Source: Candidatus Pacearchaeota archaeon (GTDB taxonomy: Archaea; Nanobdellota; Nanobdellia; Pacearchaeales; GW2011-AR1). Taken from it: a stretch of DNA of 64,000 nucleotides. The notes under the pieces are model-generated. The model was not told the DNA's origin. It saw only the letters and a list, made by a program, of their open reading frames with translations, and searched no databases. Position numbers and translations under genes: made by a program. This document shows, piece after piece, positions 1 to 64,000 of this stretch; positions within the stretch are counted from its first letter, which is position 1, and each line of letters begins with the position of its first letter. The stretch covers positions 302,449 to 366,448 of the forward strand of contig JBAZJQ010000001.1 of the NCBI GenBank assembly GCA_041651235.1, in the 5' to 3' direction.

Positions 1-1247
1 CGAATAACGAGGGGGTTGTTAAAATTATTTCTTCACCAGTAATTGCATGCCAAAAATTAACTGTTAAGGATTTTGTGAAGAATTTTAGAAGCAGGTATAG
101 TTTTTTTAAGAATATTTTAAAAGAAAGAAAAGAACTTGAAGGATTGACTTCTATTGATAAAATCTCTGGAAATAAACAATTTTCAATTATCGCCATGGTT
201 AATTCTAAAACTACAACTAAAAATAATAATATTATTTTAGAAGTTGAAGATTTAACTGGAAAAGCCAAACTTTTAATTAATCAGAACAACCCGGAGATTT
301 CTGAAAAAGGAAAAGAGATTCTTTTGGATGATGTTATTGGATTTAAATGCTCTGGAACAAGAGACTTTGTTTTTGTTAATGATTTATTTTACCCAGAAGC
401 AACTTTAGGTGAAAAAAAGAAATTAGATAAAGAGATTTATGCCCTTTTTACTTCAGATATTCATATCGGTTCAAAAAATTTTATTCAAAATAATTTTGAA
501 AAATTTATTAATTGGTTTAATGATAAAAACCAAAAAGAGTTTATTGATAAAATTAAGTATTTGTTTATTGTAGGAGATTCTATTGAGGGTGTTGGAATTT
601 ATCCTGGACAAGAAAAAGAATTAGTTATTAAGGATATCAAGGAACAATATGTTAAACTTGCAGAATATTTAGATAAAATTCCTAAACATATCCAGATTAT
701 TCATTGTCCTGGGCAGCATGATGCAGTAAGAGTTGCAGAGCCCCAGCCTCCTGTTGGAGAAGATTTTGGAGAACCCTTACATAAATTAAAGAATTTACAT
801 CTAGTAAGCAATCCTAGTTTAATTGAAATTGAAGGAAGTAAAAATAAAGAGGGTTTTAAGGTTTTAATGTATCATGGAGCAAGTATGCATGGAGTGGTAG
901 ATGAAATTGAAGAACTAAGATTAAACAAAGGACATCATACCCCCACAAAAATTGTTAAGCATTTGTTAAAAAGAAGACATTTAGCACCAAGTCATGGAAG
1001 TGTAGTTTATATTCCTAACAAAGAACAAGATTCTTTGATAATCACGGAAATCCCTGATATTGTTCTTACAGGGGATTTGCATAGACCTGAAATCGATATG
1101 TATAATAATATTTTACTAATTGCTTCAAGTTGCTGGCAATCTATAACTCCCTTTGAAGAAAAAGTCGGAAATAAACCTGATCCCTGCAAGGTACCTATTT
1201 TAAATTTAAAAACCAGAGAAATAAAAATTCTGGATTTTTCAGAATGA
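1..1247 (+). CDS. DNA polymerase D (PolD) small subunit DP1, 5' end cut by window edge
   Basis: Reading frame is open from position 3 through the listed GTG at 75, so the gene runs off the left edge. DP1 phosphoesterase-type motifs are present (FIVGDSIEGVGIYPGQ, HCPGQHDAVR, MYHGAS, LTGDLHRPE). The stop overlaps the next start (ATGA at 1244-1247). Confidence 0.9.
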   Translation, partial: NNEGVVKIISSPVIACQKLTVKDFVKNFRSRYSFFKNILKERKELEGLTSIDKISGNKQFSIIAMVNSKTTTKNNNIILEVEDLTGKAKLLINQNNPEISEKGKEILLDDVIGFKCSGTRDFVFVNDLFYPEATLGEKKKLDKEIYALFTSDIHIGSKNFIQNNFEKFINWFNDKNQKEFIDKIKYLFIVGDSIEGVGIYPGQEKELVIKDIKEQYVKLAEYLDKIPKHIQIIHCPGQHDAVRVAEPQPPVGEDFGEPLHKLKNLHLVSNPSLIEIEGSKNKEGFKVLMYHGASMHGVVDEIEELRLNKGHHTPTKIVKHLLKRRHLAPSHGSVVYIPNKEQDSLIITEIPDIVLTGDLHRPEIDMYNNILLIASSCWQSITPFEEKVGNKPDPCKVPILNLKTREIKILDFSE

Positions 1248-2218
1248 ACCCAATGAAAATTATAGATAAAGTTTATGGTAATGAAGAAATTGAGGAACAA
1301 GTATTAATTGAGTTAATAAATAGTAAAGAAGTTCAGCGATTAAAAAATATTTCTCAAATGGGTTTGCCTCAAGAATATTACCATATTCCTGTTTATTCTA
1401 GATATGAACACTCTATTGGTGTCTTGATTTTGTTGAGAAGATTAAATGCAGATTTAACTGAACAGATTGCGGGATTATTGCATGATATTTCTCATACTGC
1501 TTTTTCTCATGTGGTTGATTGGGTTATCGGAGATCCTGAAAAAGAAGATTACCAAGATAAAAATCATCTGATAACTATTCAAAATTCTGAAATTCCCACT
1601 ATCTTAAAAAAATATAACTTGAATTACAAGGAAATCTCGGAATTAGACAAATTTTCATTATTAGACCAAGAGATTCCTTCTTTATGTGTAGATAGAATTG
1701 ATTATTCTTTGAGAGAGTTAGTAGAGATATTTGATTTTGAACTAATCCACGCAATTTTGAGAAGTTTAACTAATTTTAATGGACAGATAGTTTTTGATTC
1801 TTCTGAATTAGCATATGAATTTGCTAAAGGATATTTAAAATTACAAAAAGAACACTGGGCAGGAAACCAAGCTAAAATTAGATATTATCTTTTAGCAGAG
1901 ATATTGAAAAAGGCATTAGAAAAAAAGATTATCTTTTTAGAAGATTTTAAAAGCACAGATAAGGAGATAATTCTGAAATTGATTAATAGTAAAGAAGCAA
2001 ATATCCTCAATGATTTAGACAAACTTAAGAAGAGAATATTTTTTGAAGAATCTAATGAGGGCTTTGTAGCAAAAAAGAAATTTAGATATGTAGACCCGGA
2101 AGTATTAATAAACCATGAAATAAAAAAACTTAGTGAAATTTCTAAGGAATATTCTATTTTTTTAGAAAAAGAGAGAGAAGACTCCAAAGTTGAAAAGAGG
2201 ATAAAAATATTATCATGA
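1244..2218 (+). CDS. HD-domain phosphohydrolase, COG1078 / SAMHD1-like dNTPase family
   Basis: N-terminal KIIDKVYG...VQRLKNISQMG, then YSRYEHSIGV and LLHDISHTAFSH (H..HD metal site). Start and stop both overlap the flanking PolD genes by ATGA. Confidence 0.8.
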   Translation: MNPMKIIDKVYGNEEIEEQVLIELINSKEVQRLKNISQMGLPQEYYHIPVYSRYEHSIGVLILLRRLNADLTEQIAGLLHDISHTAFSHVVDWVIGDPEKEDYQDKNHLITIQNSEIPTILKKYNLNYKEISELDKFSLLDQEIPSLCVDRIDYSLRELVEIFDFELIHAILRSLTNFNGQIVFDSSELAYEFAKGYLKLQKEHWAGNQAKIRYYLLAEILKKALEKKIIFLEDFKSTDKEIILKLINSKEANILNDLDKLKKRIFFEESNEGFVAKKKFRYVDPEVLINHEIKKLSEISKEYSIFLEKEREDSKVEKRIKILS

Positions 2219-5200
2219 ACACAGAAGAATACTTCGCAAGTTTGAGTGAAGAGATTCAAAAGAATTATGAGGTAGCTAGGCAAGCAAGAGCAAGGGGATT
2301 GGACCCTGTTGATGAAGTTGAAGTCCCTCTTGCTTTAACAATGGCTGCAAAAGTAGTTAGATTAATTGCCACTATTTATCCTCAATTAGACCGAGAAGAT
2401 ATTATTAATAGAATTTTAGAATTAGAAAAACAATATGGGGCTTTAGATAATACTGTTAGTTTTAAAATTGCAGAAGAAATTGCAAAAGAAACTTACTGTA
2501 AGTTTGAAAATCCATTGCAGGCAATTGATGCAGGAATAAGGGTGGGATTTGCATATACTACGTTAGGAGTTGTGAGTTCCCCAATTGAAGGATACACTGA
2601 AATAAAAATTGGTAAAACTCAAGAGGGAAAATCTTATTTAAAACCTTATTTTTCAGGGCCAATTAGAAGTGCAGGAACAACTGCAAGTTGTGTTGTATTA
2701 ATCTTAGTAGATTACTTAAGACAAATTTTTGGTTATGCAAAATATGATCCCACTGAAGAAGAATGTAAGAGAGTAGTGACAGAATTGTATGACTATCACG
2801 AAAGATGCAATAATTTACAATATTTACCTACTACTGAAGAAGCTTATTTTATTGCAAAAAATATGCCTATTCAGGTTGCAGGAGATCCTACTGAAAAAAA
2901 AGAAGTTTCAAATTTCAAGGATTTGCATAGGATAGATACTAATTTTATTCGGGGAGGACTTTGTTTGATTCTTGGGGAGGGTGTTGCCCAAAAAGCAGCT
3001 AAAGGATTAAGAATTTTAAGAGGAATGCAGAAAAATGGATTAGTTATAAATGATTGGGAGTGGCTAGAAGAATATTTAAAAGTTCATGAAAAAAGAGAAA
3101 AAGGAAAATCAGATACAAGCCCAACATATATTAAAGATTTAGTTGCAGGAAGACCTGTTTTTGGACATCCGGGAAGAGGATTTAGATTTAGATATGGAAG
3201 ATCAAGAGTTGCAGGGTTTTCTGCTGTTTCTGTTCACCCAGCTACAATGGCGGTTACAGATGACTTTATTGCGACAGGAACCCAATTAAAAATTGAAAAA
3301 CCAACTAAAGGTTGTGTAGTAACGCCTTGCGATGAAGTTGATGGACCTATTGTTAAATTAAAAACTGGAAGTGTGAAAAAATTAAGAGATTACGAGGAAG
3401 CTAAAAAACTTTACAAAGATATAGAAGAGATAATTTATCTGGGGGATATTTTATTTCCATTAGGAGATGTTCAAAATAGAAATTCTCTTTTAATCAAACC
3501 CGGATATGTAGAAGAATGGTGGAATTTAGAATTAGAAAAAGCAGGAGAGATTATTAATAATTATTATGAAGTTAAAATAGAAAAAGCAATTGAAGTTTCT
3601 GAAAAATATAAAATTCCTCTACATCCAAGTTATATTTATTATTGGACTCAGGTTTCTTATGAACAATTTTTAGGATTCATTGATTGGTTAGAGCATGCAA
3701 GAATTAGGGATAATAAATTAATTTTTCCTTACAACAAAACAGAAAAAGAAAGATTCCAAAAGGGCAAAAGAGCATTGGAATTACTTGGAGTAGAACATGA
3801 AGTTGCAATTGAAAATGTAGTTTTAGATGAAAGTGCAACAAGAGCTTTGCTAATTAATTTAGGAAAAGATTTAGATTCTTCTTTGGATTTTGATTATCAG
3901 TTTAGTGAAAAAACTAATGTCTTAGAGGTTATTAATGAATTATCTAAATTTAAAATTAAAGATAAAGCAGGAGAATTTATTGGAAGTAGAATGGGAAGAC
4001 CTGAAAAAGCTAAATTAAGAAAATTAATTGGAAGTCCGAATGTTTTGTTTCCTGTTGGAGAAGAAGGAGGAAGACTACGAAGCGTGAATGTAGCATCGGA
4101 TGTTGGAGGAGTTAAATCTAGTTTCCCTTTTTATTATTGTGATAAATGTAAGAGAGAAACCATTTACAGAACTTGTGAGTGTTGTGGAGAAAAAACCAAG
4201 AAAAAATATTTTTGTAGCGTTTGTAATAAAGAATCTGATGAAAAATGCAATATTCATGAAAGAGCAGGCAGTTTTAAACAAACTAGAATTGATATGAAAC
4301 ATTTTTTTGATAATGCAAGAGATAAACTTCATCTGGGAAAATATGAGGTTCCTGAATTAATTAAAGGAATAAGGGGTACAAGTTCTCAGAATCATGATTT
4401 AGAGAACTTAACTAAAGGAATCTTAAGAGCAAAGTATAATCTGCAAGTGAATAAAGATGGAACAATTAGGTATGATATGACTGAATTACCGATTAGTCAT
4501 TTTAAACCTAAAGAAATTGAAGTAAGTCTAGAAAAATTAAAAGAATTGGGTTATGATAAAGATTATCTTGGAGAAGAATTAACTAACGAGGAACAAATTT
4601 TAGAATTAAAACCTCACGATGTTATTCTTCCTTGCAACGCTTTATGCGGAGATGAAAAAGCAGATGAAGTTTTTATTAATACTGCTAAATTCATCGATGA
4701 ATTATTAGAAAAAGTTTATGGCTTGCCTAGATTTTATAATATTAAAAAAAGAGAGGATATTGTTGGGCAATTAGGAGTTTGTATGGCCCCCCATAATTGT
4801 GCAGGAGTCATTTGCAGATTTTTAGGATTTTCTAGGGTGCAAGGATTATTTGCAAGTGCTTACATGCATGCAGCAATTAGAAGAGACTGCGATGGAGATG
4901 AAGCTGCTTTAATGTTGTTGTTAGATGTTTTAATTAATTTTTCAAGAAAGTTTCTTCCGGCACATAGGGGAGGAACACAAGATGCCCCTTTAGTCTTAAA
5001 TGGAAGAATCTCTGCTAGAGAAGTTGATGACCAGATTTTAGATTTCGAATTAGTAAGTAGATACCCTTTAGAATTATATGAAAAAGCAGAACAAAAGTTG
5101 CATTCAAATCAGATTGAAATTGAGATGGTTAAACAAAGATTGAAAAAAGGAACAGATCCGTATATAAATACCGGATTCACTCACGATTCAAATGATTTTA

Positions 5201-5637
5201 ATGCAGGTTGCACTTGTAGCAATTATAAAATTCTTCCAACAATGCAAGAAAAAGTAGATAAACAAATGGGATTATGTGTTAAATTAAGAAGTGTCGATCA
5301 GGGGGATGTGGCTAGACTAATTATTGATAGACATTTTATGAGAGATTTGAAAGGTAATTTAAGAAAGTTTTCCCAACAGAATTTTAGATGCAGCAGATGC
5401 AACGAAAGTTATAGAAGGCCTCCCTTAAATGGAAAGTGTATTAAGTGTACTGGAAATATTATATTCACTATTTCTTATGGAAGTATTGTTAAATATTTAG
5501 GGCCTGCAATAATGCTGACTAAAAATTTTAATGTCCCTCCCTATATTATGCAGGATTTGGAATTAACTAAAAAATATATTGAAAGTATTTTTGGGAAAGA
5601 CAACGAGAAACAAGTAGGATTAGGGGAGTTTATGTAA
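2215..5637 (+). CDS. DNA polymerase D (PolD) large subunit DP2
   Basis: 1140 aa. Has the RRDCDGDEA catalytic-core motif, GSRMGRPEKAK, and several Cys4 zinc clusters (CDKCKRE..CECCG, CSVCNKE..C, CSRCNESYRRPPLNGKCIKC). No intein-sized insertion seen. Confidence 0.93.
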   Translation: MNTEEYFASLSEEIQKNYEVARQARARGLDPVDEVEVPLALTMAAKVVRLIATIYPQLDREDIINRILELEKQYGALDNTVSFKIAEEIAKETYCKFENPLQAIDAGIRVGFAYTTLGVVSSPIEGYTEIKIGKTQEGKSYLKPYFSGPIRSAGTTASCVVLILVDYLRQIFGYAKYDPTEEECKRVVTELYDYHERCNNLQYLPTTEEAYFIAKNMPIQVAGDPTEKKEVSNFKDLHRIDTNFIRGGLCLILGEGVAQKAAKGLRILRGMQKNGLVINDWEWLEEYLKVHEKREKGKSDTSPTYIKDLVAGRPVFGHPGRGFRFRYGRSRVAGFSAVSVHPATMAVTDDFIATGTQLKIEKPTKGCVVTPCDEVDGPIVKLKTGSVKKLRDYEEAKKLYKDIEEIIYLGDILFPLGDVQNRNSLLIKPGYVEEWWNLELEKAGEIINNYYEVKIEKAIEVSEKYKIPLHPSYIYYWTQVSYEQFLGFIDWLEHARIRDNKLIFPYNKTEKERFQKGKRALELLGVEHEVAIENVVLDESATRALLINLGKDLDSSLDFDYQFSEKTNVLEVINELSKFKIKDKAGEFIGSRMGRPEKAKLRKLIGSPNVLFPVGEEGGRLRSVNVASDVGGVKSSFPFYYCDKCKRETIYRTCECCGEKTKKKYFCSVCNKESDEKCNIHERAGSFKQTRIDMKHFFDNARDKLHLGKYEVPELIKGIRGTSSQNHDLENLTKGILRAKYNLQVNKDGTIRYDMTELPISHFKPKEIEVSLEKLKELGYDKDYLGEELTNEEQILELKPHDVILPCNALCGDEKADEVFINTAKFIDELLEKVYGLPRFYNIKKREDIVGQLGVCMAPHNCAGVICRFLGFSRVQGLFASAYMHAAIRRDCDGDEAALMLLLDVLINFSRKFLPAHRGGTQDAPLVLNGRISAREVDDQILDFELVSRYPLELYEKAEQKLHSNQIEIEMVKQRLKKGTDPYINTGFTHDSNDFNAGCTCSNYKILPTMQEKVDKQMGLCVKLRSVDQGDVARLIIDRHFMRDLKGNLRKFSQQNFRCSRCNESYRRPPLNGKCIKCTGNIIFTISYGSIVKYLGPAIMLTKNFNVPPYIMQDLELTKKYIESIFGKDNEKQVGLGEFM

Positions 5638-5694
5638 AAGTATGTTTTATATAATGATTTAATTTAAAAACCAATTCTTATTTTTAATTTAAAT

Positions 5695-6165
5695 ATGGAG
5701 CAGGTTTATGTTACAAAATGTCATGCAGGAATAAAAAGACTTTTTGTTAAAAAAGAAAAAAGATTAATTGAATATTGTGAAAATAAACAAGTAGACCGGG
5801 GAGAGTTAATTGGAAGTCTTCCTTCTTTACAAATTGTAAGGATGATGAGTCGTTCTAATGGTTGGGAAAATGATTATGAAAATGGAGATTTGGTTGTTGG
5901 TAGGGATATTCTTGAGGGGGTAGATATACAAAAATTAAAAGAAAAATTTCCTAGGATTCAGGAGATTAGTTTAGAGCCATTAGCAGATCAAAGATTAATT
6001 AGTTTAGTTAATTCTCACTATAGAATAATGCCCAGTTTATGGCAAATTTGGGAAGGAAATCCTCTAGAGTTAAGACAACATAGCAAAGCATTAGATACTG
6101 TTTTTCGGGAGGGATTTATTCCTTGCCCATTAATTTTAGGGAGATATTTAAACCAGAGAAGATAA
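5695..6165 (+). CDS. hypothetical protein
   Basis: 156-aa ORF in its own intergenic slot; no motif recognised. Confidence 0.5.
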   Translation: MEQVYVTKCHAGIKRLFVKKEKRLIEYCENKQVDRGELIGSLPSLQIVRMMSRSNGWENDYENGDLVVGRDILEGVDIQKLKEKFPRIQEISLEPLADQRLISLVNSHYRIMPSLWQIWEGNPLELRQHSKALDTVFREGFIPCPLILGRYLNQRR

Positions 6166-7356
6166 AATTGTTGGGATTAATAAACAACCCATTAAATGCA
6201 TTCTTTTAATTTCTAGCTGAATTGTTGCGATTCCCAGTGCTGTTGAAACTAATAAAATTAATAATCCTAGAAATCCTGAAAAATAAAAACTAATTAAAAT
6301 AAGCAGAATTAAGATACTTAATGAAATGTAAGAATAATTTATTTTAGATATTTTTTTGCACATTGCTTTCGAAATATTTATGGAAATAATAAAAGCAATT
6401 ATCCCTGAAAATATCATGGTTAGAATAATGCTTATTAAAAAATCGAAGTTGAACATTTCTATTAATTTAGAGACTGCTAATGCAGAGCCAGTTCTTGTTT
6501 TGTTTATGGAATAAAGTGCAATAAAAGATAACCCCATTACAATCGTGTTTAATGCTCCAATTAAAAATAAAAATTCTCTTGGAGACAAATCTCCGGTTAC
6601 TTCTGAACCAATGACTGCTGCTTGAGAAGCTCCTAATCCAGGAAGAAAACTAGTTAGCGGGGCAGAGATTAAAGAAGCAAAAGTGGTTTTTAATAAAGAT
6701 TTTTTTGAGAGTTTAATTTCTTTTAGTCTAGAAATTTCCTGAGTAGGAATTTTTGTTTTCTGTTTAATGCTTATTATAATATTGCTTGTTCCAAATAAAC
6801 CAGTTAATAATGGAAGAAGGGGCTCTTTTAAATTTGAATGCAATACAGCTATTCCTAAAAATCCCGCTAATAAAAAAATAATTAATGCCCTTAGTTTTTT
6901 ATTTTTTTCTGTGTAGATTAAAAAAATTGAAACAATAATTAAAATAAAAGGCATAATTGCCTGAATATTCTGATAAATCCTTGGTAGAAATAAAATAAAT
7001 AAAGGAGTAAAAATTAAAACCAGAATCAGAGCCAATATCCCTCCTTTTAATGTTAAGATTACTGCTTCATGAGCTTTTCCATTTAATAAAAATCGATGTC
7101 CTGGGAGAGTACTTAGCAAAGTATCTTCATCAGGAGCTCCTAAAAATATGCTTGGAATAAAATCCACAAAAGTGTGGGTTATGGACATTGCAACAATAAA
7201 TACAACTAAAATTAAGGGAGAGACTATCGCAAGAAAAAAAGTAGAAAAAGAAATTAAAGAAATAGCTACTAGATTAATATGAATGCCTGGAAAAATGCCA
7301 GTCAGAGTTCCTGCTAAAATTCCTAAAAATAATGCTAATATTATTGCTATTAACAT
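6148..7356 (-). CDS. DUF112/TctA-family polytopic membrane protein
   Basis: About 10 hydrophobic segments. Two repeats with TctA-like signatures (GIFPGIHINL, IFLGAPDEDTLLSTLPGHRFLLNGKAHEAV, LPGLGASQAAVIGSE). Confidence 0.6.
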   Translation of the reverse strand: MLIAIILALFLGILAGTLTGIFPGIHINLVAISLISFSTFFLAIVSPLILVVFIVAMSITHTFVDFIPSIFLGAPDEDTLLSTLPGHRFLLNGKAHEAVILTLKGGILALILVLIFTPLFILFLPRIYQNIQAIMPFILIIVSIFLIYTEKNKKLRALIIFLLAGFLGIAVLHSNLKEPLLPLLTGLFGTSNIIISIKQKTKIPTQEISRLKEIKLSKKSLLKTTFASLISAPLTSFLPGLGASQAAVIGSEVTGDLSPREFLFLIGALNTIVMGLSFIALYSINKTRTGSALAVSKLIEMFNFDFLISIILTMIFSGIIAFIISINISKAMCKKISKINYSYISLSILILLILISFYFSGFLGLLILLVSTALGIATIQLEIKRMHLMGCLLIPTILSSLV

Positions 7357-7436
7357 TTTATTTATTCAATGTTAAGGAGTTTAAATATTTTTTATTTTTA
7401 TTAAGTTATATAAACTTGGAAAGCTTTGATTAATAA

Positions 7437-7694
7437 ATGAAATATAAAATAAGAAAATATAGCAATTTTAAAAGAAGGAATGTTTTTGAAACTTACGAAC
7501 CCAAAAAAAGATTTATTACTCGGGGACAGAGTATCCCTTTGGTAATAAGAATAGGAAGAAAGTTTTTATTTCTGGGAGGAATAATTAGTTTATTTTTTTC
7601 GGGGATTATCTTTGGAATTAAAAGTTTCTTTGGGATAAAGAAAAAAGTAAATCGCATGGGAAAGACTATAGAATTTAGAATCAAAGGAGCTTAA
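7437..7694 (+). CDS. small basic membrane protein (hypothetical)
   Basis: 85-aa ORF filling an otherwise empty gap, with one clear TM (FLFLGGIISLFFSGIIFGI). No homology recognised. Confidence 0.35.
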   Translation: MKYKIRKYSNFKRRNVFETYEPKKRFITRGQSIPLVIRIGRKFLFLGGIISLFFSGIIFGIKSFFGIKKKVNRMGKTIEFRIKGA

Positions 7695-7744
7695 GAAATA
7701 TTTATAAGCTATAATTCTTTTAAAGGGATATAAAAGAGGAGAAA

Positions 7745-8581
7745 ATGGCAGACAGAAGACTTGTAGAATATTTTAGATTGCACAGAGGAAATTACCCCTT
7801 GGAGGCTTTAAAGAAAAAAGTTCTCTCAGAAGGATATACCAAACAAGATGTCCAAGAAGCGTTGGAACATCTAGATAATCTTTCTAAGGAAAACGTCCCC
7901 ACTATGAAAGCTACAATTAAAAAAATAAATGCAGAAAATTTAGGAGACCCAAATGAGATTGGCAAAAAACCTGTTTCTGTTAATAGTTTGTGGATGAAAT
8001 TAGGGGGTTTTGCAGGAATTTTAACTTTATTGTTTATAATTCTTTCTAGTTTTTTTATTGATTTATCTGGGATAAGTAATTTTCTTCCTATAGTTTTAGT
8101 TTTAGCTGGAGGCGTATGCATGTTATTTTTTTATTTTGGATTTGTTACTTTGGGAAAAAAATATAACCAAAAATTATTAGGGGTAATAAGCTGGATTTTT
8201 ATTGTATTTACTTTGTTATTTATTTTTGGGGAGATATCTTTAATTGCGGCTCCGAATCTAATTAATAAGTTTATTAATTTAATTCCTACAACTGTTAATT
8301 TTGCGGATTTAGGTTCAGTTATGGGCTTATTATTTCAAACACTGATTATATTCACAATTAGTTTTTTAGTGTTAGTTCTAATCTTTATGATTTTAACAAT
8401 TTTGTTAGGAGTAGGGTTATTAAAATTAAGTGAGCATGTTAAATTTGCAAAACTTACTGGAATCTTATTAATAATCGGTGCATCTACCTTAGTAATTGGA
8501 ATAGGACTTTTAATATTGCCTATTGCTTATATTTTTGAAATTGTTTTATTGTTAAGCGCAAGTAAAAAGCAGTTATTTTAA
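7745..8581 (+). CDS. polytopic membrane protein with short cytoplasmic N-terminal helical domain
   Basis: GAGGAG Shine-Dalgarno-like run upstream. N-terminal LSEGYTKQDVQEALEHL motif, then about 6 TM segments. Confidence 0.6.
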   Translation: MADRRLVEYFRLHRGNYPLEALKKKVLSEGYTKQDVQEALEHLDNLSKENVPTMKATIKKINAENLGDPNEIGKKPVSVNSLWMKLGGFAGILTLLFIILSSFFIDLSGISNFLPIVLVLAGGVCMLFFYFGFVTLGKKYNQKLLGVISWIFIVFTLLFIFGEISLIAAPNLINKFINLIPTTVNFADLGSVMGLLFQTLIIFTISFLVLVLIFMILTILLGVGLLKLSEHVKFAKLTGILLIIGASTLVIGIGLLILPIAYIFEIVLLLSASKKQLF

Positions 8582-8911
8582 ATAAACTTTATTTGCTTGA
8601 ATCTGCAGATTATGATTATATTCTTGGATTGTTCCAATAACTATAAGATTGGATTCTTTTGTTAGATTCAGGATTTTGTCTAAAGTTAGGTCTATTTTTC
8701 CTGTTGAATCATTAATAGAAATAATCTGGAAATTAGAATCTTGATAAGACCTTATGTTTGTTATTTTTCCTTGAATTTTTATGTTTTGATTTAAATTAGA
8801 TAAGGATAATTGATTTATATTCATTAAATCAGGTTCTTGAATATTTATTAAGATTAATAGACCTAAAATGCCTAGTAAGGATATTATTAAACTTATAGCT
8901 AATAATTTCAT
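8573..8911 (-). CDS. membrane-anchored OB-fold protein
   Basis: N-terminal signal anchor, then an OB-like pattern (IKIQGKITNIRSYQDSNFQIISINDSTGKIDLTL...LIVIGTIQEYNHNLQIQ). Confidence 0.55.
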   Translation of the reverse strand: MKLLAISLIISLLGILGLLILINIQEPDLMNINQLSLSNLNQNIKIQGKITNIRSYQDSNFQIISINDSTGKIDLTLDKILNLTKESNLIVIGTIQEYNHNLQIQANKVYLK

Positions 8912-8950
8912 CTTAATAATCTTTATAAGGAGAGTTTAAGATTTAAATTT

Positions 8951-9940
8951 ATGGTTAGAATAGCAATTGAAGCAAGTGAAAATGAAAATGGTTTTAATAA
9001 TGTTTTGAAAGGAGCAGAATTTGCTTTGAGCTCTAATCCAAGCTTGAGATTAATTTTAGTTGCAGGAGAAGATAGAGTTTTTAATAACTTGAAATTACCC
9101 CCTAATATAGAATTAGTTAGAACGAAATTTACTTATGATTCTAAGATTAAACCAAATCAAAAAACTAGTTCAATTCACAAAGCAATTGAAATGCATAAAA
9201 ATAACGAGGTTGATGCAGTTATTTCCCCTGGAGACACAAGAGGAGCAGTTAGGTTTTCTTACCAGCTATTGGGGTTAATGAAGAATGTTTTAAGTCCTGC
9301 AATTCCCACTCACTGGCCAAGAAAAAATGTAATGTTAGATTCTGGAGCGAATCCCGAATCTAAACTTAACAATTTATATCAATATGCTATAATGGGGCAT
9401 AATTTTTCTAAATATTATTTGGGAGTTGAAAGTCCATTAATTAGTATTGTTACTAATGGCGTAGAAAGACAAAAAGGAAGTAGGGAGGCTAAAAAAGCAA
9501 AAAGATTAATAGATAGATTAAATGAAAGAGGATTTAATATTTATGAGGGATTTTTTGAAGGAACTTCTTATGCAGATTTAGACAGAGGAATTGTTGGAGT
9601 GATTGGAGGAGAAGAAGGAAATATTGCTTTAAAAATTGCAGAAACTGCATTAATGATCCCTTTAAAGATAATGAAAGAAGAGTTTATGAAACAAGGTTGG
9701 TTGAAAAAAGCATTAGGATACTGGGGAGTAAAAACTCCTTTAGCAAGATTAAAACAAATTTGCGATTATAGGAAATATGCTACTGCTCCTTTATTGGGAA
9801 TAAATGGAAATGTAATGATTTGTCATGGAAGATCTGATTCAGAAACAATTGCCAATGCGATTAAAATAACTGATAATTATCTTAAGGCAGGTGTTAATGA
9901 ACATTTAAGAGAAGATATGATTCAATATGGAAAAGTTTAA
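8951..9940 (+). CDS. plsX: PlsX-family phosphate acyltransferase-like protein
   Basis: Collinear with bacterial PlsX blocks: VISPGDTRGAV (cf. SAGNTGA), LDSGANPE (cf. LDLGAN), APLLGINGNVMICHGRSD (cf. LLGLRGTVIKSHG). Confidence 0.7.
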   Translation: MVRIAIEASENENGFNNVLKGAEFALSSNPSLRLILVAGEDRVFNNLKLPPNIELVRTKFTYDSKIKPNQKTSSIHKAIEMHKNNEVDAVISPGDTRGAVRFSYQLLGLMKNVLSPAIPTHWPRKNVMLDSGANPESKLNNLYQYAIMGHNFSKYYLGVESPLISIVTNGVERQKGSREAKKAKRLIDRLNERGFNIYEGFFEGTSYADLDRGIVGVIGGEEGNIALKIAETALMIPLKIMKEEFMKQGWLKKALGYWGVKTPLARLKQICDYRKYATAPLLGINGNVMICHGRSDSETIANAIKITDNYLKAGVNEHLREDMIQYGKV

Positions 9941-9964
9941 TAATCATTTTTAGATTAATTATCT

Positions 9965-10981
9965 ATGGCAATGAGTGTTGAAGAAAAATTTGAATTAATT
10001 AAGAGGAATACGCAAGAAATTGTAAATGAAGAAGAACTAAAAAGATTATTAAAAGATAAAAAAAGTCCAATTGTTTATTGGGGAACTGCAGTAACTGGAA
10101 AACCTTCTTTAGCTTATTTTTTTCCATTATTGAAATTATCGGATTTTATTAAATCGGGATTCAAAGTCAAAGTATTATTAGCAGATTTACATGGAGCAAT
10201 GGATGGAACTCCTTGGGAAAAATTAGAACATAGATATGATTATTACAAAGAAGCAATAACTCAGATTTTTAAGGCATTAGGAACTGATTTAAAACAAATA
10301 GAATTTGTAAGAGGAAGTGAATTTCAATTAAAACCTGAATATAGTTTTGATATTTTGAAATTAGCTAGTATGAATTCTGTTAAAGACTGCAAGAAAGCAA
10401 GTTCAGAAGTAATTAAAAAATCAGAAGATCCAGATGTTGCTGGTTTAATTTATCCAATTATGCAGGCATTAGATGAACAATATTTAGAAGTAGATGTTCA
10501 GTTTGGAGGAGTAGATCAGAGGAAAATATTAATGTTTGCAAGAGAAAATCTTCCTAAAATTGGTTATGATAAAAGAGTAGAAGTTATGAATCCTATGATT
10601 CAAGGGTTAGTTGGAAAGAAAATGAGTTCAAGTGACATAAAATCTAAAATAGATTTAACTGATAGTGAACAAGAGGTGAAATCCAAAATAAATAAAGCAG
10701 AGTTTATAGAAGGAAATTCCGATAATGGGGTTATGGATTTTCTGAAATATGTTTTAATGGTGATTAAAGAAGATAAAAAAGAAAAATTATTAATTAAACG
10801 GCCCGAAAAGTTTGGGGGAAATATTCAATATTCTAAATATTCTGAAATTGAATCAGAGGTTCGATCTAAGAAGCTACATCCTATGGATTTGAAAAATGCG
10901 GTTGCGGAAGAAATTGTTAGTCTATTAAGTAAGGTAGATAAAATTAAATTGAATAAACTAGCTGAAAAAGCTTATAATTAA
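9965..10981 (+). CDS. tyrS: tyrosyl-tRNA synthetase, archaeal type
   Basis: Near-collinear with the Methanocaldococcus TyrRS I remember: EEKFELIKRNTQEIV, YPIMQ, GGVDQRKI, KMSSS, RPEKFGG, LHPMDLKNAVAEE. Confidence 0.93.
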   Translation: MAMSVEEKFELIKRNTQEIVNEEELKRLLKDKKSPIVYWGTAVTGKPSLAYFFPLLKLSDFIKSGFKVKVLLADLHGAMDGTPWEKLEHRYDYYKEAITQIFKALGTDLKQIEFVRGSEFQLKPEYSFDILKLASMNSVKDCKKASSEVIKKSEDPDVAGLIYPIMQALDEQYLEVDVQFGGVDQRKILMFARENLPKIGYDKRVEVMNPMIQGLVGKKMSSSDIKSKIDLTDSEQEVKSKINKAEFIEGNSDNGVMDFLKYVLMVIKEDKKEKLLIKRPEKFGGNIQYSKYSEIESEVRSKKLHPMDLKNAVAEEIVSLLSKVDKIKLNKLAEKAYN

Positions 10982-10988
10982 TATTTTT

Positions 10989-11096
10989 TTAAACTGCAGA
11001 TAAAAGTGCTTTTATTATTATGTATCCTAATATTATCGTTACAGCTATTTTAATCCATTCTAGAACATCATTATTTGTAAATGCTTTTTTATTCAT
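10989..11096 (-). CDS. 35-aa membrane mini-protein (not in ORF track)
   Basis: MNKKAFTNNDVLEWIKIAVTIILGYIIIKALLSAV. Its ATG overlaps the TGA of the upstream 99-aa gene (ATGA). Has a class III-like KKA + hydrophobic N-terminus. Confidence 0.35.
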   Translation of the reverse strand: MNKKAFTNNDVLEWIKIAVTIILGYIIIKALLSAV

Positions 11097-11392
11097 TTTT
11101 TCTTAATATTTTCTAATAATTTAATATCTTTAAGAGTATTTAATAGTTTCTCATTTAATTCTATATTCTGATTAATTTTTTCATTATCTTTTTTCAATTC
11201 TTCAATTTTTTGGGCATTTTCATTTATAGTAGACACATGATTTAAGAAATAAAGTACAAGGAAACCATTAACCACCAATGAAATTCCTATAGGCCAGAGT
11301 TTAGGATCGGTTCTTAATGCAATAATACCCGAATTAGCTAGAATAAAACTTAATAAATAACTAAATAAATTATAAATTGTTGTTTTATCCAT
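11093..11392 (-). CDS. membrane protein with C-terminal coiled coil
   Basis: Two TM segments, then a heptad-like tail (QKIEELKKDNEKINQNIELNEKLLNTLKDIKLLE). Confidence 0.5.
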   Translation of the reverse strand: MDKTTIYNLFSYLLSFILANSGIIALRTDPKLWPIGISLVVNGFLVLYFLNHVSTINENAQKIEELKKDNEKINQNIELNEKLLNTLKDIKLLENIKKK

Positions 11393-11447
11393 AATTTAAT
11401 AAAGAATATTTTATTTATAATTAAATCTATATTAAAAAATATATTTT

Positions 11448-12359
11448 TCACTCTGTGAAAAATTCCACAACATCTTTATCTTTTACAATATGTTTTAATC
11501 CTACTTTTTGATTTGGGAATTTGCAAGAAGGACCAGTTATTTTTGCATATTTAACTTTTTTTGAATATCCATGGAGAATTTTTTCTGCAACATCTTCTAG
11601 AGTTGAATTTGGTTGTAGAATAACCGGGCGATTGTCTTGTTTTTTTCCAGGATGTCTTGTATACACTTTAATAATCTCAAATGAATTGAGAATTTTTTCT
11701 TTTAATTCTTCTATTCCTTCTTTAGTAAATGTAGAAATCATAACAAAATTATATCTTTTCGACCTTAGTGTTTCTTTTATTTTTCTTTTTGTTTCTAAAT
11801 CATATAACTCTATTTTATTGAAAACAATAATTAGGGGTTTATTAATATTTTTTAGTTTATCTAAAATTTCTTTTATTTCATGTATTTTTTCAGCAATTAT
11901 CAATATAGTGTCTGTTGTACTTAAGATCCCTTTATTAAAATTTTCAGATGCAATTGGAGGGGTATCTATTATTTGTATCGGACAACCAAGATAATTTAAG
12001 GTCCCAATTTCGGGTTTTATTGTTGTGAATCCATAGCTTGCTATCTTTGGATCTGCATTGGTTAGCGCTTTTAGAACCGAAGATTTTCCTGAATTAGTTA
12101 GTCCTACTAAAACTGCTTGAAGTTCTTCTTTTTTAATTCCTTTTTTTCCACTTGATTTTTTATTTTTTTTATTTTTAGCAAGTTCCTGCTTTAATTTTTT
12201 ATATCTATTTCTAATATTGGCTCTAAGTGCTTCTGCACTTTTATGTTTGGGCATAGTCCTAATCATCTCTTCTAATGCAGATAATCTTTCTTCATCTGTG
12301 GAAGCTTCATGATATTTTCCTTCTGCATTTGCATATTCAAAATTAGCATTAATTGGCAT
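11448..12359 (-). CDS. DRG/Obg-family GTP-binding protein with C-terminal TGS domain
   Basis: G1 GLTNSGKSS, YGFTT switch, FNKIE (G4-like), TGS-like tail (IKVYTRHPGKK..PVIL..STLEDVAEKILHG..VKYAKITGPS..QKVGLKHIVKDKDVVEF). G3 reads DTPP rather than DxxG. Confidence 0.8.
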   Translation of the reverse strand: MPINANFEYANAEGKYHEASTDEERLSALEEMIRTMPKHKSAEALRANIRNRYKKLKQELAKNKKNKKSSGKKGIKKEELQAVLVGLTNSGKSSVLKALTNADPKIASYGFTTIKPEIGTLNYLGCPIQIIDTPPIASENFNKGILSTTDTILIIAEKIHEIKEILDKLKNINKPLIIVFNKIELYDLETKRKIKETLRSKRYNFVMISTFTKEGIEELKEKILNSFEIIKVYTRHPGKKQDNRPVILQPNSTLEDVAEKILHGYSKKVKYAKITGPSCKFPNQKVGLKHIVKDKDVVEFFTE

Positions 12360-12403
12360 AGGATAACTAATCTAAAAGAATATATAAGTATTACTCATGA
12401 AAG

Positions 12404-12462
12404 TTACCCCGCATATTCGAAGTATTTATATAGTATTTTTAATATATTTTATTGCGGGGTAA
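12404..12462. promoter_or_regulatory. GC-rich 10-bp inverted repeat bracketing an AT-rich 39-nt spacer in a divergent intergenic region
   Basis: TTACCCCGCA (12404-12413) and TGCGGGGTAA (12453-12462) are perfect reverse complements. The spacer contains TATA-like ATTTATATA. Lies between the divergently transcribed GTPase and the 1700-aa gene. Confidence 0.5.
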
Positions 12463-12487
12463 TTATTGTTTAATTGGTTTTGGAAAG

Positions 12488-12620
12488 ATGGTGCATAAAA
12501 AATATATACAAACTTTCTTTAGAAAAGACAAGTTTGAACAAAGAATAACTTTTTCGATAAAAGTTAAATCAAAATCAAATATATTTTTATAATATAAAAA
12601 TGGTGCATAAAAAATATATA
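12488..12620 (+). mobile_element. hairpin element copy A, flanked by a 21-bp duplication of the host start-codon region
   Basis: ATGGTGCATAAAAAATATATA at 12488-12508 and again at 12600-12620. The intervening 91 bp shares its first ~70 nt with copies at 41728, 49180 and 50713. Confidence 0.75.
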
Positions 12621-15600
12621 AAAAGAGACGGAAAGATATTTGGGCCTTATTTATATGAGAATTACAGAGAAAATGGAGTTACTAAAACTAGATATCTTGG
12701 AATAGGCAAGAGCAGAAAATTGCGGGTTAATAAGATATTATTTATTGTTTTAGGGTTATTTTTAGTTGCTTTAATTTTGGGAGGGATTTTTTTACCTAAA
12801 GCTAATTTTTCTTTAGAAAATTTAAAAGGAGAGTTATTTAGCGAACAATTTGATGTTTCTGTGAGTATTGCAAATAATCATGCCCCTGAATTTTTAGATA
12901 TAGATAAAGATATTTTTGTTTGTGAAAATAGGGATTTAAATTATTTTTTTAAAATTACTGATTTTGATGGGGATGAACTAACTTCTTCTCTAAGTGATTT
13001 AGATCCCTTTTATATGGGGGAGTGTAATCGGATGAATAATAATGATTTTGAATGTAATATTGTTTCTTGGGTATTAAATAAAGAAGACCATATTAAACCC
13101 AAACAAATTCCTGGAGAAGGTTGGGCAACTTATCCTGAAGAAATAACTATCAGTGATGGAGATTCTGCTAATTATTTTAACACAAATATAGTTGTTATTG
13201 AAGTTAATAACGCCCCTAATTTAACAAATATTCCTACACAAACTGTTTGGACAAAGGGAGATGATAGTTTTTTTAATTATCAAGTTAAAGTAAATGATAA
13301 AGAAGAAGGAAATGAATTTTTAGGCAAACTTAAATTTAATTTAAGTTTTTTAGATTCTACTAGTTTTTTTAATATTAATTCAACTGGTTTTATGAAATTT
13401 AATGCAACTAATAGGAATGATTTAGTTGGGGTGTATAATTTAAGGGTTTGTGTTAATGACAGTGGATTAACTAACACTATTCATCCAAATATTAGTCTTT
13501 GTTGGAATGAGGGACAAAATGCAGATCCTAAATTTTCTTGTAATGATTTTGGTTTAACAATTACTAATAATAATCGCCCTCCTAATATTACTTCTTATTA
13601 TCCGAATTTAACTTTTAGCACCGATAGTATCAATGAGTTGTATTTTAATATTAGCAAATATGATCCTGATTGGACTATCCCGGATTCTTATTGGTATCTC
13701 GATGGTTCTTTAGCACAATATGTTGAAGGTAGGCAGGGAGATTATGTTGATGAGTTTATATACGCTTTCGGATGTGGAATTTCTGGAGAACATAAATTAA
13801 TGGTAGTTGTTAGTGATGGCCTATTAAATTCTTCAGTTCAATGGAATATTAGTGTTATTAATGTCCCCTGTCCAACTACTCCTTCAGGAGGGGGTGGTGG
13901 CGGAGGCGGTGGAAAATTGGTTTGTAAAGAGAAATGGGTTTGTGGGGACTGGAGCCAGTGTGAGAATTTTGCGTTGTCTTCAAATCAATTAGATTACGAG
14001 ACTAATTTATTAATTAAAGAGAGATGTTCTTTATTTAATTGGGATGCTTCTTTTTGCGGATTTCAAACTAAAAATTGTGTTGACTTAAAACATTGTAAGA
14101 CGAATTTAACTAAGCCTGGAAATTTACAGGAATGCTATTACACTGTAAATCCTAGTTGTAATGATGGAATTAAAAATTGTCATGAGGGAAGCTGCGAGGT
14201 ATTAATTGATTGCGGAGGTCCATGTGATAATTGTCCTAGTTGTAATGATGGAATTAAAAATCAAGGTGAAACTGGAGTTGATTGTGGAGGGCCATGCAAG
14301 GTATGTTTAGAAAAACCAATTGCACCATTTTTATTTAAATCATTTGTAACTTATTCTTTAATTGCTTTTGTTGTTTTAATATTATTTTTAGCTGGAAGCC
14401 AGATTTGGAAATATTTTTCATTTAAAAAACTTGAAAAGAAGAAAAAACAAGAAGCAATTGAATCTAGCCAAATTGTCAATTTATTTTTTATAGTTTTGGT
14501 TGTTGTTGCATTAATTTTAGCTAATAGTTACATTATGGATTTTTCTGGCTCTAAGAATCTTCCTGATTTAAATCAGGGAGTTTTGTATAGCTATGGGTTA
14601 TTAAATTCTGTTTTTTCTAATTTAGGAATTTTTATTAGTGGTCCAATTGTCAGTGGAGATGGATTAACTCAATTAATTATTGGAGATGATACTGATGAAG
14701 AAGAAGGAAAAATAAGATATACTATTTGCAATGACGCTTTTTGTGTGAAAAAAGAAAAACCCTCTTCTAGTGTTTGGACAGTTAATTTTTATGCAATTTT
14801 TGAAAATAATGGTGGTGGAGCAATTAGTGATGGGGCTTGTCAGATAAGATTTGATGGTCCAGAGGGTTATTCTGGATGGAGTGATATGGTTTTTAATACA
14901 GACCGATATGCATTTTCAAGTACATTTGATTATAAAGGAGAATGGGATTTTGAAATACAGTGTTCTAAAGATAGTTCGAGTGTTTCAACAACTGAACCTT
15001 TTGTAATAACCAACACTGTTCCATATATTATTCAAACTGCAGCAGGACACATTGATTTTAATGGAGATGGAGACAGGGATGATTTGCAGTGCAATGAAGA
15101 TGAACTTTGTTATTATGATTTCAGTAAAAATGTTAGCGATGACGATACTAATGATGATTGGGTTTATGGAGTCAATACAATCAATACCACTTTAACTAAG
15201 TATAGTTTAGATGCAGACACTGGAATGCTTATAATTAATATCACTAATTCTATTAATACTGGGAATAATAAACAAATTGAATTAAATGTAAAGGATAGTG
15301 AAAGTACATTAAGATCTGCATTATTATTTGTAGATGTTAAAAATGTAAATGATGCCCCAGTTTTTATTAATTTAGAAAATAAAACATTTAATTCAGGAGA
15401 TTTGTTTGAATATATAATTCAAGTGGGGGATGAGGAAAATAATTATCCATTTAAATTTAATATAGATTACTTAGATTGTTCTGTTGCTGATTGCGATTTG
15501 TTTGATGGGCAATATACTTTTGATGCAAGAAATGGAAAATTAAATATTAGTTTTAGTCCTGTTGAGGCAGATGTTGGAAGTTATCTAATTAACTTTAGTG

Positions 15601-17702
15601 TAATGGATAATAGTTCTTTGGGAAATAAAACAACTAGTCAAGTGGTTAATTTCACAGTGGAAATTCCTATTTGGAGACAAGACATAGAATTAAATTATGG
15701 ATTAACAGAAGATCAATTGTTTTCTTTGGATTTAACTACTTTAGCTCTTAATCCAATAGGAATTAGTTTTTCTAATAAAACCAATGATATGCCTAGCTTT
15801 TCTTTAAATGAAGAGGGAATAATTAGCTTTAGCCCTAAAGATATAGATATAGGATACCATGAAATAGAAATTATTGCAAGCAATTCTGAAGCTAGTTCTT
15901 TAAGAACATTTAATTTCACTGTAACTAATATCAATGATTTACCTGTCTTTGGTTCCTTGCAAATACAAGGAGCAATAATTAGCGGAAAAAATTATTCTGT
16001 TTTTGAAAATACAGACACAAAAGTTTCTTTGTTTGTTAATGATGATGATTTAATTATTCCTGCTTCTCAAAAAGCATTTTATAATGAAGATTTTAATGTT
16101 AGCTTAAAAATTATTGGGCCAAATAGTTCCTTATTTAAGTTTAATTCAGGAGAATTATTTTCTACAAATCAAAAGCTATATTCTGTGAATTTTATTCCGA
16201 GAGCTGCGGATGTTGGACAGTATAATCTAAGTATTAATGTAACGGATAATTCTAATCAGTCTTTTGCTTATGGATTTATTTTAAAGATTTTAGCAAGGCC
16301 CTATGATCCTCCGAATATCACTTTCCCAGATAGTTTAAGAGAATTTAGTTTAATTGAAAATCAGAGTGCAAATTTAATTTTTAAAGCAAACCATACGGTA
16401 GGGGATAATCTGAGATATAAATTTTATATTAATGGAACATTAAAAGATAGTTTGCTTTATTATGGAGATAATACGGATTTAATTTGGAATTGGGCCCCCT
16501 TATTTACAGAGGAGACTTATGACAATAAAACTAATTTAACCCTTATTGTTGAAAATCCTCATTATCCTGAGTTTAATATTAGCAGAACCTGGAATTTAAC
16601 TATTAATCATTCTAATGCCCCCCCTGAATTTATTGATGAAATTCAACCAAGGAGTTTTCCGTATAATCTTGTTTTAGAAGAAAATTTAGGTTATTATTTT
16701 AGAGATATAGACCATGAAGATTTGCATTATAAACAAAATGTTAGTTTCGTAGTTAGTAGTAATTCTAGCCCTAGTGATATTATTATTGGAGAGGTTTCAG
16801 AAAATTGGACAATTACCTTATCTTCTTCTAGACTTGCTCCCTTTAAAGAAACATTAAATATTACTGCTTATGATTTAGATGAAAATGGAAACTATCTAAG
16901 AAATGTCACTAGTAATAATTTTGTTATTGAATTACTTGAACCTGAAAAAGAACCTGTTCCAACTCCAAGTCCTTCTCCGGATAGTGGTGGTGGAGGTGGA
17001 GGAAGCTCTAAAATCATTGCATTAAAGATAATTGTTCCTGGAAAAATTTCTGCTTTTCAAGGAGATAAAATTGATATTCCTATTTCTCTCTTAAATACTG
17101 GTAAAACCAGTTTTAAGGATATTGGTTTGTTTAGTTCTGCATTTAAAGATGGAAATTCATCTAATGAAATAACTACTTCTTTAGATAGAAATTCTTTTAG
17201 TGTTCTAAATCCCGGACAACAAGAAAATTTAACTTTATCCGCTATATTAAATACTGATAAGCTGGGAGATTATGAGATACTTATTAATTTTAGTTCTAAA
17301 AATCCGATTTATTTTGATTGGGGGAAAATTTATATTAATTTACAAAGTATTAATGAGTCTAATGTAGGAGATTTAATTGTGTTTACAGAGGAGCTTATTG
17401 TTGAAAATCCTGCTTGTGTAGAAATAACTGAAATCATAGATGAAGCAAAAGAATTGCTTGATAGAGGGGATTTAATTAATGCGAAAGTTAAAACCGAAGA
17501 AGCAATTGCTGCATGTAAAGAAAGTATTTCTCAGGTAGGCATTCCCAGCAGAAGTAAATCTATGTTTTATGCTTTAAGTATTTATTTGGCTGTAGCAATT
17601 GCAGGAGCTTTTGCAATCGGGATTATTTATTATATTGTCCAAAGAAGAAAAATTAGAAAAAAATATAGGGAGGTGATTGAAGAATCTAAAAACTCTGAAT
17701 AA
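12600..17702 (+). CDS. giant (1700 aa) cadherin-like repeat surface protein
   Basis: N-terminal KYIKRDGKIFGPYLYENYR motif plus TM. Repeated domain ends of the cadherin type (NNHAPEF, VNNAPNL, NNRPPNIT, VNDAPVF, INDLPVF, SNAPPEF). Cys-rich CNDGIKNxxExxxDCGGPC modules, poly-Gly and PT linkers, an internal TM pair and a C-terminal TM with basic tail. Confidence 0.85.
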   Translation: MVHKKYIKRDGKIFGPYLYENYRENGVTKTRYLGIGKSRKLRVNKILFIVLGLFLVALILGGIFLPKANFSLENLKGELFSEQFDVSVSIANNHAPEFLDIDKDIFVCENRDLNYFFKITDFDGDELTSSLSDLDPFYMGECNRMNNNDFECNIVSWVLNKEDHIKPKQIPGEGWATYPEEITISDGDSANYFNTNIVVIEVNNAPNLTNIPTQTVWTKGDDSFFNYQVKVNDKEEGNEFLGKLKFNLSFLDSTSFFNINSTGFMKFNATNRNDLVGVYNLRVCVNDSGLTNTIHPNISLCWNEGQNADPKFSCNDFGLTITNNNRPPNITSYYPNLTFSTDSINELYFNISKYDPDWTIPDSYWYLDGSLAQYVEGRQGDYVDEFIYAFGCGISGEHKLMVVVSDGLLNSSVQWNISVINVPCPTTPSGGGGGGGGGKLVCKEKWVCGDWSQCENFALSSNQLDYETNLLIKERCSLFNWDASFCGFQTKNCVDLKHCKTNLTKPGNLQECYYTVNPSCNDGIKNCHEGSCEVLIDCGGPCDNCPSCNDGIKNQGETGVDCGGPCKVCLEKPIAPFLFKSFVTYSLIAFVVLILFLAGSQIWKYFSFKKLEKKKKQEAIESSQIVNLFFIVLVVVALILANSYIMDFSGSKNLPDLNQGVLYSYGLLNSVFSNLGIFISGPIVSGDGLTQLIIGDDTDEEEGKIRYTICNDAFCVKKEKPSSSVWTVNFYAIFENNGGGAISDGACQIRFDGPEGYSGWSDMVFNTDRYAFSSTFDYKGEWDFEIQCSKDSSSVSTTEPFVITNTVPYIIQTAAGHIDFNGDGDRDDLQCNEDELCYYDFSKNVSDDDTNDDWVYGVNTINTTLTKYSLDADTGMLIINITNSINTGNNKQIELNVKDSESTLRSALLFVDVKNVNDAPVFINLENKTFNSGDLFEYIIQVGDEENNYPFKFNIDYLDCSVADCDLFDGQYTFDARNGKLNISFSPVEADVGSYLINFSVMDNSSLGNKTTSQVVNFTVEIPIWRQDIELNYGLTEDQLFSLDLTTLALNPIGISFSNKTNDMPSFSLNEEGIISFSPKDIDIGYHEIEIIASNSEASSLRTFNFTVTNINDLPVFGSLQIQGAIISGKNYSVFENTDTKVSLFVNDDDLIIPASQKAFYNEDFNVSLKIIGPNSSLFKFNSGELFSTNQKLYSVNFIPRAADVGQYNLSINVTDNSNQSFAYGFILKILARPYDPPNITFPDSLREFSLIENQSANLIFKANHTVGDNLRYKFYINGTLKDSLLYYGDNTDLIWNWAPLFTEETYDNKTNLTLIVENPHYPEFNISRTWNLTINHSNAPPEFIDEIQPRSFPYNLVLEENLGYYFRDIDHEDLHYKQNVSFVVSSNSSPSDIIIGEVSENWTITLSSSRLAPFKETLNITAYDLDENGNYLRNVTSNNFVIELLEPEKEPVPTPSPSPDSGGGGGGSSKIIALKIIVPGKISAFQGDKIDIPISLLNTGKTSFKDIGLFSSAFKDGNSSNEITTSLDRNSFSVLNPGQQENLTLSAILNTDKLGDYEILINFSSKNPIYFDWGKIYINLQSINESNVGDLIVFTEELIVENPACVEITEIIDEAKELLDRGDLINAKVKTEEAIAACKESISQVGIPSRSKSMFYALSIYLAVAIAGAFAIGIIYYIVQRRKIRKKYREVIEESKNSE

Positions 17703-17763
17703 AGAAATCAAAAACTTTAATAAGAGTTTATCCTATTCCCTATTGTAAAAAGAGGAGAATTAA

Positions 17764-19074
17764 ATGGCAAAACCTAAAATTAGAGATACATTTATTGATG
17801 AAGAAGCTAAATTAAAGAAAAAACTAGAAGATTTAGAAAGAAAGTATCGGGGAGAACCTGCAGAAGATAAGTTTGTTCAAGAAATAGAAAGAGATCCGAT
17901 TTCTGAAGTAATTCCTGCAGATACTTCTAATCCGAAAAAGTCAGAAGAAAATTCTAAACCTGAGTTTGAATCTTATGAGGAAGAATATGAGGATGAAGAT
18001 GAGGAGTATCCTGAGGAAGAGAAAAAAGCACCTCTTGAAAATGTTAAATTAATCGAGCCTGTTTCTATTAAAATTAAACCTGTTCAAATTAAACTAAAAG
18101 GAGATCCAAGACCAAGTGAAGCTGAAGTTCAAAGAATTGCAGACGCTATTTATAAAATAAAAAAAGAAATTTCCAAGGTTTTAATTGGACAAGAAGAAAT
18201 TGTAGATGGTTTAATTAGGGGGTTGATTTGTAATGGACATGTTCTTTTAGAGGGAATTCCGGGTATTGCAAAAACTCTTTCTATAAGAGCATTAGGTGCG
18301 GTTAGCGGATGTGATGTCAAGAGAGTTCAGTTTACAGTTGATTTGCTTCCAACAGATATTACCGGAATAACTTCTTATACTCCCCAAAAAGGATTTGAAG
18401 TAATAAAGGGGCCTATTTTTGCTAATTTTTTGATTGCCGATGAAATTAATAGAAGTCCTCCTAAAACTCAATCAGCGCTAATTGAAGGTATGCAAGAAAA
18501 GCAAGTAACCATTGGAAAAGAAAATTTTTCATTACCTAATCCTTTTTTTGTTATGGCAACTGAAAATCCTTTGGAAAATGCAGGAGTTTATCCTCTTCCA
18601 GAAGCTCAAATTGATAGATTTTTGTTTAAATTAATTATGAGTTATCCTAAGGAGGAAGAAGAAAGAGTAATCATGGAGAATAATATGACCTTGCAGAAGT
18701 TTGAAAATTTTAATATTAAGCCAGTTATAAAACCTAAAGATATATTGCATATGCAAGAAATAGTTAAGAAAGTTTATCTAGATAATAGCATTAAAACTTA
18801 TATTCTTGAAATAGTTAAACGAACAAGAAATAAAAAATTTCAAGATTCAGAGTATCTTGCTTATGGGGCTTCCCCAAGAGCAAGTATCGCTTTATTTATC
18901 GCAAGCAAAGCTAAAGCATTAATGGAGGGAAGAAATTATGTTATCCCTGAAGATGTTAAGAAAATTGCCTATGATGTATTAAGGCATAGGCTAATTTTAT
19001 CTTACAAAGCTACTCTTAAAAATATAAATCCTGATGATTTAATTAGAAATATTCTAAATGAAATTAAAGTCTAA
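17764..19074 (+). CDS. MoxR-family AAA+ ATPase with acidic N-terminal extension
   Basis: Walker A LLEGIPGIAKTL, Walker B LIADEINR, MoxR-type ATENPLE..G.YPLPEAQIDRF. GAGGAG upstream. Confidence 0.9.
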   Translation: MAKPKIRDTFIDEEAKLKKKLEDLERKYRGEPAEDKFVQEIERDPISEVIPADTSNPKKSEENSKPEFESYEEEYEDEDEEYPEEEKKAPLENVKLIEPVSIKIKPVQIKLKGDPRPSEAEVQRIADAIYKIKKEISKVLIGQEEIVDGLIRGLICNGHVLLEGIPGIAKTLSIRALGAVSGCDVKRVQFTVDLLPTDITGITSYTPQKGFEVIKGPIFANFLIADEINRSPPKTQSALIEGMQEKQVTIGKENFSLPNPFFVMATENPLENAGVYPLPEAQIDRFLFKLIMSYPKEEEERVIMENNMTLQKFENFNIKPVIKPKDILHMQEIVKKVYLDNSIKTYILEIVKRTRNKKFQDSEYLAYGASPRASIALFIASKAKALMEGRNYVIPEDVKKIAYDVLRHRLILSYKATLKNINPDDLIRNILNEIKV

Positions 19075-19981
19075 GATGGAAAGGCAATTGAATCTAGACA
19101 TTCCAGAAAGTGTAGCGGAGTTTGAAACTCTAATTAGAAAAGTTTTGCCTAAAAATATAATGTTCCAAATAATTTATGGGAAAGGATTGGAATTTGATGG
19201 TTATAGGTATTTTTTACCAATTGATGATGCAAGCAATATTGATTGGAAAGCAAGTGTCAGATCTGGTAAAATATTAATTAGAAAATATATCGAAGAAAGG
19301 GATTTTAAAATTATTTTTTTAGTTGATGTAAGTGAAAATATGGTTTTTGGTTCTACTAATAAATTAAAATGTGAATATGCTGCAGAGCTTGTTTCAGCAT
19401 TAGCTCATGTAATCCTTGGTGCGGGAGACAGAGTGGGTTTTTTCTTATTTAATAATGAAATTATAAAAAAAAGAGATCCGGGTTTTGGCAATAGGCAATT
19501 TAGTATTCTTGCTCAAGAATTATCGGATCCTATTAACTATGGGGGGGCTTGGGATTTGAATAAAGCTTTAGAGGAAGTTTTAGGGAGATTAGGAAAAGAT
19601 ACTACTATGGTTTTTATTGTTTCTGATTTTATTCGGTTAAATGATTCTAATAAAATGAATTTAAAGGGTTTAGCCTCTTTATTTGAGACAATTGCTTTAA
19701 TAATCAGAGACCCTTTAGATATTTCTTTTCCAGATATTAATAAAGAAATCGTTTTAGAAAACCCCGAATCAAGAGACCGAATTGTTGTAAATCCTCATGT
19801 AATTAAATATGCATATCAAATTCAAGCTATCGAACAATTAAATAAAACCAAAAATATTTTTAGAGATGCAAATATAGATTTTGCTGAATTTAAAACTAAT
19901 GTCCCATTTTCGTTAGATTTAGCTAATTTTTTAAAAGAAAGATCACAAAGGAGAGTTTATAAGAAAAATGATGTACATTAG
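19058..19981 (+). CDS. DUF58-family protein (MoxR partner, vWA-like)
   Basis: IDWKASVRSGKILIRKYIEERD and FLVDVSENMVFGS signatures. The real start may be the ATG at 19076, just after the MoxR stop. Confidence 0.85.
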   Translation: MKLKSKMERQLNLDIPESVAEFETLIRKVLPKNIMFQIIYGKGLEFDGYRYFLPIDDASNIDWKASVRSGKILIRKYIEERDFKIIFLVDVSENMVFGSTNKLKCEYAAELVSALAHVILGAGDRVGFFLFNNEIIKKRDPGFGNRQFSILAQELSDPINYGGAWDLNKALEEVLGRLGKDTTMVFIVSDFIRLNDSNKMNLKGLASLFETIALIIRDPLDISFPDINKEIVLENPESRDRIVVNPHVIKYAYQIQAIEQLNKTKNIFRDANIDFAEFKTNVPFSLDLANFLKERSQRRVYKKNDVH

Positions 19982-20888
19982 TTTTACGCATCCATTTTAT
20001 TTAATATTCTTATTTAGCATACCTCTGATTATCTTTTTACATTTTTTTAGTCTTAAAGCTATACGGGGTAATGCATTAAAATTTGCTAATTTTGAGGCCA
20101 TTGCAAGAGTAAAAGGAATAGATATTTTTTCTAAAAATATTTTCTTGTTATTTTTTGATATTCTCCTAGTAGTTCTGTTAGTCTTATCTCTTTCTGGGAT
20201 TAATTTACATAAAGAGGTAGATGCGAGTTCATTTTCATTTGTTATTGCTATTGATTCTTCACAGAGTATGAGTGCAAATGATATCTTACCTACTCGAATA
20301 GATGCTGCAAAAGAAACTGCAAAAACTTTCATAGATTCTTCCCCGTATGATTCTTCTATAGGGATTATTTCTTTTTCAGGAACTTCTAGTTTAGAACAGC
20401 AGATTACTAACAACAAACAGCTTCTTAAAACTGCAATTGATAATATCCAGCTAAGCAATACCGGAGGAACAGATATTTATGATGCAATTCTTTTTTCTTC
20501 AACTTTACTAACAAATGAGAAAAATAAAGGGGTTATTATTTTAAGTGATGGACAGATTAATACCGGAAATGTTTATGATGCAATTGAATATGCTAAAGAA
20601 AAAAATATCCTAGTTCATACAATTGCAATCGGAACTTTGGAAGGAGGAGAGACAATTTATGGTTTATCTAAAGTTGATGAAGAAAGTTTAAAGAGCATTT
20701 CTTATAACACCGGAGGAAAATTTTTTAGTGTTCAAAACAAAGCAGAATTAGAACAATCTTTTAAAGATATCATACAAGTAACTAGGAAAGTCGGAACAAT
20801 AGAATTAAATTTGTATATCCTTATGCTTTTAATTGTCTTATTTATTTTCAGAGGAATTTTAATAAGTATGAATAAAATTTTGTGGTAA
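19968..20888 (+). CDS. membrane-anchored von Willebrand factor A domain protein (BatA-like)
   Basis: Two N-terminal TMs, MIDAS DSSQSMS, GGTDIYDA, ILSDGQIN, C-terminal TM. Confidence 0.85.
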   Translation: MMYISFTHPFYLIFLFSIPLIIFLHFFSLKAIRGNALKFANFEAIARVKGIDIFSKNIFLLFFDILLVVLLVLSLSGINLHKEVDASSFSFVIAIDSSQSMSANDILPTRIDAAKETAKTFIDSSPYDSSIGIISFSGTSSLEQQITNNKQLLKTAIDNIQLSNTGGTDIYDAILFSSTLLTNEKNKGVIILSDGQINTGNVYDAIEYAKEKNILVHTIAIGTLEGGETIYGLSKVDEESLKSISYNTGGKFFSVQNKAELEQSFKDIIQVTRKVGTIELNLYILMLLIVLFIFRGILISMNKILW

Positions 20889-21003
20889 ATTTATTGATAA
20901 AAGATTAAGACATAAGGGGAGCATATGAAGAGATCAAGGTGCGTTGGATTCTTAAAGGATATTTTAATGAACAAAATATTTATTGTTTACTCGGGATTAT
21001 ATT

Positions 21004-21432
21004 TTAATCAATTTCTTTATCAACTAGTTCTCTTAATTCTCTAATTATCTCATTAATTTCCTCGGCACTTATTTCTCTTCCTGAATATCTTATATCTGAC
21101 ATTAATTTACTGAAACCCGCAAAATCTATTTTATTTTGTTTTTCAAATTCTTCTGCAAGCTCTAAATAAGTTAGATTATACCCTAAATGATAATACTCTC
21201 TAAAAAACACTCTCATTAGCTTGTTAAGTTTCTCAAATTTTATTTCTGGATTTTCATTTGCAGTTTCTATTTCTTCTAGTTGTTTTTTATAGAATTTGAG
21301 TTTATTTTTTTCAAAAGATAGTTTTTGGTAAAGTTTCTTGTTTTTGGAATAAAAAAACCATGCAATTGCAATTAATATTATTAAGACTAATGCAAGCGGG
21401 ATTAGAATCTCTAGAGGAATAATCAATGCCAT
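21004..21432 (-). CDS. single-pass membrane protein, possibly DUF4381-like Bat-module accessory
   Basis: N-terminal TM, then a helical domain (LNKLMRVFFREYYHLGYNLTYLELAEEF). Placed convergently next to the MoxR/DUF58/vWA genes. Family assignment is tentative. Confidence 0.45.
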   Translation of the reverse strand: MALIIPLEILIPLALVLIILIAIAWFFYSKNKKLYQKLSFEKNKLKFYKKQLEEIETANENPEIKFEKLNKLMRVFFREYYHLGYNLTYLELAEEFEKQNKIDFAGFSKLMSDIRYSGREISAEEINEIIRELRELVDKEID

Positions 21433-21507
21433 GTTAAGGAGTAGTGTTAAGATTTTAAAAAAGTATCTGTTGATTAGTTATTTAAAGAATAGATCCCTTT
21501 AGATTTT

Positions 21508-22440
21508 ATGGAAAAAAGAGGACAGACCAGTGTTTTAACAATTATTTTAATAGTGCTTATTTCTATAACTGCAGTGATAATTCTTTGGAATGTAGTTTCT
21601 TCTATACTTCAAGATAAAACTGCCCAGATTGATTCTTCGGTTTTAACTAATAACTTAGGTATTAAAGAAATTGATTTATTTGTAACTGGGCTTTTAAAAA
21701 TCACTCTTCAAAATACCGGTAAGGGAGAGATTAATGAATTAAAATTTGTTTTTTATGATATCTATGGCAGGAGTCATATAGAAAATAGAACCGATTCTTT
21801 AAAAGAATTAGAAACAAAAGCTTATTCTTTTAATCCTATTCCCAACTTTGGTAAACTACAAAAAATTTCTGTTTATCCGGTTTCAAATAATAATCTTGGA
21901 GTAGAAGTTAGCAGCGAGGCTAAAGGTATATTTAATGTCCCAAAAGATTTAATTTCCTGGTGGAGATTTGAAGATGCAAATGATTTTGTAGGGAATAATG
22001 AGGGGCAATTGATGGGAGTCATTGCTAATGGCGAGCTATCCGGAGCAGGTTATTTTGAGGTTCAGAATAATTTAAATTTAAATAAAGAAATGGCAATTAG
22101 TTTTTTTATCTCCCCTTCTGCTAATGGAATTATTTTTGAGAAAGGAGATAATTATCAGGGAGAAATAATTGGAAATAAAATAAGATTTAGCCCCTGGAAT
22201 TTAGAAAGTGAAGAATTGAATTTTAATGACTGGAACCATGTCGTAATAACTATGAATAGTCTTGGAACTTATATTTATATTAATGGAAATTTAGCTGAAA
22301 CTGGAAGTTTAGCAAATTTGATTTTGAATGAAAACTCTTTGAAAATATATGGAATTAATAAAATTGATGAGTTTATGATTTTTAATAGAAGTTTAGTTTC
22401 TTCTGAAGTTTCAAATATTTATAATAATCTTAAGAGATAA
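21508..22440 (+). CDS. type IV pilin-like signal peptide fused to a LamG (concanavalin A-like) domain
   Basis: MEKRGQ-TSVLTIILIVLISITAVIILW (class III signal pattern). C-terminal LamG_3 pattern: LISWWRFEDANDFVGNNEG, WNHVVITMNSLGTYIYINGNL, IDEFMIFNRSLVSSEVSNIY. Confidence 0.75.
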   Translation: MEKRGQTSVLTIILIVLISITAVIILWNVVSSILQDKTAQIDSSVLTNNLGIKEIDLFVTGLLKITLQNTGKGEINELKFVFYDIYGRSHIENRTDSLKELETKAYSFNPIPNFGKLQKISVYPVSNNNLGVEVSSEAKGIFNVPKDLISWWRFEDANDFVGNNEGQLMGVIANGELSGAGYFEVQNNLNLNKEMAISFFISPSANGIIFEKGDNYQGEIIGNKIRFSPWNLESEELNFNDWNHVVITMNSLGTYIYINGNLAETGSLANLILNENSLKIYGINKIDEFMIFNRSLVSSEVSNIYNNLKR

Positions 22441-22578
22441 ATTTGAATTTTATTTATTAGTTTTTATTAATCGATTTTATTTGAATGAGTTATACACACA
22501 TACTAAGTATTATATACTTAGTTTATAGTAAGCTTTATAAGGTATATTTACATACATATTAAGTAATAAAATTATTAC

Positions 22579-22802
22579 TGTGTGTGAGACTTAAAAGTGG
22601 TGAGTGAAAATTGTAGTTAGAAATACTAATCAGAGAAGCTTAGAGAAAAATTTAATTGAAATTCTTAATCATAATTATTTTTGTTTTAAATTCCGGGACA
22701 GGTCAGTCTCACACACAATCCCTGCTTGGCCTGTCCTTTTTTCATTTTTATTTAAATTCTCCGGGGGGCCAGTCTCACACACACAATCACTTGGCTCCCT
22801 GG
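22579..22802 (+). promoter_or_regulatory. structured leader / candidate ncRNA: two tandem GC-rich hairpins plus an upstream complement of their loops
   Basis: Hairpin 1 is GGACAGGTC (22696-22704) / GGCCTGTCC (22728-22736). Hairpin 2 is CCGGGGGGCC (22761-22770) / GGCTCCCTGG (22793-22802). Both loops begin AGTCTCACACACA. TGTGTGTGAGACT at 22579-22591 is their exact complement. Confidence 0.55.
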
Positions 22803-22812
22803 TTTTTGTAAA

Positions 22813-25800
22813 ATGAATGAAAAAATAAGAAAACTAGAAGAGAGAAAACTGAAATTATTAAAAAATATAGACTATACTAAAAAGAAAAAGCAAGAGATAA
22901 TTGATTTTACTCAGAAGCTAGTTGGCGAATATATAAAGGGAAGAATTTCAAGAGCTCAATACGAGTCTCAGTTGAGCAAAACATTGAATAATAAGACTCC
23001 TGAACAGTGGGTTAGGTATTATGAGGAATACATAGAAAGTTATGAAAAACAAATTGATATTTGTGACAAAGAAATTAAAAAAGAAAAATCAAGAAGAATA
23101 AACAATAAAACTGTTTCTGTTTTGCTTATTGGAATTGTTTTAGTTTCTTTGATATTATTTATTTTTTCAAGTTATTTTTTTGGACCTGCAATTATAAATA
23201 AATTTTCAGGAATTTCTCAAGGAACCCAGACTAGTTTAAGCCAGGCTCAAAATGAAATTCAAACTCCGGAACTTCTTCCTGAACAAGCTATTCCAGCGGA
23301 GGAACTTGCTTTAACAGGAGTTTTCATGAATGGGCAAGATATTTCTTCTTCTGTAAAACAATTTCCAGCTGTTGCAGGAATGCCAGTAAGGTGGAAAGCA
23401 AAAGTTGATTTAAATGAAAATAGTGCTTTAGTTCTTCCAAATGAAGCAGAAAATATTGTTGTAAAAGAAAATGGAAAAGAAGTTACAAATGAAATCTCTG
23501 TTGATAAAAAGAGTTTTTTAGGTATTTTTAATAAAAGAACGGAAGTTTCTGTTACAGATTCAGATAATTATGAAATTAATTACGAAACTCCTGCACCTCA
23601 AATTAGCGCAGAGAATTTCGAAAATCGAGGAGCAATTAAAATTAGCGGACCGGATAATTTAGGATATACTAATGTTTTAAGTTATGTGGAAATTCCCGGA
23701 CAATTAAAAATGTCTGAAATTAATAAATTAAAGTTTTATTGGATTAAAAATGGAATAAGAACAGAACATAAATATGTCGCTTATGATTTAAATGAAGATG
23801 GATTTGTAGATACTATTGAATGGATAACTCCTCATTTGTCTGAACAAACCTTTGAGTGGATAATTGAAATTTCCAATGCAGAACATTTAGATTCTAATAA
23901 AGAATTTATTTCAGATATTTATGAGCAAGTTAAAGAACAAGATGATATTTGGAGCGAGCAAATAAATAATAATGAATATGTTAGAGTTAGATTCAGGCAA
24001 GCGTTAGATAACACAAGAGATATTACTATTTATGCAAGGAAAACAGGTTCAGATGAATCTGAAAAATCAACAATTGAAGTTTATAGTGAAAATGGAAATA
24101 ATTTAATTGCAAGATTTGAAAATATTAATCAAGAAAATTGGTATAAAATTTATTTAAATAATTTACCTGGGGGAGAAAGTTATGATGTTTTTGATTTGAA
24201 GATAATTGGAAATGTAGAATTTGATTATATTGTTGATCCGATTGTTATCCCTTCATATTCTGAACAATTAATTTCTGAAGGAAATTTTTATCATTTAAAT
24301 ATTTCAAATTCTGCTCCTTATAACCAATTATATCTTTACCATAATTTTGATGTTGATGGAACGAATATTCCTTCTTGGGATAACAAAGGAACTCCTGATA
24401 GCACCTTCGGTGCAGTTTATAACTCTTCGGGCCTATATGGGGGGGCGAGAACATTTAATGGAAACACTTATTTGAGCAATTTACGTACTGAATTACAGTT
24501 TAGTAATCCTGGGCAATATACCTGGATGATGTGGATTAAAAGAAGTTCTTTAACAAATAAAGAGGCGCTATTTAATTTTGCATTTTCAAGAGCATGGGAT
24601 GCTGGAGGAAGTATTACTATCGGTTCTGTTTTAGAAGATGATAAACTTTATTTTAATAATTTATACGGGGGAGATTATATTCGTTCAAGTGGAACAATTG
24701 AGGGTGGTTGGACTCATGTGGCTGTTAGTTATAATAATGGAGCAATTGCACTTTATATTAATGGTAATCAAGACGGGAGTGGGACTTTAAACTGTATGGG
24801 TAGTGAAGGTTATGATTTAAATATTGGAGGAGATAGTTTCGGCGCCTTAGATTATAATGCAAATGAAGGAATTTATTTTAAAGGGGAGATGGATGAAGTT
24901 ATGGTTTTTAGAAGCGCATTAACTTCTACTCAAATCTCTGATATTTACAAAAACCAAAGCAATAGATTTATTATTTCAGGAAGCCAAAATTTTGGTAACC
25001 AAAGTCTTTTAAATATTTCTGGTTCTCCAATCAGTGTTCTGGGAGATTATAAAAATATTTCCAGTTATATTAACTTAAGTGTAGGATATTATACTGGCCA
25101 ATGGTATTCTACAAATACTCAAGTCTTTAATGGAGATAATTTATTTGATACTCATCCTCTTTCAACTAATTTAACTTTAAACTTTACATTTTATTCTGGG
25201 AGTAATAACGGAAACTATAATTTTTATTCTCCTATTTTATTTTCTGATGTGGATGTTAGTAAGGGGAGCGTAGATACTACTCCTCCTGCAATTAATTTTA
25301 CGTATCCTACTCCTGCAAATGCTTCTAAAATTTATGCTGATAATTTTGTTGTTAATGTAAGTGCAAGTGATGTTGGAAAAGGAGATAATAATATTTCTAC
25401 ATTTATTGATTTTAACAGAAGTTTAGTTGGTTGGTGGAGAATGGATGATGTTAATGGAAATATTGTTTATGACAATTCAAATTATGGAAATGATCTGAGT
25501 GTGAGAAATGGTGCTTATCAAACAAATGGATTTTTAGGAAATGGATTTGGATTTGATGGAGTAGATGATGTTTTGGTGAATAATTCTAAAATTAATGGAC
25601 TTGCTATCGGGGGGGGAAATGCAACTATTTCTGTTTATGCAAAAATAAATCAAGATTATGATGTTTTCAAAGGAATTTTTGAATATGGTAGGGCGAGTGG
25701 AGATTCTTATGGAATTTGGAGAAATGCTTCAGATACATTTCATTGCAGATTTGGGTATGGGGGAGCTGCTAATTGGCAAGATACTATAGATAGTGTTCAG

Positions 25801-28800
25801 ATGTTTTATCCTAATCAATGGTATCATATATTGTGTACTATGCAGGACATTGGAAATGGAAATTTTGAATATAAAATTTATATTAATGGAAAATTGGATA
25901 ATACTAAAGTCAGAATTCCTAATAGTTGGATATCTCTTGAAAAATCCTTAGCTATTGGTGCCTATGGTTATGGTGATGGAGAGCTTTTTAATGGAACAAT
26001 AGATGAAGTAATGATTTTTAAGAGAGTATTAAATGAAAATGAAATTAAAACTCTTTATGCAAATTATACTGCTAAAAACTTAAGTGTTAGTTTTAATAAT
26101 TTGAAAATTGGGAATAATTATACCTTTAAAGCATATTCTCAAGATATTAAAGGAAATGTTAATTTAACTGAAAAAAGAGAAGTTGAAATTTCTGCTCCTG
26201 GAGATTTAATTGCAGATTGCAGTGGAACAGACCCTTACACAAATCAAGATTGGATTATTAAAGATAATACTCTTTGCGAGAATGTTAATATTAAATTATC
26301 TCAAGATAGGATACTCGCAATGTATGAGGGAGGAAATCTTACTCTAAAAAATGTTAGTTTGACTTTGGATCCGAGTTCAGATAAATTTTTGATTTATGTC
26401 GAGGATAATTCTAAAATAAATATAACTAATTCTAAGATTAATTCAACTGGAAATCGTTATGCGATTCGTGCAAATAATAATAGTAATACTTATATCTCTG
26501 ATTCTATTTTTTATGATATGGGAGCATCTAATGCTCAACCATACCAAGGGGTTATAAATGCCTATGATAATGTTTATGTTCTTATAAAAAATAACTCCTT
26601 TTTTAATATCGGAGGCATTTTTAAATATTCAGGAGCATTAACAGGACCTACCCAGAGAATCTTTCTTTATAATAATCAAGTTATTAATTATAGTTCTGAT
26701 TGTATCCGAAGTTATTATGGAAAAGGGATTGTTGTAGAAAATTTATCTTGTTATAATGGGGCATTATATGGTTCGGGAATTAGACTTCAATATTATAATT
26801 CTAATTTAACTTTTAAAAACATAAATATCACTAATATTATTGATGACGGGATTGTTATTTTAGATGGGGCAGATAATTTAAGTTTTGAGAATATTAACTT
26901 AATTAATGTAAGTGATCTGAGACATCAAGGATACCATGGTTCAGGGGTTAATCTTTATCAAAATACCGGAAATATAACTGATATTTTATTTAAGAATATC
27001 TTTTCTACTGTAAATGATATAACTTCGGAAGACGGCATTGATGAAGCAGTTCAAATAGGTAATGGGGGTGTAGGGAAAATTCTTAATGTTACTTTTATTG
27101 GCTGTAATTTTTCTTCTGTAGGAAGTTATCCTGTTGGGGTAAATGCCAAAGATTCTTATATTAATTTCATAAATACTAGCCTTAACAGTGATTTAGGAAA
27201 TAAGTTTAGTTATGAATCAACATCTAAAAATGTTACAATTAATGTTAAATGGTATTATTGGGGATATGCTAAAGATGAAATTGGTTTTCCGGTTCAAGGA
27301 GTGAATATTTCAGCCTTTAATAAATCTAATAATTTACAATTTAGTAGTTTAACTAATGGAAACGGATTAGTTAACAAAGAATTAATTGATTTTATAGATT
27401 TTGTAAACGGGTCTGGATCTCAAAATAGAAGTTATTATTCAAATTATACTATTAATGCAAGTTATCTGGATTATCCTAATAAAACTATTTCTCATAATAT
27501 GACTTATGAACATAATGTCTATGACGAATTTGTGTTTTTAATTCCAGATAGACATGCTCCTGCAATTAATTTTACTTATCCTACTCCTGCAAATAATTCT
27601 ATTGTTTACACAGATAATTTTGTTGTTAATGTAAGTGCAAGTGATATTGGAAGAGGAGACAATAATATTTCTACATTTATTGATTTTAACAGAAGTTTGG
27701 TTGGTTGGTGGAGAATGGATGATTTTTGTGTTGTTTGTGGGAAGAATGGTAGAGGAGATTATCTTTCTTACTGGAAATTGGATGATAGTTTTTCAGATGG
27801 AGTTGCAAATGATGAGAAAGGAATTAATAACGGAAAAATTTATGGAGCTACCCAAATTATTGACCCTCAAAGAGGAGAAGTTGCAAGATTTGATGCAAGT
27901 GCTTCTAATTATATTAATGTGGGTAATAATTCAAATTTAGAGATTAGTAATGCGATTAGTATCTCTGGTTGGATTAAATTAGAAGGAACTGCAGTTACTC
28001 AAAGGCTTGTTTCTAAAAAAGTTAGTTCTGGGGCTCAAACTGGGTTTGAAGTTGAAATTTATACTTATAGTTTTGACCCTCGTTTAAGATTCTATGCTCA
28101 GGGAAATACTTACGCAAATGCTTACTATAATTGGAATTCCAATCCGGGATGGCATCATATTGTTGCTGTTGCTAATGGTAATGAAGGGAGATTGTATGTT
28201 GATGGAGTGGATAGAACAACAGATAGTACTATAGATCCTATTTTATCTAATAATCTAAATTTAACTATTGGAAGACAAAGTGGTACTGGTGCAGCTCCTT
28301 TTGAGGGATTAATGGATGATATCAGAATCTATGATTTTGCACTAACTCCGGGAGAAGTTTTAGAGATTTATAATTCAGAATCTAACTGCGATCCGGGTTT
28401 TTGTGATTATTCTGATTATGGAACTAATTGCTTAGTTGTTGGAGGAGCAACTCAAACAAGTGGAAAAATAGGAAAGGCACTTAATTTCCCCTTGAATAGT
28501 TTTTTGAATTGTACTAATGATTTAGACTTTAATATTACTAAGGAGATTACTCTTTCTTTGTGGGTTAATGCCCCTTCTCTCCCAGCAGACAACCAGGAAA
28601 TTTCAATATTAAGAAATGAAGAATCAGGGTATAATTTAATTATTGGAAATGAAGAAGTTGATGGAATTATTGCTCCAATTAGATTTGAGATAAGAAATGC
28701 ATCAAGTGGAACAAATCAATATCAAAAAATATATAGTAATTCTGATATCTCACCCAATACTTGGTATAATGTAATCGCAACTTACGATGGAAATTTAATG

Positions 28801-30543
28801 AAATTGTATCTTAATGGAAATTTAAATTCTCAAAAATTAGTTAGTGGAAAAATCTTAAATGATAATTCTGGATTAATTATTGGAAAGGGTTCTTTTAGTG
28901 ATTTGGCTACTGGACTTGTTGATGAGGTTATGATTTTTAAAAGAGCATTGGATGAAAATGAAGTTAAAGCCCTTTATGCAAATAAAACATTGGATAACTT
29001 AAAAACTAGTTTTACTAATTTATCTGCAGGAAATTATACGATGAAAGCATATTCTCAAGATAGTTATGGGAATATTAATTCAACTGAAGAAAGAAGTGTT
29101 AAAGTAACAGGACTTGTTGCTCCGGAAATTCTTTATATTACCCCGATGAGTGAAGTAGTTTATCCTGATGAAGATAATGGGGAGGGAGCTACTGCCACTA
29201 GAATTTTAGATAAGATTATTTTTGGGGTTACTGATGGAAATGGAGCTATTGATTTACCGAATAGCGGGATCATAGCTTCAGGATATATTGAACATACTCC
29301 TAATACTCCTTATGGTTATACTGATGTGGCTCATACCCGAAGATATTTTAATGGGGTGGACTGTGCTTTTAGAGGACTGATTGAAGAAGGAGGAAAAGAA
29401 TATTCTTGTGATGTGAATATTTATTATTATGATGATGCTGTTGACTGGAGTGTTAATATTACTAGTTTCAAAGATTTATCGGGATTAGAAGCTTCAAATC
29501 TTCCTTATTCTATGAATGGAGCTTTTAAAATTGGAGAGAGAAAGGGAGTTTATTTGTCAGAAAACATTTTAGATTTTGGGAATGTGAATAAATCTGTTCT
29601 TCCTGTTGAAGCATTAACCCCGATGATTATAAAAAATACTGGAAATAGGAATGTCGATGGAATTAGTAAATTACTCCAATTTAGAGGAAGAGATTTAACT
29701 GGAGAAACCTATACCGAACAAAAAATTTCTACTGAAAATTTCCAAGTTAATTTAGATAATCCCACTCCCTGTAGTCCTAGCAGTCAGTTTATAACTTTAA
29801 CTGATAAAATTGATAATCCTGCTGGAACTTTATTTAATGGTTTGATTTTACATAATGGGGATTTAGTTTTAGGAGATGCTCAAAATAATGTTTATTTTTG
29901 CTTAGCTAGTTTAATTGATACTCCTTTGAACAGTCAAACATATTCTACTATTCAAACAGGAGATACTTGGGAAATTAATGCAATTAGCTTATTTTTGATT
30001 AAGTTAATTAGATTTAATTTAGGAATAATTTTATTTGCAGTTGGAATAAGAATAAAGAGAAAAAAGAAGTTAGTTACAGAAGACAGATTATTAGATGTTC
30101 TAGAATCTAAACTAGAAGATAAATATGGGATTAATATTGAAGAATTGCTTTCTGAAATTAAAAAGAAAAAAGAAAAAGAAATCGAAGTTCCTTTGATAAT
30201 CTTTAGAAAAAGTATCGGGCCTGCTGAAATCTTATGTAAATACCTTAGAGAAAATAAAAAATTAAGGTTTAGTGAAATTGCTAAGCTAATTAATAGAGAT
30301 GAAAGAACTGTTTGGATTAATTACAGAAATGCTCAGAAGAAAATAAAAGGAAAGATAGAAATACAAAAAAGTTTAGTTATTCCAATATCTGTTTTGTCAA
30401 ATAAAAAATTGAGTATTTTAGAATCAATAATAAATTATCTAAAAGAAAAAGATTTGAAGAATTCTGAAATAGCAGAAATATTAAACAAAGACCAAAGAAA
30501 TATCTGGACATTGTATTCAAGAGTTAAGAAAAAAATAAAATAG
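22813..30543 (+). CDS. giant (2576 aa) LamG / beta-helix surface protein with cytoplasmic double-HTH tail
   Basis: N-terminal coiled coil plus TM. Four LamG_3-like modules (each ending DEVMxF.R.L...E...LY). PbH1-type beta-helix repeats (NITNSKINSTGNRYAIRANNNSNTYISDSIF...). C-terminal TM, then two LuxR/sigma-r4-like HTH motifs. Confidence 0.88.
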   Translation: MNEKIRKLEERKLKLLKNIDYTKKKKQEIIDFTQKLVGEYIKGRISRAQYESQLSKTLNNKTPEQWVRYYEEYIESYEKQIDICDKEIKKEKSRRINNKTVSVLLIGIVLVSLILFIFSSYFFGPAIINKFSGISQGTQTSLSQAQNEIQTPELLPEQAIPAEELALTGVFMNGQDISSSVKQFPAVAGMPVRWKAKVDLNENSALVLPNEAENIVVKENGKEVTNEISVDKKSFLGIFNKRTEVSVTDSDNYEINYETPAPQISAENFENRGAIKISGPDNLGYTNVLSYVEIPGQLKMSEINKLKFYWIKNGIRTEHKYVAYDLNEDGFVDTIEWITPHLSEQTFEWIIEISNAEHLDSNKEFISDIYEQVKEQDDIWSEQINNNEYVRVRFRQALDNTRDITIYARKTGSDESEKSTIEVYSENGNNLIARFENINQENWYKIYLNNLPGGESYDVFDLKIIGNVEFDYIVDPIVIPSYSEQLISEGNFYHLNISNSAPYNQLYLYHNFDVDGTNIPSWDNKGTPDSTFGAVYNSSGLYGGARTFNGNTYLSNLRTELQFSNPGQYTWMMWIKRSSLTNKEALFNFAFSRAWDAGGSITIGSVLEDDKLYFNNLYGGDYIRSSGTIEGGWTHVAVSYNNGAIALYINGNQDGSGTLNCMGSEGYDLNIGGDSFGALDYNANEGIYFKGEMDEVMVFRSALTSTQISDIYKNQSNRFIISGSQNFGNQSLLNISGSPISVLGDYKNISSYINLSVGYYTGQWYSTNTQVFNGDNLFDTHPLSTNLTLNFTFYSGSNNGNYNFYSPILFSDVDVSKGSVDTTPPAINFTYPTPANASKIYADNFVVNVSASDVGKGDNNISTFIDFNRSLVGWWRMDDVNGNIVYDNSNYGNDLSVRNGAYQTNGFLGNGFGFDGVDDVLVNNSKINGLAIGGGNATISVYAKINQDYDVFKGIFEYGRASGDSYGIWRNASDTFHCRFGYGGAANWQDTIDSVQMFYPNQWYHILCTMQDIGNGNFEYKIYINGKLDNTKVRIPNSWISLEKSLAIGAYGYGDGELFNGTIDEVMIFKRVLNENEIKTLYANYTAKNLSVSFNNLKIGNNYTFKAYSQDIKGNVNLTEKREVEISAPGDLIADCSGTDPYTNQDWIIKDNTLCENVNIKLSQDRILAMYEGGNLTLKNVSLTLDPSSDKFLIYVEDNSKINITNSKINSTGNRYAIRANNNSNTYISDSIFYDMGASNAQPYQGVINAYDNVYVLIKNNSFFNIGGIFKYSGALTGPTQRIFLYNNQVINYSSDCIRSYYGKGIVVENLSCYNGALYGSGIRLQYYNSNLTFKNINITNIIDDGIVILDGADNLSFENINLINVSDLRHQGYHGSGVNLYQNTGNITDILFKNIFSTVNDITSEDGIDEAVQIGNGGVGKILNVTFIGCNFSSVGSYPVGVNAKDSYINFINTSLNSDLGNKFSYESTSKNVTINVKWYYWGYAKDEIGFPVQGVNISAFNKSNNLQFSSLTNGNGLVNKELIDFIDFVNGSGSQNRSYYSNYTINASYLDYPNKTISHNMTYEHNVYDEFVFLIPDRHAPAINFTYPTPANNSIVYTDNFVVNVSASDIGRGDNNISTFIDFNRSLVGWWRMDDFCVVCGKNGRGDYLSYWKLDDSFSDGVANDEKGINNGKIYGATQIIDPQRGEVARFDASASNYINVGNNSNLEISNAISISGWIKLEGTAVTQRLVSKKVSSGAQTGFEVEIYTYSFDPRLRFYAQGNTYANAYYNWNSNPGWHHIVAVANGNEGRLYVDGVDRTTDSTIDPILSNNLNLTIGRQSGTGAAPFEGLMDDIRIYDFALTPGEVLEIYNSESNCDPGFCDYSDYGTNCLVVGGATQTSGKIGKALNFPLNSFLNCTNDLDFNITKEITLSLWVNAPSLPADNQEISILRNEESGYNLIIGNEEVDGIIAPIRFEIRNASSGTNQYQKIYSNSDISPNTWYNVIATYDGNLMKLYLNGNLNSQKLVSGKILNDNSGLIIGKGSFSDLATGLVDEVMIFKRALDENEVKALYANKTLDNLKTSFTNLSAGNYTMKAYSQDSYGNINSTEERSVKVTGLVAPEILYITPMSEVVYPDEDNGEGATATRILDKIIFGVTDGNGAIDLPNSGIIASGYIEHTPNTPYGYTDVAHTRRYFNGVDCAFRGLIEEGGKEYSCDVNIYYYDDAVDWSVNITSFKDLSGLEASNLPYSMNGAFKIGERKGVYLSENILDFGNVNKSVLPVEALTPMIIKNTGNRNVDGISKLLQFRGRDLTGETYTEQKISTENFQVNLDNPTPCSPSSQFITLTDKIDNPAGTLFNGLILHNGDLVLGDAQNNVYFCLASLIDTPLNSQTYSTIQTGDTWEINAISLFLIKLIRFNLGIILFAVGIRIKRKKKLVTEDRLLDVLESKLEDKYGINIEELLSEIKKKKEKEIEVPLIIFRKSIGPAEILCKYLRENKKLRFSEIAKLINRDERTVWINYRNAQKKIKGKIEIQKSLVIPISVLSNKKLSILESIINYLKEKDLKNSEIAEILNKDQRNIWTLYSRVKKKIK
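25283..25449 (+). repeat. intragenic direct repeat, copy 1 (167 bp)
   Basis: Matches 27557-27723 at a constant offset of 2274 bp, with about a dozen mismatches by eye. Encodes PPAINFTYPTPAN...NFVVNVSASD.G.GDNNISTFIDFNRSLVGWWRMDD. Confidence 0.85.
27557..27723 (+). repeat. intragenic direct repeat, copy 2 (167 bp)
   Basis: See copy 1. The last ~107 bp differ at only about 4 positions. Confidence 0.85.
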
Positions 30544-30595
30544 AGAAACTCTTAATTTGCGAAATATTTATAAATAAAGAGTTTCTTTATGAGTT

Positions 30596-31585
30596 ATGAA
30601 AAGAGAAAAAAGAGTGTATTTAGGAATTGCTGTTTTAGGTATTGTGATTATTTCTTTGAGTTTAGTAAGTGCAGGATGGTTTAGTGATTTATTAAAATTT
30701 GGTTCTGATGATAAAAATTTAGAAGGAGAATTGCCTAATGCTAATTTTGATACTAAAGTAATAATAAAAGATGATACTCCTCCTCAGATAGTTTTTGTAA
30801 GTGATGTTAAAGGAGAAATAGCAGCTCCAGCAAATAATCCTAAACTTAGATCAAAACCTGGAGGAGATACCCCTCTTAATTTTACTTTTTTAGCTCAACA
30901 AGGAGGGCCTCAACCAGGAAATTTAGAAATTGTACCAGGTCTTGCTCCTACAACAGGGTATTTTAATAAATCTGGAGAAGCTCAAAGAAATATTATCTCT
31001 TGTTATATTTTGGGGGTAGTTAGTTTTGGTGCAGGAACTGCTGTTAATTATTCTTGTAAGGTTAATATGTCTTATTATGATGCGCCCGGTATTTGGAGTA
31101 TAAATGTAACTATCCAAGATAATAATAATCAAAAAGGAAGTAATAGTACTAAAACATTTACAGTACAAACTACTTCTTCAGCAAGTACTTCTGCTAATGC
31201 TTATTTAAATTGGACTGGTTTAAAATCTACAAATACGAATATCCCTTCAGATAATAATTTAAGTATCTTAAATGAGGGAAATGTAGCTTATGCTTCTGTT
31301 TCTATGAATGGAACAAATTTGACAGGACAAGGAGCTCACCCTGAACAATTTATTTTAGTTAATCGGTTTAAAGGAGATGTTGGGGCAGGATGTGCTGGAG
31401 GAAATGCGCTTGAAAATAACCAAATAGTCTCTTTTGGGACTTTTTCTGTACCTAGGAGTACAACAGGTACAGATTCAAAAAAAGATTTACCTTTTTGTAT
31501 AATTGATTTTGCAGGATCTGGAATTTTAAGTAATCAAGAATATAAAAGTATAAGACAATGGGAGATTATTTTCCCAATTTCATAA
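30596..31585 (+). CDS. secreted / anchored surface protein (hypothetical)
   Basis: N-terminal signal anchor (VYLGIAVLGIVIISLSLVSAG). Ser/Thr/Asn-rich mature part with many NxS/T sequons. Confidence 0.65.
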   Translation: MKREKRVYLGIAVLGIVIISLSLVSAGWFSDLLKFGSDDKNLEGELPNANFDTKVIIKDDTPPQIVFVSDVKGEIAAPANNPKLRSKPGGDTPLNFTFLAQQGGPQPGNLEIVPGLAPTTGYFNKSGEAQRNIISCYILGVVSFGAGTAVNYSCKVNMSYYDAPGIWSINVTIQDNNNQKGSNSTKTFTVQTTSSASTSANAYLNWTGLKSTNTNIPSDNNLSILNEGNVAYASVSMNGTNLTGQGAHPEQFILVNRFKGDVGAGCAGGNALENNQIVSFGTFSVPRSTTGTDSKKDLPFCIIDFAGSGILSNQEYKSIRQWEIIFPIS

Positions 31586-31586
31586 A

Positions 31587-32168
31587 ATGGTAAATAAAAA
31601 TAAAATAAAAATGAGAATCATGCCTTTAGTTGGAACTTTAATTTTAGTTTTAACACTAAATTTAGTTTTTGCGTTTAGCCCGATTTTAGGATTTAGTAAT
31701 GATGCTCCTTTAACTGTTTATGCGGGAGAATCTAAAGAAATGGCTTATAATATCTATGCTAATCCTGAAGAAGGAAATTTGAAAATTAAAGCAGTAATAA
31801 CTGAGGGAGGCAATATTGCTTCTATAATGGATAGTAATAATATTTATGACGTATCTAATGCTAACCCCGGAATAACCAATATTAAAATTAAGGTTCCTTC
31901 AAGTGCGACTATTGGAACTGAATATACTGTGAAATTATTATTTTCTGATGAAACTCCTGCAACTGGAACAGGAACAGTTAGTTTAAATGTTCAGGCAACT
32001 ACTTCCTTTAAAGTTAAAGTTGTAGAACCAACAGAACAACCGGTTGCTGAAGGAACAAGCATCTGGTGGATTATACTTGCTATTGTTGTTATAATTGCAG
32101 TTATTGCAGTTATTTATTTCCTTGTAAAAGGAAATGAACAGTCTGTTAAGAAAGTTTCTAAGAAATAA
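31587..32168 (+). CDS. small surface protein with signal peptide and C-terminal TM anchor (paralog 1)
   Basis: Signal LVLTLNLVFA, C-terminal IWWIILAIVVIIAVIAVIYFLVKG. Paralogous to 32469..33038 (GTEYTVKLLF vs GTEYYVKIKF). Confidence 0.7.
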   Translation: MVNKNKIKMRIMPLVGTLILVLTLNLVFAFSPILGFSNDAPLTVYAGESKEMAYNIYANPEEGNLKIKAVITEGGNIASIMDSNNIYDVSNANPGITNIKIKVPSSATIGTEYTVKLLFSDETPATGTGTVSLNVQATTSFKVKVVEPTEQPVAEGTSIWWIILAIVVIIAVIAVIYFLVKGNEQSVKKVSKK

Positions 32169-32468
32169 TTATAAAAAAAGATTTTAGTAATATAAATATT
32201 AAAACAATGAGAAATCTGTTGTTAGCTTGATGTCAGCATTATTATTGTTTGTTTTGATAATACATAAATATTACTTATAGTTTATTGTTTAATTTATTAA
32301 GATATAAGATATGTAGATGAGAAGATTAAGAGATTTAGGATATTTTGCTTTGAATTAAGAATATAATTTTAGTGAAAACAGATGACTTGTTATTTGTCCT
32401 AATAAATTATAGATATCTTCTTCATTTTAAATAGTTAAGAATTTAAACTAAGTTATCTTTTTTAATTT

Positions 32469-33038
32469 ATGAAAAAGAGTTGGATATTCATTTTATTAAT
32501 TAGTTTTGTTAGTTTGATTAGTTTAGTTAATGCTGTTTCAGTAGGAGGACCTTATTCTGAAGATAGACCATTAATAATCTCTCCTGGTGAAACAAAAATA
32601 TTTAATTTAAGTTTGCAAAATAGGGCCGGAGAGGTTGATGTTAAATTTAGAGCAGAAATTATAAATGGTTCAGATATAGTTAGCTTTATAGACTCTAATC
32701 CTGAATATTTTATTGCTGCATCTCCCACTAGTGAGGCCTTTGTAAACCTTAAAGTTAAAGCCCCTAAAGCAAAAAATGGAACAGAATATTATGTTAAGAT
32801 TAAATTTCAATCTATACCGTTAGATACTGATAAGCCTGGAATGGTTCAAATAGCAGTTGGTTTATCCTGGGAATTTAATGTAATCCTCATAGAAAGTCCT
32901 GAATATAAGGAGGCTCAACGAATTAGGCTATTATGGATAATTTTTTCTCTTGCGTTAGTTCTAGCGGTTATAATTGTTATTTATTTGCTTGTAAGGGGTT
33001 ATGACTCTGATAAGAAGTCTTTTTCTAGATATTCATAA
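32469..33038 (+). CDS. small surface protein with signal peptide and C-terminal TM anchor (paralog 2)
   Basis: Same architecture and shared blocks with 31587..32168. Confidence 0.7.
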   Translation: MKKSWIFILLISFVSLISLVNAVSVGGPYSEDRPLIISPGETKIFNLSLQNRAGEVDVKFRAEIINGSDIVSFIDSNPEYFIAASPTSEAFVNLKVKAPKAKNGTEYYVKIKFQSIPLDTDKPGMVQIAVGLSWEFNVILIESPEYKEAQRIRLLWIIFSLALVLAVIIVIYLLVRGYDSDKKSFSRYS

Positions 33039-33069
33039 GATTATTAAACTAAATTTTCTTTTTTAGATT

Positions 33070-33735
33070 ATGAAACTTGCAGTATTGTTTAGTGGAGGAA
33101 AAGATAGTTGTTATGCTACTTATCTTGCTAAAGGCTATGGACATGAATTAGCTTGTTTGATTAGCGTTTATAGCGAAAACAAGGAGAGTTTTATGTTCCA
33201 TACACCTTCTATTGATAAAACCGAAAAACAAGCTGTTGCTATGAATCTGCCTTTGATAATTGTTAAAACTAAAGGGGAAAAAGAAAAAGAACTTATTGAT
33301 TTAGAAAAAGCAATTAAACAGGCTATTAAAAAATATAAAATACAAGGAATCGTAACTGGTGCTGTTGAAAGCGTTTATCAAGCATCTCGAATACAAAAAA
33401 TATGCAATAAACTTAAAATCGAGTGTTTTAACCCTTTATGGCAAAAAAATCAGATCGAATTGCTTAATGAATTAATTAAACATAAATTTGAAGTTATTAT
33501 TGTGGGAGTTTTTGCATATCCTTTTGATAATAGATGGTTGGGGAGAAAAATTGATAAAGGATTTATTCAAGATATAAAAAAATTAAATGAAAAATATAGA
33601 ATAAATCCTGCTGGAGAAGGGGGAGAGTTTGAAAGTTTTGTTTTAAATTGCCCTTTATTTAAGAAAAAAATTAAAATTAAAAATTCTAGAGATTTTGGAG
33701 AGAAAAATTCATGGAGGAGAGAGTTAGAATTATGA
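33070..33735 (+). CDS. dph6: Dph6/MJ0570-family PP-loop ATP pyrophosphatase (diphthine-ammonia ligase-like)
   Basis: MKLAVLFSGGKDSCYA PP-loop, SFMFHTP, GIVTGAVESVYQ, NPLW, PAGEGGEFESFVLNCPLF. Confidence 0.85.
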   Translation: MKLAVLFSGGKDSCYATYLAKGYGHELACLISVYSENKESFMFHTPSIDKTEKQAVAMNLPLIIVKTKGEKEKELIDLEKAIKQAIKKYKIQGIVTGAVESVYQASRIQKICNKLKIECFNPLWQKNQIELLNELIKHKFEVIIVGVFAYPFDNRWLGRKIDKGFIQDIKKLNEKYRINPAGEGGEFESFVLNCPLFKKKIKIKNSRDFGEKNSWRRELEL

Positions 33736-34274
33736 AAATTATGATTATTAATATTTGTAAAGAAAAATTCCATTATTTGGAGTTTGTAAAGCCTATTGAA
33801 GATATTTTGAAAAAAAATAAGATAAATTATTTTGTTAAAAGTTATTTAGAAATTAATAATCGAGAGTTAAATGTTGCTGATAAAGTTATTATTTGCGGAA
33901 CTTCTCTCTTAGATAATGATTATATCGAATATTATGATAATTTTAATTGGCTATTGAATTTTAATAAGCCTGTTTTAGGAATATGCGGAGGCATGCAGAT
34001 AATTGGAAGATTATTTAATGGAAAACTTTTGAAGAAAACTGAAATTGGATTTTTTAAAGAAAACTTTAAAAAAGATTTTCTTGGTTTGATAAATGAAAAT
34101 GAGGTTTATCATTTGCATAATTATTATATTAAATTTTTAAAAAAAGATTTTAAAATTTATAGCGATGGGAGCATTCCTCAGGGAATTAAACATAGGGAGA
34201 AAAATATTTATGGGGTTTTGTTTCATCCAGAAGTTAGGCAGAAGCATTTAATAACTAATTTTTGTTTATTATAA
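33732..34274 (+). CDS. class I glutamine amidotransferase (GuaA GATase-subunit-like)
   Basis: Nucleophile elbow LGICGGMQ and GVLFHPE His/Glu block. I place the start at the ATG at 33732, which overlaps the Dph6 stop (ATGA), rather than the track start at 33711. Confidence 0.75.
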   Translation: MKIMIINICKEKFHYLEFVKPIEDILKKNKINYFVKSYLEINNRELNVADKVIICGTSLLDNDYIEYYDNFNWLLNFNKPVLGICGGMQIIGRLFNGKLLKKTEIGFFKENFKKDFLGLINENEVYHLHNYYIKFLKKDFKIYSDGSIPQGIKHREKNIYGVLFHPEVRQKHLITNFCLL

Positions 34275-34275
34275 T

Positions 34276-35472
34276 ATGAAAGAGGTAGAGTTTCATAGAA
34301 AAAAATTAGATAATGGAGTTACAGTTATATTTGAAAAAAGAAAGATCCCTGTTGTTGCTGTTGCCAGTTCTGTAAAGTTTGGAGCCCAATATGAACATGA
34401 AAGTGTCAAAGGAATATCCCATTTTATTGAGCATTTAGTTTTCAAGGGAACTAAAAAGAGAAGCGTGATTGAGATACCGAGACAAATTGAAAGCAAAGGA
34501 GGAATATTGAATGCATTTACTGGGGAAGAAATAACTTGCTATTGGAATAAAATGCCTAGTAAACATTTTGAGTTAGGCGCAGATATCTCTATCGATCTGG
34601 TATTAAATCCCTTATTTGAAGAAGAAGCATTAGAAAGGGAGAGGAAAGTTATTTTAGAGGAGATAAAGATGTATCATGATAATCCCAGCACTTATGTTTT
34701 AGAAAAAATAAAAGAAATGTTGTATGAAAAGCCATTTAATATGTCTATTGCCGGAACTCAAGAAACTGTTTCGGGGTTAACTAGGGAGCGTGTAATTAGT
34801 TTGTTTAATTCTATTTATACTTCTAATAATATGGTTTTTTCAGTTGTTGGAAATACTAGCTGGAGTGATGTTTTAACACAAGCTAAAAAATTCCCGAAAA
34901 TACAAAGTAAAATTTCTCCGATTCCTATTCTACATACTCATGGAGAATTAATTGAAAAGAGAAAAGGAATTGATCAGGCGCATGAAGTTATTGGATTGCA
35001 TATGCCTAAATTAGGTGATAAAGGAAGATATGCTGCCGAAATTTTTGATTCTATTTTAGGTGGAGGAATGAGCAGCAGATTATTCCAGGAAATAAGAGAA
35101 AAAAGAGGATTGTGTTATTCTATAAGAAATAATTTGGAACAATCAAAAGATTATTCTTATGAAATGCTTTATTTTGGAACTGTTAAAGAAAAAGTAGATG
35201 AAATAAAAAGATTAACTTTAAAAGAAATTAAGAAAATAAGATGGCTAGGTAAAAGTGATTTTAATGAAGCTAAAGAAAGATTAATTGGTTTAAGGCAGAT
35301 TAGCAAGGAAAAATGCGATTTAACCATGATTGAATTATTGCAATCAGAATTAGGTGGAAACGCAGAAGAATATTACAAATATGAAGATAGAATAAATTCT
35401 GTTAAATTAGATGAAGTTAGGATGCTTTCAAAATTAAAGGGTTATAGCTTTGTGGCTTTATTGCCTGACTGA
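34276..35472 (+). CDS. M16 (pitrilysin) family zinc peptidase
   Basis: HFIEHLVFKGT (HxxEH), downstream ERERKVILEE. Confidence 0.88.
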   Translation: MKEVEFHRKKLDNGVTVIFEKRKIPVVAVASSVKFGAQYEHESVKGISHFIEHLVFKGTKKRSVIEIPRQIESKGGILNAFTGEEITCYWNKMPSKHFELGADISIDLVLNPLFEEEALERERKVILEEIKMYHDNPSTYVLEKIKEMLYEKPFNMSIAGTQETVSGLTRERVISLFNSIYTSNNMVFSVVGNTSWSDVLTQAKKFPKIQSKISPIPILHTHGELIEKRKGIDQAHEVIGLHMPKLGDKGRYAAEIFDSILGGGMSSRLFQEIREKRGLCYSIRNNLEQSKDYSYEMLYFGTVKEKVDEIKRLTLKEIKKIRWLGKSDFNEAKERLIGLRQISKEKCDLTMIELLQSELGGNAEEYYKYEDRINSVKLDEVRMLSKLKGYSFVALLPD

Positions 35473-35538
35473 AATTACTTTAAGTTTTCTGATTTCTTTT
35501 CTAATTATTCAAATATAAAAAATAAAAATTAATTAATT

Positions 35539-35736
35539 TTATTTACTGAAGATTTTAACTAATCCCCAGATACCACACAAAGCAACAATATAGTAAACAA
35601 TTGAAACTACTGTAGCTCCTGCCCAACTTCCAATTAGTTTGTCTACTGCGTTCCAACCAAGTTCATTTAGACCCCAGTTGATAGCTCCAATATTTGCTAA
35701 AACTATTGCAGTTTTATTATACCAAGTCATTTTCAT
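35539..35736 (-). CDS. DUF378-family small membrane protein
   Basis: IGAINWGL..LGWNAVDKL signature, two TMs, 65 aa. Confidence 0.8.
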   Translation of the reverse strand: MKMTWYNKTAIVLANIGAINWGLNELGWNAVDKLIGSWAGATVVSIVYYIVALCGIWGLVKIFSK

Positions 35737-35802
35737 TACCTCCTTTTTATTATTATTTTATATAGGAAAAACCTATTTAAATAGATTTTGTTTTAGGTTT
35801 CT

Positions 35803-36594
35803 ATGGAAATCATCAGAATTAGGTTAGTTAATTCACTTGGAAAAACAAAAGGATGCGAAGAGGCCCCGGTTGAAGTTTTAAAAGAACTAAAAAAAATTGG
35901 GAGCAAAGAAAATGGAGAAATCATTGAATTTAGTAAATTAAACTTAGAAGAGATACATGTCGATTTAAATGATTTAGAAGAAGCAAATCATTTGATTTAT
36001 AAAAATTCAGAAGAAGCTTTCCACAAGAATGATAAAGTGTTTTTTATCGGAGGAGATCATAATATTAGCTATTCTATTGGAAAGGCATTTAATAAAGTGG
36101 AACACAAACCTCTTTTAATTGTTTTTGATGCTCATGCAGATTGTATTGAAGCTGGAAAAGAACCAACTCATGAAGAATGGCTAAGAAAATTAATTGAAGG
36201 GGGATTTAATCCTAGCAATTTGATTTTAATTTCAGCTAGAAATTTATGGCAAGAAGAAATTGAATTTTTAAATGAACATAAAATAACCTGGATTAAAATG
36301 GATTTAATTAGAGAAGATATCCATGAAATTTGTGATTTAGTTATGGAAAGAGCTAAAGATTCAAGCGGGTTTTATATTAGTATTGATATCGATGCTGTTG
36401 ATCCCAGCTGTGCTCCTGGGGCAAGTTATTTAGAGCCAGGAGGATTATCCAGCAACGAATTAATTTATTTTGTCAAGAGATTAAAATTAATAAAGAATTT
36501 TAGAGGAGCAGATATAGTTGAGATTAATCCTTCTTTAGATGTTAATAGGATGACTGTGAGATTAGGAGCGAGATTGTTAGCGGAGATGATGTAA
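35803..36594 (+). CDS. ureohydrolase (agmatinase/arginase family)
   Basis: Mn-site blocks GGDHNISY, VFDAHAD, SIDIDAVDP. Confidence 0.85.
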   Translation: MEIIRIRLVNSLGKTKGCEEAPVEVLKELKKIGSKENGEIIEFSKLNLEEIHVDLNDLEEANHLIYKNSEEAFHKNDKVFFIGGDHNISYSIGKAFNKVEHKPLLIVFDAHADCIEAGKEPTHEEWLRKLIEGGFNPSNLILISARNLWQEEIEFLNEHKITWIKMDLIREDIHEICDLVMERAKDSSGFYISIDIDAVDPSCAPGASYLEPGGLSSNELIYFVKRLKLIKNFRGADIVEINPSLDVNRMTVRLGARLLAEMM

Positions 36595-36698
36595 TAAATT
36601 ATATAATTTTTATAATATGCAAATCTTATACTTTTTGCAGATGAGTAGATAAAAATATTTATAATTAATTATTAATAATTGGAGAGAGATATAAAATA

Positions 36699-37250
36699 AT
36701 GGAAAACAATAAAATAAGAGCGTTTATTTCAATTGATTTGTCAAGAGAGGCAATAAATTATATTAAAGAAATTCAGAAGTTAATAAAAAAACAAAATTTA
36801 TTGAATGGAAAGTTTACTGACCCCGAAAATCTTCATTTGACTTTGAAGTTTTTAGGAGGAATTAATGAAGAGAAAATAGAAGCGGTTAAGAAAAAACTTA
36901 AAGAAATAAAAATAAAAAGTTTTGAAGCGGAACTTGGAGAAGCAGGGATTTTTAATGAGCATTTTTTAAAAATAATTTGGATTAAATTAAATGGAAAAGG
37001 AATTTTTGAATTGCAAAAACAAATTGATGAAAAGCTTTCTGATTTGTTTGAAAAAGAAAATAGATTTATGAGTCACATTACTATTGCTAGAATCAAGAAT
37101 GTTGGAAATAAAAAAGGATTATTAGGTTATATTGAGAATATGAAAACAGAGAAAATTACGTTTAAAGTTAAAGATTTTGTTATTAAAAAATCTGAATTAA
37201 AACCAGAAGGGCCGGTTTATACGGATATAAAAAGGTATGAACTAGAGTAA
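36699..37250 (+). CDS. 2'-5' RNA ligase / cyclic phosphodiesterase (LigT/ThpR, 2H family)
   Basis: Two HxTx motifs: HLTLKFLG and HITIAR. Confidence 0.88.
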   Translation: MENNKIRAFISIDLSREAINYIKEIQKLIKKQNLLNGKFTDPENLHLTLKFLGGINEEKIEAVKKKLKEIKIKSFEAELGEAGIFNEHFLKIIWIKLNGKGIFELQKQIDEKLSDLFEKENRFMSHITIARIKNVGNKKGLLGYIENMKTEKITFKVKDFVIKKSELKPEGPVYTDIKRYELE

Positions 37251-37360
37251 GAAAAAATATAACTTAGAAAGATAATCTGAATTTAAATAATTGTTGGTTT
37301 GCATTATCTGTTTTACAATACAATTTTGTTTATAAATTATAAAAAATATATTATATTTTA

Positions 37361-37636
37361 ATGGAACCAAATACCATTAAAAATCCTTTAGAAGAAATTG
37401 CAGAAGAATCTGTAAAAAATCTTAGAGATGGAAATTGGCTTCCAAAAAGAATAGTGATTTATCATTCTAATGCAGATAATTTAAGGATTCTTCTTTTTGC
37501 TTTAAAAAATCAAGATTATATTAAAAGGAATAATATTCCCGTATTTGTTGAAAATGATTTTTACAAACAGTTAGAGGGAGAATATAGTTGTGATGTAGAT
37601 GGATTATTAAGGCTTAACCATAGAGTAGCTTCTTAA
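37361..37636 (+). CDS. hypothetical protein
   Basis: 91-aa ORF in its own slot; its 3' end overlaps the convergent nuclease gene. No motif recognised. Confidence 0.45.
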   Translation: MEPNTIKNPLEEIAEESVKNLRDGNWLPKRIVIYHSNADNLRILLFALKNQDYIKRNNIPVFVENDFYKQLEGEYSCDVDGLLRLNHRVAS

Positions 37637-38288
37637 AATATTTACTTTTAGATTTTAGTATTTTGCTTAATTGTTCTTCAGATGAATTGAAAATAGAATT
37701 TAGATTTTTAAATTCTTTTAAAAGATTTTTTGCTGTTATTGGGCCTATATTTGGAAATGATTCTAAAATATATTGTTTTTGTTCTTTTATTGTTTTAGGA
37801 ATTCTTGAATGCAATGAAGATTCTATTGGTTTTTTTAGTTGTTGTTTTGCAAGAGTTATAAGATAATTTGCAGTATCTTCATAATTTTGAGTAAATATTA
37901 TAGGAGTTTCATAATTTGTGATTATAGATAAAATCATTCCTCTTATTGCATTGGGGTTTAGTTTCGTATCTTTTCTATATAATTCTTGTTCATCTACTCC
38001 TTCAATAATTAATAATTTTTGTTTATATTTTTGCAAGTTCCTTAGTTGTTCTACTAATCTTTTATTTAACATTGAGGAAATGAAGTCACTTACTGTTTTT
38101 CTCTCAATTGCTGTTTTCCCTATAAGGTAATCTGCAATTTCAAGATTTTTTATTTCTAATTCTATTTCTTGATTTGACTGTAATTCGGCTAGAATTAATG
38201 AATTTTTTTCATGTATATCTGCAATTATTTTTGGTTTTATTTTCTGCTTTTTTGTTTTCTTAGTTTTTGAAAAAATATTTTCGAACAT
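37614..38288 (-). CDS. ERCC4/XPF-type nuclease with C-terminal (HhH)2 (Hef nuclease half)
   Basis: ADIHEKNS, GKTAIERKTVSDFISS (ERK motif), LESFPNIGPITAKNLLKEF HhH. Confidence 0.85.
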   Translation of the reverse strand: MFENIFSKTKKTKKQKIKPKIIADIHEKNSLILAELQSNQEIELEIKNLEIADYLIGKTAIERKTVSDFISSMLNKRLVEQLRNLQKYKQKLLIIEGVDEQELYRKDTKLNPNAIRGMILSIITNYETPIIFTQNYEDTANYLITLAKQQLKKPIESSLHSRIPKTIKEQKQYILESFPNIGPITAKNLLKEFKNLNSIFNSSEEQLSKILKSKSKYFKKLLYG

Positions 38289-38289
38289 T

Positions 38290-39873
38290 TTAAAACAACT
38301 TTTTTTGTTTTGTTTTTTTATCCGGAGCTATTGAAACTCCATTATCTAAATCCTCTTTGATATCCTGTATTGCTTTATGCATTCTTTTTTCTTTTGCTCT
38401 TGAAGCATAATAGAATATTTCATCTAAGGTTTCTTTAGTTAATAAAATAATTAATCTTCCTTTCATTAATCTTGCGGTTCTTCCTCTTCTCTGGATTGAG
38501 CGGATTGCACTTGGGATGGGTTCATAAAAAATTACTGAATTAACCTCTGGAATATCTAGTCCTTCTTCTGCAATTGAAGTTGCGCAAATGATATTTATTT
38601 TTCCTTGCCTGAATTCGTCCATAATTTCCTGCTGTTCTTTTTGATTTAATCCACTTATTTCTCCTTTTTCATTAGTTTTTTTAGATTGTCCAACAAAAAC
38701 CCGCGCATTAATCCCTAGAATTTGATTTAATTCTTTAGATATTTTTGTTACAGTATCTCTATATTGGGAAAATACAATTGTTTTATTTTTCGGATTTTCT
38801 TTTATTGAATCTTCGATAATAGATATTAATTCTAATAATTTTGGATGTTCTATTTTTTTTGAAACTAATTCGGTTAATTTGATATAAGCTCTGTTAAATT
38901 CTGGATTTTTGATTATTTGTTGAACTGCCTTTGATTTATTTGCCTTGGCTTGTTCAAACATGGTTTGAACATAATTAAATGCAGTGTAAACGGTTTGGGT
39001 CTCTAGTAATTCAATTAAATGAGATAGTTTTAATGCTTGAGCACAAGCAGAAGCACCTGAAAAATAATTGAAGTTTTTATTTCCTGAAGAAATAGCCCTC
39101 ATTATATTTCCTTGTAGTTCTAATAATGTTATTTTATTTGCTGGTTTGAATAATAATTTTCTATTTTTTAGTTCTTCTACTTTCTTTTGGTATAATACTT
39201 TTATTATTTTAGTTATTTCTTTGAATTCTTCTGGAAATTCCAGTTTTATCACATCAAATTCAAGTTCTTGAAGATATTCTTTAACATCTTCACTTTCTCT
39301 TGTTCTTAATTCAATTGTTTCTATTCCTAAATTTTCAGCTATTTTTTTAATTGTTTCTTTATCAGAACCCGGACTAGCAGTTAATCCTAAAATTTGAGGA
39401 TTTTTAGCTTGTTCTTTGTAAGTTTGAGCAACATAAGTATAAGAATAATTTTTCAAACATCTGTGACATTCATCTTCGATGAGGAGAGAAACCCCCGAAA
39501 GATCATATAGGTTATTCTTTAAATCATTTCCAATACATTGGGGAGTTGAAAAAATAATGTCTGAAGATTCCCATAACTTCTTTCTTTGGGAGGCATTTAT
39601 TTTTCCAGTGAATAATGTTAGTTCGGCAAATAATTCTGGAAGATTTTTTTTAAAATATTCTAAATGCTGTTCTGCTAAAGGGCGGGTTGGGGCAAGAAAT
39701 AATGTTTTTGAAGCAGGATGTTTTTTTTGAGTATAAATAGAAAGCATTAATGCAATTAGTGTTTTTCCAATCCCCGTTGGAAGTATAACTAAGCAGTTTT
39801 TATCCCTGCAGTTTTCATAAATATCCTGCTGGTATTTTCTAGGCTTAATATTTTTAAGAACTTTATCTGGCAT
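38290..39873 (-). CDS. hef: Hef-type SF2 helicase (Hef helicase half)
   Basis: Motif I LPTGIGKT, motif II EDECHR, motif VI QRRGRTAR. Its stop lies 1 nt before the nuclease ATG. Confidence 0.88.
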   Translation of the reverse strand: MPDKVLKNIKPRKYQQDIYENCRDKNCLVILPTGIGKTLIALMLSIYTQKKHPASKTLFLAPTRPLAEQHLEYFKKNLPELFAELTLFTGKINASQRKKLWESSDIIFSTPQCIGNDLKNNLYDLSGVSLLIEDECHRCLKNYSYTYVAQTYKEQAKNPQILGLTASPGSDKETIKKIAENLGIETIELRTRESEDVKEYLQELEFDVIKLEFPEEFKEITKIIKVLYQKKVEELKNRKLLFKPANKITLLELQGNIMRAISSGNKNFNYFSGASACAQALKLSHLIELLETQTVYTAFNYVQTMFEQAKANKSKAVQQIIKNPEFNRAYIKLTELVSKKIEHPKLLELISIIEDSIKENPKNKTIVFSQYRDTVTKISKELNQILGINARVFVGQSKKTNEKGEISGLNQKEQQEIMDEFRQGKINIICATSIAEEGLDIPEVNSVIFYEPIPSAIRSIQRRGRTARLMKGRLIILLTKETLDEIFYYASRAKEKRMHKAIQDIKEDLDNGVSIAPDKKTKQKKLF

Positions 39874-40030
39874 TTTTTAGGTAATAAAGAGGAGTATATA
39901 TTTTTTGTGTTAGTATATTGATAATCTATTAAGCTAAGACAACCTAACGGTTTTCTTATGCATCAACTTTCCCTTGATTTTGCAGATGAGAAGATTTAGA
40001 ACTTTATGACGATTTGATTATTAATAGAAT

Positions 40031-40672
40031 TTATAATAGGATTATAATTAAAGAAATTAAATAGGCTATTGCTAACAAACACCAATTAAAAAAACTTCCG
40101 AAAAATAATTTTATTCCATCTAATTTCCCGAGAGGCAATAAGTTCCAGATTCCATAATAAATTGAATATTTTGTTAGTTCAGGAAAATTAATTAATGAGC
40201 CAATGATTGCTAAGAGAATTAATGCCCAGAAACCCCATGCAGAAATAAATGCTAAGTCTGATTCATTTATTTCTTTTTTTCGGATCATTCCTCTTGTTTT
40301 TAATACTCTTAGTTTAGAGGGCTTTGATTTAAATTGAAAAAAGGTAAATGGTTTAATTGCACCTAAAGAAAAAATACCAAGGAAAAAAGGAAGAATTAAT
40401 CCTATTGGAAGTGGTTTTTTAAATTCGCTTCTTTGATACCACCCCCATCTTTGAAAATCTAAAATTTCGTGTTGAATATCCACATAATAATGTTTTGATG
40501 CAAATTTTTTAACTAAAATGCTTGTGAGAATTATGATAAATGGAGCAATTATTGTGTTAAGATTATACTCTAATTCAAGGGGAAATTTTAATGCAATCAG
40601 GAACATAAATACCAGCGAAAATACTATTATTAATACTGCCTCTTTTTTTGTCAACATACTTTTAATAGACAT
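40031..40672 (-). CDS. polytopic membrane protein (hypothetical)
   Basis: 213 aa with about 6 TMs; no catalytic motif recognised. Confidence 0.55.
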   Translation of the reverse strand: MSIKSMLTKKEAVLIIVFSLVFMFLIALKFPLELEYNLNTIIAPFIIILTSILVKKFASKHYYVDIQHEILDFQRWGWYQRSEFKKPLPIGLILPFFLGIFSLGAIKPFTFFQFKSKPSKLRVLKTRGMIRKKEINESDLAFISAWGFWALILLAIIGSLINFPELTKYSIYYGIWNLLPLGKLDGIKLFFGSFFNWCLLAIAYLISLIIILL

Positions 40673-40703
40673 AATAATTATATAAATTTATCTTATTCCC
40701 CTT

Positions 40704-40787
40704 AAAATCGATTTATAATATAATAGATTTCAGGAGAAGCTTAGTAAAATCTATTTATAATATAATAGATTTCAGGACACAGAAAAG
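40704..40787 (+). repeat. tandem duplication, 2 x 42 bp, carrying a TATA-like box
   Basis: AAAATC[G/T]ATTTATAATATAATAGATTTCAGGA at 40704-40735 and 40746-40777 (1 mismatch in 32). Lies about 100-180 bp upstream of the PRC-barrel gene. Confidence 0.8.
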
Positions 40788-40888
40788 TATTTAAATAAAC
40801 TCGGCTATTTTTGATTAAGATTAATGAGGTTAATAAAAAATGAAGGTGCAGAAATTATAAATTTCTGGATTTTCAATTTCAAAGAAAT

Positions 40889-41194
40889 ATGAAAGTAAAA
40901 AAAATTACAGAGGTTATAGGGAAAAAGGTATTTACAGATACTGGTGACTACTTTGGGGAAGTTGAAGAGTCTAACTTAGTTGAAAATAAGGTTGATGGAT
41001 GGAGAATTAGAATTGCAAGTTCAATGGGCAATTTTTTAGGGGGTGCTAAAGGGGTGATAATTCCACATCAGTTTGTGAAGGCTGTTGGAGATATTGTAAT
41101 TGTAAGCAGAGCTAATCTGCCTTTAGATGAAGGTGAGGAAACAGTTGAGCAAACAGTTGATTTATCTAGTGGAAGCAGTTCCCTTGAGATGTAA
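40889..41194 (+). CDS. PRC-barrel domain protein
   Basis: VIGKKVFTDTGDYFGEVEESNLVENKVDGWRI...VIIPHQFVKAVGDIVIV pattern. Stop overlaps the next start (TAATG). Confidence 0.7.
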   Translation: MKVKKITEVIGKKVFTDTGDYFGEVEESNLVENKVDGWRIRIASSMGNFLGGAKGVIIPHQFVKAVGDIVIVSRANLPLDEGEETVEQTVDLSSGSSSLEM

Positions 41195-41709
41195 TGGTCG
41201 AGTCTATTTTTCAGTCAATTATTTTTATGGATTACATTTTGCCATTTGTATTAATATTTACTCTTGTTTTTGCTATTTTGCAAAAAACAAAATTATTGGG
41301 AGATAGTGTAAAACAAATTAATGCATTAGTGGGATTAGTTGCAGGATTGATTTTGATTGCCTTCCCTTTTTCAAGAGATATAGTTTTAATATTAATGCCT
41401 TTTTTAGCTGTTTCAGCTACTATCTTATTAGTTTTTATGTTATTATATGCTTTTGTGTGGGGACATTCAGGAGATGCAATTGGTCATAAATGGGTGAAAA
41501 TCGTTATAGGGATTCTTTTAGCAATTGGATTAATTAGTGTGGTTTTATATGCTGCAGGATTATGGGAACCTATTTATGATTTCTTGTTTAATAGAGGGGA
41601 TTCAGGACAACTTTGGGTTAATATTATTTTAATTGTTATTATGGCTGGTGCAGTTATCGCAGTTATTCTTCCTAAAGACAAGGGAGAAGATAAATCCAAA
41701 AAAGAATAG
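41194..41709 (+). CDS. 4-TM membrane protein, paralog 1 of 3
   Basis: Shares a block with the next two genes (hydrophobic helix, then K..LG(D/N)..(K)(G/Q)(V/I)NA(L/I)V.L.(V/A)GL). Confidence 0.65.
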   Translation: MVESIFQSIIFMDYILPFVLIFTLVFAILQKTKLLGDSVKQINALVGLVAGLILIAFPFSRDIVLILMPFLAVSATILLVFMLLYAFVWGHSGDAIGHKWVKIVIGILLAIGLISVVLYAAGLWEPIYDFLFNRGDSGQLWVNIILIVIMAGAVIAVILPKDKGEDKSKKE

Positions 41710-41727
41710 GAAGATATATAAATAAAT

Positions 41728-41764
41728 CAAACTTTCTTTAACAAAGATAAGTTTGAATAAAGAA
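41728..41764 (+). repeat. hairpin element copy B (core only)
   Basis: CAAACTTTCTTTAACAAAGATAAGTTTGAATAAAGAA. Same stem as the other copies with a different loop; about 34 nt upstream of the 41798 start. Confidence 0.7.
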
Positions 41765-41797
41765 AATTAAATAACTAAAAAAGATAAAATAAAAAAG

Positions 41798-42295
41798 ATG
41801 GCTTACAATTTGGGTGCTTGGAATGTAACAGATATTTTGAATACTTGGGCAGAGGCAGGAGTATTCGCTTATATTATTCCAGGATTAATGATCTTTGCAT
41901 TAGTTTATGGAATTCTAATGAATGCAAAAATTCTTGGAAATAATAAAGGAGTTAATGCGATTGTTGCTCTTTCAGTGGGATTATTATCTTTGCAATTTGA
42001 TTGGGTAGCTAATTTTTTTGCAACTATCTTTCCTTATGCTGGGATGGGAATTGCTGTTTTATTAGTTGCTATGATTTTAATGGGGTTTATTGTTGAAGAC
42101 GAAAAGAAAGCTAAATGGATATTTTTTGGAATAGGAGCTTTAATATTTTTAGTTGTGATTATTTATAGTTTAAGTGATTTTGCTTGGTTTGGGGGTTATT
42201 CAGGGGTGGATTGGGCTCCCTGGATTGTTTTAATATTATTGGTTGCTGCAGGGGTTGTTGCAGTTGTATTGGGTGGAGATAGTAAATCTAAATAG
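41798..42295 (+). CDS. 4-TM membrane protein, paralog 2 of 3
   Basis: ALVYGILMNAKILGNNKGVNAIVALSVGLLSL block. Confidence 0.65.
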   Translation: MAYNLGAWNVTDILNTWAEAGVFAYIIPGLMIFALVYGILMNAKILGNNKGVNAIVALSVGLLSLQFDWVANFFATIFPYAGMGIAVLLVAMILMGFIVEDEKKAKWIFFGIGALIFLVVIIYSLSDFAWFGGYSGVDWAPWIVLILLVAAGVVAVVLGGDSKSK

Positions 42296-42509
42296 TTTTT
42301 TTAATAAGCATTAACAATTTATTGGTAATGTGTAATTTTTAAATGATTTCCAGATGAAATAGTTAAAATGGTTAGGATATTTATCTTTAGAAAAAAATGA
42401 CTTCTTGTTTGTTTTTAAGAAGATAGGAATATCATATAACTTTAAAAATTAAAATTATATAAGTTTCTTAAATCAGAAGATTTATAAATTATAATCCTAT
42501 TTTGATTAT

Positions 42510-43016
42510 ATGGCAATTGATGTATCTGGATTAGAATTTTTTATGCCGATATTTAGCTTCTTATTTGTATTTATAATTATTTATGCATTGCTTGCAAGTT
42601 TTAAAGTAATTGGAGATAATAAAGGAGTTAATATCATGATTAGCCTCATTGTAGCGGTTATTTTTATTAGTTTCTCATCTTTAAGATTATATGTTGAAAC
42701 TATTTTACCTTGGTTTGTTGTTTTGTTAGTAATTGTATTTTTAGTTTTGTTTTTAGGAATGTTTGCTAGTAAAGATTGGGCACCTAAAGCAGGATTAGCC
42801 TGGACATTTATTGTGATTTTAGGCATAATTTTTGTTATCGCTGCAATTTATGTTTTTAATCCTGTTTTGCACCCAGATTTAGTTGTTGCAGAAGGAGGAA
42901 ATGGAGAGAGTTTGGGACAACAGGTAATTGACTTTTTTACTTCATCTAAAGTTGCAGGAAGTGTTTTATTAATAATAATTGCTGCAATTGTTACATGGGT
43001 ATTGACTAAGAAGTAA
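42510..43016 (+). CDS. 4-TM membrane protein, paralog 3 of 3
   Basis: IIYALLASFKVIGDNKGVNIMISLIVAVIFI block. Confidence 0.65.
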   Translation: MAIDVSGLEFFMPIFSFLFVFIIIYALLASFKVIGDNKGVNIMISLIVAVIFISFSSLRLYVETILPWFVVLLVIVFLVLFLGMFASKDWAPKAGLAWTFIVILGIIFVIAAIYVFNPVLHPDLVVAEGGNGESLGQQVIDFFTSSKVAGSVLLIIIAAIVTWVLTKK

Positions 43017-43018
43017 TT

Positions 43019-43693
43019 TTATCTTTTTTTAGATTTATGATCTTCTTTTCCAGTTACTTTTTGAAATTCTCTTATTGTATCGGTTAGTGGATTCAAAATT
43101 TTAGAAAAAGAATCCTGAGTTGATTGCATTTCTTTAGAAATATTCTCAATGTTTTCTCCATATTCTCCAACTTTTCTAATAATTGAAATTTGAAGTTCAG
43201 CTAATGTATTTTCTATTTTTTCAAGTCTAGAATTTATTTTATCAATTTCTAACACCACACTATCTTTGAATTTGTTAAATGTAGCTGTTTGTTTTAAGAT
43301 GTTTTGTGTTTTTTCATCAACTATTTGCTGAGCAATTTCATTTATTGTTTCTACATCGCCTCCATAAGAATATTGTTGGTATTCTTGCCCATATCCTTGT
43401 GCTTCTGAATATTGTTCTGCATAAGGAGCAGTTGCGGGCTGGTATTGACTCGGGATTTGATTAGTATCTTGATAATCTTGTTGCATCGACATACTTGGCT
43501 GCATTTGCTGATTCATAGCCTGAGATTCTTGATTTTGAAAGTTTTCTGTTCCAACCATAGATTTAATCTGAGATTGAGATAACGCTTCATTAATTTCTCT
43601 AGGAGAAATACCTTCTCTTTGTAAATTATTAATTATCTGGCTTTCTGTCTGGCCTTGTTGTTTCATTTGCATAACTCTTTCTAATACTGCCAT
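43019..43693 (-). CDS. coiled-coil protein with Q-rich low-complexity centre
   Basis: N-terminal small helical domain (QQGQTESQIINNLQREGISPREINEALSQ), Q/Y/E-rich middle, C-terminal heptads. Confidence 0.6.
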   Translation of the reverse strand: MAVLERVMQMKQQGQTESQIINNLQREGISPREINEALSQSQIKSMVGTENFQNQESQAMNQQMQPSMSMQQDYQDTNQIPSQYQPATAPYAEQYSEAQGYGQEYQQYSYGGDVETINEIAQQIVDEKTQNILKQTATFNKFKDSVVLEIDKINSRLEKIENTLAELQISIIRKVGEYGENIENISKEMQSTQDSFSKILNPLTDTIREFQKVTGKEDHKSKKR

Positions 43694-43709
43694 CTTTTTT
43701 ATTTTAAAA

Positions 43710-44087
43710 TTAAGATTTTTCTCTTTTTATAGTTTTGTTTAATTCTTCTTGAATAATTTCTTTAATATCTGCTATCCTTGCAAATTCAAGTGGTTGGAAC
43801 ATTTTTAGCTGTCTATCTAAAATCTCAACTTCTGATTTTCTAGCTGAATTATTCAGTTCACTAATTACTCTTGCTAAAAGTCTTTTGATTGTTGCAAGAT
43901 CTGATGTTGTCTGCTGAAGCTGTTTTTTAGTTTCAGATTCTAATTTAATTAAATCTTCTTTAGTTGAAATTAAATTTTCTCCAATAAGTAAAATTCTATC
44001 TTTTAGAAGTCTTTGTTTTTCCTCTAATTCATTTAATCTTGTCCCTAAATCATTAAAATCTGCATAAGGGTTTTGTTCATCCACCAT
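43710..44087 (-). CDS. coiled-coil protein
   Basis: 125 aa, almost entirely heptad-like (LNELEEKQRLLKDRILLIGENL...). Confidence 0.55.
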   Translation of the reverse strand: MVDEQNPYADFNDLGTRLNELEEKQRLLKDRILLIGENLISTKEDLIKLESETKKQLQQTTSDLATIKRLLARVISELNNSARKSEVEILDRQLKMFQPLEFARIADIKEIIQEELNKTIKREKS

Positions 44088-44222
44088 TTTACTTATTATT
44101 AAGGATTAATGGGTTTAAAATTGTTTTTGTTTGAGGATACACAAATCTTTATAACATTAAAATATTTATTTTAAATGAGGTAAAAAGAGAATGTTATTCA
44201 AAATAAATGGGGGAAATAACTG

Positions 44223-46508
44223 ATGTTATTCAAGCCAGGAACGCCGGTTTATGCTTATGAAATTGTTAAAGAAGAAGATGCTCAAGTTATGTATGTTAAT
44301 TATTTAGGGGCTCCCTTAGTGCCTAATCTAACTAATGCAGATATTATGTCCAGCACAGTTGATTTATTAATCCAATCCCCCAATGTTTCTAGGATTGTTT
44401 TTGTACAGCAAAGAAATTATTCTTATGGTTCTGAAGAGGTTTTTGTTTTAAAAGAAATCGCAAATCTTTATGTTTATCTTACTAAACAAGAAAATATTCT
44501 CTCCCCTATTAAATTATCTATAATGAATTCTGAATATCTTGGGCAGAGACATAATGATGTTAGTTATCTTTTAATGACTTTAAAGAGAGATCCTATTGCT
44601 TGTTATTATGAATTAAAGAGATTTTTAAAACAAGAAAAATTAAATTTACTTAATACTCCTGAAGAGCTTAAAGTTGATCAGCTAAGTTATATTCGGTTAT
44701 TAGAAAAGTTTTTTTCTTTATTAGGACAATCAAAATTAATAAAGCAAGCTGAAATTTATTTTTCAAATTATTCTTTTGGAGACAGAGAAATTTATAATCA
44801 TGTATTTAGGACAAATATAATTCCTAATTTTACTTTTACTAGATTGGTAAGTAATCTCCCTGAAAACGCAGAGATTGTACAGCAATATGAATTGGGATCT
44901 GATTCAAGTAAATCTCTTGTAACTATTTTGAAAAAAGAAGAAGAAACTAAATATATTTATCATCTAATGCCTCCAGAATATGCCTTAGAAGAAGATAAAC
45001 AGGAATTGCTTAATCTTGCAAGAAATGTTTTAATTGAACATCAACCAAAAGCAGAAGAGTTTACTGATCCTGAAAAAACACGGCAAGTATTTTTTAATGT
45101 AGCAAGAGATTTGTTAAGTGAGCTGTCAGTTAGCAGAAAAGTAAAATTAAGTTATGATGAATTAAATACTTTAGCTAAAATTTTAGTTAGACACACTATT
45201 GGATTTGGATTAGTAGAAATATTATTGCAAGATAAAAATATCCAGGATATTGTATTGAATGCACCTATTTCTTCTAATCCTGTCTTTTTAAGGCATCAGA
45301 ATTTTGATGAATGCATAACTAATATCCTTCCAAGTACTGAAGATGGAGACTCGTGGGCAGCAAAATTTAGAATGATTTCAGGAAGACCCCTCGATGAAGC
45401 GAATCCTATTTTAGATACTGATTTGGGTTTGGGAGATATAAGGGCGAGAGTTGCAGTTATTCAGCAACCACTTTCACCAAAAGGATTAGCTTATGCAATT
45501 AGAAGGCATAGGGAAGAGCCATGGACCCTGCCTCTCTTTATTAAATATAAAATGCTGAATAGTTTTGCAGCAGGCTTAATGAGTTTTTTAATTGATGGAA
45601 GCAGGACTATTTTAATTGCAGGAACAAGAAGTTCAGGTAAAACTTCTTTGTTAGGAAGTTTAATGCTGGAGATTATGCCGAAGTACAGAATAATTTGTAT
45701 CGAGGATACTTTGGAATTACCTGTAGAAGCATTGAGAAAATTACAGTATGATATTTTAAGGATGAAAGTTAGAAGCAGTTTATTAAAAACAACAACTGAA
45801 ATTGGAGCTGATGAAGGTATAAGAACTTCGTTAAGATTAGGAGACTCAAGCTTGATTGTTGGAGAAGTAAGAAGTTTGGAGGCTCAGGCACTTTATGAAG
45901 CAATGAGGGTTGGTGCTTTAGCAAATGTTGTTGCAGGAACAATTCACGGAGCTTCACCATATGCTGTGTTTGACAGAGTTGTTAATGATTTGAAAGTACC
46001 TGTTACTTCATTTAAAGCAACTGACTGCATTATTGTTGCTAATCCAGTTAAAACTCCTGATGGATTAAAATCAATGAAAAGAATTTTGCAGATAAGTGAA
46101 GTAAGAAAACATTGGACAGTAGATCCTGAACAAGAAGGGGGCTTTGTTGATTTATTGAAGTATAATGTTGAAAAAGATGAATTAGAAGCAAGCGAAGAAT
46201 TAATTAATGGGGATTCTGAAATAATAAAATCTATTGCTGGAAGTGTTAAAGGATGGGCTGGTGATTGGGATGCTGTTTATGATAATATTTTATTAAGAGG
46301 AAAAGTGAAGCAGGAAATTGTTGATGTTGCTGAAAAAACAAAGAAACCAGAATTATTAGAATCCCCATTCAATAGTTTGTCTAATAATATGTTTCACCAA
46401 TACTCTAAAGAAATTCAAGAAGAAGTTGGATTGCCTGTAAGTGATAGGGTTTTTCCTTTATGGCAGGATTGGTTAAAAAGACAGGTTCAGGGAAAAAAGA
46501 TATCATAA
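44223..46508 (+). CDS. type II/IV secretion family ATPase (FlaI/PilB/VirB11-like) with long N-terminal extension
   Basis: Walker A AGTRSSGKTS about 465 residues in, IICIEDTLEL, Walker B/Asp box LIVGEVRSLEA, His box AGTIHGAS. Confidence 0.88.
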   Translation: MLFKPGTPVYAYEIVKEEDAQVMYVNYLGAPLVPNLTNADIMSSTVDLLIQSPNVSRIVFVQQRNYSYGSEEVFVLKEIANLYVYLTKQENILSPIKLSIMNSEYLGQRHNDVSYLLMTLKRDPIACYYELKRFLKQEKLNLLNTPEELKVDQLSYIRLLEKFFSLLGQSKLIKQAEIYFSNYSFGDREIYNHVFRTNIIPNFTFTRLVSNLPENAEIVQQYELGSDSSKSLVTILKKEEETKYIYHLMPPEYALEEDKQELLNLARNVLIEHQPKAEEFTDPEKTRQVFFNVARDLLSELSVSRKVKLSYDELNTLAKILVRHTIGFGLVEILLQDKNIQDIVLNAPISSNPVFLRHQNFDECITNILPSTEDGDSWAAKFRMISGRPLDEANPILDTDLGLGDIRARVAVIQQPLSPKGLAYAIRRHREEPWTLPLFIKYKMLNSFAAGLMSFLIDGSRTILIAGTRSSGKTSLLGSLMLEIMPKYRIICIEDTLELPVEALRKLQYDILRMKVRSSLLKTTTEIGADEGIRTSLRLGDSSLIVGEVRSLEAQALYEAMRVGALANVVAGTIHGASPYAVFDRVVNDLKVPVTSFKATDCIIVANPVKTPDGLKSMKRILQISEVRKHWTVDPEQEGGFVDLLKYNVEKDELEASEELINGDSEIIKSIAGSVKGWAGDWDAVYDNILLRGKVKQEIVDVAEKTKKPELLESPFNSLSNNMFHQYSKEIQEEVGLPVSDRVFPLWQDWLKRQVQGKKIS

Positions 46509-46547
46509 ATACATAATGCTTTTAAATTAAAATTTGATATTTAAAAG

Positions 46548-46904
46548 ATGTATATTGGAATTAAAAAAAGAGAAAGAGAGTTTAAAGAGCAGAATTATCG
46601 ATGCAAGCTGCCTCTTTTAGAGATTTATTTGTTTAGAAATCCTCGTATTGCTTCTTCTGATAATGGGATTGCTGTAATTCATTTAGATGATCCTCTTAAG
46701 GATTATAAACAATTTGAATTATTTAATGGAGATTTAATTGAGAGGACTAAGGGAGGATTAGGGGGAATTGGAATTGAAAGAGATTGTCTTTTTGAGATTA
46801 ATGGAAATTTAAAAGAGCTTTCTGAAAAGCATAAGATTCCTATGTTTTGTTTAGAGAAAGTAGCAAATAGCTTTAGAGAGCCGGCAGGCAATGCAAGTAA
46901 TTAA
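46548..46904 (+). CDS. hypothetical soluble protein between ATPase and platform genes
   Basis: 118-aa ORF, no TM, no motif recognised. Confidence 0.45.
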   Translation: MYIGIKKREREFKEQNYRCKLPLLEIYLFRNPRIASSDNGIAVIHLDDPLKDYKQFELFNGDLIERTKGGLGGIGIERDCLFEINGNLKELSEKHKIPMFCLEKVANSFREPAGNASN

Positions 46905-46934
46905 GTTTATTAATTCTATTTCTTAATTTTATAT

Positions 46935-49124
46935 ATGGAAAATAAAGAGGTTAAAGATATTCTTGAAAAGTATTCTAATCAATTAAAAGAGCAAGTAGAA
47001 AATTATGATAATTATAGTCCTTCTGGAGAACAGGTTAGCAGAGAATTCGAGCAATTTAAACAAGATATGATGCCAGAATTATCTAAATTTGAAAGGTGGG
47101 CTGCAAATATTGGAGGAATAATAAAACTTAAGATTGCTACAAAAGATGAAGAGAAAATCCAAAAAGAATTAGATAATGCCCACTTAAATGTTAGTCCCGG
47201 AGAAGTGGTTGGGTTAGCAATTGCTGGTTTTTTAGGATTCTTTTTTCTTGGAATCTTAATAAGTGTTGCTATATGGTTATTTAGTGGGGAAAGTTTGATT
47301 AATGGTTTTCCATTATTATTTTTATTTTTAATGCTAGTTGCTTCATTTTTTATTTTTTATTATTTTTATTCGCAGCCTTCAAGACTTGCAACTAAATGGA
47401 GATTAAAGGCAAGTAGCCAGATGGTTCCTGCAATTCTCTATACTGTAATTTATATGAAACACACAAGTAATTTAGAAAGAGCAATTAGTTTTGTTGCACA
47501 AAATGTCGAAGAACCTTTAAGTTTGGATTTAAGAAAAGTTATATGGGATGTTGAAACAGGGAGATATTCTACAATAAAAGAAAGTTTGGATTCATATCTT
47601 GATTCTTGGAGAGAGCATAGTATGGAATTTGTAGAGAGTTTTCATTTAATTGAATCAAGTTTATATGAGCCTAGTGAAGCAAGAAGAATTCAGATTTTGG
47701 AAAGAGCTTTGAAAGTTATTTTAGATGGAGTTTATGAGAAAATGTTGAAATATACTCATGAAATAAAATCTCCTTTAACTAATATTTATATGTTAGGAAT
47801 TGTTCTTCCAACTTTAGGATTAGCTTTACTGCCTTTAGCTTCTACTTTGTTAAGCGGAGCTATAACTTGGGTGCATGTATTTTTAATATTTAATTTAATA
47901 ATCCCTTTTTTAGTTTTTTATTTAACTAGTCAGATAATGCTGCAAAGGCCAGGAGGTTATGGGGAAACTAGCTTGTTAGAAAGAAATCCTCTTTATTATG
48001 AATATAGTTCCAAGAGTGTTTATTTTACTGCATTTGCAATTTGTTTGCCTTTCTTTTTATTGGGAATACTTCCATTAATTTTTGGATATACTCCTGTTCC
48101 TGCATGGTTAGGCTTACCTAGTGATTTTAATACAAGCACCTTTGCTTTCGGAATTTTTGGAGATAAGGCTTTTGGATTTTTATTAAATGATGCAGGAGAT
48201 ACTGTTGGTCCTTTTGGATTAATTGGATTATTGCTGAGTTTATTAGTTCCATTTTCAGTTGCAATGTTTTTTTCTCTAAGTTTTTCATTTAGAACTAGAA
48301 ATTTAATTAAAGCAAGAAATGATTCAAAGGATTTAGAAAAAGAATTTAACAGCAGTTTGTTTACCTTGGGAAATAGATTGGGTGATGGAACTCCTGCTGA
48401 AATTGCATTTGCAAGAGTTGCTGAGTCAGTTAAAGGACAGAAAACAGAGGATTTCTTTAGAATTGTTAACTCAAATATTCAATCAATGGGTATGAGCATA
48501 GAAAATGCTATTTTTAATCCTACCAGAGGGGCTTTGATTTATTATCCTTCAACCTTAATTGCAACAAGCATGAGAATTTTAGTTGAATCTGTTAAAAAGG
48601 GTTTGAGAGTTGCTGCTGAAAGTTTAATGAGTATTTCTGAATATGTAAGAAATATACAGAAAATAAATGAAAGATTAAGAGATTTACTTGCTGATGTGGT
48701 TTCTGATATGAAGAGTAATATGACTTTTTTAGCTCCTTTGCTAGCGGGAATTGTAGTAGGTTTGTCTGCAATGATTACTGGAATTTTAGGAATGTTAGAA
48801 GGGTTAATGGGAGAGGGAGGGGCTGGAACCTCGATTGCAGGTATAGGGGATATAGGGAGTATAACTACTTTGTTCAATATAAAGACAATGATTCCTCCTT
48901 ATTTTTTGCAAATTGCAATTGGAATTTATCTTGTACAGATTGTATTTATTTTAACAGCAACACTAACTACTGTTGATTCTGGTGAAGATAAATTAAAACA
49001 AACTTACGATATTTCTAAGAATTTAATTAGAGGCACAATTTTATATTTGGTTACAGGATTTATTTCAATTATTGCTCTAAGTGTTTTAGCTTGGTTTGCA
49101 TTAAAAGGATTAGGTGCAGGTTAA
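46935..49124 (+). CDS. polytopic membrane platform protein (FlaJ/TadC/PilC-like)
   Basis: Two soluble helical domains, each followed by TM clusters, matching the two-repeat T2SS-F architecture. Sits immediately downstream of the ATPase. Confidence 0.65.
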   Translation: MENKEVKDILEKYSNQLKEQVENYDNYSPSGEQVSREFEQFKQDMMPELSKFERWAANIGGIIKLKIATKDEEKIQKELDNAHLNVSPGEVVGLAIAGFLGFFFLGILISVAIWLFSGESLINGFPLLFLFLMLVASFFIFYYFYSQPSRLATKWRLKASSQMVPAILYTVIYMKHTSNLERAISFVAQNVEEPLSLDLRKVIWDVETGRYSTIKESLDSYLDSWREHSMEFVESFHLIESSLYEPSEARRIQILERALKVILDGVYEKMLKYTHEIKSPLTNIYMLGIVLPTLGLALLPLASTLLSGAITWVHVFLIFNLIIPFLVFYLTSQIMLQRPGGYGETSLLERNPLYYEYSSKSVYFTAFAICLPFFLLGILPLIFGYTPVPAWLGLPSDFNTSTFAFGIFGDKAFGFLLNDAGDTVGPFGLIGLLLSLLVPFSVAMFFSLSFSFRTRNLIKARNDSKDLEKEFNSSLFTLGNRLGDGTPAEIAFARVAESVKGQKTEDFFRIVNSNIQSMGMSIENAIFNPTRGALIYYPSTLIATSMRILVESVKKGLRVAAESLMSISEYVRNIQKINERLRDLLADVVSDMKSNMTFLAPLLAGIVVGLSAMITGILGMLEGLMGEGGAGTSIAGIGDIGSITTLFNIKTMIPPYFLQIAIGIYLVQIVFILTATLTTVDSGEDKLKQTYDISKNLIRGTILYLVTGFISIIALSVLAWFALKGLGAG

Positions 49125-49162
49125 ATTTATTAAGTCTTTTTTTGTTTTATTAATGCTATAAG

Positions 49163-49597
49163 ATGAGAAATAAAAGAGGTAAACTTTCTTTAGGAAAGAC
49201 AAGTTTAAACAAAGAAAAACTAAATATGAAAAAGGTAAACCAAAATCTGTTTTTATCTGAAGATAAAAAAGGTTTTGAAATGGCTATTAGTACTCTAATC
49301 TTAATGATTATAGGAGTAGTTTTGCTTATCTCTCTAATAACTTTTTTTACAATGGGAAGTGCAGAATTTATTAAAACAATAAAAAGTTATGTCAGTTATT
49401 CAAATGTAGATAATGCTGTTGAATCTTGTAACATTTTAGTTGATACTAATCAGCAAAATACTTATTGCTGTGAGAAAAGAATCGTTAAATATTATGAAGA
49501 GGGAGATAAAAAAGAAGAAAGTTTTAGTTGTTATGATTTAATCCCCTTAAAATTGAGTGATAATTTAAAAGAAATGAGTTGTAATGTTGAGTGCTAA
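49163..49597 (+). CDS. type IV pilin-like protein whose signal-peptide region carries hairpin element copy C
   Basis: ...EDKKG-FEMAISTLILMIIGVVLLISLITFF class III pattern. The element is read through in frame. Alternative start ATG at 49226. Confidence 0.7.
   Translation: MRNKRGKLSLGKTSLNKEKLNMKKVNQNLFLSEDKKGFEMAISTLILMIIGVVLLISLITFFTMGSAEFIKTIKSYVSYSNVDNAVESCNILVDTNQQNTYCCEKRIVKYYEEGDKKEESFSCYDLIPLKLSDNLKEMSCNVEC
49180..49256 (+). mobile_element. hairpin element copy C (inside coding frame)
   Basis: TAAACTTTCTTTAGGAAAGACAAGTTTAAACAAAGAA...AAAGGTAAACCAAAATCTGTTTTTAT. Flanked by an imperfect 13-nt repeat, AAATAAAAGAGGT (49168-49180) and AGATAAAAAAGGT (49261-49273). Confidence 0.7.
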
Positions 49598-49767
49598 TGA
49601 AAATTTTTAAAAAAAGTAAAAAAGGAATGGAAATGGAAGTTTTAGCTTGGTGGATACTTGGGTTAATTGTTTTTGTTGTTATTGTTTTTGGGTATATTAT
49701 CTTAAGTGGAAAGGGAGGAGGAATGATTAGTTATCTTAAGAATTTATTTAGAGGAGGGATAGGATAG
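49597..49767 (+). CDS. 56-aa mini pilin-like protein (not in ORF track)
   Basis: MKIFKKSKKG-MEMEVLAWWILGLIVFVVIVFGY... The ATG overlaps the upstream TAA (TAATG). Confidence 0.55.
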   Translation: MKIFKKSKKGMEMEVLAWWILGLIVFVVIVFGYIILSGKGGGMISYLKNLFRGGIG

Positions 49768-49772
49768 GCACC

Positions 49773-50681
49773 ATGAATAAAAAAGCAGATACAGGGCTTA
49801 CTATGAATAAATTAATTACTTTATTTATAATTGCAATAGTAATTATTGTAGTTGCTATAGGTTCAATAAAATATGGGAAAGATATTTTTGATAAGATTAA
49901 AACCATTTTTCCGGGTTTTAATCAGACTGCGGGGAATAATGAGTTAATTCAACCTGCAACTATTCTAAATATTAAAACGAATGTTTTATTAAATGATGGA
50001 GAGGGAAGATGCATTGTTTATGAAGAGAAAAATCCTTTAATTAAGGATTATGGGATAAGAGAAAATAAATTATGGAGATTTGAAAATGGGAAGTGGATAG
50101 ATATAGACACAACGGCTAATTTAGATGATAATCAAATGACGAAATGCGAAGCTGTTCAAAAGTTAATTGCTGATGAAAAAGAATTAATGCAAGAGATTAA
50201 AGATTATTATTATCAGTTTTATAATGATGTTTGTATTCCTACTTTTAATGATCCAAGCAACTATATTGATTCTGAGATGAATGTTAAATGTGGATTTTTA
50301 AAAGAGCTTTTTGAAGAAAATTTCTTTAGTAGCGCAAGTTTTAAAGATATCGAAAGTATAGATGATGATAACCTTAAAAGTGAAATATATTTTTTAGTTC
50401 AATTGATTATAAAACAAGATGAGAGCTTAAAAAATGAAATTAGTTTTAGTGGAAAATTAAATATTTTAATGCTTCCTGCGGGTAACTTAAATCAGATATT
50501 GTCGAGTACATTAGATGGGAATTATGCAACAAATGGAAAAGAAATTTATACATTATCTGGGGTAAAGTGGATTGAAATTGAACAAGAGGATCACCCCTAT
50601 CTATTTATTGAAGGATGCTCAAAAACAAATAAACAGATCAAAGCAGATTTATTCAATGCATGTTATGTTGATGAGAAATAA
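49773..50681 (+). CDS. type IV pilin-like protein (302 aa)
   Basis: MNKKADTG-LTMNKLITLFIIAIVIIVVAIG class III pattern. Confidence 0.7.
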   Translation: MNKKADTGLTMNKLITLFIIAIVIIVVAIGSIKYGKDIFDKIKTIFPGFNQTAGNNELIQPATILNIKTNVLLNDGEGRCIVYEEKNPLIKDYGIRENKLWRFENGKWIDIDTTANLDDNQMTKCEAVQKLIADEKELMQEIKDYYYQFYNDVCIPTFNDPSNYIDSEMNVKCGFLKELFEENFFSSASFKDIESIDDDNLKSEIYFLVQLIIKQDESLKNEISFSGKLNILMLPAGNLNQILSSTLDGNYATNGKEIYTLSGVKWIEIEQEDHPYLFIEGCSKTNKQIKADLFNACYVDEK

Positions 50682-50823
50682 AATATAAAATGAAAAGATT
50701 AAATAAAAAAGACAAACTTTTTTTAGTAAAGACAAGTTTGAACAAAGAATACCTTTTTAGAAAAAAGGTAAACCAAAATCTTTTTTTATTTAAAATATAA
50801 AATGAAAAGATTAAATAAAAAAG
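50679..50823 (+). mobile_element. hairpin element copy D, flanked by a 33-bp duplication of the host start region
   Basis: TAAAATATAAAATGAAAAGATTAAATAAAAAAG at 50679-50711 and 50791-50823. The intervening 79 bp is the element, with both hairpins intact. Confidence 0.8.
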
Positions 50824-51362
50824 CAGAAGAGGGAACTTTTTTAGGTGTAAAAGTAGTTAATTTAGTTATTGCGGTATTGTGTATAATTATTCTTATTACT
50901 CTAGGAGCTAAATTATTTAAATTATTTTCAGAAGAAGGCAATGTTAAACAAGCAGAAGATATACTTAATTTGATTAACGATAAAATAAGTTATTTAACTG
51001 GAGGGGAGTATACTGAAAATTTTTTATACATGACTATTTTTCCTCCTGAAGATTCTGGCTGGTTTTTAAAAAGTTACCAGGAAAGTTTTTTTCCTGAAAA
51101 AGAATGTGTTGGCAAGTTTAAGAGTTGTTTGTGTATTTGCAACTCTAAAGATTGTATTGGTTTAAAAGCATGCAAGGGAATGGGGAAATATACCTTAGTT
51201 GAGGGGGATTTTAAAGAAGAGATTCTTATAGGAGGACATGTTAACCCCCAACCAGGCTCTGGGGTTTTTACAACTAAAGAAATAATTCAATTATCAACTG
51301 CTCAGCAGGAGTTAACTTTAACTAAATCAGATAATAAAGTTATTATAACCGAGAAAAAATGA
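50802..51362 (+). CDS. type IV pilin-like protein (186 aa)
   Basis: MKRLNKKAEEG-TFLGVKVVNLVIAVLCIIILITLG. Confidence 0.7.
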   Translation: MKRLNKKAEEGTFLGVKVVNLVIAVLCIIILITLGAKLFKLFSEEGNVKQAEDILNLINDKISYLTGGEYTENFLYMTIFPPEDSGWFLKSYQESFFPEKECVGKFKSCLCICNSKDCIGLKACKGMGKYTLVEGDFKEEILIGGHVNPQPGSGVFTTKEIIQLSTAQQELTLTKSDNKVIITEKK

Positions 51363-51469
51363 AGTCAAAAAAAGCACTTGAAGATTTAATGAATATTTTA
51401 TTATGGATTATATTTTTAATAATTGCCATAGGAGGTTTATATTTTTTAATTAATTTTTTAACAAAATGA
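51359..51469 (+). CDS. 36-aa mini membrane/pilin-like protein (not in ORF track)
   Basis: MKSKKA-LEDLMNILLWIIFLIIAIGGLYFLINFLTK. ATGA overlaps at both ends (51359-51362 and 51466-51469). Confidence 0.5.
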   Translation: MKSKKALEDLMNILLWIIFLIIAIGGLYFLINFLTK

Positions 51470-52419
51470 AGAAAAATAAAAAAACAGGTAAGAAAGCAGA
51501 AATGAGTTCAAGGACATTAATAGCTTGGATATTATTAATACTTGCTTTTGGAATTGTATTATTATTTTTTTATATGTTTGATTGGACAGGAGAAGTAGAC
51601 AAACAAGCATGTCATAGCTCTGTTATTTTCAAAGCAACTGTTCCTGAATTAAAGGATCAAAAGGTTGTTGAGCTGCCTTTGCAATGTGAAACTGAAAAAA
51701 TATGTATAACCAGCAATATTATTAGTAAAGGGAACTGCGACAAAGATTATCTTGGAGAAAAATATCAAACAGTAAGAGTTTCTGGAGATTCAAAACAAAT
51801 GAATGACGAAGTAAATAAGATTATTGCAGATAAATTATATGAATGCTGGTGGATGATGGGGCAGGGAAAAGTGAAAATTTATTCAAGATATTCAAAGGAT
51901 TTTGGAGAGGGCAAGGTTTGCAACATCTGCACTAGAATTGCTTTTGATGACAATATTAAATCAGTTTTAAATAATAAAGTAACGGGGAATGTAAACTATT
52001 TCACAAGTCATAATGCTCCTGGAGAAGATGTTACTTATTATCAATATATAACCAATAATCCTGTTAATTATGTTAATGGATATGAAGAAAGTCAGGATTT
52101 TATGAATTTAAGCCAAAAAGCAATTATCTTCGGAGAGATTAGCAGCAGTGTTATTCCCGGGTGGATTGGAGTTAGTTCTGGAACTGCTGTAGGAATTATT
52201 ATTGGAGCACAAATAGGAGCTATTGTTCCACTTCCAGGAACTACTTTAGTTGGGGCAGGTGTTGGAGCAATTGCAGGATACTGGGGAAGTGATAATCTTA
52301 AAGAGGTTATTGAAGGATGGACTGGAGCTGATGCAGTATTTGGAGCTATACAGATTAAAGATTATAATATTGAAACATTAAAATCATTAAATTGTTCTTC
52401 TTTTGAAGGCAAAGTTTAG
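51466..52419 (+). CDS. type IV pilin-like protein (317 aa) with Gly-rich hydrophobic C-terminal segment
   Basis: MKKNKKTGKKA-EMSSRTLIAWILLILAFGIVLLFFY. C-terminal GVSSGTAVGIIIGAQIGAIVPLPGTTLVGAGVGAIAGYWG. Confidence 0.7.
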   Translation: MKKNKKTGKKAEMSSRTLIAWILLILAFGIVLLFFYMFDWTGEVDKQACHSSVIFKATVPELKDQKVVELPLQCETEKICITSNIISKGNCDKDYLGEKYQTVRVSGDSKQMNDEVNKIIADKLYECWWMMGQGKVKIYSRYSKDFGEGKVCNICTRIAFDDNIKSVLNNKVTGNVNYFTSHNAPGEDVTYYQYITNNPVNYVNGYEESQDFMNLSQKAIIFGEISSSVIPGWIGVSSGTAVGIIIGAQIGAIVPLPGTTLVGAGVGAIAGYWGSDNLKEVIEGWTGADAVFGAIQIKDYNIETLKSLNCSSFEGKV

Positions 52420-52453
52420 TTAAATTTATAATGTTTCTAAGGTTATTTAATAC

Positions 52454-52846
52454 ATGAAAAATAAAAAGGGTGAAGAGATTTTAGAGAGCACAGTTATTTT
52501 TATTTTATTAAATCTTATGTTTTTTGCAGCAATATTTTTTGGGGTTGTTTATAGAGTTGAATCTGGAGCAAGTGTTTACGAGCAAATATATGCAAAACAA
52601 ATTGCTCTCACTATTGATCAGGCAAAAACCGGTATGAATATTACATTAAATTTAGATGGGTTAATGAATCTAGCTGATAAAAATAAAATAAGCAGAGCAA
52701 ATGTTGTTAAAATTGATAATGAGAAAAAATTAGTGCAGGTTATAGCTGCAAATGGAGAGGGGTATAGTTATAATTTTTTTACAGATAATGAAATTCTTTG
52801 GAGCTTAAAAGTTAAGGCAATGAAACTGGAGATGAAGGTAAAATGA
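52454..52846 (+). CDS. type IV pilin-like protein (130 aa)
   Basis: MKNKKG-EEILESTVIFILLNLMFFAAIFFG. Confidence 0.65.
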   Translation: MKNKKGEEILESTVIFILLNLMFFAAIFFGVVYRVESGASVYEQIYAKQIALTIDQAKTGMNITLNLDGLMNLADKNKISRANVVKIDNEKKLVQVIAANGEGYSYNFFTDNEILWSLKVKAMKLEMKVK

Positions 52847-53310
52847 GTAAGAAATTTATGTTGAATAAAAAAGCAGGTGAAAAGTACTTATTTGGCTGGA
52901 TGTTTTTAATTTGGGTTTTAATTGCTGTTAGTATTTTTGCAGGAATATTTTTATTCTATTCAGTGAATATTGATGCAAGGCCTGAACAAGCTAGAATACT
53001 AAATCTAAGGTTAATGGACTGCATTAATGATAATTTTGAAAAAGTAGATAATAATTTTGATTTTTTTTCTGAATGTAATTTAAATAAAGAAGTGATTAAT
53101 GGAGAGGGATATTTTTTGAGGATTTCTATTCCTGGAAAAATAAATATGGAATTTGGAAAAAAAGACTTAGAATTGCAATGCCAGTTAGCAGAGGAAGGGA
53201 TTGAAGGAGATTTTCCTGCATGCGATTTAAGAAAACTTTATTATTATTCAGATAAAGAATATGTAATAGAGGTTTTTAGTGCTTCTAGTTACAATGGAGG
53301 AGAATTATGA
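52843..53310 (+). CDS. type IV pilin-like protein (155 aa)
   Basis: MSKKFMLNKKAG-EKYLFGWMFLIWVLIAVSIFAG. ATGA overlap with the upstream gene. Confidence 0.65.
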   Translation: MSKKFMLNKKAGEKYLFGWMFLIWVLIAVSIFAGIFLFYSVNIDARPEQARILNLRLMDCINDNFEKVDNNFDFFSECNLNKEVINGEGYFLRISIPGKINMEFGKKDLELQCQLAEEGIEGDFPACDLRKLYYYSDKEYVIEVFSASSYNGGEL

Positions 53311-53870
53311 TAAACAGAAAAGCGCAACTTGGAGCAACTTTTACTTGGTTTATTGCAACAATAATTGTTATGTTTATTCTTGTTATTTATCTTATTTTAA
53401 TGTCTGGTATTTTTATAGATAAAAATAAGATAAAAATAGGTAAAGAGGAAAATTCAGATAATGCTTATAGCTCCTTTGTTTTGAATTCTATTTTAAATGA
53501 TAAAATTGAATTTAATGGCAATTCTGTTTTATTAAAAGATGCTCTTAATGAGTGGATAATCTCTGAAAATCAAGAGGATTTTCAAGAAGAATTAGAAAAT
53601 CAAATTAAAAGTAAAATAGATAATTTATTGAATTCTGGAGAAGGATATTTATTTTATGTTGCTTATAACGAGAATCCTAATCAAATTTCTGGAAGTTTTA
53701 CTGGAGGAGGATTTGAAATTGATGGAGCAGATTATGGTGATTATTTTTATTTAGTTTCAGATAACTTTGAAAGATACGGAGTTGCAACTGAAGCTGAAGC
53801 TGCATTAACAAAAGCCTCTACAATTTATCTTAATAATAAATTTAAAATAAGGTTGTATATTGGAAAATGA
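53307..53870 (+). CDS. type IV pilin-like protein (187 aa)
   Basis: MINRKAQ-LGATFTWFIATIIVMFILVIYL. ATGA overlap. Confidence 0.65.
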   Translation: MINRKAQLGATFTWFIATIIVMFILVIYLILMSGIFIDKNKIKIGKEENSDNAYSSFVLNSILNDKIEFNGNSVLLKDALNEWIISENQEDFQEELENQIKSKIDNLLNSGEGYLFYVAYNENPNQISGSFTGGGFEIDGADYGDYFYLVSDNFERYGVATEAEAALTKASTIYLNNKFKIRLYIGK

Positions 53871-54229
53871 TAAATAAAAAAGCAATGTCCCTTTCAGTTG
53901 TATTGTTAGTTATTATGACTTTAATTTTAGTTATAATTTCTTTAGTTTATTTTGAAATAAGAGATGAAAAATTAAATCAGCAAATTAAGTTAGGGAATCT
54001 GGATAGAGTTTATGCTAAAGAACAGGAAATTAATTTTTATTTAAATGAAATAATGTCTTCTGATAACTTTCAAAGGGAATTTGTTAAATATCGAGATAAT
54101 TTGGAACCTGCTTTGGATAATGTTAGATATACAATTAATGGAAATGAAGTTGTTTTTGATGTTTTGATCCAAGAATCTAATGATAATATCGAAGTTAATT
54201 ATAATTATCAGAAAATCTTCAAGATTTGA
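53867..54229 (+). CDS. type IV pilin-like protein (120 aa)
   Basis: MINKKA-MSLSVVLLVIMTLILVIISLVYF. ATGA overlap. Confidence 0.65.
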   Translation: MINKKAMSLSVVLLVIMTLILVIISLVYFEIRDEKLNQQIKLGNLDRVYAKEQEINFYLNEIMSSDNFQREFVKYRDNLEPALDNVRYTINGNEVVFDVLIQESNDNIEVNYNYQKIFKI

Positions 54230-54292
54230 AAACATTTATAAAGACAGCAGGTTTATTATTAAAATAATAAACGGATGAAAGATTAGCAAAAG

Positions 54293-54796
54293 ATGGTGAG
54301 GAAAAAAGATAAAAAAGGAGCTGAAATGACTATTGGTACTATTATAGTTATTATTTTAGCTTTAGTTGTTCTTGTTGTAATTATTTATGGATTCACAACT
54401 GGATGGGGGAATTTATGGGGAAAAATTACTGGTTTTGGCGGAGGAAGTTCTAATGTTCAAACAATGGTTCAAGCTTGTCAAATAGCTTGTACAAGTGCAA
54501 GTAATTATGATTACTGCAATTTAGAAAGAAATGTTGTTTTTGGAAAAGAGGATACTAACAACGGAGATTATACTTGTAAGATCCTAGAAACTAAAAATAT
54601 AGGTTTACCGATTTGTAAAAGTGTAACTTGTTCAGGTTCTGTAACAAGTACAACTGAAACTGCTGATGAAACTAAATTTAATACCTGGAAAGCTGGATGT
54701 GTAAGTGCTGGAGGAGAGGCAAAAACTGCTAAAGAGGGAACTTGTGCAAGTAACACCCTGACCTATAATAATCAACTTTATTATTGCTGTAAATAA
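54293..54796 (+). CDS. type IV pilin-like protein (167 aa), Cys-rich; candidate major subunit
   Basis: MVRKKDKKGA-EMTIGTIIVIILALVVLVVIIYG. 10+ Cys in the mature part. Own intergenic spacer upstream. Confidence 0.65.
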   Translation: MVRKKDKKGAEMTIGTIIVIILALVVLVVIIYGFTTGWGNLWGKITGFGGGSSNVQTMVQACQIACTSASNYDYCNLERNVVFGKEDTNNGDYTCKILETKNIGLPICKSVTCSGSVTSTTETADETKFNTWKAGCVSAGGEAKTAKEGTCASNTLTYNNQLYYCCK

Positions 54797-54810
54797 TTGG
54801 GGTATAAAAA

Positions 54811-55794
54811 ATGAAAAAAATATTATTGTTCTTCGCTGGCTTCTTTTTATTAGGAATTCTTCTATTTTGTTTGAGTTTGGTTTCTGCAGAAGATGAGTTA
54901 AACCAAAAGATCGTTTTTGAGTATTATGAGGGAATGAACGATATTTTTAAGTTTAAATGGAATTCAATAAATAATTACCTTGAAGTAAATTCGGATGTAC
55001 GAAGCGGACCTTGGAGATATGCTTTACCTTATACTCATTATCCCACTGTAGATAGCATCTTTATTAATCTCGTTGGATTATATGCTTATGAACGCGAAGA
55101 TATTGTTAAAATGCTGGGGGCAACTAGTTTCAAAGAAGCAATTGAACTTGCTAATTTAATTGCAAAAGAAAGAGGGATAGAGAAACTTTTTGTGTCTATG
55201 GAAGATTTAGACAGCTCAGATATTCGAGATACCCTTTCAATTGGTTTTGATTTTGAAGAGGATAACCCAGAAGATCTAGAAAATAGGTATAATGAAGATA
55301 CTTTTTTTGAGTTTGATAAAACAGAATTAAACCAAAAGATCGTTTTTGAGTATTATGAGGGAATGAACGATATTTTTAAGTTTAAATGGAATTCAATAAA
55401 TAATCATTTAGAAGTTAATGGAAATGTTAATACTTGGTATCAATCTGCTAGTAGCAAGAGAAGAGAAACAGAAAAGAGTTACGATTTTGATTATACTTCC
55501 AACCCCCTGGGCGATAGTAATTTTGCAAATTTGGTGGGCATCTATCCAGAAGAACAAGACGATGTCTTAACCATGCTTCAAGCAAACAGCTTCAAAGAAG
55601 CAATTGAACTTTCTAATATTATCCAAGTTCAAAGAGGACAAGAAAAATTATCTATTGGAATAGTGGAAACAGAAGATAATCCTAATGAGTTCACATTTGA
55701 TGAAGAAGTTTCCACTACGACTAATGATCAATTTGCATTTAATGAAAAAATTGATGAAACCGAATCAAATCAATTTGATTTCGGAGTAGCATAA
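54811..55794 (+). CDS. secreted two-repeat protein (Sec-type signal)
   Basis: Signal LLFCLSLVSAEDE. Two homologous halves, each starting ELNQKIVFEYYEGMNDIFKFKWNSINN.LEVN and containing SFKEAIEL. Confidence 0.7.
   Translation: MKKILLFFAGFFLLGILLFCLSLVSAEDELNQKIVFEYYEGMNDIFKFKWNSINNYLEVNSDVRSGPWRYALPYTHYPTVDSIFINLVGLYAYEREDIVKMLGATSFKEAIELANLIAKERGIEKLFVSMEDLDSSDIRDTLSIGFDFEEDNPEDLENRYNEDTFFEFDKTELNQKIVFEYYEGMNDIFKFKWNSINNHLEVNGNVNTWYQSASSKRRETEKSYDFDYTSNPLGDSNFANLVGIYPEEQDDVLTMLQANSFKEAIELSNIIQVQRGQEKLSIGIVETEDNPNEFTFDEEVSTTTNDQFAFNEKIDETESNQFDFGVA
54898..54975 (+). repeat. 78-bp perfect intragenic direct repeat, copy 1
   Basis: Identical to 55327-55404 (offset 429 bp = 143 codons). Confidence 0.9.
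55327..55404 (+). repeat. 78-bp perfect intragenic direct repeat, copy 2
   Basis: Identical to 54898-54975. Confidence 0.9.
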
Positions 55795-55904
55795 TTTAAA
55801 ATAAATCTTTTTTAATCGCTTCTTTATTAATTTTTAAAATTAGATTTTTTGATTAGTGAAATTTAAAAACTTGGAGTTATTTAAATTGTTAGGGGTTTGT
55901 TTAA

Positions 55905-56033
55905 ATGGCAGAGGATTATTGTTGTTCAGGGAGAAGAAAAACAAAAACAGATAGGAGAGCTAAAGCTAGATATAATCGATATAAAAAAGGCGGGAGCCAG
56001 AGAGTTAAGGAAAAAGATAACTGGAAAAAATAG
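55905..56033 (+). CDS. 42-aa highly basic mini-protein (not in ORF track, speculative)
   Basis: MAEDYCCSGRRKTKTDRRAKARYNRYKKGGSQRVKEKDNWKK. Lies in a 600-bp gap with no listed ORF. Confidence 0.25.
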   Translation: MAEDYCCSGRRKTKTDRRAKARYNRYKKGGSQRVKEKDNWKK

Positions 56034-56212
56034 TTTAATCTTCTAAAACTGAAATTATGTTGGATATTAGAGACATTAAAAGAGCAAATGCACTTACTGA
56101 TAATCCTGTAATATCCAATGCATTTACTTTTATTAATGTTAAAGAAAAATAGATAAAGAGGAGAATATTAATAGCATGAGATAATATTGAAAGTCCCGAT
56201 CATACTTTCATC

Positions 56213-56326
56213 TTAAGATATTAATAGTTTAATTATCTGCCAAATTAAAAGCCCAATTGCTAAAAATCCTAGTATCCAGGTGATTATTTGTGCTATTTTT
56301 AATATTCTTTTTTTATTTTTTTTCAT
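56213..56326 (-). CDS. 37-aa membrane mini-protein, or the 5' fragment of a decayed membrane gene (speculative)
   Basis: MKKNKKRILKIAQIITWILGFLAIGLLIWQIIKLLIS. A further hydrophobic reading frame continues downstream in another frame to about 56043. Confidence 0.25.
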   Translation of the reverse strand: MKKNKKRILKIAQIITWILGFLAIGLLIWQIIKLLIS

Positions 56327-56412
56327 ATTTATTAATAGTTATAGAACTATATAAAATTAGTGTTAAGATATATTTATTAAGGTATTTTGTCATTTATTAA
56401 AAAGGTGATTAA

Positions 56413-57261
56413 ATGATTAGTGAAATTTTTGCTGGTGAGAATGGATTTCTTATAATTTTAGGATTAATCTGGATTATCGGAGCGATTTTACAGGACTTTA
56501 AAAGAAGAGAGGTAGATAATTTATGGAATTTTAGCTTGATATTTATGGCACTTGCTTATAGGGCCTTTGTTAGTATCTCTAATGGGAATTACTGGTTTAT
56601 TATAAATGGTATAATTGGGTTCGGAGTATTTTTTGCATTAAGTAATTTATTTTATTATTCAAGATTATTTGCAGGAGGAGATGCAAAATTATTAATGGCT
56701 TTAGGAGCAATTCTTCCTCTCTCTTACAACTGGATTTCAAATTTAAAAATATTTGTTGCATTTGTCTTATTATTTTTTGCGTTAGGTGCTTTGTATTCTT
56801 TAGTTTATAGTTTTGTTTTAGTTTTTGCAAATTTTAAGAGATTTACTAAAGAGTTTAAGGTTCAATGGAAAAATTATAATAAAATGTTTTTATGGGCAAT
56901 TGGTTTTATGATCCTCTGGATTATTTTTGCTTTTATTCTAGATCAAAAGCCAATTATGATAATTGGATTTGTTGTTTTGTTGTTCCCTGTTTTATTTGTT
57001 TATGCAAAATCAGTTGAAGAAAGCTGCATGGTTAAATTAGTTGATCCTAAAGAAGTAACTATCGGAGATTGGCTGTATAAAGATATTAAAGTTGGAGATA
57101 AGAAAATAAAGAGCAAATGGGAAGGAGTTTCAAAATATAATCTAGAAATAATAAGAAAAGGAAAGAAAAAGATTTTAATCAAGCAAGGAGTTCCTTTTAC
57201 TCCTAGTTTCTTATTTGGTTTTATTGTATTAATTGTTTTAATTTACAAGGGATATTTGTGA
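56413..57261 (+). CDS. A24-family prepilin/preflagellin peptidase (FlaK/PibD/EppA-like)
   Basis: First Asp block ILQDFKRREVDN, second FAGGDAKLLMALGA (GxGD-type). Polytopic. Confidence 0.82.
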   Translation: MISEIFAGENGFLIILGLIWIIGAILQDFKRREVDNLWNFSLIFMALAYRAFVSISNGNYWFIINGIIGFGVFFALSNLFYYSRLFAGGDAKLLMALGAILPLSYNWISNLKIFVAFVLLFFALGALYSLVYSFVLVFANFKRFTKEFKVQWKNYNKMFLWAIGFMILWIIFAFILDQKPIMIIGFVVLLFPVLFVYAKSVEESCMVKLVDPKEVTIGDWLYKDIKVGDKKIKSKWEGVSKYNLEIIRKGKKKILIKQGVPFTPSFLFGFIVLIVLIYKGYL

Positions 57262-57363
57262 TAATAGTTGTTTTAATAGATAAAATATTGATAATGTTAA
57301 TAACTAATATGTTCTGCAAATGAAGAGATTAAAGATTATAAAATATAATTAGTCAAGAAATTA

Positions 57364-57987
57364 TTAAGGTATTCTAAAAGAAAGCTGTTGAAGTTTTGTT
57401 TTTGTTTCTGATTTTTCTGTTATTTTTAATTTTTTAGCTCTTTCTCCTCTTTTTTTGATTTCAAGGATAGTTTGCAGTTCCTGCAATTCAGATTCAGATG
57501 CTTTCTTTTTTTCTAATAATGTATCTTTGTAAATTGGAATTACATTGATCATAGCATGTCCTTGAAAACTAGAGGTTTCTATTTTAATTTCATCGGGATT
57601 CAGTTTTGATTTTATCTTTTTAGATACTTTTTTTGCTAATCCTAATGCTGAACTGGGTAATTTTTCTGTGGTAATATGTTCTAGAGGAAGAATTATAGAA
57701 TGTCCTTTTGATAGTGGATTTATTTCTAAAATAGCTATTGATTTTTTATTTTCAGCTATTTTATGGCTCGGAATATCATTATTGGTTATTGAACAAAAAA
57801 TACATTTTGGAGAGTCTGATGAAGAGGATTTTGATGCTTCTTGCTGTTCCTTTAAAAAATCTTCAAGTTCCTGTTCATTCATATCTCTAATCTGTTGTTT
57901 AATTTCTTCTTTATTGGGCAGTTGAGAATTATCTATCTGACTAAATAATTGCTGTTTTATTTGCTGTGCTTGTTCTGGTGAAAACAT
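57364..57987 (-). CDS. HIT-family protein with Q/E-rich N-terminal extension and degenerate histidine triad
   Basis: CIFCSI..NDIPSHKI..N...IAILEINPLSKGHSIILPLEH is typical HIT. The triad position reads QGHAMINVIP instead of HxHxHxx. Confidence 0.7.
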   Translation of the reverse strand: MFSPEQAQQIKQQLFSQIDNSQLPNKEEIKQQIRDMNEQELEDFLKEQQEASKSSSSDSPKCIFCSITNNDIPSHKIAENKKSIAILEINPLSKGHSIILPLEHITTEKLPSSALGLAKKVSKKIKSKLNPDEIKIETSSFQGHAMINVIPIYKDTLLEKKKASESELQELQTILEIKKRGERAKKLKITEKSETKTKLQQLSFRIP

Positions 57988-58040
57988 AAAATAAAATAGA
58001 ATTAAGGTTTTTTATATTTATGGATAACTTAGATTTTCAA

Positions 58041-58313
58041 TTATCCAAGTGCTCTACGGAAATCAACAACTTCTACAGAACTAACATTTTCAATTTGCTT
58101 TAGCTTTTCTTCTGTTTCATCTACTGATTTTGATTCCTCAAATGCAAATGTTAGTATTAGTGCTTTTAATCCAAATGCAATGGGTTCTATTTGCACATTT
58201 ACATCTGAATTAGTTATCTCTTTAATAATATCTCTTGCATCTCCCTCAATTAGATTTAAATCTGCATCGGGGGATAAGGGCATTATTTTGTATTTAATTA
58301 TAGCAGTTCCCAT
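58041..58313 (-). CDS. translation elongation factor aEF-1 beta
   Basis: 90 aa. IKYKIMPLSPD...IEPIAFGLKALILTF...VSSVEVVDFRR matches the aEF-1beta pattern. Confidence 0.9.
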   Translation of the reverse strand: MGTAIIKYKIMPLSPDADLNLIEGDARDIIKEITNSDVNVQIEPIAFGLKALILTFAFEESKSVDETEEKLKQIENVSSVEVVDFRRALG

Positions 58314-58557
58314 AGTATGTTTTTGGTAATTTGGTTTATAAAGCTTATTGTTGAATAATAGGAATATTGAGAATATAAATTTAATAGAGATTAGTAATGT
58401 GAAATATAAACCAGGTTATTGCTGATGATTAAGCTTAATCTTTTAATTTCTTGCTGTTTATTTTAATAGGATATCAATTTAATATAAACAAGAGGTATCA
58501 TTGTTTTCAAAAGGCATAATACTTATAAAGAATCTTACTTTTTATTTAATCTAAAGA

Positions 58558-59502
58558 GTGAAGATGGTAGCTGGAAATTATAAACAATTAATTGAATTTA
58601 TTTCAGAAAATTCTGGAGTTTCTATAGATGAACTTGAAAGAAGGGTAGAGGCAAAACAAGCTAAATTATCGGGTTTAATCAGCAAAGAAGGTGCTGCCCA
58701 AGTTATTGCAGCTGAATTAGGCATTAATTTTGATAAGCAAATGATGAAGATATCTCAAATTGTTAATGGGATGAAGAAAATTAATGTTATTGGCAAGGTA
58801 ATTAGTTTATTTCCTATAAGGGAATACAACAAAAATGGTAGAAGTGGAAGAGTTAGTAATTTTATACTTGCAGATGATACGAGTAATATAAGGACTGTTT
58901 TGTGGGATGAAACTCATATAGAATTAATTGCAAAAGGGCAGATAGGAGAAAATTCAGTTATTGAAATAAGCAATGCAACACTGAGAAATGGAGAACTGCA
59001 TTTAACTAGTTTTTCTGAGATTAAGTTAAGTTCTCAGAATATTAATAATATTGTTGTTTCAAAGCCAGTTTTTAAAAAGAATATTTCAGAATTTAATGCA
59101 AATGATTCTGTTTCTACAAGAGCAGTTATTGTTCAGATATTTGAACCGAGATTTTTTGAAATTTGCCCTGAATGCAAGAAAAAAGCAAGTGAATTAGGAG
59201 AATGCATGACTCATGGCAAGATTGTCCCTGAAAGAAGGGCTTTGCTTAATTTTGTTATTGACGATGGCAGTGATTCTATAAGGTCAGTTATGTTTTCAGA
59301 TGTAATTGAAAAAATAATCCCTTTAAATGAATTAGATAATTCAGAATCATTTTCAATTAGAAAAAAGGATTTGCTTGGAAAAGAAATGATTATACATGGG
59401 AATGTTAGGAAAAATCAGTTATATGGGAATAATGAGTTTATTATTTCTGATTTAAAAGATATTGAACTGGATAAGTTAATTGAAGAATTAGAAAAAAATT
59501 AA
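58558..59502 (+). CDS. replication protein A (RPA)-like ssDNA-binding protein with zinc ribbon
   Basis: N-terminal LSGLISKEGAAQVIAAELGI domain, OB fold (INVIGKVISLFPIREY...ILADDTSNIRTVLWD), CPECKKK...C..HG. The ATG at 58564 is an alternative to the GTG start. Confidence 0.8.
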   Translation: MKMVAGNYKQLIEFISENSGVSIDELERRVEAKQAKLSGLISKEGAAQVIAAELGINFDKQMMKISQIVNGMKKINVIGKVISLFPIREYNKNGRSGRVSNFILADDTSNIRTVLWDETHIELIAKGQIGENSVIEISNATLRNGELHLTSFSEIKLSSQNINNIVVSKPVFKKNISEFNANDSVSTRAVIVQIFEPRFFEICPECKKKASELGECMTHGKIVPERRALLNFVIDDGSDSIRSVMFSDVIEKIIPLNELDNSESFSIRKKDLLGKEMIIHGNVRKNQLYGNNEFIISDLKDIELDKLIEELEKN

Positions 59503-59604
59503 ATTTTTTAATTTTGATAATCTATTCGGACATAAGCTGAGCAGAGGAGATACTTAAGATAAGTTTAATTTGTTTTAAAAATCATTATAATATTGAATTG
59601 TTCT

Positions 59605-60069
59605 TTAAATTATCCAAACAAAAAGCATAGCTAAAACATCTATTAAAATTAAAGCAATAAACAAACCATCTTCAATTCTTCCTCCTGAACGAATAAATCC
59701 AATACTCTTTTGTTTTAACGGCCAGAAAGGCTGAATTCCTTCTTTTGTAAAACTATCACAGATCAAATGAACTGAATAACCTACAAAAAAACCTAAGCTT
59801 GCAATCGGAAAGAATATAGATAAAATAATTGAAAGTGCAATTGCTGTTGTAAAGCTGTGAATAATTCCTCTATGGTTAACTAACCATTGCAATGGTCGAA
59901 AAATTAAATGTCTACCCCAACTGGAAAAACTATTATCTAAATCGGGGATTATTGTAGCTAATAAAACCATCCCTACAAAAATAATTTGATTATTAACATG
60001 TTCTACAAATAAAATTATAAACAAGAATGCAACAGCTAAATGGGTTCTAAGCATCATCTCTTTTATCAC
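59605..60069 (-). CDS. YdjM/DUF457 membrane-bound metal-dependent hydrolase
   Basis: RTHLAVAF, IIPDLD, HRGIIHS, HLICDSFTKEGI. Confidence 0.8.
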   Translation of the reverse strand: MIKEMMLRTHLAVAFLFIILFVEHVNNQIIFVGMVLLATIIPDLDNSFSSWGRHLIFRPLQWLVNHRGIIHSFTTAIALSIILSIFFPIASLGFFVGYSVHLICDSFTKEGIQPFWPLKQKSIGFIRSGGRIEDGLFIALILIDVLAMLFVWII

Positions 60070-60149
60070 CTTAAAATTAAAAGATAATTTAGTTTATAAG
60101 ATTAATGAAAAGCAATTAAGTTTTTAAATTCAATTAATCCAAGAATTTT

Positions 60150-60470
60150 ATGAAATTTTTTAAAAAATATGAAAGAACAAGAGAGATTCATTTACAACCT
60201 ATCCTAGAATTAGCAAAACTTGGGGCGCAGGTAGCTAAGAATTATAAAGGAAAAAATATAGAGATGTTATTGACCCCTTTAAATCGTAATTTGAGACTAA
60301 CTGAGCCAATTAATCTTCTGAGTAGTACGCTTCAAGTAAGTTATAGTATTGGAAAATTTAAAGCAGCAAATTATGTAAAAGTTTCAGTAGAAGGAGAATT
60401 AAAAAAAGAAGAATTAGAAGAGATTGCAGACAATATTGGAAGTGTTTTTGATAAAGAGAAACATGTTTAA
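60150..60470 (+). CDS. hypothetical protein
   Basis: 106-aa ORF in its own slot upstream of radA; no motif recognised. Confidence 0.45.
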   Translation: MKFFKKYERTREIHLQPILELAKLGAQVAKNYKGKNIEMLLTPLNRNLRLTEPINLLSSTLQVSYSIGKFKAANYVKVSVEGELKKEELEEIADNIGSVFDKEKHV

Positions 60471-60548
60471 TTCTTTATAAATTGAATATTTCGAACATAT
60501 ATAACAAATATAAACAATGTTTATATATTGAAATTGGATTTTTAAGAT

Positions 60549-61532
60549 ATGGCTAAAAAAGAAAAAGAAGAAAATAAGGAAATGAAGCTTTCTGATTTGC
60601 CTGGGGTTGGACCTGCTGCTATTGAGAAATTAGAAGCTGCAGGTATTTTTGATTTAATGGGAATTGCTGTTTTAGGGCCTAAAGAATTATCTGAAATGGC
60701 AGGAATGGGAGAAGCTGCTGCAAGAAAGGCAATTCAAGCATCAAGAAAAATGATGGATTTAGGATTTCAGTCAGGATTAGAATTTGCAACTAAAAGAGAG
60801 GAAATTAATCATATCACAACTGGAAGTCAGAATTTTAATAATTTGTTAGGGGGAAAAGGAGTTGAAACCAAATCAATTACAGAGGCTTTTGGAGCTTATG
60901 GTAGTGGAAAAACTCAGTTGGGTTTGAGTTTAGCTGTAAATGTCCAATTGCCTTTGGAAATGGGGGGATGTGAGGGAAAAGCAGTTTACATTGACACAGA
61001 GGGGACATTTAGACCTGAGAGAATAAAGCAGATTGCAGAAGCAAAAGGAGCAAATCCTGAAAAAGTTTTGCAGAATATTTTAGTTGCAAGAGCATTTAAT
61101 TCTGATCATCAGATTTTGCTTATAGATAAAATTGGTGAGTTAATTAAAAATGGAGAACCAATAAAAATAGTTATTGTGGATAGTTTAACTGCTCATTTTA
61201 GAGCAGAATTTTCAGGAAGAGGACAGCTAGCAGATAGGCAGCAGAAATTAAATAAATATCTGCATAATTTAATGAAAATGGCAGAGCAGTTTAATTTAGC
61301 TGTTTATGTTACTAATCAGGTTATGGCAAATCCTGCAATGATGTTTGGAGATCCTACAACTGCAATTGGTGGAAACATTGTGGGACATGCTTCAACTTAT
61401 AGATTATATTTAAGAAGAAGCAAGAAAAATTCAAGAGTTGCAAAATTAATTGACAGCCCTAATTTGCCTGATAATGAGTGTATTTTTTATGTTGGAAAAA
61501 AAGGAGTTAGTGATGATGAAGATGCTGAATGA
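60549..61532 (+). CDS. radA: DNA repair and recombination protein RadA
   Basis: N-terminal HhH (LPGVGPAAIEKLEAAGI), Walker A GAYGSGKTQ, VYIDTEGTFRPERI, Walker B IVIVDSL. Confidence 0.93.
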   Translation: MAKKEKEENKEMKLSDLPGVGPAAIEKLEAAGIFDLMGIAVLGPKELSEMAGMGEAAARKAIQASRKMMDLGFQSGLEFATKREEINHITTGSQNFNNLLGGKGVETKSITEAFGAYGSGKTQLGLSLAVNVQLPLEMGGCEGKAVYIDTEGTFRPERIKQIAEAKGANPEKVLQNILVARAFNSDHQILLIDKIGELIKNGEPIKIVIVDSLTAHFRAEFSGRGQLADRQQKLNKYLHNLMKMAEQFNLAVYVTNQVMANPAMMFGDPTTAIGGNIVGHASTYRLYLRRSKKNSRVAKLIDSPNLPDNECIFYVGKKGVSDDEDAE

Positions 61533-61572
61533 TTTTCGTAATCTTTATTAAGTTAAGTTATTTTTAGTTATT

Positions 61573-61953
61573 ATGAAAAAAGAGAGTGGAATAATATTCG
61601 TTTTAATAGGAGTAATAATTTTAGTAGGCATTTTTGCAGTTTTTAATTATATAAAAATGAATTCTGAAATTGATGGTTTAAAAAAAACTAATTCTGATTT
61701 ACTTACAGAAAGAGGGCAATTGAAAGATGAAATAGAAAGTTATAAAGCAAAAATTGCAAAAACAGATGCAGAACTAGCAAAACTGCAGGAAGATGTAGCT
61801 AAAATTTACAAAACTTGCATTACTAATAATGCATGCAAAGGACATTATCCGGGGATAAGCTGGAATTGCAATAATGTAGGTGATGAAGTAAGTGATCCTT
61901 CACATACTTGCGTATGTGATTCTGCCTGTAATTTAAAAGCTACTGCGATTTAA
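61573..61953 (+). CDS. membrane-anchored coiled-coil protein with Cys-rich C-terminus
   Basis: N-terminal TM, heptads (LKDEIESYKAKIAKTDAELAKLQEDVAKI), 8 Cys in the last 50 aa. Confidence 0.55.
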   Translation: MKKESGIIFVLIGVIILVGIFAVFNYIKMNSEIDGLKKTNSDLLTERGQLKDEIESYKAKIAKTDAELAKLQEDVAKIYKTCITNNACKGHYPGISWNCNNVGDEVSDPSHTCVCDSACNLKATAI

Positions 61954-61999
61954 TCCTAAGGATTAACTCCCTGACGTTTTCCTCGCGATATAGAAATTA

Positions 62000-62725
62000 T
62001 TACAGTTCTATTTCGTCAAAATTAACTAGAATTCTCTTCTCAAAATCATAGTGAGAAGCATAATATGGATTAACCTTATTGTTACAGTTTTGGATTTGCG
62101 GAAGAATTATTTTCTTCCATTGGTACAAATCTGCTTTTAGAAATGCCCCGGGATATATTATCAACCTAAACTTATCGCTTTTAACAAGAGTTTTAGGAAA
62201 CTCAATTAATCCCTGCCTTATAAGATGAGTAACCACAATCTCTTCTATAATAAAATTGATATTTGCTTCTGTTTGAGGTCTTCCATTGAGCCCTTCAATT
62301 AGTAATCCTTTAAAGGTTTTATCTTTTTCTTTTAAATCTACTAATTTTTGATAGTATTCTTGATAATTTGGTGCATTTAAGATAATGTAATCCCAAGGAA
62401 TAAAATGGGCTGCTTGAGGAATATACTTCTTGCTTTTAATTAATAATTTTAGAATTTTATTCTTATGCTCAATCATTTGTATGTTTGTCTTTTTTCTAAC
62501 ACTCAATGCTGGCTCATCATTATTATAATAGAGCCCATTGGTATAAAGGAATATAAAATCTATTCCAACTTGACTTACTTTTTTTTCAAACTCTTTTACT
62601 ATTTCAAAGCACTCTTCTGGACTTTGACCCTTTCCATTAGAAAGTCTGCTCATTGACAAAGGTAGAACCATGTATCCATCAGTAGGTAGTTTGTTTATAT
62701 CATAAAGTTTGTTTTTGATTACCAT
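62000..62725 (-). CDS. hypothetical protein (241 aa)
   Basis: Long clean ORF; no motif I can name with confidence. Confidence 0.55.
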   Translation of the reverse strand: MVIKNKLYDINKLPTDGYMVLPLSMSRLSNGKGQSPEECFEIVKEFEKKVSQVGIDFIFLYTNGLYYNNDEPALSVRKKTNIQMIEHKNKILKLLIKSKKYIPQAAHFIPWDYIILNAPNYQEYYQKLVDLKEKDKTFKGLLIEGLNGRPQTEANINFIIEEIVVTHLIRQGLIEFPKTLVKSDKFRLIIYPGAFLKADLYQWKKIILPQIQNCNNKVNPYYASHYDFEKRILVNFDEIEL

Positions 62726-62796
62726 TAAATAGTATAAGAGGATGGTATTTTAAAACTTATCTCAAATAGAAATCCTAAGGAGAAAAAGGCAACTCT

Positions 62797-63030
62797 TTAG
62801 GAGAGGCTATTTGGGCTCAGAGCTATTTTCTTCTTCCCAGCTTTAGAATATTTCCACTTTTGAATTTTCAAATATAGTAACTTTGCTTCTTTCTCATTTA
62901 AGTCATATGTTGATTGTAAGTCCTCAGTATCATATTCACTTCTATCTTCCAATAAATCATTTTTCTTAAAAGAACTAAATAATCTGTTTACCTCTTTTCT
63001 CCTGACAGTTTGCCTTTTAACTTTTATCAT
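62797..63030 (-). CDS. hypothetical small basic protein
   Basis: 77-aa ORF in the same direction as 62000..62725. Confidence 0.4.
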   Translation of the reverse strand: MIKVKRQTVRRKEVNRLFSSFKKNDLLEDRSEYDTEDLQSTYDLNEKEAKLLYLKIQKWKYSKAGKKKIALSPNSLS

Positions 63031-63225
63031 AAAATAATAAAAAGAAGCTCGTTTTTATAGGTTGTTCCGACGAGAAAATTATAATTATTAATAATAATTA
63101 TACTTTAGATTTTTCTTCTTTCCTAACTAGTTAAACGCCCCCACGAATCGTATCATACTTTTTATGATATTTTTTGTTACAGAATATGTGACAAGATTTA
63201 TAACACCGAAAAGAGTTATCTTATA

Positions 63226-63981
63226 ATGTCTGACAAATCACTTCCAGTCTTTATGCAGGAAGAATCTACTAATAAGATATTAACAGAAGCTATCACTTGC
63301 ATTCCCAAAAATACTAAAATTTATCTCATAGGGGGAGCCCTAAGGACTGCAATTTATTATAAACATTTTAATAAAAAAATGCCTATGAGAGATTATGATT
63401 TATTCTTAACAGGTAGCCCTAAAGAATTTATATCAAACTTAAGAAAAAAAGGTTTTATTTACGGAAAACTAAAAAGGAAGGATGAAAGAGTTGTAAAGAA
63501 AAAGAGATTTTCTGGAGCAAAGGAATTAGAAGACTTTGTTTTTTTAGATATTCATTTTTCTAGTGATAAGGATATTAAAAGTAACTTAAAAAAAAATGCT
63601 AATTTTACCATAAATGGATTTGCTTTGCCTCTAAAAGAAATTTTATCTTCCGAATGGCAAAAAAAGATTATCTCTGTAAAAAATGCAGAAAAAGATTTAA
63701 AAGAAAAACAAATTAGAATAAATGCATTTATTCATCCAGCCCAATTGTATGCATGTGTCAGATTTGTTTCTCATGGATATAAACCTCCAACTAAAGATGA
63801 ATTAGATGGTTTGTTATTACTTCTAAAGAAACTTCGTAAAAACCAATTAGAAAGAAATCTCAAAAAAGTTTTTACACAAACAGGTGGAGAAAAAAAGGCT
63901 AGAGATATTGTGAAAAAAATGGGAATAAAAGAAGATATCTTTTCTTTTGAAACAATAAAGAATCTCCGTAAAAATAAATAG
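63226..63981 (+). CDS. nucleotidyltransferase with class II (poly(A) polymerase / CCA-adding head)-like motif
   Basis: IYLIGGALRTAIY...MRDYDLFLTG resembles the GGxVRD...DxD head-domain signature. The rest is not recognised. Confidence 0.45.
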   Translation: MSDKSLPVFMQEESTNKILTEAITCIPKNTKIYLIGGALRTAIYYKHFNKKMPMRDYDLFLTGSPKEFISNLRKKGFIYGKLKRKDERVVKKKRFSGAKELEDFVFLDIHFSSDKDIKSNLKKNANFTINGFALPLKEILSSEWQKKIISVKNAEKDLKEKQIRINAFIHPAQLYACVRFVSHGYKPPTKDELDGLLLLLKKLRKNQLERNLKKVFTQTGGEKKARDIVKKMGIKEDIFSFETIKNLRKNK

Positions 63982-64000
63982 TTCACCTCCTCCCCACTAA

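Follow-up and report, generated by a model that had tools for sequence, protein, structure and literature searches.

The gene for a predicted surface protein of 1700 aa (12600-17702, forward strand) begins twice in the 64,000-nt stretch of Candidatus Pacearchaeota DNA analysed here, which is called the window below. The question that this raises is what lies between the two starts, how it came to be there, and how the gene can still be read. The 21-mer ATGGTGCATAAAAAATATATA has two exact matches, at 12488-12508 and 12600-12620, and no other match in the window at up to 3 mismatches. Two such matches were reached in 0 of 100 shuffles, and the 21-bp duplication of the start region noted in the preliminary description is thus confirmed as an exact repeat. 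The downstream copy (DR2, 12600..12620, +) is the true start of the gene, here called gene A, and the N-terminus MVHKKYIKRDGKIFGPYLYENYRENG… that it opens is kept in 14 homologues of the protein. The upstream copy (DR1, 12488..12508, +) repeats the first 21 nt of the gene, that is, the ATG and six codons, and lies in the native upstream context.

The window has a G+C content of 27-31%. It encodes PolD DP1/DP2, RadA, a Hef-like helicase and nuclease, a DRG-type GTPase and diphthamide synthase, together with a type IV pilus locus that comprises an ATPase, a FlaJ-like membrane protein, a prepilin peptidase and many pilin-like genes.

The 91 bases between the two repeats had been assigned as a whole to a repeat family. 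This holds for the first 68 (12509..12576, +), which form copy A of a conserved element, here called E, and score 92.6 bits (E = 6e-14) against the covariance model of the family; the last 23 nt (12577..12599, +), with the sequence AAATATATTTTTATAATATAAAA, are a copy-specific tail. Copy A is predicted to fold into two hairpins (-12.4 kcal/mol, z = -2.7). In the first, H1 (+), 12509-12520 would pair with 12524-12536, which reproduces in prediction the stem described earlier (11-12 bp, one bulged C, a 3-nt loop). In the second, H2 (+), likewise a predicted stem, 12546-12553 would pair with 12559-12566. The junction between H1 and H2 is GAACAAAGAATA, and a single-stranded 3' tail, TAAATCAAAATC, follows H2. 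The alternative pairing of CAAAGAA with TTCTTTG is present in no predicted fold, and its columns are invariant across the family. The copy-specific tail also contains an inverted copy of the repeat, here called X': positions 12579-12588 (+) are reverse-complementary to 12498-12507 in DR1 and to the corresponding bases in DR2. A 10-bp closing helix formed with X' is predicted at copy A in both the minimum-energy and the centroid fold, and in the predicted folds of copies A and D a three-way junction is closed by X'. The tail of copy A consists of A and T only, as does X' at both copies, and the complementarity of X' there could be due to chance.

A 37-nt consensus of the element matches the window at 12509, 41728, 49180 and 50713, always on the forward strand (expected number 0.00). 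The same four copies and no more were returned by nhmmer and by the covariance model with filters off, so that the three further copies noticed earlier are recovered by all three methods. Copy B (41728..41797, +; 42.8 bits) is a short form, consisting of H1 and GAATAAAGAA without an intact H2; it begins 18 nt past the stop of the ORF at 41194..41709 and ends at the ATG of the ORF at 41798..42295. Copy C (49180..49247, +; 52.4 bits) has a decayed H2 and lies inside the ORF at 49163..49597, in frame with a pilin-like gene. It may retain a decayed repeat, ATGAGAAATAAAAGAGG at 49163 against CTGAAGATAAAAAAGG at 49257.

Copy D (50679..50823 with its flanks, +; 87.8 bits) has the same architecture as copy A: DR1 at 50679-50711, E at 50713-50780, a T-rich tail at 50781-50790 and DR2 at 50791-50823, all on the forward strand. 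The two repeats here are a perfect 33-bp duplication of TAAAATATAAAATGAAAAGATTAAATAAAAAAG, which the preliminary description had overlooked, and DR2 holds the ATG (50802) of a pilin-like gene, 50802..51362. The repeat period is 112 bp at both A and D. It was considered as a fixed unit and dismissed as a coincidence, since periods elsewhere range from 78 to 128.

E proved to be a multi-copy family extending well beyond the window. A search pattern in which the loop was held at 3 nt proved too narrow, with 0 matches; the looser exact 22-mer AAAGAYAAGTTTRAAYAAAGAA succeeded, with 78 metagenome loci and 13 loci in GTDB genomes (loci outside the window are given L numbers below). Most of these loci are true copies: in the fetched loci nhmmer found 79+15 copies of E, and a scan with the covariance model gave 87 matches in 84 sources. 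The total is approximately 87-100 copies, in about 75 metagenome contigs and in MAGs. The GTDB records concerned are labelled Nanoarchaeia, Nanoarchaeota, Pacearchaeota and Diapherotrites, and two E-bearing MAGs labelled as bacterial are probably mislabelled. The only match to the E pattern in viral contigs is a chance one, within an ORF.

The conserved unit is 66-69 nt long and consists of hairpin H1, GAACAAAGAA, hairpin H2 and TAAAYCAAAAKC, with the consensus CAAACTTTCTTT-loop-AAAGACAAGTTT GAACAAAGAATA (A/C)CTTTT-loop-AAAAG(T/G)T AAAYCAAAAKC. It is made up of two related modules, each a hairpin followed by RAAC-AAAR. A short subfamily lacking H2 includes copy B of the window, and copy C with its decayed H2 resembles its members; an H2-like module stands alone in L093; and a third two-hairpin module lies within the H2 loop of L009 and L052 and is missing in the orthologous L071. 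The termini, CAAACTTT… and …AAAYCAAAAKC, are not inverted repeats of each other, the inverted repeats being the internal hairpins. In the covariance model alignment the paired fraction of cells is 98.3%, and in 12 of 19 pairs both sides have changed, although covariation was counted on an alignment fitted to the model and these figures are somewhat flattered. The pairing score was equalled by 0 of 500 shuffles, and slid controls pair at 31-60%. By this analysis both H1 and H2 covary across the family. Conservation in this multi-copy family is at the level of nucleotides and not of peptides, as had been argued from the frames of copies A, C and D; the reading frames differ between copies.

No RNA family in Rfam accounts for the element. 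At the gathering score, 0 Rfam 15 families match the window, and a search of 12440-12660 by E-value produced chance-level matches only (C/D snoRNA and CRISPR-DR, E >= 1.6). Readings of the junction as tRNA-like, hammerhead or K-turn were also dropped, there being no supporting motifs by eye and no Rfam match. The literature was searched by topic and by sequence string and no description of E was found. The segment 12488-12620 is the site of an insertion of one copy of an apparently undescribed DPANN family of two-hairpin elements of about 67 nt.

That it is an insertion is supported by relatives of gene A. Homologues of the first 300 aa of its product share the N-terminus MVHKKYIKRxGKxFGPYLYENYRENGxTKTRYLG, and in L093, L094 and L095 a divergent DRG-type GTPase gene lies upstream, as it does in the window (11448..12359). 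The earlier proposal to look for empty sites in relatives is borne out in the syntenic L094, L095/L096 and L097, where AAAAG is followed directly by ATGGTGCATAAAAAATATAT… and where E, the tail and a second start are all missing; the gene start there reads …(GGTTTTGTAAAAG) and then immediately ATGGTGCATAAAAAATATATTAAAAGAG…. The window region upstream of DR1 (…TTGCGGGGTAATTATTGTTTAATTGGTTTTGGAAAG) aligns with the region before the uninterrupted gene start in L094 and L095-L097, and hence DR1 stands in the ancestral context and the 112 bp made up of E, the 23-nt tail and the repeat are derived. Because the site is uninterrupted in syntenic orthologues, these 112 bp are an insertion.

As these alignments show, E and its 23-nt tail were inserted after base +21 of gene A, and those 21 bases were duplicated. 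On the same comparison, the duplication rebuilt an intact ORF downstream, while the old start remained beside the native upstream region. The tail, X' included, is missing from the empty-site orthologues; X', as judged from them, came with the insertion and is not native. The insertion of copy A is probably recent. We infer the mobility of E from this one comparison of an empty and a filled site together with the perfect repeats. Orthologues of the pilin-like gene at copy D were also sought for an empty site, and the sole match was the protein itself, which is on record as WC438_02120 from a Candidatus Pacearchaeota MAG.

Start duplications are a recurrent feature of the family. An exact direct repeat of at least 10 nt flanks 18 of 49 full copies, against 5% in a null set of non-cognate pairs. 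These repeats measure 10-40 nt, and there are shorter ones of 6-8 nt too; about half of the copies of E have no recognisable duplication. The upstream repeat always ends 0-2 nt before E. The second starts 0-36 nt after E, and in L053, L006 and L067 it abuts the 3' end of E. A simple tandem duplication would fit L028 and L067 only, and at A and D there is no remnant of the element upstream. The pair of repeats is identical within a genome and different between genomes, which counts against the reading of E as mobile, since either gene conversion or repeated re-insertion would be required to produce it.

Often the repeat starts right at the ATG (A, L047, L056, L006, L063 and L021), and at L006/L084, L024, L025 and L092 a TATA-like box is found 26-30 nt upstream of it. 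At the loci with such a box, and at a group of NifS-like genes, the repeat boundary coincides with the likely transcription start; for the NifS-like genes the boundary was deduced from E-less orthologues that have a TATA-like box about 30 nt upstream. A general rule that the duplication always starts at a TATA-defined transcription start was not upheld: it is not demonstrable at gene A and is weak there, with no clear TATA box 24-32 nt upstream of DR1.

Where the second repeat stands apart from E, the tail opens with the inverted copy X' of the end of the repeat. An X' of at least 8 nt adjoining E is present in 9 of 49 copies, compared with 1.3% in the null set. Several of these contain G and C, namely those of the NifS group (GATAACGCA / TGCGTTATC), of a pilin group (AAAAAGCAGA / TCTGCTTTTT) and of the RNase P RNA (GTGAGTAAG / CTTTACTCA). 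X' is often one base off a perfect complement, in a homopolymer run (A, D, L040 and L031). In L043, X' fits the repeat of L079, and both of L043's own repeats have changed.

One start duplication in the window has no E at all. The sequence ATGTTATTCAA occurs at 44191 and again at 44223, the start of the FlaI-like ATPase gene (44191..44233, +). The 21-nt gap between the copies contains GGGGG, which resembles a Shine-Dalgarno sequence, and GAAATAAC, an imperfect inverted copy of the start; the upstream copy opens an ORF of 10 codons whose terminal TGA overlaps the true ATG. In the orthologue in L060, E lies upstream instead. This case favours an explanation in which there is no dedicated mobility, the duplications being 'templated insertions' from error-prone break repair near promoters (through microhomology, template switches and snap-back) with E sometimes copied in as filler. 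The heterogeneous tails, and the one-base homopolymer deviations of X', such as a slipping polymerase would leave, agree with it as well. We nevertheless hold it to be very improbable, because the order DR1, E, X', linker, DR2 is stereotyped, with E complete and in sense orientation at many independent loci, and because E is also precisely placed at sites without any duplication.

The placement of E is strongly oriented. Among 68 copies with enough flank, 43 either lie within a same-strand ORF or are followed within 60 nt by the start of one, against 1 of 68 in the mirror control. The next ATG typically follows 2-7 nt past E, or after a tail of 10-36 nt. At some loci E begins 0-3 nt past the stop codon of the upstream gene. 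It also adjoins stable RNAs: the distance from the 3' end of the RNA to the start of E is -1 and +2 nt for tRNAs and 1-4 nt for RNase P RNA and 23S rRNA, and in L040 and L076 the RNase P RNA is flanked by E on both sides. The neighbours of E thus comprise genes for pilins, surface proteins, NifS-like proteins, an Fe-S protein, a FlaI-like ATPase, RNase P RNA, tRNA and 23S rRNA. The suggestion that E specifically targets A-rich signal-peptide starts is not supported by this list.

Two regulatory readings were set aside. E is not an archaeal promoter, in that a TTTATAA box precedes the ATG of window genes by about 24-30 nt and E has ATACCTTTTCCG there. The TATA-like tails of copies A and D lie too near the ATG to serve as one. 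A riboswitch or other gene-specific cis-regulator would agree with a core that is conserved and covarying, but the neighbouring genes are functionally incoherent.

The orientation bias also bears on whether E is a classical non-autonomous DNA transposon (a MITE, a REP/BIME or an IS200/IS605-derived PATE), moved by a transposase encoded elsewhere in the genome, with no host function and with the repeats as target-site duplications. E is indeed an interspersed multi-copy repeat with hairpins and no coding capacity, an empty site exists, and the direct repeats abut its 5' end exactly and, in L053, L006 and L067, its 3' end too. Such transposition is nevertheless disfavoured by the lack of inverted termini, by the variable duplication (6-40 nt, with the second copy 0-36 nt after E) and by a 3' side that is partly target-derived. 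There is moreover no conserved target tetranucleotide, the orientation bias is 43 to 1, and copies at old orthologous positions have not decayed. A Pfam scan of the approximately 40 proteins of the 64-kb window found no transposase, as had been stated before, and no integrase, reverse transcriptase or Y1/RAYT domain. We consider this reading very unlikely. The preliminary description had offered two options, a MITE/REP-like element or a portable 5' leader; the first is contradicted in its classical form by the termini, the duplication lengths, the inverted target copy and the orientation, and the second comes close to what the family data indicate.

Once in place, E changes little. At five orthologous NifS-like loci E occupies the same position, and in four of them it carries the private H1-loop variant CTTATAAAG. 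The E sequences at these loci are 85-97% identical, against 71-78% for the adjacent coding sequence and 46-64% for its third codon positions, and H2 alternates between A-U and C-G pairs. X' changes with its gene: over 7 loci the pairs of X' and true start are GATAAC/GTTATC, GATAAT/ATTATC and GACAAT/ATTGTC, three haplotypes with no exception, X' following synonymous changes in the codons that it pairs with. In L028 and L100, X' is perfect against the true start even though DR1 has drifted. From the near-invariance of stems and junctions at orthologous loci, and the covariation of X' with the coding sequence, it would appear that the cassette is kept once placed.

The E-less NifS orthologues L101 and L103 have a TATA-like box about 30 nt upstream, no X' and no Shine-Dalgarno sequence, which suggests that their mRNAs are leaderless. 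Their lack of X' and Shine-Dalgarno sequence implies that E, X' and a Shine-Dalgarno linker arrived together. L047, which belongs to an unrelated Fe-S protein gene, has the NifS-type X' and Shine-Dalgarno linker but a perfect 25-nt repeat of its own start. L047 and L043 suggest either that the cassette of E, X' and linker moves to genes resembling its old target or that the repeats have been homogenised.

These observations also speak for a different view, that E is a vertically inherited, cis-acting RNA leader (regulatory, stabilising or a processing 'punctuation') and is not mobile, its repeats being start mimics that compete for X' in a switch-like manner. Stems and junctions that are nearly invariant where neutral sites are saturated fit this at least as well as they fit mobility; so do the covariation of both hairpins and of X' with the true gene start, the strictly sense orientation, and a placement like that of processing signals, immediately behind tRNA and 23S rRNA genes and, in several contigs, on either side of RNase P RNA. 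Against it stand the empty site in the syntenic orthologues of gene A and perfect repeats of 21, 33 and 40 nt that include non-pairing bases (the ATG and codons 2-4) and look like recent duplication rather than selection. The associated genes share no common function, Rfam holds no match, and the NifS-type X' and linker of L047, beside a repeat of that gene's own start, indicate cassette transfer. On balance we regard vertical inheritance alone as unlikely, and return to the reading of E as a mobile cassette that its hosts retain.

How a gene might survive an insertion into its first codons is suggested by the ORF that the upstream start now opens. At copy A this upstream ORF (uORF; 12488..12592, +) runs from the ATG of DR1 through E for 34 codons and ends with TAA at 12590-12592, 7 nt before the true ATG, so that the dead-end 34-codon ORF noted earlier is present as described. 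At copy D a single nucleotide (1 nt) separates the end of the uORF (50690-50800) from the true ATG. In every independent long-repeat copy, apart from two double-E loci, a uORF from DR1 crosses E, and its stop falls between -16 and +14 nt of the true ATG. The loci with a uORF through E are A, D, L056, L075, L047, L023, L035, L082, L028, L032, L053, L078, L021, L025 and L014. Counted from the first base of the stop codon to the true ATG, the positions are -10 at A, -4 at D, L056, L075 and L032, -5 at L028, +1 (an ATGA overlap) at L047, L023, L035 and L082, +14 at L053, -14 at L078 and -16 at L021. This pattern is unlikely to be an accident, given about nine independent loci, each with a chance near 0.27. 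That E is in general selected to be translatable was rejected as a property of the family: only 21-30% of copies are free of stops in a given frame, stop codons are just slightly rarer than in shuffles, and the effect is confined to long-repeat copies. In copy C of the window and in L013, L043, L079 and L087 the upstream ATG opens an ORF that continues in frame into a pilin-like gene; the extra residues would fall in the leader and be expected to be removed by prepilin peptidase.

We hypothesise that gene A is still transcribed from its native promoter, giving an mRNA that would begin with the old ATG. Ribosomes would load there, translate the 34-codon uORF through E, whose frame is open by chance, terminate 7 nt before the true ATG and then re-initiate. 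Translational coupling of this kind would explain why gene A tolerates the insertion, and the same logic would apply to copy D. More generally, surviving insertions may be those in which loading is kept at the old 5'-proximal ATG and ribosomes are passed to the true start by termination and re-initiation.

On the basis of these observations our preferred reading, to which we assign a probability of roughly 0.6, is that E is a mobile, non-autonomous, structured leader cassette, which its hosts retain as a 5' leader or intercistronic RNA element and whose insertion is accommodated by start duplication and uORF coupling. It would spread in sense orientation as a unit of E, a short inverted target copy (X') and a linker, producing a target duplication of variable length (6-40 nt) that often starts at the ATG, the likely transcription start of a leaderless gene. 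As the route of insertion we favour, as a guess, synthesis by copy-choice or snap-back, possibly with RNA ends as the substrate. The ATG-bounded repeat, the slipped inverted copy, the junctions at RNA 3' ends and the E-less duplication at the FlaI-like gene would together fit such synthesis on repair or RNA-derived templates.

A more specific version of this route is tentative and on present evidence rather doubtful. In it, E spreads by RNA-end-templated or copy-choice synthesis, a prokaryotic, SINE-like 'leader capture', and is then retained by the host as a functional RNA. The 5' end of E would be joined to the 3' end of a transcript, either a mature RNA (tRNA, RNase P RNA or 23S rRNA) or a short stub from next to a promoter; the inverted target copy would arise by snap-back copying, and synthesis would resume at the 5' end of the target transcript. 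Leaderless genes would in this way be turned into uORF-coupled genes. The strand asymmetry of G·U against A·C mismatches was tried as a means of discriminating RNA from DNA and abandoned, with too few cases (5 against 3).

In Pacearchaeota and Nanoarchaeota, E appears to be a non-coding element that is both abundant and conserved, and it is absent from Rfam and from the literature searched. DPANN archaea have tiny genomes, there is almost no experimental genetics for them, and few of their non-coding elements have been described. For annotation, E matters because gene callers pick wrong starts at E loci or fuse E into ORFs, and because assemblies break within E (Logan contig L105 is an example). 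For translation, the locus offers a possible way for a leaderless gene to survive an insertion in its first codons, through start duplication and uORF coupling. For mobility, the variable long direct repeat, the inverted copy and the precise junctions at RNA ends point to a mechanism that has not been described for prokaryotic repeats. For RNA biology, the siting around RNase P RNA, tRNA and rRNA genes points to a possible role in RNA processing or stability.

It remains to compare E with known systems. The family is structurally constrained and widespread in DPANN, with an insertion anatomy unlike that of known prokaryotic small repeats, and appears undescribed. MITEs have terminal inverted repeats of about 10 bp or more, a fixed target-site duplication of 2-10 bp and a related autonomous element that encodes the transposase. 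E resembles them in being small, non-autonomous and interspersed, with direct repeats and with filled and empty sites among relatives; it differs in having no terminal inverted repeats, a duplication that varies from 6 to 40 nt, and old copies that are undecayed. IS200/IS605-derived PATEs insert 3' of a fixed tetra- or pentanucleotide and make no duplication, whereas the 5 nt before E are variable (ATATA, AAAGA, TCTGG, GCAGA, TCACT and others) and E has long duplications.

Among bacterial small palindromic repeats, which have known effects on mRNA stability, processing or promoters, REP/BIME elements are imperfect palindromes of 20-40 nt with a conserved 5' GT(A)G and a RAYT gene. Together with BOX, ERIC and Correia/CREE they are like E in being short, non-coding, modular and of high copy number, with hairpins, and in sitting in tiny operon spacers where they are co-transcribed with their neighbours. 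They are bacterial whereas E is archaeal (DPANN), and E lacks a GTAG head, inverted pairs and a TA duplication. E differs further in its strictly sense orientation, its long duplications of the downstream start, its inverted target copy and the lack of a RAYT or transposase gene in the window. Rickettsia palindromic elements (RPE) share with E a palindromic structure, a small AT-rich genome and a location inside ORFs in translatable form, as seen in copy C, L013, L043, L079 and L087, which are read in frame in the leader peptides of pilin-like proteins. Most copies of E, however, lie outside the mature coding sequence and in varying frames; the sequences are unrelated, and E is tied to gene starts.

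Target-primed retrotransposition of SINEs and LINEs, and U6-L1 chimeras, offer a parallel in their variable duplications and in a 5' end joined to the 3' ends of stable RNAs; the duplication at E often runs from the presumed 5' end of the transcript, and its 3' tail is A-rich. E has no poly-A tail and no reverse transcriptase was identified among the window proteins, and we draw the parallel as an analogy only. A further counterpart is uORF coupling by termination and re-initiation, as at operon junctions where stop and start overlap in ATGA. The uORFs at E loci end within -16 to +14 nt of the ATG, with ATGA overlaps in L047, L023, L035 and L082, and in the NifS group the start region pairs with upstream sequence. 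What distinguishes E from that system is the origin of the uORF, which is made by an insertion that duplicates the gene's own start.

The gene for the 1700-aa surface protein (ATG at 12600) encodes at its N-terminus the conserved motif MVHKKYIKRxGKxFGPYLYENYRENGxTKTRYLG and, after it, a transmembrane helix (window 12600-12710; homologues P0001-P0014). The motif has no match in Pfam. Together with the helix, it stands at the head of many DPANN surface proteins that are otherwise unrelated. The gene shares a divergent promoter with the neighbouring DRG-type GTPase gene (11448-12359), where an inverted motif pair, GTTACCCCGC … GCGGGGTAAC, flanks the TATA-like region (window 12395-12470). The same pair is present in loci L094, L095, L097, L093, L038 and L030, and GTTAACCCGC/GCGGGTTAAC are found again 5' of other MVHKKYIKR-family genes. 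A regulator specific to this family probably uses the pair as its operator.

The 1700-aa gene was also assembled independently, in a Logan contig of SRR8542065 (L105). Its position 1 corresponds to window 12524, and the break falls within the first hairpin (H1) of copy A, the element E inserted at the start of this gene (12509-12576). Such a break is expected where a repeat has many copies or a site is polymorphic.

In L009 (5301-5368) and L052 (3013-3074), the loop of the second hairpin (H2) of E holds a further module, itself two-hairpin and about 52 nt long (…GGCTCCAGAAAATCTAAAGATTTTCTAGG), which is missing from the orthologous copy in L071. In L027, L041, L065, L088 and L092 it is the left arm of H1 that is replaced, by related modules. 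Short-form elements, which have no intact H2, are arrayed head to tail in L077 (3613-3740), L015 and L046, repeating every 37 nt (AAAAAGACAAGTTTGAACAAAGAAAAACTATGTTAGA, three copies).

A start duplication is also seen at the FlaI-like ATPase gene, where a second copy of the first 11 nt sits 32 nt upstream (window 44191-44233). The gap between these copies contains no hairpin element; it includes GGGGG and a sequence that is imperfectly complementary, in inverted orientation, to the start. The stop codon of a 10-codon uORF, TGA, overlaps the true ATG. In the L060 orthologue, E lies upstream in place of this E-less duplication.

Directly 5' of the 2576-aa gene (ATG 22813) are two GC-rich hairpins, at approximately 22693-22744 and 22761-22807, each followed by a T-run. 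Their loops have AGTCTCACACACA in common, and its reverse complement, TGTGTGTGAGACT, lies at 22579-22591. The region 22579-22807 has no match in Rfam; it could be a small RNA with its target, or an attenuator.

The closest DPANN homologues of the NifS-like cysteine desulfurase are nearly all called at 160-350 aa (P0016-P0135; L100-L104). Those in L100-L103 stop after 218-273 aa, at a point well inside the contig. These short genes may be split, truncated, or interrupted by another insertion.

Finally, L098, a contig from another assembly in which no copy of E was found (20.7 kb), was compared with window 58600-64000. From the RadA gene on, it matches 60594-64000 with 94.5% identity over 3.4 kb, falling to about 66% just upstream, and its pilin gene set differs from that of the window. 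The relationship looks like a mosaic or recombinant one, between relatives.

Follow-up and report, generated by a model that had tools for sequence, protein, structure and literature searches.

A conserved, structured leader with a long upstream reading frame and a candidate route of ribosome delivery to a giant LamG surface-protein gene in a DPANN archaeon

In the trp, his, and pyrBI attenuators, a leader open reading frame (ORF) lies over alternative RNA structures, and a hairpin followed by a U-run precedes the structural gene. RNA phage MS2 relies on long-distance RNA pairing and delayed folding, and hok/sok combines fold-back inhibition with an overlapping upstream ORF, mok, on which translation of the main gene depends. 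To our knowledge, archaea have few known cis-regulatory RNAs, and uncultured DPANN lineages have none. Transcription termination in archaea needs no hairpin, and the giant surface proteins of DPANN archaea have a presumed role in attachment to host cells.

In an archaeon, stop/start overlaps of 4 nt (ATGA) or 1 nt give tight termination-reinitiation coupling between neighboring ORFs, which is lost at a distance of ~20 nt (Huber et al. 2019, PMC6728339; 2023, PMC10666635). In mycobacteria, leaderless short-ORF attenuators carry poly-Cys runs that sense cysteine and unmask a downstream Shine-Dalgarno (SD) sequence (Canestrari et al., bioRxiv 10.1101/834739). These mycobacterial attenuators are, by analogy, the nearest published logic for the locus described here.

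We analyzed a window of 64 kb (the whole stretch of DNA under study; 29% GC) from a Candidatus Pacearchaeota archaeon, in which two GC-rich hairpins, the sole intergenic GC-rich islands, precede a gene for a giant surface protein. In our best reading, the hairpins form the 3' portion of a leader of ~250 nt, made from a conserved promoter and cotranscribed with the giant gene. On balance we favor, as the whole explanation, a translated, structured leader that hands ribosomes to the giant gene by termination-reinitiation. The anatomy of the leader we hold with high confidence, and its translation and coupling to the giant gene we consider likely; the specific gating model, in which alternative conformers would control ribosome delivery, is put forward tentatively. 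The genes that frame the locus are as follows.

75-5637: both subunits of DNA polymerase D, which mark the window as archaeal
Upstream of the giant gene: MoxR, DUF58, VWA, and DUF4381 proteins and a 310-aa LamG protein
22813..30543, plus strand: giant gene, 2576 aa, with its ATG at 22813

In the giant protein, a coiled-coil-like region at the N terminus and a hydrophobic segment are accompanied by four LamG_3 domains. A TATA box ends ~22 nt before the ATG of most first genes in the window, a spacing that points to leaderless mRNAs, and SD sequences of the GGAGG or GGTGA type were found at a few internal genes. The giant gene has neither a TATA box at -29 to -22 nor an SD of its own. ARAGORN found no tRNA or tmRNA in the window, and a sigma-70 promoter scan was uninformative because the host is an archaeon. 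Upstream of the giant ATG, the promoter and the leader comprise the following features.

22493..22508, plus strand: upstream copy of a 16-nt box (TACAyACAwATTAAGT, here TACACACATACTAAGT), at a fixed distance from the TATA box in 18/18 aligned loci
22534..22540, plus strand: TTTATAA, the leader promoter's TATA box, without variation across the 18 aligned loci
22549..22564, plus strand: the other copy of the box (TACATACATATTAAGT), lying between the TATA box and the predicted transcription start
22562..22579, plus strand: small A/U hairpin AGTAATA-AAAT-TATTACT at the predicted 5' end, present in the minimum free energy (MFE) structure
22579..22591, plus strand: 5' element TGTGTGTGAGACT, the exact complement of a 13-mer in both hairpin loops
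22594..22603, plus strand: conserved AAAGTGGTGA, which contains an SD-like GGTGA and supplies the in-frame GTG start of the leader ORF in most relatives
22604-22816, plus strand: leader ORF (uORF) of 70 codons, GTG to TGA, spanning both hairpins; its TGA overlaps the giant ATG as ATGA (22813-22816)
22678..22687, plus strand: U-rich tract TTTTTGTTTT, closing the AT-rich spacer directly 5' of hairpin 1
22695-22737, plus strand: hairpin 1, with 5' arm GGGACAGGTC (22695-22704), loop (22705-22727), and 3' arm GGCCTGTCC(T) (22728-22737)
22761-22802, plus strand: hairpin 2, with 5' arm CCGGGGGGCC (22761-22770), loop (22771-22792), and 3' arm GGCTCCCTGG (22793-22802)

Both hairpins have stems of 10-12 bp, with two G:U pairs in hairpin 2, and loops that start with AGTCTCACACACA. 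The stems are GC-rich and mutually unrelated in sequence, and the CA-rich loops are near-identical. The two ~65-nt units form a direct repeat with a spacing of 66 nt (22 codons) and 77% identity over 39 nt. Three copies of their 13-mer loop motif, AGTCTCACACAC, are present in the 64-kb window, where 0.04 would be expected; the third, overlooked in the initial annotation, is inverted and lies at 22579-22591. The AAA of TTTAAATTC ahead of each stem can pair with the T-run behind it, giving a longer stem. After hairpin 2, a T5 run occupies 22803-22807, and the giant ATG lies 10 nt past the stem and only 1 nt past the outer A/U extension. The 136-nt stretch folds at -39.4 kcal/mol, compared with -25.3 ± 3.7 kcal/mol in dinucleotide shuffles (z = -3.9; 0/200 as good), and hairpin 1 is more stable on the plus strand (-17.7 kcal/mol) than on the minus strand (-12.9 kcal/mol).

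A search with the N-terminal 500 aa of the giant protein returned no relative above 40% identity. The relatives that it did return were annotated as Pacearchaeota, Nanoarchaeota, and Woesearchaeota (DPANN), and the three contigs with the best matches had the same architecture upstream of their giant gene. Searching metagenomes with the DNA pattern of the promoter boxes gave 31 matches, of which 14 were further loci and the others chance, and a leader-peptide search added five more distinct leaders through called uORFs, one of them from an NCBI metagenome-assembled genome (MAG). In total, 20 distinct related leaders were recovered from metagenomes and MAGs. A scan of species-representative genome contigs with the pattern TTAAGT..GTGTGT..AAAGTGGTGA gave only three chance bacterial matches, either because the lineage is missing there or because the pattern was too strict, and a scan of viral contigs gave a single chance match within a viral coding region.

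The order of the parts is identical in the window and 17 related loci. From 5' to 3', each leader consists of a box-TATA-box promoter, a GU-rich 5' element followed by AAAGTGG, an AT-rich spacer of ~80-130 nt with a T-rich tract at its end (as ahead of hairpin 1 in the window), one or two strong hairpins, and the ATG. The hairpins are of two types, one with TTCTAGA...GGAG stems and one with AAAGAGCAGGC stems that adjoin the ATG. In most loci the giant ATG is 0-20 nt past the last hairpin, counting the A/U extension, and leader length ranges from 161 to 433 nt. Every leader lies directly upstream of a giant LamG orthologue; the orthologues are only ~40% identical in protein and range from 650 to more than 2692 aa. 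A replication origin with ORB-like repeats was considered for this site and rejected, because GC skew does not turn at 22.7 kb, the vicinity lacks orc1/cdc6, and the element is always found with the giant gene.

Stem covariation was assessed with a covariance model built from eight relatives' hairpins, since MAFFT with RNAalifold, whose alignment is not structure-aware, missed the stems. In the alignment of eleven hairpins to this model, 95.5% of cells pair, and changes on both sides were seen in 9/20 pairs, compared with at most 3 in slid controls and 0/500 shuffles. G:U pairs make up 50/516 (~10%) of the stem pairs, and 18/25 hairpins are more stable on the plus strand. Hairpin 2 of the window matched the relatives' model weakly (E = 0.064), which fits its differing stem sequence. 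The initial annotation had described two hairpins at this site and read them as a selected RNA structure or DNA cruciform upstream of the giant gene, with gating of that gene among the candidate roles. Both hairpins are present where it placed them, beat shuffled sequences, and have the 13-mer loop motif in common; their stems differ and still pair, and covariation across relatives confirms the selected structure. Its proposed check for hairpins upstream of orthologous genes also came out in its favor, with the element, covarying stems included, upstream of every orthologue examined. That distribution speaks for control of the giant gene by the leader, by a gating mechanism that we infer.

The promoter module is as constant as the hairpins. 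The two copies of the 16-nt box lie 56 nt apart, flank TTTATAA, and occur nowhere else in the window. A short palindrome, ACTAAGTAT/ATACTTAGT, overlaps the upstream copy, a putative operator for a transcription factor, and the paired boxes around the TATA box would add a transcriptional layer of control. Calibrated on the distance from TATA box to ATG in the leaderless genes of the window, the predicted start of transcription of the leader is at ~22563. The small A/U hairpin at this 5' end is window-specific and derives from a 14-nt AT-rich insertion that most relatives lack. The TTTAAAT before each hairpin was also considered as an internal TATA box: it matches the genome consensus, and the start would fall in the loop. 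We rejected it, as a main reading only, because no start codon follows and because stem covariation needs both arms in one RNA.

Counterparts of the leader ORF, 48-135 codons long, are present in 19/20 distinct leaders. Its start is a GTG in or beside the 5' element, mostly the GTG of AAAGTGG, which gene callers chose as the uORF start in three relatives (P0055, P0056, and P0059). The frame is stop-free across the whole leader in 10/18 loci, and the remaining frames hold 4-17 stops. In the spacer (18-31% GC), the ORF frame has 0 stops in 515 codons, compared with 44 and 93 in the other two; the frame was chosen as the longest and has zero stops by construction, so that the evidence is the presence of such an ORF in 17/17 loci. 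In a shuffle test for an open frame, P was 0.036 for the window and below 0.05 in 14/17 loci. Leader insertions of 54, 57, and ~135 nt are each in frame and without stops, and relatives differ in net length by multiples of 3. The end of the frame is constrained as well. ATGA joins the uORF stop to the giant ATG in 9/20 distinct leaders (the window and eight others), TAATG does so in one, and the stop lies between -15 and +16 nt of the giant ATG in 18/20.

This layout is that of a termination-reinitiation pair, in which co-directional ORFs overlap by 4 or 1 nt or are separated by a gap well below 20 nt, and the window falls within it. As in known pairs, the ORFs are co-directional with an ATGA or 1-nt overlap or a gap of at most 15 nt, and the downstream gene lacks initiation signals of its own; the ~20-nt rule for coupling (PMC6728339; PMC10666635) fits 18/20 leaders. 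The locus differs from known coupled pairs in that the upstream ORF encodes no protein partner, only its openness and the embedded RNA structure being conserved, and in that what follows the leader is one giant gene and not a pair of subunits. One relative departs from the rule: in L027 the uORF stop is 71 nt upstream of the giant ATG, and the giant gene has its own GGAG.

What the frame encodes appears to matter little. Across nine close pairs, substitutions at codon positions 1/2/3 numbered 75/103/96, with no synonymous excess; leader peptides had a mean column identity of 23% and no Pfam family match. Peptide likeness is limited to residues encoded by stems and loops, among them (L/S)HT, the translation of the loop CACAC, which comes back once in each hairpin and reads VSHT in both window loops. 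Even substitution across codon positions in a frame that is kept open argues that openness is selected and the peptide is not. We therefore consider it highly improbable that the leader ORF is a functional small protein of ~50-135 aa with the hairpins secondary. Such a protein would account for the conserved position of the ORF, for its annotation by gene callers in eight cases, and for LDKSLE..ATLHTFGKSILQISR, which is common to one clade. The substitution pattern, low column identity, and empty Pfam search all speak against it; moreover, the shared motifs coincide exactly with nucleotides that stems and loops fix, a compensatory change in a stem replaces residues encoded by both arms, and hairpin number and large insertions vary freely. 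The initial annotation had set a conserved 70-aa protein against its RNA reading. The part of that contrast that stands is conservation of the ORF in position; the peptide is unconserved, and the RNA structure, with its covarying stems, is not refuted.

The opposite possibility is that the region is purely noncoding, a structured 5' untranslated region or small RNA that binds a protein or RNA or stabilizes the mRNA by a tied-down 5' end, the frame being incidental. Covarying stems, pairing of the 5' end with the loops, and the absence of amino-acid conservation in the leader peptide would all be expected of such an RNA, and neither the window nor L009 has a clean 5'-proximal start codon; L009 has 59 open codons that end in ATGA and no canonical start codon. 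However, stop-free frames of 48-135 codons at 18-31% GC in 19/20 leaders are unexpected in untranslated sequence, and these frames end on or beside the giant ATG and survive indels and insertions. We judge the noncoding reading improbable. An independent small RNA, another of the initial annotation's candidate roles, gained no support from any of the results.

For the favored, translated leader, the route of ribosomes can be outlined. With most first genes leaderless and the giant gene devoid of a promoter or SD, ribosomes would enter at the leader ORF's GTG near the 5' end, melt the hairpins as they translate it, stop at the TGA within ATGA, and start again on the giant ORF. An in-frame GTG lies at +5 to +21 from the predicted start in 17/20 leaders and at +42 in the window, where a 4-codon mini-ORF and two in-frame stops, located in the 5' element, precede the long uORF. 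With its start ~42 nt from the predicted 5' end and a mini-ORF before it, the window's uORF would not be loaded in a simply leaderless manner.

The 5' element ties this loading region to the hairpins. In every locus, a hairpin loop holds a perfect complement of 8-18 nt to the locus's own 5' region. Examples of 5' element and loop are TGTGTGTGAGACT/AGTCTCACACACA in the window, TATAGGTGTGTGTAAAG in L002, ATTAGGGTGTGTAAAAG in L003, AGTTCGGGTGTGTAAA in L007, and AAGGTGTGTAAAGTGGCA in L008. Clade variants of the element and loop, such as GAGACT, TATAGG, TTAGGG, and GTTCGGG, change together, and the longest match between element and loop averages 14.2 nt in cognate compared with 10.1 nt in non-cognate combinations. 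The long-range duplex appears in the nested MFE structure of 12/18 loci and is favored by 6-14 kcal/mol in 11 of these 12 and by 5.7 kcal/mol in L027, in a comparison of duplex and stem that is a thermodynamic prediction without pseudoknots. The duplexes of L003, L011, and L029 are interrupted by a bulge or a single mismatch. L019 has two complement segments, with a U:G pair among their base pairs, that enclose a local hairpin in a nested arrangement and look like an RNA helix, not a recombination site. Nearly all of the matches are perfect Watson-Crick, which would also fit a constraint at the DNA level.

A DNA-level explanation would be an inverton, in which a recombinase flips the 110-230 bp between the 5' element and the loop motif and phase-varies the surface protein. 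The locus resembles invertons in its short perfect inverted repeats (10-18 bp) upstream of a surface-protein gene, with a repeat sequence that differs between clades and is identical within a locus. Yet 24/24 assemblies had the same orientation, with hairpins and ORF intact, under a search pattern that is orientation-neutral, and one leader variant recurred unchanged in 18 contigs drawn from several samples. The repeats do not enclose the TATA box, which is upstream of the left one, and they are here RNA hairpin loops inside an ORF. G:U stem pairs and the bulged or mismatched duplexes of three relatives likewise point to RNA, and no recombinase was present among the 29 window proteins scanned as neighbors. 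Inversion is, on this evidence, extremely improbable.

Because 13-23 paired loop nucleotides would sterically exclude the closing stem, we read the hairpin and the long-range duplex as alternative conformers, the local hairpins being quick to form and the duplex more stable. In the predicted open fold, local hairpins would leave the 5' end free and ribosomes able to load. As the duplex covers the uORF initiation region, the fold in which 13-18 bp of 5' element and loop pair would be the closed one, burying that region; the direction of the switch is a prediction. Loading on the nascent transcript and ongoing ribosome traffic would keep the RNA open and untranslated RNA would lock shut, tying synthesis of the costly 2576-aa protein to early, ongoing translation. 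Taken to its end, this describes a self-locking archaeal mRNA leader, whose first nucleotides, uORF start included, are captured by loops made ~130-230 nt later, so that only loading on nascent RNA opens the giant gene. We consider this strict form possible but doubtful.

The proposed gating shares with MS2 and hok/sok a start region that would be hidden by a distant complement, with translation possible on nascent or unfolded RNA or after translation from upstream has opened the structure. The known systems, from a bacterial phage and a plasmid, have no homology to this leader in sequence or structure; their complement is not in hairpin loops, and they have no giant-gene context. The mycobacterial attenuators have a short first cistron at or near the 5' end, a leader RNA duplex that controls downstream access, and a fold decided by ribosomes on the short ORF, features that the leader would share under the proposed gating and the predicted transcription start. 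In contrast to them, the leader has no conserved codon run, its downstream start would be reached by stop/start overlap, its predicted duplex joins the start region of the short ORF to hairpin loops of the same ORF, and its host is an archaeon.

Alternative structures within a leader ORF also invite comparison with trp, his, and pyrBI, and a pyrBI-like attenuator that senses coupling was weighed. In that explanation, each hairpin with its U-run pauses or terminates the polymerase unless a ribosome translating the leader ORF is close, and the 5' element acts as an anti-terminator by way of the loop. The leader does resemble the three attenuators in having an ORF that spans alternative structures and a hairpin and U-run just before the gene: T-runs follow both window hairpins, which lie within the leader ORF, a T4-T8 run usually stands behind the ATG-nearest hairpin in relatives, four T5+ runs fall in the 250-nt leader compared with 3.4-4.5 per kb in genes, and the hairpin and the duplex are predicted as alternatives. 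It differs in having no common codon run of the kind that an amino-acid-sensing attenuator would need, in loops of 13-33 nt that are far above terminator size, and in the missing U-runs after the TTCTAGA-type hairpins (L008, L021, L023, and L026). A scan of 22300-23000 for intrinsic terminators of the bacterial type (GC-rich stem, loop of 3-8 nt, U-run within 2 nt) was empty. Archaeal polymerases stop at oligo-T without a hairpin, and the giant gene itself holds 26 T5+ runs, so that T5 alone is not decisive. We regard the attenuator as unlikely. It overlaps the best explanation, and both could coexist. T-run density was also tried as evidence of antitermination and set aside as uninformative, T5+ runs per kb in the giant gene being about those of other genes. 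The initial annotation's suggestion of a terminator pair of the bacterial type was not borne out, given loops of 22-23 nt that are far too large, the empty scan, and T-runs that are unconserved after one hairpin type.

Rfam (release 15) gave no match at the gathering score for the window and five related loci, in agreement with the initial annotation's proposal that a known RNA family be excluded by such a scan. A permissive search of a 501-nt region gave only chance-level matches (E of at least 0.8; 15-20 bits, compared with gathering scores of 45-90). No boxes of a C/D guide RNA (RUGAUGA, CUGA) or of an H/ACA guide RNA (ACA box 3' of a hairpin with pseudouridylation pocket and K-turn) were visible in the sequence, and snoRNA matches were sub-threshold (E 0.9-5.5). 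A split-tRNA or BHB processing site, a guide RNA, and a DGR element were likewise considered and dropped for want of supporting features. The leader works like known uORF-coupling and RNA-switch systems and belongs to none of them, falling outside Rfam and Pfam.

In a single leader, the locus joins a promoter with operator-like boxes, an open ORF with a nonconserved peptide, covarying hairpins, and covarying long-range pairing. If the self-locking form were true, it would give DPANN archaea their first described class of translation-coupled RNA switches, and synthesis of a 2576-aa surface protein would be tied to cotranscriptional translation. The leader offers a concrete, testable model for control of a very expensive gene in an organism with mostly leaderless mRNAs. 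For annotation, it shows that the same 200 nt can be both a real ORF and a real structured RNA, and gene callers mostly miss the leader ORF, the eight called uORFs being the only ones in a collection of 5.8 billion proteins.

In the window, TTTAAAT/TTTATAA boxes ended ~22 nt upstream of the ATG in most first genes (about 20 ORFs), a distance from which we infer that leaderless mRNAs predominate in the source organism. A few internal genes carried GGAGG or GGTGA at positions -12 to -5. Examples of ORFs with the upstream box are:

6148-7356, ORF with TTTAAAT/TTTATAA box upstream
21508-22440, ORF with the same box type upstream
30596-31585, ORF with the same box type upstream
42510-43016, ORF with the same box type upstream
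63226-63981, ORF with the same box type upstream

The upstream region of a second giant gene (window 12600-17702, 1,700 aa) was also of this ordinary leaderless type, with no hairpin-type leader, and the leader element is therefore restricted to one giant-gene family, that of the LamG gene.

Two copies of a 16-nt box, TACAyACAwATTAAGT, flanked the TATA box of the leader and were spaced 56 nt apart in all 18 aligned loci; no further copy was found elsewhere in the window. The pair looks like operator sites for a transcription factor.

22493-22508, 16-nt box, upstream copy
22534-22540, TATA box of the leader
22549-22564, 16-nt box, second copy

Gene order 5′ of the leader was conserved between the window (17764-22440) and three related loci (L002, L038 and L040), and ran toward the leader as MoxR AAA+ ATPase, DUF58, VWA (BatA-like), DUF4381-like (encoded on the minus strand) and a ~300-aa protein, in which a LamG domain was found in the window and L040. 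In one relative, an IS66-type transposase fragment (DDE_Tnp_IS66; L003 35-397) lay just 5′ of the leader.

Leaders of three relatives contained insertions:

L044 2261-2317, 57-nt insertion
L045 about 973-1026, 54-nt insertion
L038 about 4060-4200 (NCBI GCA_053535155.1), ~135-nt insertion within the leader spacer

Those of L044 and L045, loci from two different clades, occupied the identical point in the 5′ arm of the hairpin. Their sequence (CATCAAAAATCTTC...GGCTTAAAAATT...TTTTTAAA) has TAAA at each end, folds into two mini-hairpins and keeps the leader frame without stops; it may represent a very small mobile element, or alternatively an optional module. The leader ORF of L038 likewise remained open, over 135 codons, despite its insertion.

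At the end of the leader ORF, L027 had 71 nt between the stop and the downstream giant ATG, and its giant gene carried its own GGAG 7 nt upstream of that ATG; here a Shine-Dalgarno site seems to have taken over from termination-reinitiation coupling. At the opposite end, members of the GAGAC-type clade (window 22580-22603 and the equivalent 5′ stretches in L009 and L019) had an in-frame start-stop, GTG TGA or ATG TGA, within the 5′ element, which in the window forms a 4-codon mini-ORF directly 5′ of the long leader ORF.

Follow-up and report, generated by a model that had tools for sequence, protein, structure and literature searches.

A giant surface protein of a DPANN archaeon with a paired helix-turn-helix tail is probably a membrane-anchored gene regulator

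The 2,576-amino acid protein encoded in the analyzed window (a 64,000-nucleotide stretch of a Candidatus Pacearchaeota genome) probably acts as a membrane-anchored regulator of genes, a type that has not previously been described in archaea, because its relatives share the same design and their own promoters carry matching boxes. The predicted architecture comprises a cytoplasmic helical hairpin, a first transmembrane (TM) segment, a variable glycosylated ectodomain (in the window protein four LamG domains and a putative β-helix region), a juxtamembrane motif, an anchor, a polybasic run, and a tail that holds, across the family, one or two pairs of sigma-region-4/Tfx-like helix-turn-helix (HTH) modules (Table 1). 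The host, a tiny DPANN symbiont, is archaeal, as PolD DP1/DP2 and diphthamide synthase are encoded in the window.

Table 1. Coordinates of the giant gene, its segments, and its promoter region in the window
Feature	Coordinates	Strand	Evidence or remark
Box A1 (CACACATACTAAGTA), upstream copy, core ACA-N5-AGTA	22495..22509	+	
Inverted half-site TACTTAG, imperfect palindrome with 3′ half of Box A1	22515..22521	+	
TTTATAA, putative archaeal TATA box between the boxes	22534..22540	+	position conserved in 16 aligned promoters
Box A2 (CATACATATTAAGTA), 56 nt downstream of A1, expected to overlap transcription start	22551..22565	+	
Long leader; 5′ TGTGTGTGAGACT complementary to loops of two GC-rich hairpins, T-run after each	22579..22808	+	hairpins about 22693–22745 and 22760–22808
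Giant gene, 2,576 aa	22813..30543	+	ORF scan, Pfam, public protein of equal length
N-terminal cytoplasmic helical-hairpin domain (predicted), aa 1–99	22813..23109	+	phmmer, structure model
TM1/signal anchor (predicted), aa 100–123	23110..23181	+	Kyte–Doolittle 2.98
Ectodomain (predicted), aa 124–2389, four Laminin_G_3 domains, N-glycosylation sequons enriched	23182..29979	+	
TM2 (predicted), aa 2390–2412, AISLFLIKLIRFNLGIILFAVGI	29980..30048	+	Kyte–Doolittle
Polybasic stop-transfer RIKRKKK	30049..30069	+	polybasic run kept in essentially all fused members
Two conserved helices preceding the HTH pair (..LLDVLESKLEDKYGINIEELL..)	30079..30168	+	also in stand-alone relatives
HTH module 1, aa 2459–2510	30187..30342	+	Pfam, module HMM, AlphaFold2, Foldseek
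HTH module 2, aa 2523–2574	30379..30534	+	Pfam, module HMM, AlphaFold2, Foldseek, profile-vs-PDB
329-aa secreted protein gene, signal peptide ending ..LVSAGWFSD	30596..31585	+	conserved downstream gene

The reading frame of the giant gene runs through 2,576 codons without interruption, and a public protein (P0086) of exactly the same length was recovered in the search for relatives. A Kyte–Doolittle scan reveals two main hydrophobic regions, TM1 and TM2; a weaker shoulder overlaps the former. TM1 carries 7 Lys/Arg among the 15 residues N-terminal to it, and the 23 residues of TM2 are followed by 5 Lys/Arg in 7 residues. The ectodomain, which ends in a conserved juxtamembrane motif (..VYFCL..L.SQTYST...W.I.), contains 63 N-x-S/T sequons (37.3 ± 5.2 expected by composition), and the tail contains none (0.9 expected). 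Over 82 members of the family, sequons are twice as frequent as expected in the ectodomains (3,558 versus 1,722 ± 37), whereas those of the tails are not enriched (92 versus 99 ± 9). Positive-inside charges and sequon statistics thus bear out the originally proposed in–TM–out–TM–in topology: the N terminus is predicted inside, about 2,266 residues outside, and the transcription-type tail on the cytoplasmic side of its anchor. The original prediction was right in placing a C-terminal TM segment and RIKRKKK ahead of the tail, but its start at 30050 is shifted by one base relative to the reading frame. Many relatives have a short hydrophobic anchor, with a median length of 10 residues when charged residues are strictly excluded and of about 14 on a permissive count, and membrane spanning is assumed for them; the anchor of the window protein is the long variant of 23–27 residues.

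The tail consists of 164 amino acids and contains two ∼52-residue modules. These are 38% identical to each other (pairwise E = 1e-11) and are both recognized by Pfam and by a module HMM, so that the two HTH copies initially reported are real; phmmer and the module HMM found no further copies in the six-frame translation of the window. On the Pfam model Sigma70_r4_2, the isolated tail scores 30.7 bits (gathering score 25.7) in two matched stretches, which assigns it to the region 4 HTH of the sigma-70 family (PF08281/PF04545), whereas the full-length protein stays under the gathering threshold with 21.6 bits. Of the two patterns first suggested, sigma-70 region 4 therefore stands and LuxR/GerE does not (PF00196, 14.3 bits versus a threshold of 23.5). 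In the AlphaFold2 model of the tail (mean pLDDT 90.2), a short strand precedes each of two helical HTH units. In Foldseek, single modules superimpose on region 4 of ECF sigma factors with an rmsd of 1.2–3.3 Å over 45–50 residues (probability 0.96–1.0) and on EnfR (PDB code 8hnp) with an rmsd of 0.6–1.7 Å over 43–46 residues at 37–40% identity. EnfR also ranks first in a profile-versus-PDB search (E = 0.006), in which the aligned part comprises EnfR residues 17–51 only. Profile search, structure prediction, and solved structures hence agree on the HTH assignment.

Several known classes nevertheless differ from the tail in other features. Profile searches with Sigma70_r2 gave no match in the protein or the tail, the domain is absent from the precomputed Pfam lists of 28 relatives, and TIGR02937 scores 17.8 bits (cutoff 42.9); moreover, the host is archaeal and therefore has no bacterial RNA polymerase core. 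EnfR is likewise archaeal, has a sigma-70-region-4-like HTH, and is the best PDB match by sequence profile and structure (Tfx/EnfR, 8HNO/8HNP); it is an experimentally demonstrated DNA-binding repressor that binds a promoter pseudo-palindrome (PMC10570040). However, EnfR combines one HTH with an acidic C-terminal α+β domain and forms an X-shaped dimer, whereas the window protein has tandem HTHs in one chain, lacks the acidic domain, and links its HTH unit to a giant ectodomain via a TM segment. The full-length family models agree with this difference (NCBIfam NF053597 EnfR, 17.2 bits versus a cutoff of 260; PRK03975, 14.1 versus 115). Trans_reg_C, the winged HTH of the OmpR type, gave no match, and the HTH pair is located C-terminally, after TM2.

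The same tail occurs on many giant surface proteins of the lineage, as a survey proposed with the original prediction confirmed. The tail is matched by 2,250 cluster representatives at E ≤ 1e-3, of which 1,306 reach E ≤ 1e-30. Among reference genomes, which were searched with a closer alignment, all 46 loci belong to DPANN archaea, and no relatives were found on viral contigs. The modules are invariably present as pairs or double pairs, follow the ..KYGI..ELL helices, and end 0–17 residues from the C terminus in 60 of the 60 best hits of at least 400 amino acids. Since this architecture recurs in dozens of independent assemblies, we rejected a fusion artifact. The family appears to be large, restricted to DPANN archaea, and undescribed: it has no dedicated Pfam or NCBIfam model, a literature search returned no description of the family or its architecture, and fam00359 is not listed in the accessible part of the supplement to PMC8204110.

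Two forms of the family exist. In the fused form, to which the window protein belongs, the modules form the C-terminal end of a bitopic surface protein, and most of the 28 fused loci having downstream sequence continue with a gene for ∼300–350 amino acids that encodes the signal peptide given in Table 1 for the downstream gene of the window. In the second form, a soluble stand-alone HTH protein of 150–280 amino acids is encoded next to a membrane-anchored surface protein. Of the complete stand-alone homologues, 40/41 are without a hydrophobic segment and are therefore cytoplasmic. In 20 of 21 true stand-alone loci, the distance between the HTH stop codon and the start of the following gene is −53 to +13 nt. 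Each of the 21 downstream genes codes for a protein with an N-terminal TM segment; most of these proteins are rich in sequons, and they reach up to 3,723 amino acids.

A 15-nucleotide box is tightly linked to the fused genes. Allowing at most one substitution, Box A occurs 33 times on both strands of 752,686 nt (about 1.5 Mb), and 32 of these occurrences lie upstream of fused family genes, paired and mostly 53–56 nt apart. The k-mer ACATATTAA is present in 9 of 20 fused upstream regions versus 1 of 421 controls, and seven loci show the arrangement TTAAGTA-N5-7-TACTTAA. The order A1–TATA–A2 can be aligned over 16 loci with otherwise dissimilar flanks; we take TTTATAA to be the TATA box from what is known of archaeal promoters, and the usual TATA-to-start distance presumably puts the transcription start at Box A2. 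The consensus was derived post hoc on the fused set, and its transfer to the stand-alone set is the only independent test: there, ACA-N5-AGTA occurs 1.26 times per 200 nt versus 0.00 in 179 same-locus controls (p = 9e-17), with little or no enrichment of N4, N6, and reverse-strand versions of the core. Stand-alone operons carry arrays of three to five boxes upstream of the TATA box. The repeat distances of the boxes are 20–21, 36, and 41 nt. Specificity is limited to the full 15-mer and its promoter context, as the short core by itself shows no enrichment in the window, with 8 matches against an expectation of 6.0. The boxes also displace the DNA target suggested earlier, the hairpin/CA-repeat leader at 22579–22802: the conserved elements lie upstream of it instead, flanking the TATA box.

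The boxes in fused and stand-alone promoters lend indirect support to the tail acting as a transcription factor. On balance we favor, with little more than even confidence, a membrane-tethered autoregulator with predicted DNA binding. The HTH pair would be a sequence-specific DNA-binding unit, effectively a single-chain reader with two HTHs, and the oriented ACA-N5-AGTA boxes would be the sites it recognizes; that the tail itself rather than another factor occupies them is our inference. In fused promoters, one box and an inverted half-site lie just upstream of the TATA box, and the second box overlaps the predicted transcription start; from this placement, the completed protein, once inserted in the membrane, would act back on the promoter of its own gene. 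It would presumably do so while still tethered, which is feasible in cells a few hundred nanometers across. In the stand-alone form, the soluble HTH pair is encoded by the first gene of an operon and the membrane-anchored surface protein by the second, and the box arrays upstream of the TATA box have the position typical of an activator site; the sign of regulation may be deduced only tentatively from such positions. Differences between recognition helices were also compared with the AGTA/AGAA box variants; the subgroups are set apart by many positions, and the two features could not be clearly correlated.

Single elements of this design are known from other systems. ToxR, CadC, and TcpP likewise join an extracytoplasmic domain and a cytoplasmic DNA-binding domain in a single polypeptide, and known examples bind DNA while membrane-anchored. 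Their winged HTH of the OmpR type is N-terminal, however, and they cross the membrane once and sense with a small periplasmic domain, whereas here a C-terminal pair of the sigma region 4 type is combined with two predicted TM segments and a glycosylated ectodomain. In MarA/AraC and the bipartite domains of Tc3 and paired proteins, a single chain uses two HTH units to read neighboring parts of an asymmetric site, and for the whole tail model Foldseek ranks the bipartite domain of Tc3 transposase first. The HTH class is different, and the whole models superimpose poorly (rmsd 17.6 Å), indicating that the relative orientation of the modules differs from Tc3.

Unlikely, but to be taken seriously, is a regulator released by a signal as in Notch, SREBP, or RseA. 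Here the tethered tail would be inactive or idle until host contact or force on the ectodomain triggers cleavage within or close to the short anchor and the freed HTH pair acts on the boxes. Besides the shortness of many anchors, Pro, Gly, or Asn often lies beside the polybasic run (..VIPARRKK, ..FIPAAKRK; one Asn and two Gly in the window protein), and such residues favor intramembrane cleavage in substrates of site-2 proteases. The soluble paralogues show that the domain can work untethered, and the ectodomain with its LamG domains resembles an adhesin. However, no protease gene conserved beside the family was seen in the examined loci, and a cleavage-site motif was not identified. Like the window protein, Notch, SREBP, and ATF6 connect a transcription module inside the cell through a TM segment to a large ectodomain of the adhesion type, and SREBP also has the N-in/C-in topology with two TM segments; in contrast, there is no sequence relationship, the host lacks a nucleus, and cleavage is known for these proteins, whereas here the architecture alone is predicted.

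Docking to a cytoplasmic partner was the alternative offered with the original prediction. We judge it distinctly improbable that the tail is such a protein-docking module without DNA binding, with, for example, the N-terminal hairpin of the same or a neighboring protein or an assembly or secretion factor as its partner, in parallel to anti-sigma domains that bind sigma region 4. In that case, the boxes would be recognized by another regulator. Sigma region 4 is known to bind proteins (1or7, 6in7, and 3vep are among the Foldseek hits), the two cytoplasmic ends of the fused proteins are jointly conserved, and the overlapping, probably translationally coupled stand-alone genes fit a complex of fixed stoichiometry. 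Yet in many downstream partners of the stand-alone form, just 6–15 residues precede the TM segment on the cytoplasmic side, too few to offer much of a docking site. The tail is also strongly basic (net charge +13), its nearest solved relative EnfR binds DNA, and the two operon types share only the HTH pair, the encoded surface protein, and the boxes. The N-terminal domain is conserved in the fused family (phmmer 5.4e-29 to 2.7e-05 against members) and modeled with a pLDDT of 93.5 (helices 3–41, 47–57, and 63–123); its homologues were found solely by local phmmer against members already collected, and a word-index search with the N-terminal 125 residues gave no matches. We dropped an anti-sigma-like identity for it, because Foldseek returned generic coiled-coil hairpins only and Pfam nothing convincing (Sigma_reg_N in one member, E = 0.034, not significant). 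In some fused members, the hairpin domain is duplicated.

It is very improbable that the hydrophobic stretch does not span the membrane and that the HTH pair lies outside the cell and binds DNA of the environment or the host. Scavenging of nucleic acids is assumed for DPANN archaea, and many anchors are very short, but TM2 of the window protein is long and followed by its basic cluster, the sequon enrichment stops at the tail, nearly all stand-alone homologues lack a hydrophobic segment usable as a signal peptide, and the boxes sit in the organism's own promoters.

DPANN archaea have tiny genomes and few recognizable regulators. A family of at least 2,250 sequence clusters that joins their largest surface proteins to a DNA-binding-type module, with a recognizable candidate operator, would connect the cell surface to gene expression by a concrete route that can be tested, and the box and promoter architecture provides a defined DNA probe. 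Automatic names such as “sigma-24 family protein” or “CsgD family regulator” would be misleading for it. Castelle et al. 2021 (PMC8204110) report that sigma-70-like genes are prevalent in Woesearchaeota but that anti-sigma factors were not detected, and they call the control mechanism unclear. If these genes belong to the tandem-HTH family, they would encode not sigma factors but double region-4-like regulators dedicated to surface-protein operons. Bacterial ECF sigma/anti-sigma pairs are comparable in their region-4-type HTH, in a gene order in which the regulator gene overlaps the next one, whose product crosses the membrane once and has an extracytoplasmic domain, and in boxes in their own promoter that suggest autoregulation. 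They differ in that the host here is archaeal, two region-4-like modules replace regions 2 and 4, and the window regulator is covalently joined to the C terminus of the membrane protein. As a conjecture to which we assign a low probability, the giant adhesin-like proteins of DPANN episymbionts may be Notch-like contact receptors, in which engagement of the ectodomain with a host cell, or a mechanical pull on it, alters the tail or frees it through the unusually short anchor, whereupon the tail reprograms the surface-protein operon via the boxes. Such contact reading, if true, would constitute a one-protein pathway from outside to promoter in archaea and explain the Woesearchaeota “sigma-70 genes without anti-sigma factors.”

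The hairpin leader downstream of the boxes looks like a separate element at the RNA level. Rfam has no match for it, tRNA and Rfam scans over the window found nothing, and the folding energy of the whole leader is not exceptional (z = −1.58). Analogous leaders are present in seven other long-leader loci (L013, L019, L020, L027, L034, L037, and L055).

The window has a G+C content of ∼29%. Its genes for diphthamide synthase and archaeal DNA polymerase D (DP1 and DP2) identify the host as an archaeon. Amid these otherwise archaeal genes lies a bacterial-type PlsX (FA_synthesis, 161.8 bits), in agreement with the bacterial lipid genes reported from DPANN archaea. The giant gene is a single open frame, and an exhaustive family search retrieved a public protein (P0086) of the same length as its product. 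A second giant ORF of the window (1,700 amino acids) encodes neither a significant Pfam domain nor a helix–turn–helix (HTH) tail.

The tail of the giant protein, its last 164 residues, contains two HTH modules of ∼52 residues each that share 38% identity (E = 1e-11). The two HTH motifs proposed in the original prediction are confirmed by profile, model, and structure matches alike. Pfam Sigma70_r4_2 aligns to two stretches of the isolated tail with 30.7 bits (gathering score 25.7); on the whole protein it reaches 21.6 bits, which is below that score. GerE/LuxR, HTH_5, and HTH_24 give only sub-threshold matches to the tail, and the sigma, EnfR, and Tfx matches in NCBIfam are all weak. In the AlphaFold2 model (pLDDT 90.2, 23 homologues as input), two N-terminal helices precede a twofold repeat of a unit that combines a short strand with helices. 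By Foldseek, single modules superpose with region 4 of SigR, SigE, SigW, SigH, and AlgU (rmsd 1.2–3.3 Å over 45–50 residues, probability 0.96–1.0) and with archaeal EnfR (8hnp; 37–40% identity, rmsd 0.6–1.7 Å), which also ranks first in a profile search of PDB sequences. The top match of the whole model, the bipartite DNA-binding domain of Tc3 transposase, fits poorly.

The tail is thus like EnfR and sigma region 4 in fold. EnfR is a Tfx-family repressor whose sigma region 4-like HTH binds a promoter pseudo-palindrome (PMC10570040). Relatives of the tail are publicly annotated as “sigma24 family protein” or “CsgD family regulator”. Lacking region 2 and coming from an archaeon, the tail is no sigma factor, and curated thresholds reject membership in the LuxR/GerE, Tfx/EnfR, or ToxR families.

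A word-index search with the tail yielded 28 short proteins, and their alignment (A1) was used for the exhaustive HMMER search, which matched 2,250 cluster representatives at E ≤ 1e-3, 2,095 at E ≤ 1e-10, and 1,306 at E ≤ 1e-30. Among 170 sequences examined, 60 have at least 400 residues (the longest 5,919). The survey of giant surface proteins proposed earlier found the same tail at the C terminus of all 60, the modules ending 0–17 residues from the terminus. These long proteins carry two or four modules, with a single exception in which three were detected; an incomplete third module occurs in a few short or fragmentary sequences among all 170. Where the tail is part of a large surface protein (fused), it is preceded by a shared motif, ..E.LYFCL..VP..L..Q.YST...W.I.., and then by a hydrophobic and a polybasic run. 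Also conserved across the fused family are the first transmembrane segment (TM1) and an N-terminal cytoplasmic domain of ∼100 residues (..EW[IL].YYD.Y..), which is tandemly duplicated in some members (conserved or duplicated domains occur, for example, in P0098, P0170, P0120, L013, and L016). It is modeled as a generic helical hairpin continuing into TM1 (pLDDT 93.5) and has no informative match in Pfam or Foldseek. Judged from sequence, the fused family has two conserved, predicted cytoplasmic ends and a variable ectodomain.

A scan that took one genome from each GTDB species yielded 46 loci, nearly all named Woesearchaeota, Pacearchaeota, or Nanoarchaeota in their records; the viral contigs searched contained no family members. 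Fused genes account for 28 of the loci (L025, divided by an assembly gap, is counted here), and stand-alone genes for soluble HTH-pair proteins (171–192 residues) for 18. In L025, a seeming stand-alone gene of 150 codons is a fused tail interrupted by a run of N; the sequence immediately 5′ of the gap encodes an anchor, a polybasic run, and ..LLEVLDKELKEKYN. A short family protein from a short contig therefore needs checking before it is counted as stand-alone.

According to Castelle et al. (PMC8204110), sigma-70-like genes are prevalent in Woesearchaeota, anti-sigma factors were not found, and how the genes are controlled is unclear; these genes may be the HTH-pair family. Our literature searches found no description of an HTH pair on or next to surface proteins. 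Both the large family and this architectural variant of membrane-tethered regulators appear to be new. In logic, the tail is like ECF sigma/anti-sigma operons and like ToxR- or Notch-type tethered regulators.

Stand-alone genes are likewise linked to surface proteins. In 20 of 21 true stand-alone loci, the next gene starts −53 to +13 nt from the HTH stop codon, usually with an overlap of 1–26 nt. All 21 downstream products have a basic N terminus and then a transmembrane segment, and 14 exceed 1,000 residues (e.g. a 3,723-residue Beta_helix/NosD protein and a 1,266-residue S8 peptidase with LamG). Several of them (L049, L042, L052, L054, L009, and L001) share a C-terminal module, ..PPPF.VEN.GNI..NV...G..YF ... 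DLDWH..NDFL..L...VP..E.PG.K.STITF. This module resembles the juxtamembrane module that precedes the second transmembrane segment (TM2) of fused proteins, which suggests a common ancestral ectodomain end for the two architectures.

In the 250 nt preceding 20 fused genes, two k-mers are enriched relative to 421 other upstream regions of these loci: ACATATTAA (9/20 versus 1/421) and TACTTAATA (11/20 versus 5/421). In 16 aligned loci with otherwise dissimilar flanks, the layout is fixed: Box A1 (CAYACAWATTAAGTA), N5–7, TACTTAA, ∼10 nt, TTTATAA, ∼12 nt, and Box A2. L029 has a degenerate copy of it, and the upstream regions of L056 and L016 are uninformative. A scan of both strands of 752,686 nt for Box A, allowing up to one substitution, gave 33 matches; 32 of these lie on the coding strand 5′ of fused genes, paired and mostly 53–56 nt apart, and the remaining one precedes a stand-alone HTH gene.

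For the core ACA-N5-AGTA, which derives from the fused set, the stand-alone set served as an independent test. Upstream of stand-alone genes there are 1.26 copies per 200 nt versus 0.00 in 179 same-locus controls (p = 9e-17), or 2.05 versus 0.02 when the 3′ half is relaxed to AG[TA]A so as to cover both the AGTA and the AGAA subfamily; at least two such relaxed copies are found in 12 of 19 stand-alone regions and in none of the 179 controls. In this set, enrichment is slight or absent for the reverse strand and for N4 or N6 spacing. Stand-alone loci have 3–5 boxes, with five in L039, located 5′ of a TATA-like element near −30; the boxes are spaced by 20–21, 36, and 41 nt. This putative promoter element is specific to the family and is first found here. 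Common to the two operon types are just three features: the HTH pair, the boxes, and surface-protein products. Recognition of the boxes by the HTH pair is the simplest interpretation. The two conserved ends of the 12-bp box lie about one helical turn apart, a geometry that would be compatible with a pair of HTHs occupying the same face of the DNA.

The best-supported model, which we hold with some reserve to be the probable one, is a membrane-tethered autoregulator. In fused genes, one box lies upstream of the TATA box and the other over the predicted transcription start. Archaeal activators use sites upstream of the TATA box, and repressors use sites over the start. From these positions, the finished, membrane-inserted protein could feed back on its own promoter. 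That the tail acts instead after signal-dependent release from the membrane appears unlikely. A tail that serves as a protein-docking module is a rather doubtful reading. The original prediction is supported in part, namely in its HTH motifs and its topology; for DNA binding by the tail, the specific cis-elements give indirect support.

Hydropathy analysis of the window protein shows two main hydrophobic regions (TM1 and TM2), with 7 Lys/Arg within the 15 residues N-terminal to TM1 and RIKRKKK immediately C-terminal to TM2. The ∼2,266 residues between them include four Laminin_G_3 domains (Pfam) and 63 N-x-S/T sequons (37.3 ± 5.2 expected from composition). In 82 family members, sequons show a twofold excess in the ectodomain (3,558 versus 1,722 ± 37 for shuffled composition) and match expectation in the tail (92 versus 99 ± 9). 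Moreover, 40 of 41 complete-looking stand-alone proteins have no hydrophobic segment, indicating that the HTH domain works in the cytoplasm. Sequons, soluble paralogues, flanking charge, and hydropathy together place the tail inside the cell, so that the predicted in–TM–out–TM–in topology holds and an extracellular tail is highly improbable. This topology carries a caveat: many relatives have a short putative anchor (median 10 strictly or ∼14 permissively uncharged residues before the basic run) that is often Pro-terminated (e.g. WTIRILMVALAF-RRKRKK); a minority, including the window protein, has a long anchor of 25–30 residues with internal Lys/Arg. Short leucine-rich segments with lysine flanks can integrate via Sec translocons, and the short anchors may do so too.

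Coordinates of features in the window and in related loci
Feature	Sequence	Position	Strand	Remark
PlsX gene	window	8951–9940
Second giant ORF	window	12600–17702
MoxR/DUF58/VWA/LamG cluster	window	17764–22440		immediately 5′ of giant gene
Box A1	window	22495–22509		with Box A2, sole two Box A matches in 64 kb
TTTATAA	window	22534–22540		between the boxes
Box A2	window	22551–22565
Giant-gene 5′ leader	window	22579–22808
Giant ORF	window	22813–30543	+	2,576 codons, no interruption
N-terminal domain and TM1	window	22813–23181
TM1	giant protein	aa 100–123
TM2	giant protein	aa 2390–2412
HTH module 1	giant protein	aa 2459–2510
HTH module 2	giant protein	aa 2523–2574
Conserved downstream set	window	30596–33038
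Secreted-protein gene (∼300–350 aa)	window	30596–31585		signal peptide
∼190–200-aa protein genes	window	31587–32168; 32469–33038
Conserved downstream set	L008	1126–3609
Interrupted fused tail	L025	3407–3859
MoxR/DUF58-VWA pair	L005	9955–12142

The 5′ leader of the giant gene begins with TGTGTGTGAGACT. Two GC-rich hairpins, each with a T-run after it, have the exact complement of this sequence, AGTCTCACACACA, in their loops. The leader 13-mer occurs three times in the window, always in the leader (0.03 expected). Other family leaders (L013, L019, L020, L027, L034, L037, and L055) have AGGGTGTGT at their start and ACACACCCT within a terminator-like hairpin. The leader has no Rfam match; it looks like a conserved attenuator-type leader RNA.

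Most of the 28 fused loci with sequence available encode, 3′ of the fused gene, a secreted protein of ∼300–350 residues whose signal peptide ends in ..LVSAG[FIW].DW... The set continues with proteins of ∼190–200 residues that have a signal peptide and a C-terminal transmembrane segment, and it recurs in the window, L008, and ∼24 further loci; none of its proteins has a Pfam family. On the 5′ side, the giant gene of the window is preceded by genes for a MoxR-type AAA ATPase, DUF58, VWA/BatA-like, and DUF4381 (minus strand) proteins and a 310-residue LamG protein. A MoxR/DUF58-VWA pair is also found near the stand-alone HTH gene of L005, and such genes may be functionally tied to the HTH-linked surface proteins.

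Follow-up and report, generated by a model that had tools for sequence, protein, structure and literature searches.

A life attached to host cells is the usual view of DPANN archaea, whose means of attachment are poorly understood. Hamm et al. 2024 (Nat Commun 15:6449, PMC11291902) described loci in cluster-2 DPANN that combine a coiled-coil protein (CCP) with CpaF and TadC. Some of the locus products were detected by proteomics in Ca. Nanohaloarchaeum antarcticus, a role in attachment was suggested and the CCPs were likened to viral attachment fibres. Makarova, Wolf and Koonin 2019 (PMC6393860, Fig. 2A) had previously depicted 'dark matter' type IV pili islands of DPANN, in which an ATPase and TadC are followed by many unannotated small signal-peptide proteins that were read as diverse pilins. 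These islands were given as examples only, with no distribution, orthogroups or accessory partners. The locus analyzed here occupies positions 43019-57261 of a 64,000-nucleotide stretch of DNA (the window) from the genome (1.0 Mb, 87.75% complete) of a tiny Pacearchaeota-like (DPANN) archaeon with a reduced genome. It is a complete, pilus-type locus for type IV filament assembly and it belongs to a kind already published between 2019 and 2024, so that it represents a known machine and reveals no new kind. It resembles the islands in its ATPase and TadC-like platform followed by many small pilin-like proteins. With the loci of Hamm et al. it has in common both the lineages (Pacearchaeota, Woesearchaeota, Nanoarchaeota and others) and the core, in which genes for coiled-coil proteins adjoin those for a pilus ATPase and a platform of TadC type. 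In the figure of that study filament genes appear at one locus only, whereas eleven are found in the locus here. Beyond the published descriptions, our analysis adds a coiled-coil pair devoid of membrane or signal segments, an ATPase N-terminal domain with no solved structural match, a pilin-like family with a second membrane anchor and the finding that about a quarter of the high-quality relatives have no other detectable platform.

Other filament systems resemble the locus in part. The Epd pilus of Methanococcus maripaludis, or T4F system 1 (PMC13705601; PMC4371748), is likewise encoded in a long operon that includes multiple pilin-like genes, among them those of very short pilins that are helix only; the mature proteins have an acidic residue close to their start, and a peptidase lies nearby. 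It differs in having two platform genes and a large EppA peptidase that needs Gln at +1, whereas the present locus has a single fused 729-aa platform and a 282-aa peptidase of the FlaK/PibD type, and Q is found at +1 in one of its 11 leaders. Two canonical ATPase/platform loci of the same genome, with split platforms and pilins of their own, fit T4F system 1 better than this locus does. In subclade (subsystem) 4F of the type IV pili (Makarova, Koonin and Albers 2016, PMC4858521; Sivabalasarma and Albers 2026), the hallmark accessory is likewise a coiled-coil protein of the cytoplasm (arCOG07564). Features of 4F also include a co-localized CetZ2, CBS-domain or SMC gene and the adhesin arCOG02945; the locus and its flanks contain no such domain detectable by Pfam, and here the cognate pilins are adjacent. 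The bacterial Tad/Flp pilus is similar in its CpaF relative, TadB/C-type platform and tiny helix-only subunits; it differs in that the present locus lacks the Flp motif G/XXXXEY as well as a secretin and TadZ, and that its peptidase is of archaeal type and its platform fused.

The ATPase, platform and peptidase were identified directly, as were the pattern of the leaders and the conservation and synteny of the locus. All genes that the initial annotation had listed for this region were found at the positions it gave. The features are collected in Table 1.

Table 1 Features of the filament locus and its conserved upstream neighbours. Positions are those of the window; a slash within a leader marks the presumed cleavage site.
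Feature	Positions	Strand	Description
PRC-barrel gene	40889-41194	+	PF05239, 32 bits; conserved upstream neighbour
Three paralogous polytopic membrane proteins	41194-41709, 41798-42295, 42510-43016	+	about 165-171 aa; orthogroup c0
cc224	43019-43693	-	small N-terminal helical domain, Q/P-rich linker, conserved C-terminal coiled-coil-like domain
cc125	43710-44087	-	second coiled-coil-like partner, divergent from the ATPase gene
Assembly ATPase	44223-46508	+	761 aa; PF00437, PDB relatives, intact motifs
u118	46548-46904	+	118 aa; orphan ORF in a variable slot between ATPase and platform
Platform	46935-49124	+	729 aa; two diverged T2SSF halves fused (TadB/TadC, ArlJ-like)
p1	49163-49597	+	orthogroup c2, PilA-like, Cys-rich
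p2	49597-49767	+	56-aa micro-pilin; orthogroup c16, TAATG-coupled
p3	49773-50681	+	302 aa, 6 Cys; leader MNKKA/DTGL; hypervariable slot
Hairpin copy with duplicated start region	50690-50800	+	36-codon upstream ORF before p4
p4	50802-51362	+	186 aa, 7 Cys; orthogroup c10
p5	51359-51469	+	36-aa micro-pilin-like ORF; ATGA coupling on either side
p6	51466-52419	+	orthogroup c7; class III-like N-terminus, Cys-rich ectodomain, C-terminal glycine-zipper membrane segment
p7-p8-p9-p10	52454-54229	+	130, 155, 187 and 120 aa; joined by three ATGA overlaps
p11	54293-54796	+	orthogroup c2; leader KKG/AEMTIGTIIVIILALVVL and helix, conserved Cys-rich core, variable C-terminus
sec327	54811-55794	+	327 aa; Sec signal, two repeats
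A24 class III signal peptidase	56413-57261	+	282 aa; PibD/FlaK type, PF01478

The assignment of the 761-aa protein as a secretion ATPase was confirmed by PF00437, which it matched with 49 bits (cut-off 24.9). Its N-terminal domain (about residues 1-215) is lineage-specific; behind it come an N-domain of GspE/FlaI type and the catalytic C-domain. The Walker A motif (GTRSSGKT, 467-474), Asp box (IEDTLE, 493), Walker B motif (LIVGEVR, 544) and His box (573) can be recognized. Its closest solved relative is afGspE (2OAP, E 5e-30), followed by CpaF (E 1e-21); FlaI is also among the PDB relatives, but by PDB sequence comparison the protein is more like afGspE and CpaF than FlaI. NCBIfam models gave 125 bits for FlaI and 116 bits for TadA, and the BasE model gave 63 bits against a cut-off of 1000. 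These model scores and PDB relatives, on which its placement rests, assign the protein to the GspE/FlaI (VirB11/GspE/FlaI) superfamily. The three secretion ATPases of the genome scored 125 (this locus), 381 and 286 bits with the FlaI equivalog NF058587 and none reached its cut-off of 550; by this measure, the ATPase of the locus is the least FlaI-like of the three paralogues. The AF2 model of residues 1-235 has a pLDDT of 89, and a PDB fold search with this N-terminal model returned no match (best E 0.33). In some relatives the ATPase gene starts with GTG or TTG.

The 729-aa platform protein has no direct match in Pfam or NCBIfam. Its proposed two-repeat nature was substantiated as a pair of T2SSF halves by profile comparison and transitive Pfam matches. 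PF00482 is matched by 12 of the 36 members of the platform family. With hhalign, the N-terminal half aligned to the canonical platform gene of the genome (93% probability, E 3e-7) and the C-terminal half to the second canonical gene (56% probability, E 1e-4), and a search of all proteins of the genome with the platform recovered the canonical gene at E 1.4e-8. The C-terminal half is the weaker link in these comparisons. The family profile matched no PDB sequence, and identity within the order is 52-72%.

The 118-aa ORF preceding the platform gene is present as annotated and matches no Pfam or NCBIfam family. Neither 36 related loci nor the rest of the genome contain a homologue, and its slot in the relatives is empty or holds other small genes; it is probably a passenger, or not a gene. 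At the other end of the locus, the protein described as Sec-type with two repeats was confirmed to begin with a Sec-type N-terminus, and its gene contains a 96-nt internal repeat (94% identity). It has no homologue in related loci and is strain-specific, no conserved part of the locus. The predicted A24 prepilin peptidase follows after a gap of 618 bp. It matched PF01478 with 38.5 bits (cut-off 26.5) and FlaK_Arch with 46.9 bits, both aspartate motifs are intact (D28/D35 and GGD90), and it is the only match of its kind in the genome. The peptidase gene is syntenic with the locus in several families.

The two coiled-coil genes had been described as divergent, and they do diverge from the operon; since both are on the minus strand, they do not diverge from each other. 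Neither protein has a hydrophobic segment (in cc224, KD averaged over 19 residues peaks at 0.24), and the lack of signal or membrane segments points to a cytoplasmic role for both. The orthogroup of cc224 has 16 members, always beside cc125 and the ATPase gene, and that of cc125 has 15 members in a conserved position. We found 280 relatives of cc224, all of which are named 'hypothetical' except for a few automatic JGI names, and the best 120 matches listed in a profile search are Woese-, Pace- and Nanoarchaeia proteins only. A Pfam scan of ten coiled-coil orthologues yielded nothing above threshold, only coiled-coil noise. The matches of the cc125 family were weak, of coiled-coil type and all below threshold; they included Nup88 and FlaC_arch, the latter in two coiled-coil orthologues. 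The Nup88-type match of a cc125 orthologue recalls the 'nucleoporin-like' annotation that led Hamm et al. to the CCPs. By gene context, cc224 and cc125 are putative members of the CCP families of that study (NAR1 proteins). The conserved neighbours on the plus strand upstream of the pair, possible members of the machine, span 40889-43016. The polytopic membrane proteins among them precede the coiled-coil/ATPase module in MAG loci, too, and in most of 20 relatives.

The initial annotation listed 11 genes with class III leaders in the run behind the platform. In a rule-based scan, all 11 starts showed K or R at -2, G or A at -1 and a hydrophobic helix of at least 16 residues; this is a crude rule of our own, and the cleavage is predicted. 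The helix begins 0-9 residues past the presumed site, and the two are parted by a polar, often acidic spacer of 3-9 residues, unlike in classic archaeal class III signals. Because of this spacer, only some 2 of the 11 leaders would be expected to pass the strict FlaFind motif. Across the 1.0-Mb genome, the same scan detected 72 class III-like N-termini. Ten of these are consecutive at the locus, for which the chance expectation is about 1e-9. About 60 more lie outside the locus, including those of 800-1700-aa surface proteins that share near-identical RG/QSQIITT helices. Six of the eleven pilin-like genes are in translational coupling, and the overlapping junctions noted previously comprise five of ATGA and one of TAATG. 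Pfam and NCBIfam searches gave nothing usable for the pilin-like proteins, platform, u118 or the Sec protein. The number of subunits, which had been considered unusually high, does exceed that of Epd, Aap or Ups loci; among relatives, however, loci of this type normally have 8-11.

Among the pilin-like proteins, p11 is the candidate major pilin. Its first 110 or so residues are 55-75% identical in 137 relatives with a nearly invariant helix, and this pattern of a nearly invariant N-terminus and a variable C-terminus in orthogroup c2 is one expected of a pilus. In its AF2 model (pLDDT 78), p11 has an N-terminal helix of 36 residues and a small head of alpha/beta type. A PDB fold search with this model gave no meaningful match (best E 3); as no solved pilin matches, the suggested pilin fold derives only from the predicted long N-terminal helix. 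Its paralogue p1 is one of the two pilin genes reported to be struck by a hairpin element, copies of which were located at 49168 and 50701, over the 5' ends of both genes. The p1 copy is inserted in frame in the leader, and an alternative start at 49226 would give MKKVNQNLFLSEDKKG/FEMAIS. The mature form of p2 would have about 46 aa, helix only and Flp/EpdE-like in size; 5 other loci, from different families, have orthologues of 50-55 aa. The slot of p5 contains small ORFs in three genomes of the same genus, one of which is 52% identical over 25 aa. No homologue of p3 was found among related loci, where its slot holds unrelated proteins of 197-458 aa, mostly with class III-like leaders; p3 is a candidate strain-specific adhesin. 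The glycine zipper of p6 matched PF13488 with 25 bits, equal to the cut-off, and a second hydrophobic segment is found in 9 of the 11 p6 orthologues. This protein is probably a membrane-anchored assembly component, not a filament subunit. The orthogroups of p7-p10 (c12, c15/c23, c27/c17 and c8) keep the same order in 10 loci from several families, and they are candidates for a minor-pilin initiation or tip complex.

Of 301 genomes sampled from the phylum, 299 have a member of the platform family, which covers 222 of 224 genera, and the order cc224-cc125-ATPase-platform is kept across families. The coiled-coil genes adjoin a pilus ATPase and TadC in 16 of 20 relatives and in 8 MAG loci. Eight pilin-like orthogroups recur where the pilin run adjoins the motor; in about 9 of the 20 relatives, the run is not adjacent to it. 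In many relatives, the gene immediately behind the pilin run is RPA-like, with an OB fold. This gene stands among housekeeping genes (EF-1beta, HIT), and its position may be plain synteny.

From these components we infer where the leaders are cut, what each subunit does, that a filament exists and that it is adhesive. The precursors of about ten pilin-like proteins would enter the membrane and be cut after KK(G/A) by the single PibD/FlaK-type A24 peptidase. The ATPase, presumably hexameric, would dock on the fused double-T2SSF platform, and would use ATP to pull the hydrophobic N-terminal helices from the membrane and add them to an elongating filament. The c2 protein (p11, with p1 as a second copy) would be the probable major subunit, and the translationally coupled p7-p10 would probably form a priming or tip complex. 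The large, Cys-rich and fast-evolving p3 and p4 probably give binding specificity. With its second membrane anchor, p6 would stay in the membrane as part of the base, and cc224 and cc125 may serve the motor from the cytoplasm, either as a scaffold or as a regulator.

Is the product an archaellum? The archaellum resembles the locus in its ATPase superfamily, fused platform and class III-processed subunits. However, neither archaellin (PF01917) nor ArlF/G was matched in the 87.75%-complete genome, the control being positive in 4 archaea, PF04659 (ArlD/E) had no match there either, and no ArlH lies beside the motor, the sole strong KaiC-like gene being on contig 2 beside a different pilus locus. 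With an ATPase at 125 bits against the FlaI cut-off of 550, an archaellum is rejected, in keeping with the initial annotation, which recognized no archaellum accessory genes and favored an adhesive pilus. By model scores and genome search, the combination of a FlaI-like ATPase with fla accessory genes elsewhere was not found. A divergent archaellum-like rotary organelle, with the coiled-coil pair in place of ArlX or ArlC/D/E and anchored pilin-like proteins as stators, could draw on the cytoplasmic partners beside the motor, the sub-threshold FlaC_arch matches, the anchoring of p6 at both ends and the ArlJ-like fusion of the platform. It receives almost no credence from us, as the same absences and the lowest FlaI score of the three paralogues speak against it.

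We consider it probable that the locus encodes a type IV pilus-type filament machine, most likely a pilus for host contact or for adhesion to surfaces. Against a pilus are the near-universality of the motor, which exceeds the expectation for a simple adhesin, and the hairpin-element insertions at the starts of two pilin genes, together with leaders unlike the classic class III, a pilin model with no structural match and a run often detached from the motor. The near-universality of the motor, single-copy in a lineage unable to make many building blocks, and its platform being the only one detected in roughly one in four high-quality relatives could also reflect a short T2SS/Com-like pseudopilus, acting as a piston in DNA or nutrient uptake or surface-protein export with no long adhesive fibre. 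The ten or so pilin-like genes with their coupled block of four recall the minor-pseudopilin sets of T2SS/Com, and the RPA-like gene behind the run is a further point in favor, though its place among housekeeping genes may reflect synteny. Such a piston is nonetheless unlikely, since the c2 protein shows the conserved helix and variable head typical of a major fibre subunit and no ComEC-type channel was found in the genome; ComEC-dependent competence is rejected on the latter ground. It is very unlikely that the machine inserts and holds large class III-signal surface proteins in the manner of a bindosome, with no homopolymeric pilus. The class III-like N-termini outside the locus, the sharing of one peptidase and the proposal that functionalised T4F machines are widespread (PMC13705601) are consistent with such a display, but the two canonical loci with their own pilins could serve those proteins, the similarity to BasE is weak and the locus contains no ABC transporter or binding protein.

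A further possibility is that the one type IV machine kept by essentially every member of the Pace/Woese/Nanoarchaeia radiation is this divergent one and none of the canonical pili visible to Pfam. As the sole machine detected in about a quarter of the high-quality genomes, with a dedicated coiled-coil pair and the doubly anchored p6, it might then be an organelle essential for host contact or uptake instead of an optional adhesin. It could for example be a short piston that opens or maintains a cell-cell junction or imports DNA or nutrients. We regard this as rather improbable. An attachment apparatus for a host-dependent archaeon, as the initial annotation proposed, is plausible and agrees with the published suggestion (PMC11291902).

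A widely cited groundwater study (bioRxiv 10.1101/2020.05.14.094862) held that pili tell CPR from DPANN and that T4P components are 'missing in DPANN genomes', and the latest census (PMC13705601) found ordered T4F loci to be rare in DPANN. The locus is a clean, complete and ordered counter-example to both statements, and its platform escapes Pfam yet sits in 299 of 301 sampled relatives. The analysis defines a gene set for cultivable DPANN archaea, namely a major pilin candidate, a four-gene minor set, a putative anchored base subunit and the coiled-coil pair.

All genes named in the initial annotation were found where it had placed them, and its remark that many junctions are ATGA or TAATG overlaps was confirmed, with five of the former and one of the latter counted. 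The source genome is 1.0 Mb in size (22 contigs, 87.75% complete, 29% G+C), and relatives of the window proteins carry the labels Pacearchaeota, Woesearchaeota, Nanoarchaeota or Nanoarchaeia. Inside the 618-bp gap preceding the peptidase gene lies a 37-codon ORF (56213-56326, minus strand) with a basic N-terminus and a single hydrophobic helix, which has a 33-aa counterpart in a same-genus genome (G015). A hairpin element of about 94 nt is present in four window copies (49168-49261, 50701-50794, 12497-12590 and 41716-41809), all of which keep the first hairpin. Two of them coincide with the starts of pilin genes; the start regions are duplicated there, so these genes can still be read.

Components of the type IV filament locus, with recurring pilin-like orthogroups
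Feature	Position	Strand	Remarks
Window	G000:C1:302449-366448		contig of the source genome
cc224, cc125 (coiled-coil-like)	43019-43693, 43710-44087	-	two genes
ATPase	44223-46508		761 aa
u118	46548-46904		118-aa ORF between ATPase and platform
Polytopic protein (platform)	46935-49124		729 aa
p1-p11 (pilin-like)	49163-54796		eleven genes; short basic leader ending K/R-G/A, then hydrophobic helix
c2			p1, p11
c16			p2; about 50 aa
c10			p4
c7			p6
c12, c15/23, c17/27, c8			p7-p10; ordered block
sec327	54811-55794		327-aa Sec-type protein; internal repeat
A24 peptidase	56413-57261		618 bp gap before gene

The platform protein has no Pfam or NCBIfam match of its own, and T2SSF (PF00482) is matched by 12 of 36 diverse members of its family. 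In hhalign comparisons with the two canonical platform genes of this genome, its N-half aligns with one (93%, E 3e-7) and its C-half with the other (56%, E 1e-4); a protein search of the whole genome found a canonical gene at E 1.4e-8. These family matches, the two half-alignments and the genome search together indicate a fused, strongly diverged platform of the TadB/TadC or ArlJ type.

Besides a match to PF00437, the ATPase shows a P-loop of normal sequence (GTRSSGKT) together with the Asp box, Walker B and His box. Its closest solved relative is Archaeoglobus afGspE (2OAP, E 5e-30, residues 215-639), followed by CpaF (E 1e-21) and FlaI (E 5e-15). The roughly 215 residues N-terminal to this part are conserved among orthologues and were predicted with high confidence (pLDDT 89) as an alpha/beta plus helical-bundle module, for which a fold search of the PDB gave no match. 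This fits the view that filament subsystems are marked by lineage-specific ATPase N-domains (PMC13705601). In a Woesearchaeota MAG (CAYWQI010000058.1, L041:169-4536), the orthologous ATPase is a single 1456-aa ORF in which about 700 residues, running from CVEGN to IIAHN, are inserted precisely within Walker A, between GTRSSGK and TSLLGS. Hallmarks of an intein are present: the insert starts with Cys and ends with HN, and Thr follows at +1.

The possibility that the locus encodes an archaellum was ruled out. Archaellin and ArlD/E were not found in the genome (87.75% complete), in line with the initial report of no archaellum accessory genes. Against the FlaI equivalog model the locus ATPase scored 125 bits (cut-off 550), below both of the other secretion ATPases in the genome (381 and 286). 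The sole strong KaiC/ArlH-like gene (PF06745, 185 bits; G000:C2:89633-90466, minus strand) is on contig 2 of this archaellin-less genome, about 3 kb from the second of two further pilus loci (platform pair and ATPase, C2:93380-96776), both of which are canonical with split platforms.

N-termini of the class III type were scored genome-wide with a crude rule, which returned 72, ten of them consecutive within the locus; the eleventh locus leader passes if one charged residue is tolerated in the helix. Such a run far exceeds chance. Under a strict FlaFind-type motif only about 2 of the 11 leaders would pass. The leaders have a polar, often acidic, spacer of 3-9 residues. Ahead of the H-domain, position -2 is charged and position -1 small, in accordance with the rule for archaea (PMC4371748). 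The c2 family begins almost invariantly with KKG followed by AEMTIGTIIVIILALVVLVV; a core with four Cys is conserved as well, and the Cys-rich tail varies. Its AF2 model (pLDDT 78) consists of an N-terminal helix of 36 residues and a small head, with no solved structural relative in a fold search. A major pilin has such a pattern, and c2 is the candidate for that role. Genes p7-p10 are ATGA-coupled in conserved order and their products are Cys-poor, with four Cys residues in p8 only; as candidate minor pilins they recall the set of four by which T2SS, T4aP and Com filaments are primed. In 9 of 11 orthologues of p6/c7 a further membrane segment, a glycine zipper, is present, which makes a role at the base likelier than one in the fibre.

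The peptidase matches PF01478 and resembles FlaK/PibD; it carries the two aspartate motifs, and its gene is the sole A24 gene in the 87.75% complete genome. One class III-like start, (K/R)RG followed by QS(Q/E)IITT(V/I)LIILLVL, recurs almost unchanged in several proteins, both small ones and large ones of up to about 830 aa (G000 C1:66719, C1:118646, C4:21611 and C1:617646; window 21508-22440). This suggests a possible second, distinct substrate family of the one peptidase.

The order of 4-TM paralogues, cc224, cc125 (both minus strand), ATPase and platform is kept in 20 fetched loci and in 8 of 16 named MAG loci. Eight pilin-like orthogroups recur, and the pilin run immediately follows the platform in about 11 of the 20 loci and is sited elsewhere in the remainder, which agrees with pilins being "more scattered" (PMC13705601). 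Usual downstream neighbours are the A24, HIT, EF-1beta and RPA-like OB-fold genes. No related locus holds a homologue of u118, p3 or sec327; these genes are strain-specific. The ATPase-platform junction (46509-46934) is a variable slot. Most families keep it tight, but in the present genus and its neighbours (L027-L034) it measures 0.25-2.8 kb and contains unrelated small ORFs, namely u118 here and, in G015 and G020, members of the c32 family. The RPA-like OB-fold/Zn-finger gene lies on the same strand directly 3' of the last pilin gene in several families (L011, L012, L015, L020-L022, L025). In the window (58558-59502) it is separated from the run by sec327, peptidase, HIT and EF-1beta, and the proximity may be plain housekeeping synteny.

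Loci of coiled-coil proteins (CCPs), CpaF and TadC are conserved across cluster-2 DPANN, and their CCPs have been likened to viral attachment fibres (Hamm et al. 2024, PMC11291902). In contrast, and with the CCPs compared by description only, no segment of cc224 or cc125 exceeds a mean hydropathy of 0.9 across the 31 orthologues, so they would most simply be cytoplasmic. This favours a putative role as motor-side scaffold or regulator, like that of the coiled-coil component of subclade 4F (PMC4858521).

The locus type is already published (PMC11291902; PMC6393860, Fig. 2A; hint in PMC4858521). The initial reading, a type IV filament locus and not an archaellum, is supported; the locus is a well-preserved representative of a DPANN type IV filament system that is already known and extends across the lineage. 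A pilus for adhesion or host contact is our best guess at its function, somewhat better than even. Less probably, it would be a pseudopilus for uptake or secretion, or a surface-display platform. The whole explanation, a type IV filament machine most likely used for adhesion, is probable, and an assembly machine with no specified function is more probable still.

The platform family comprises 2938 relatives sharing words (1069 representatives after clustering at 50%), and almost all of them bear the name "hypothetical". Of 41 close relatives, 39 carry it (52-72% identity), as do 299 of 301 genomes (222 of 224 genera) in a sample across the phylum. T2SSF platforms exceed the Pfam cut-off in only 43 of 61 high-quality phylum genomes, leaving 18 with none, and 14 of the 61, mainly in families f12, f13, f14 and f20, have no match at E ≤ 0.001. 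The sample set containing these T2SSF-negative genomes carries the divergent fused platform, so this system would be the sole recognisable platform in roughly a quarter of the 61. The locus contradicts the published statement that DPANN lack type IV pilus components, and domain-based surveys would count the T2SSF-negative genomes as being without a type IV platform.
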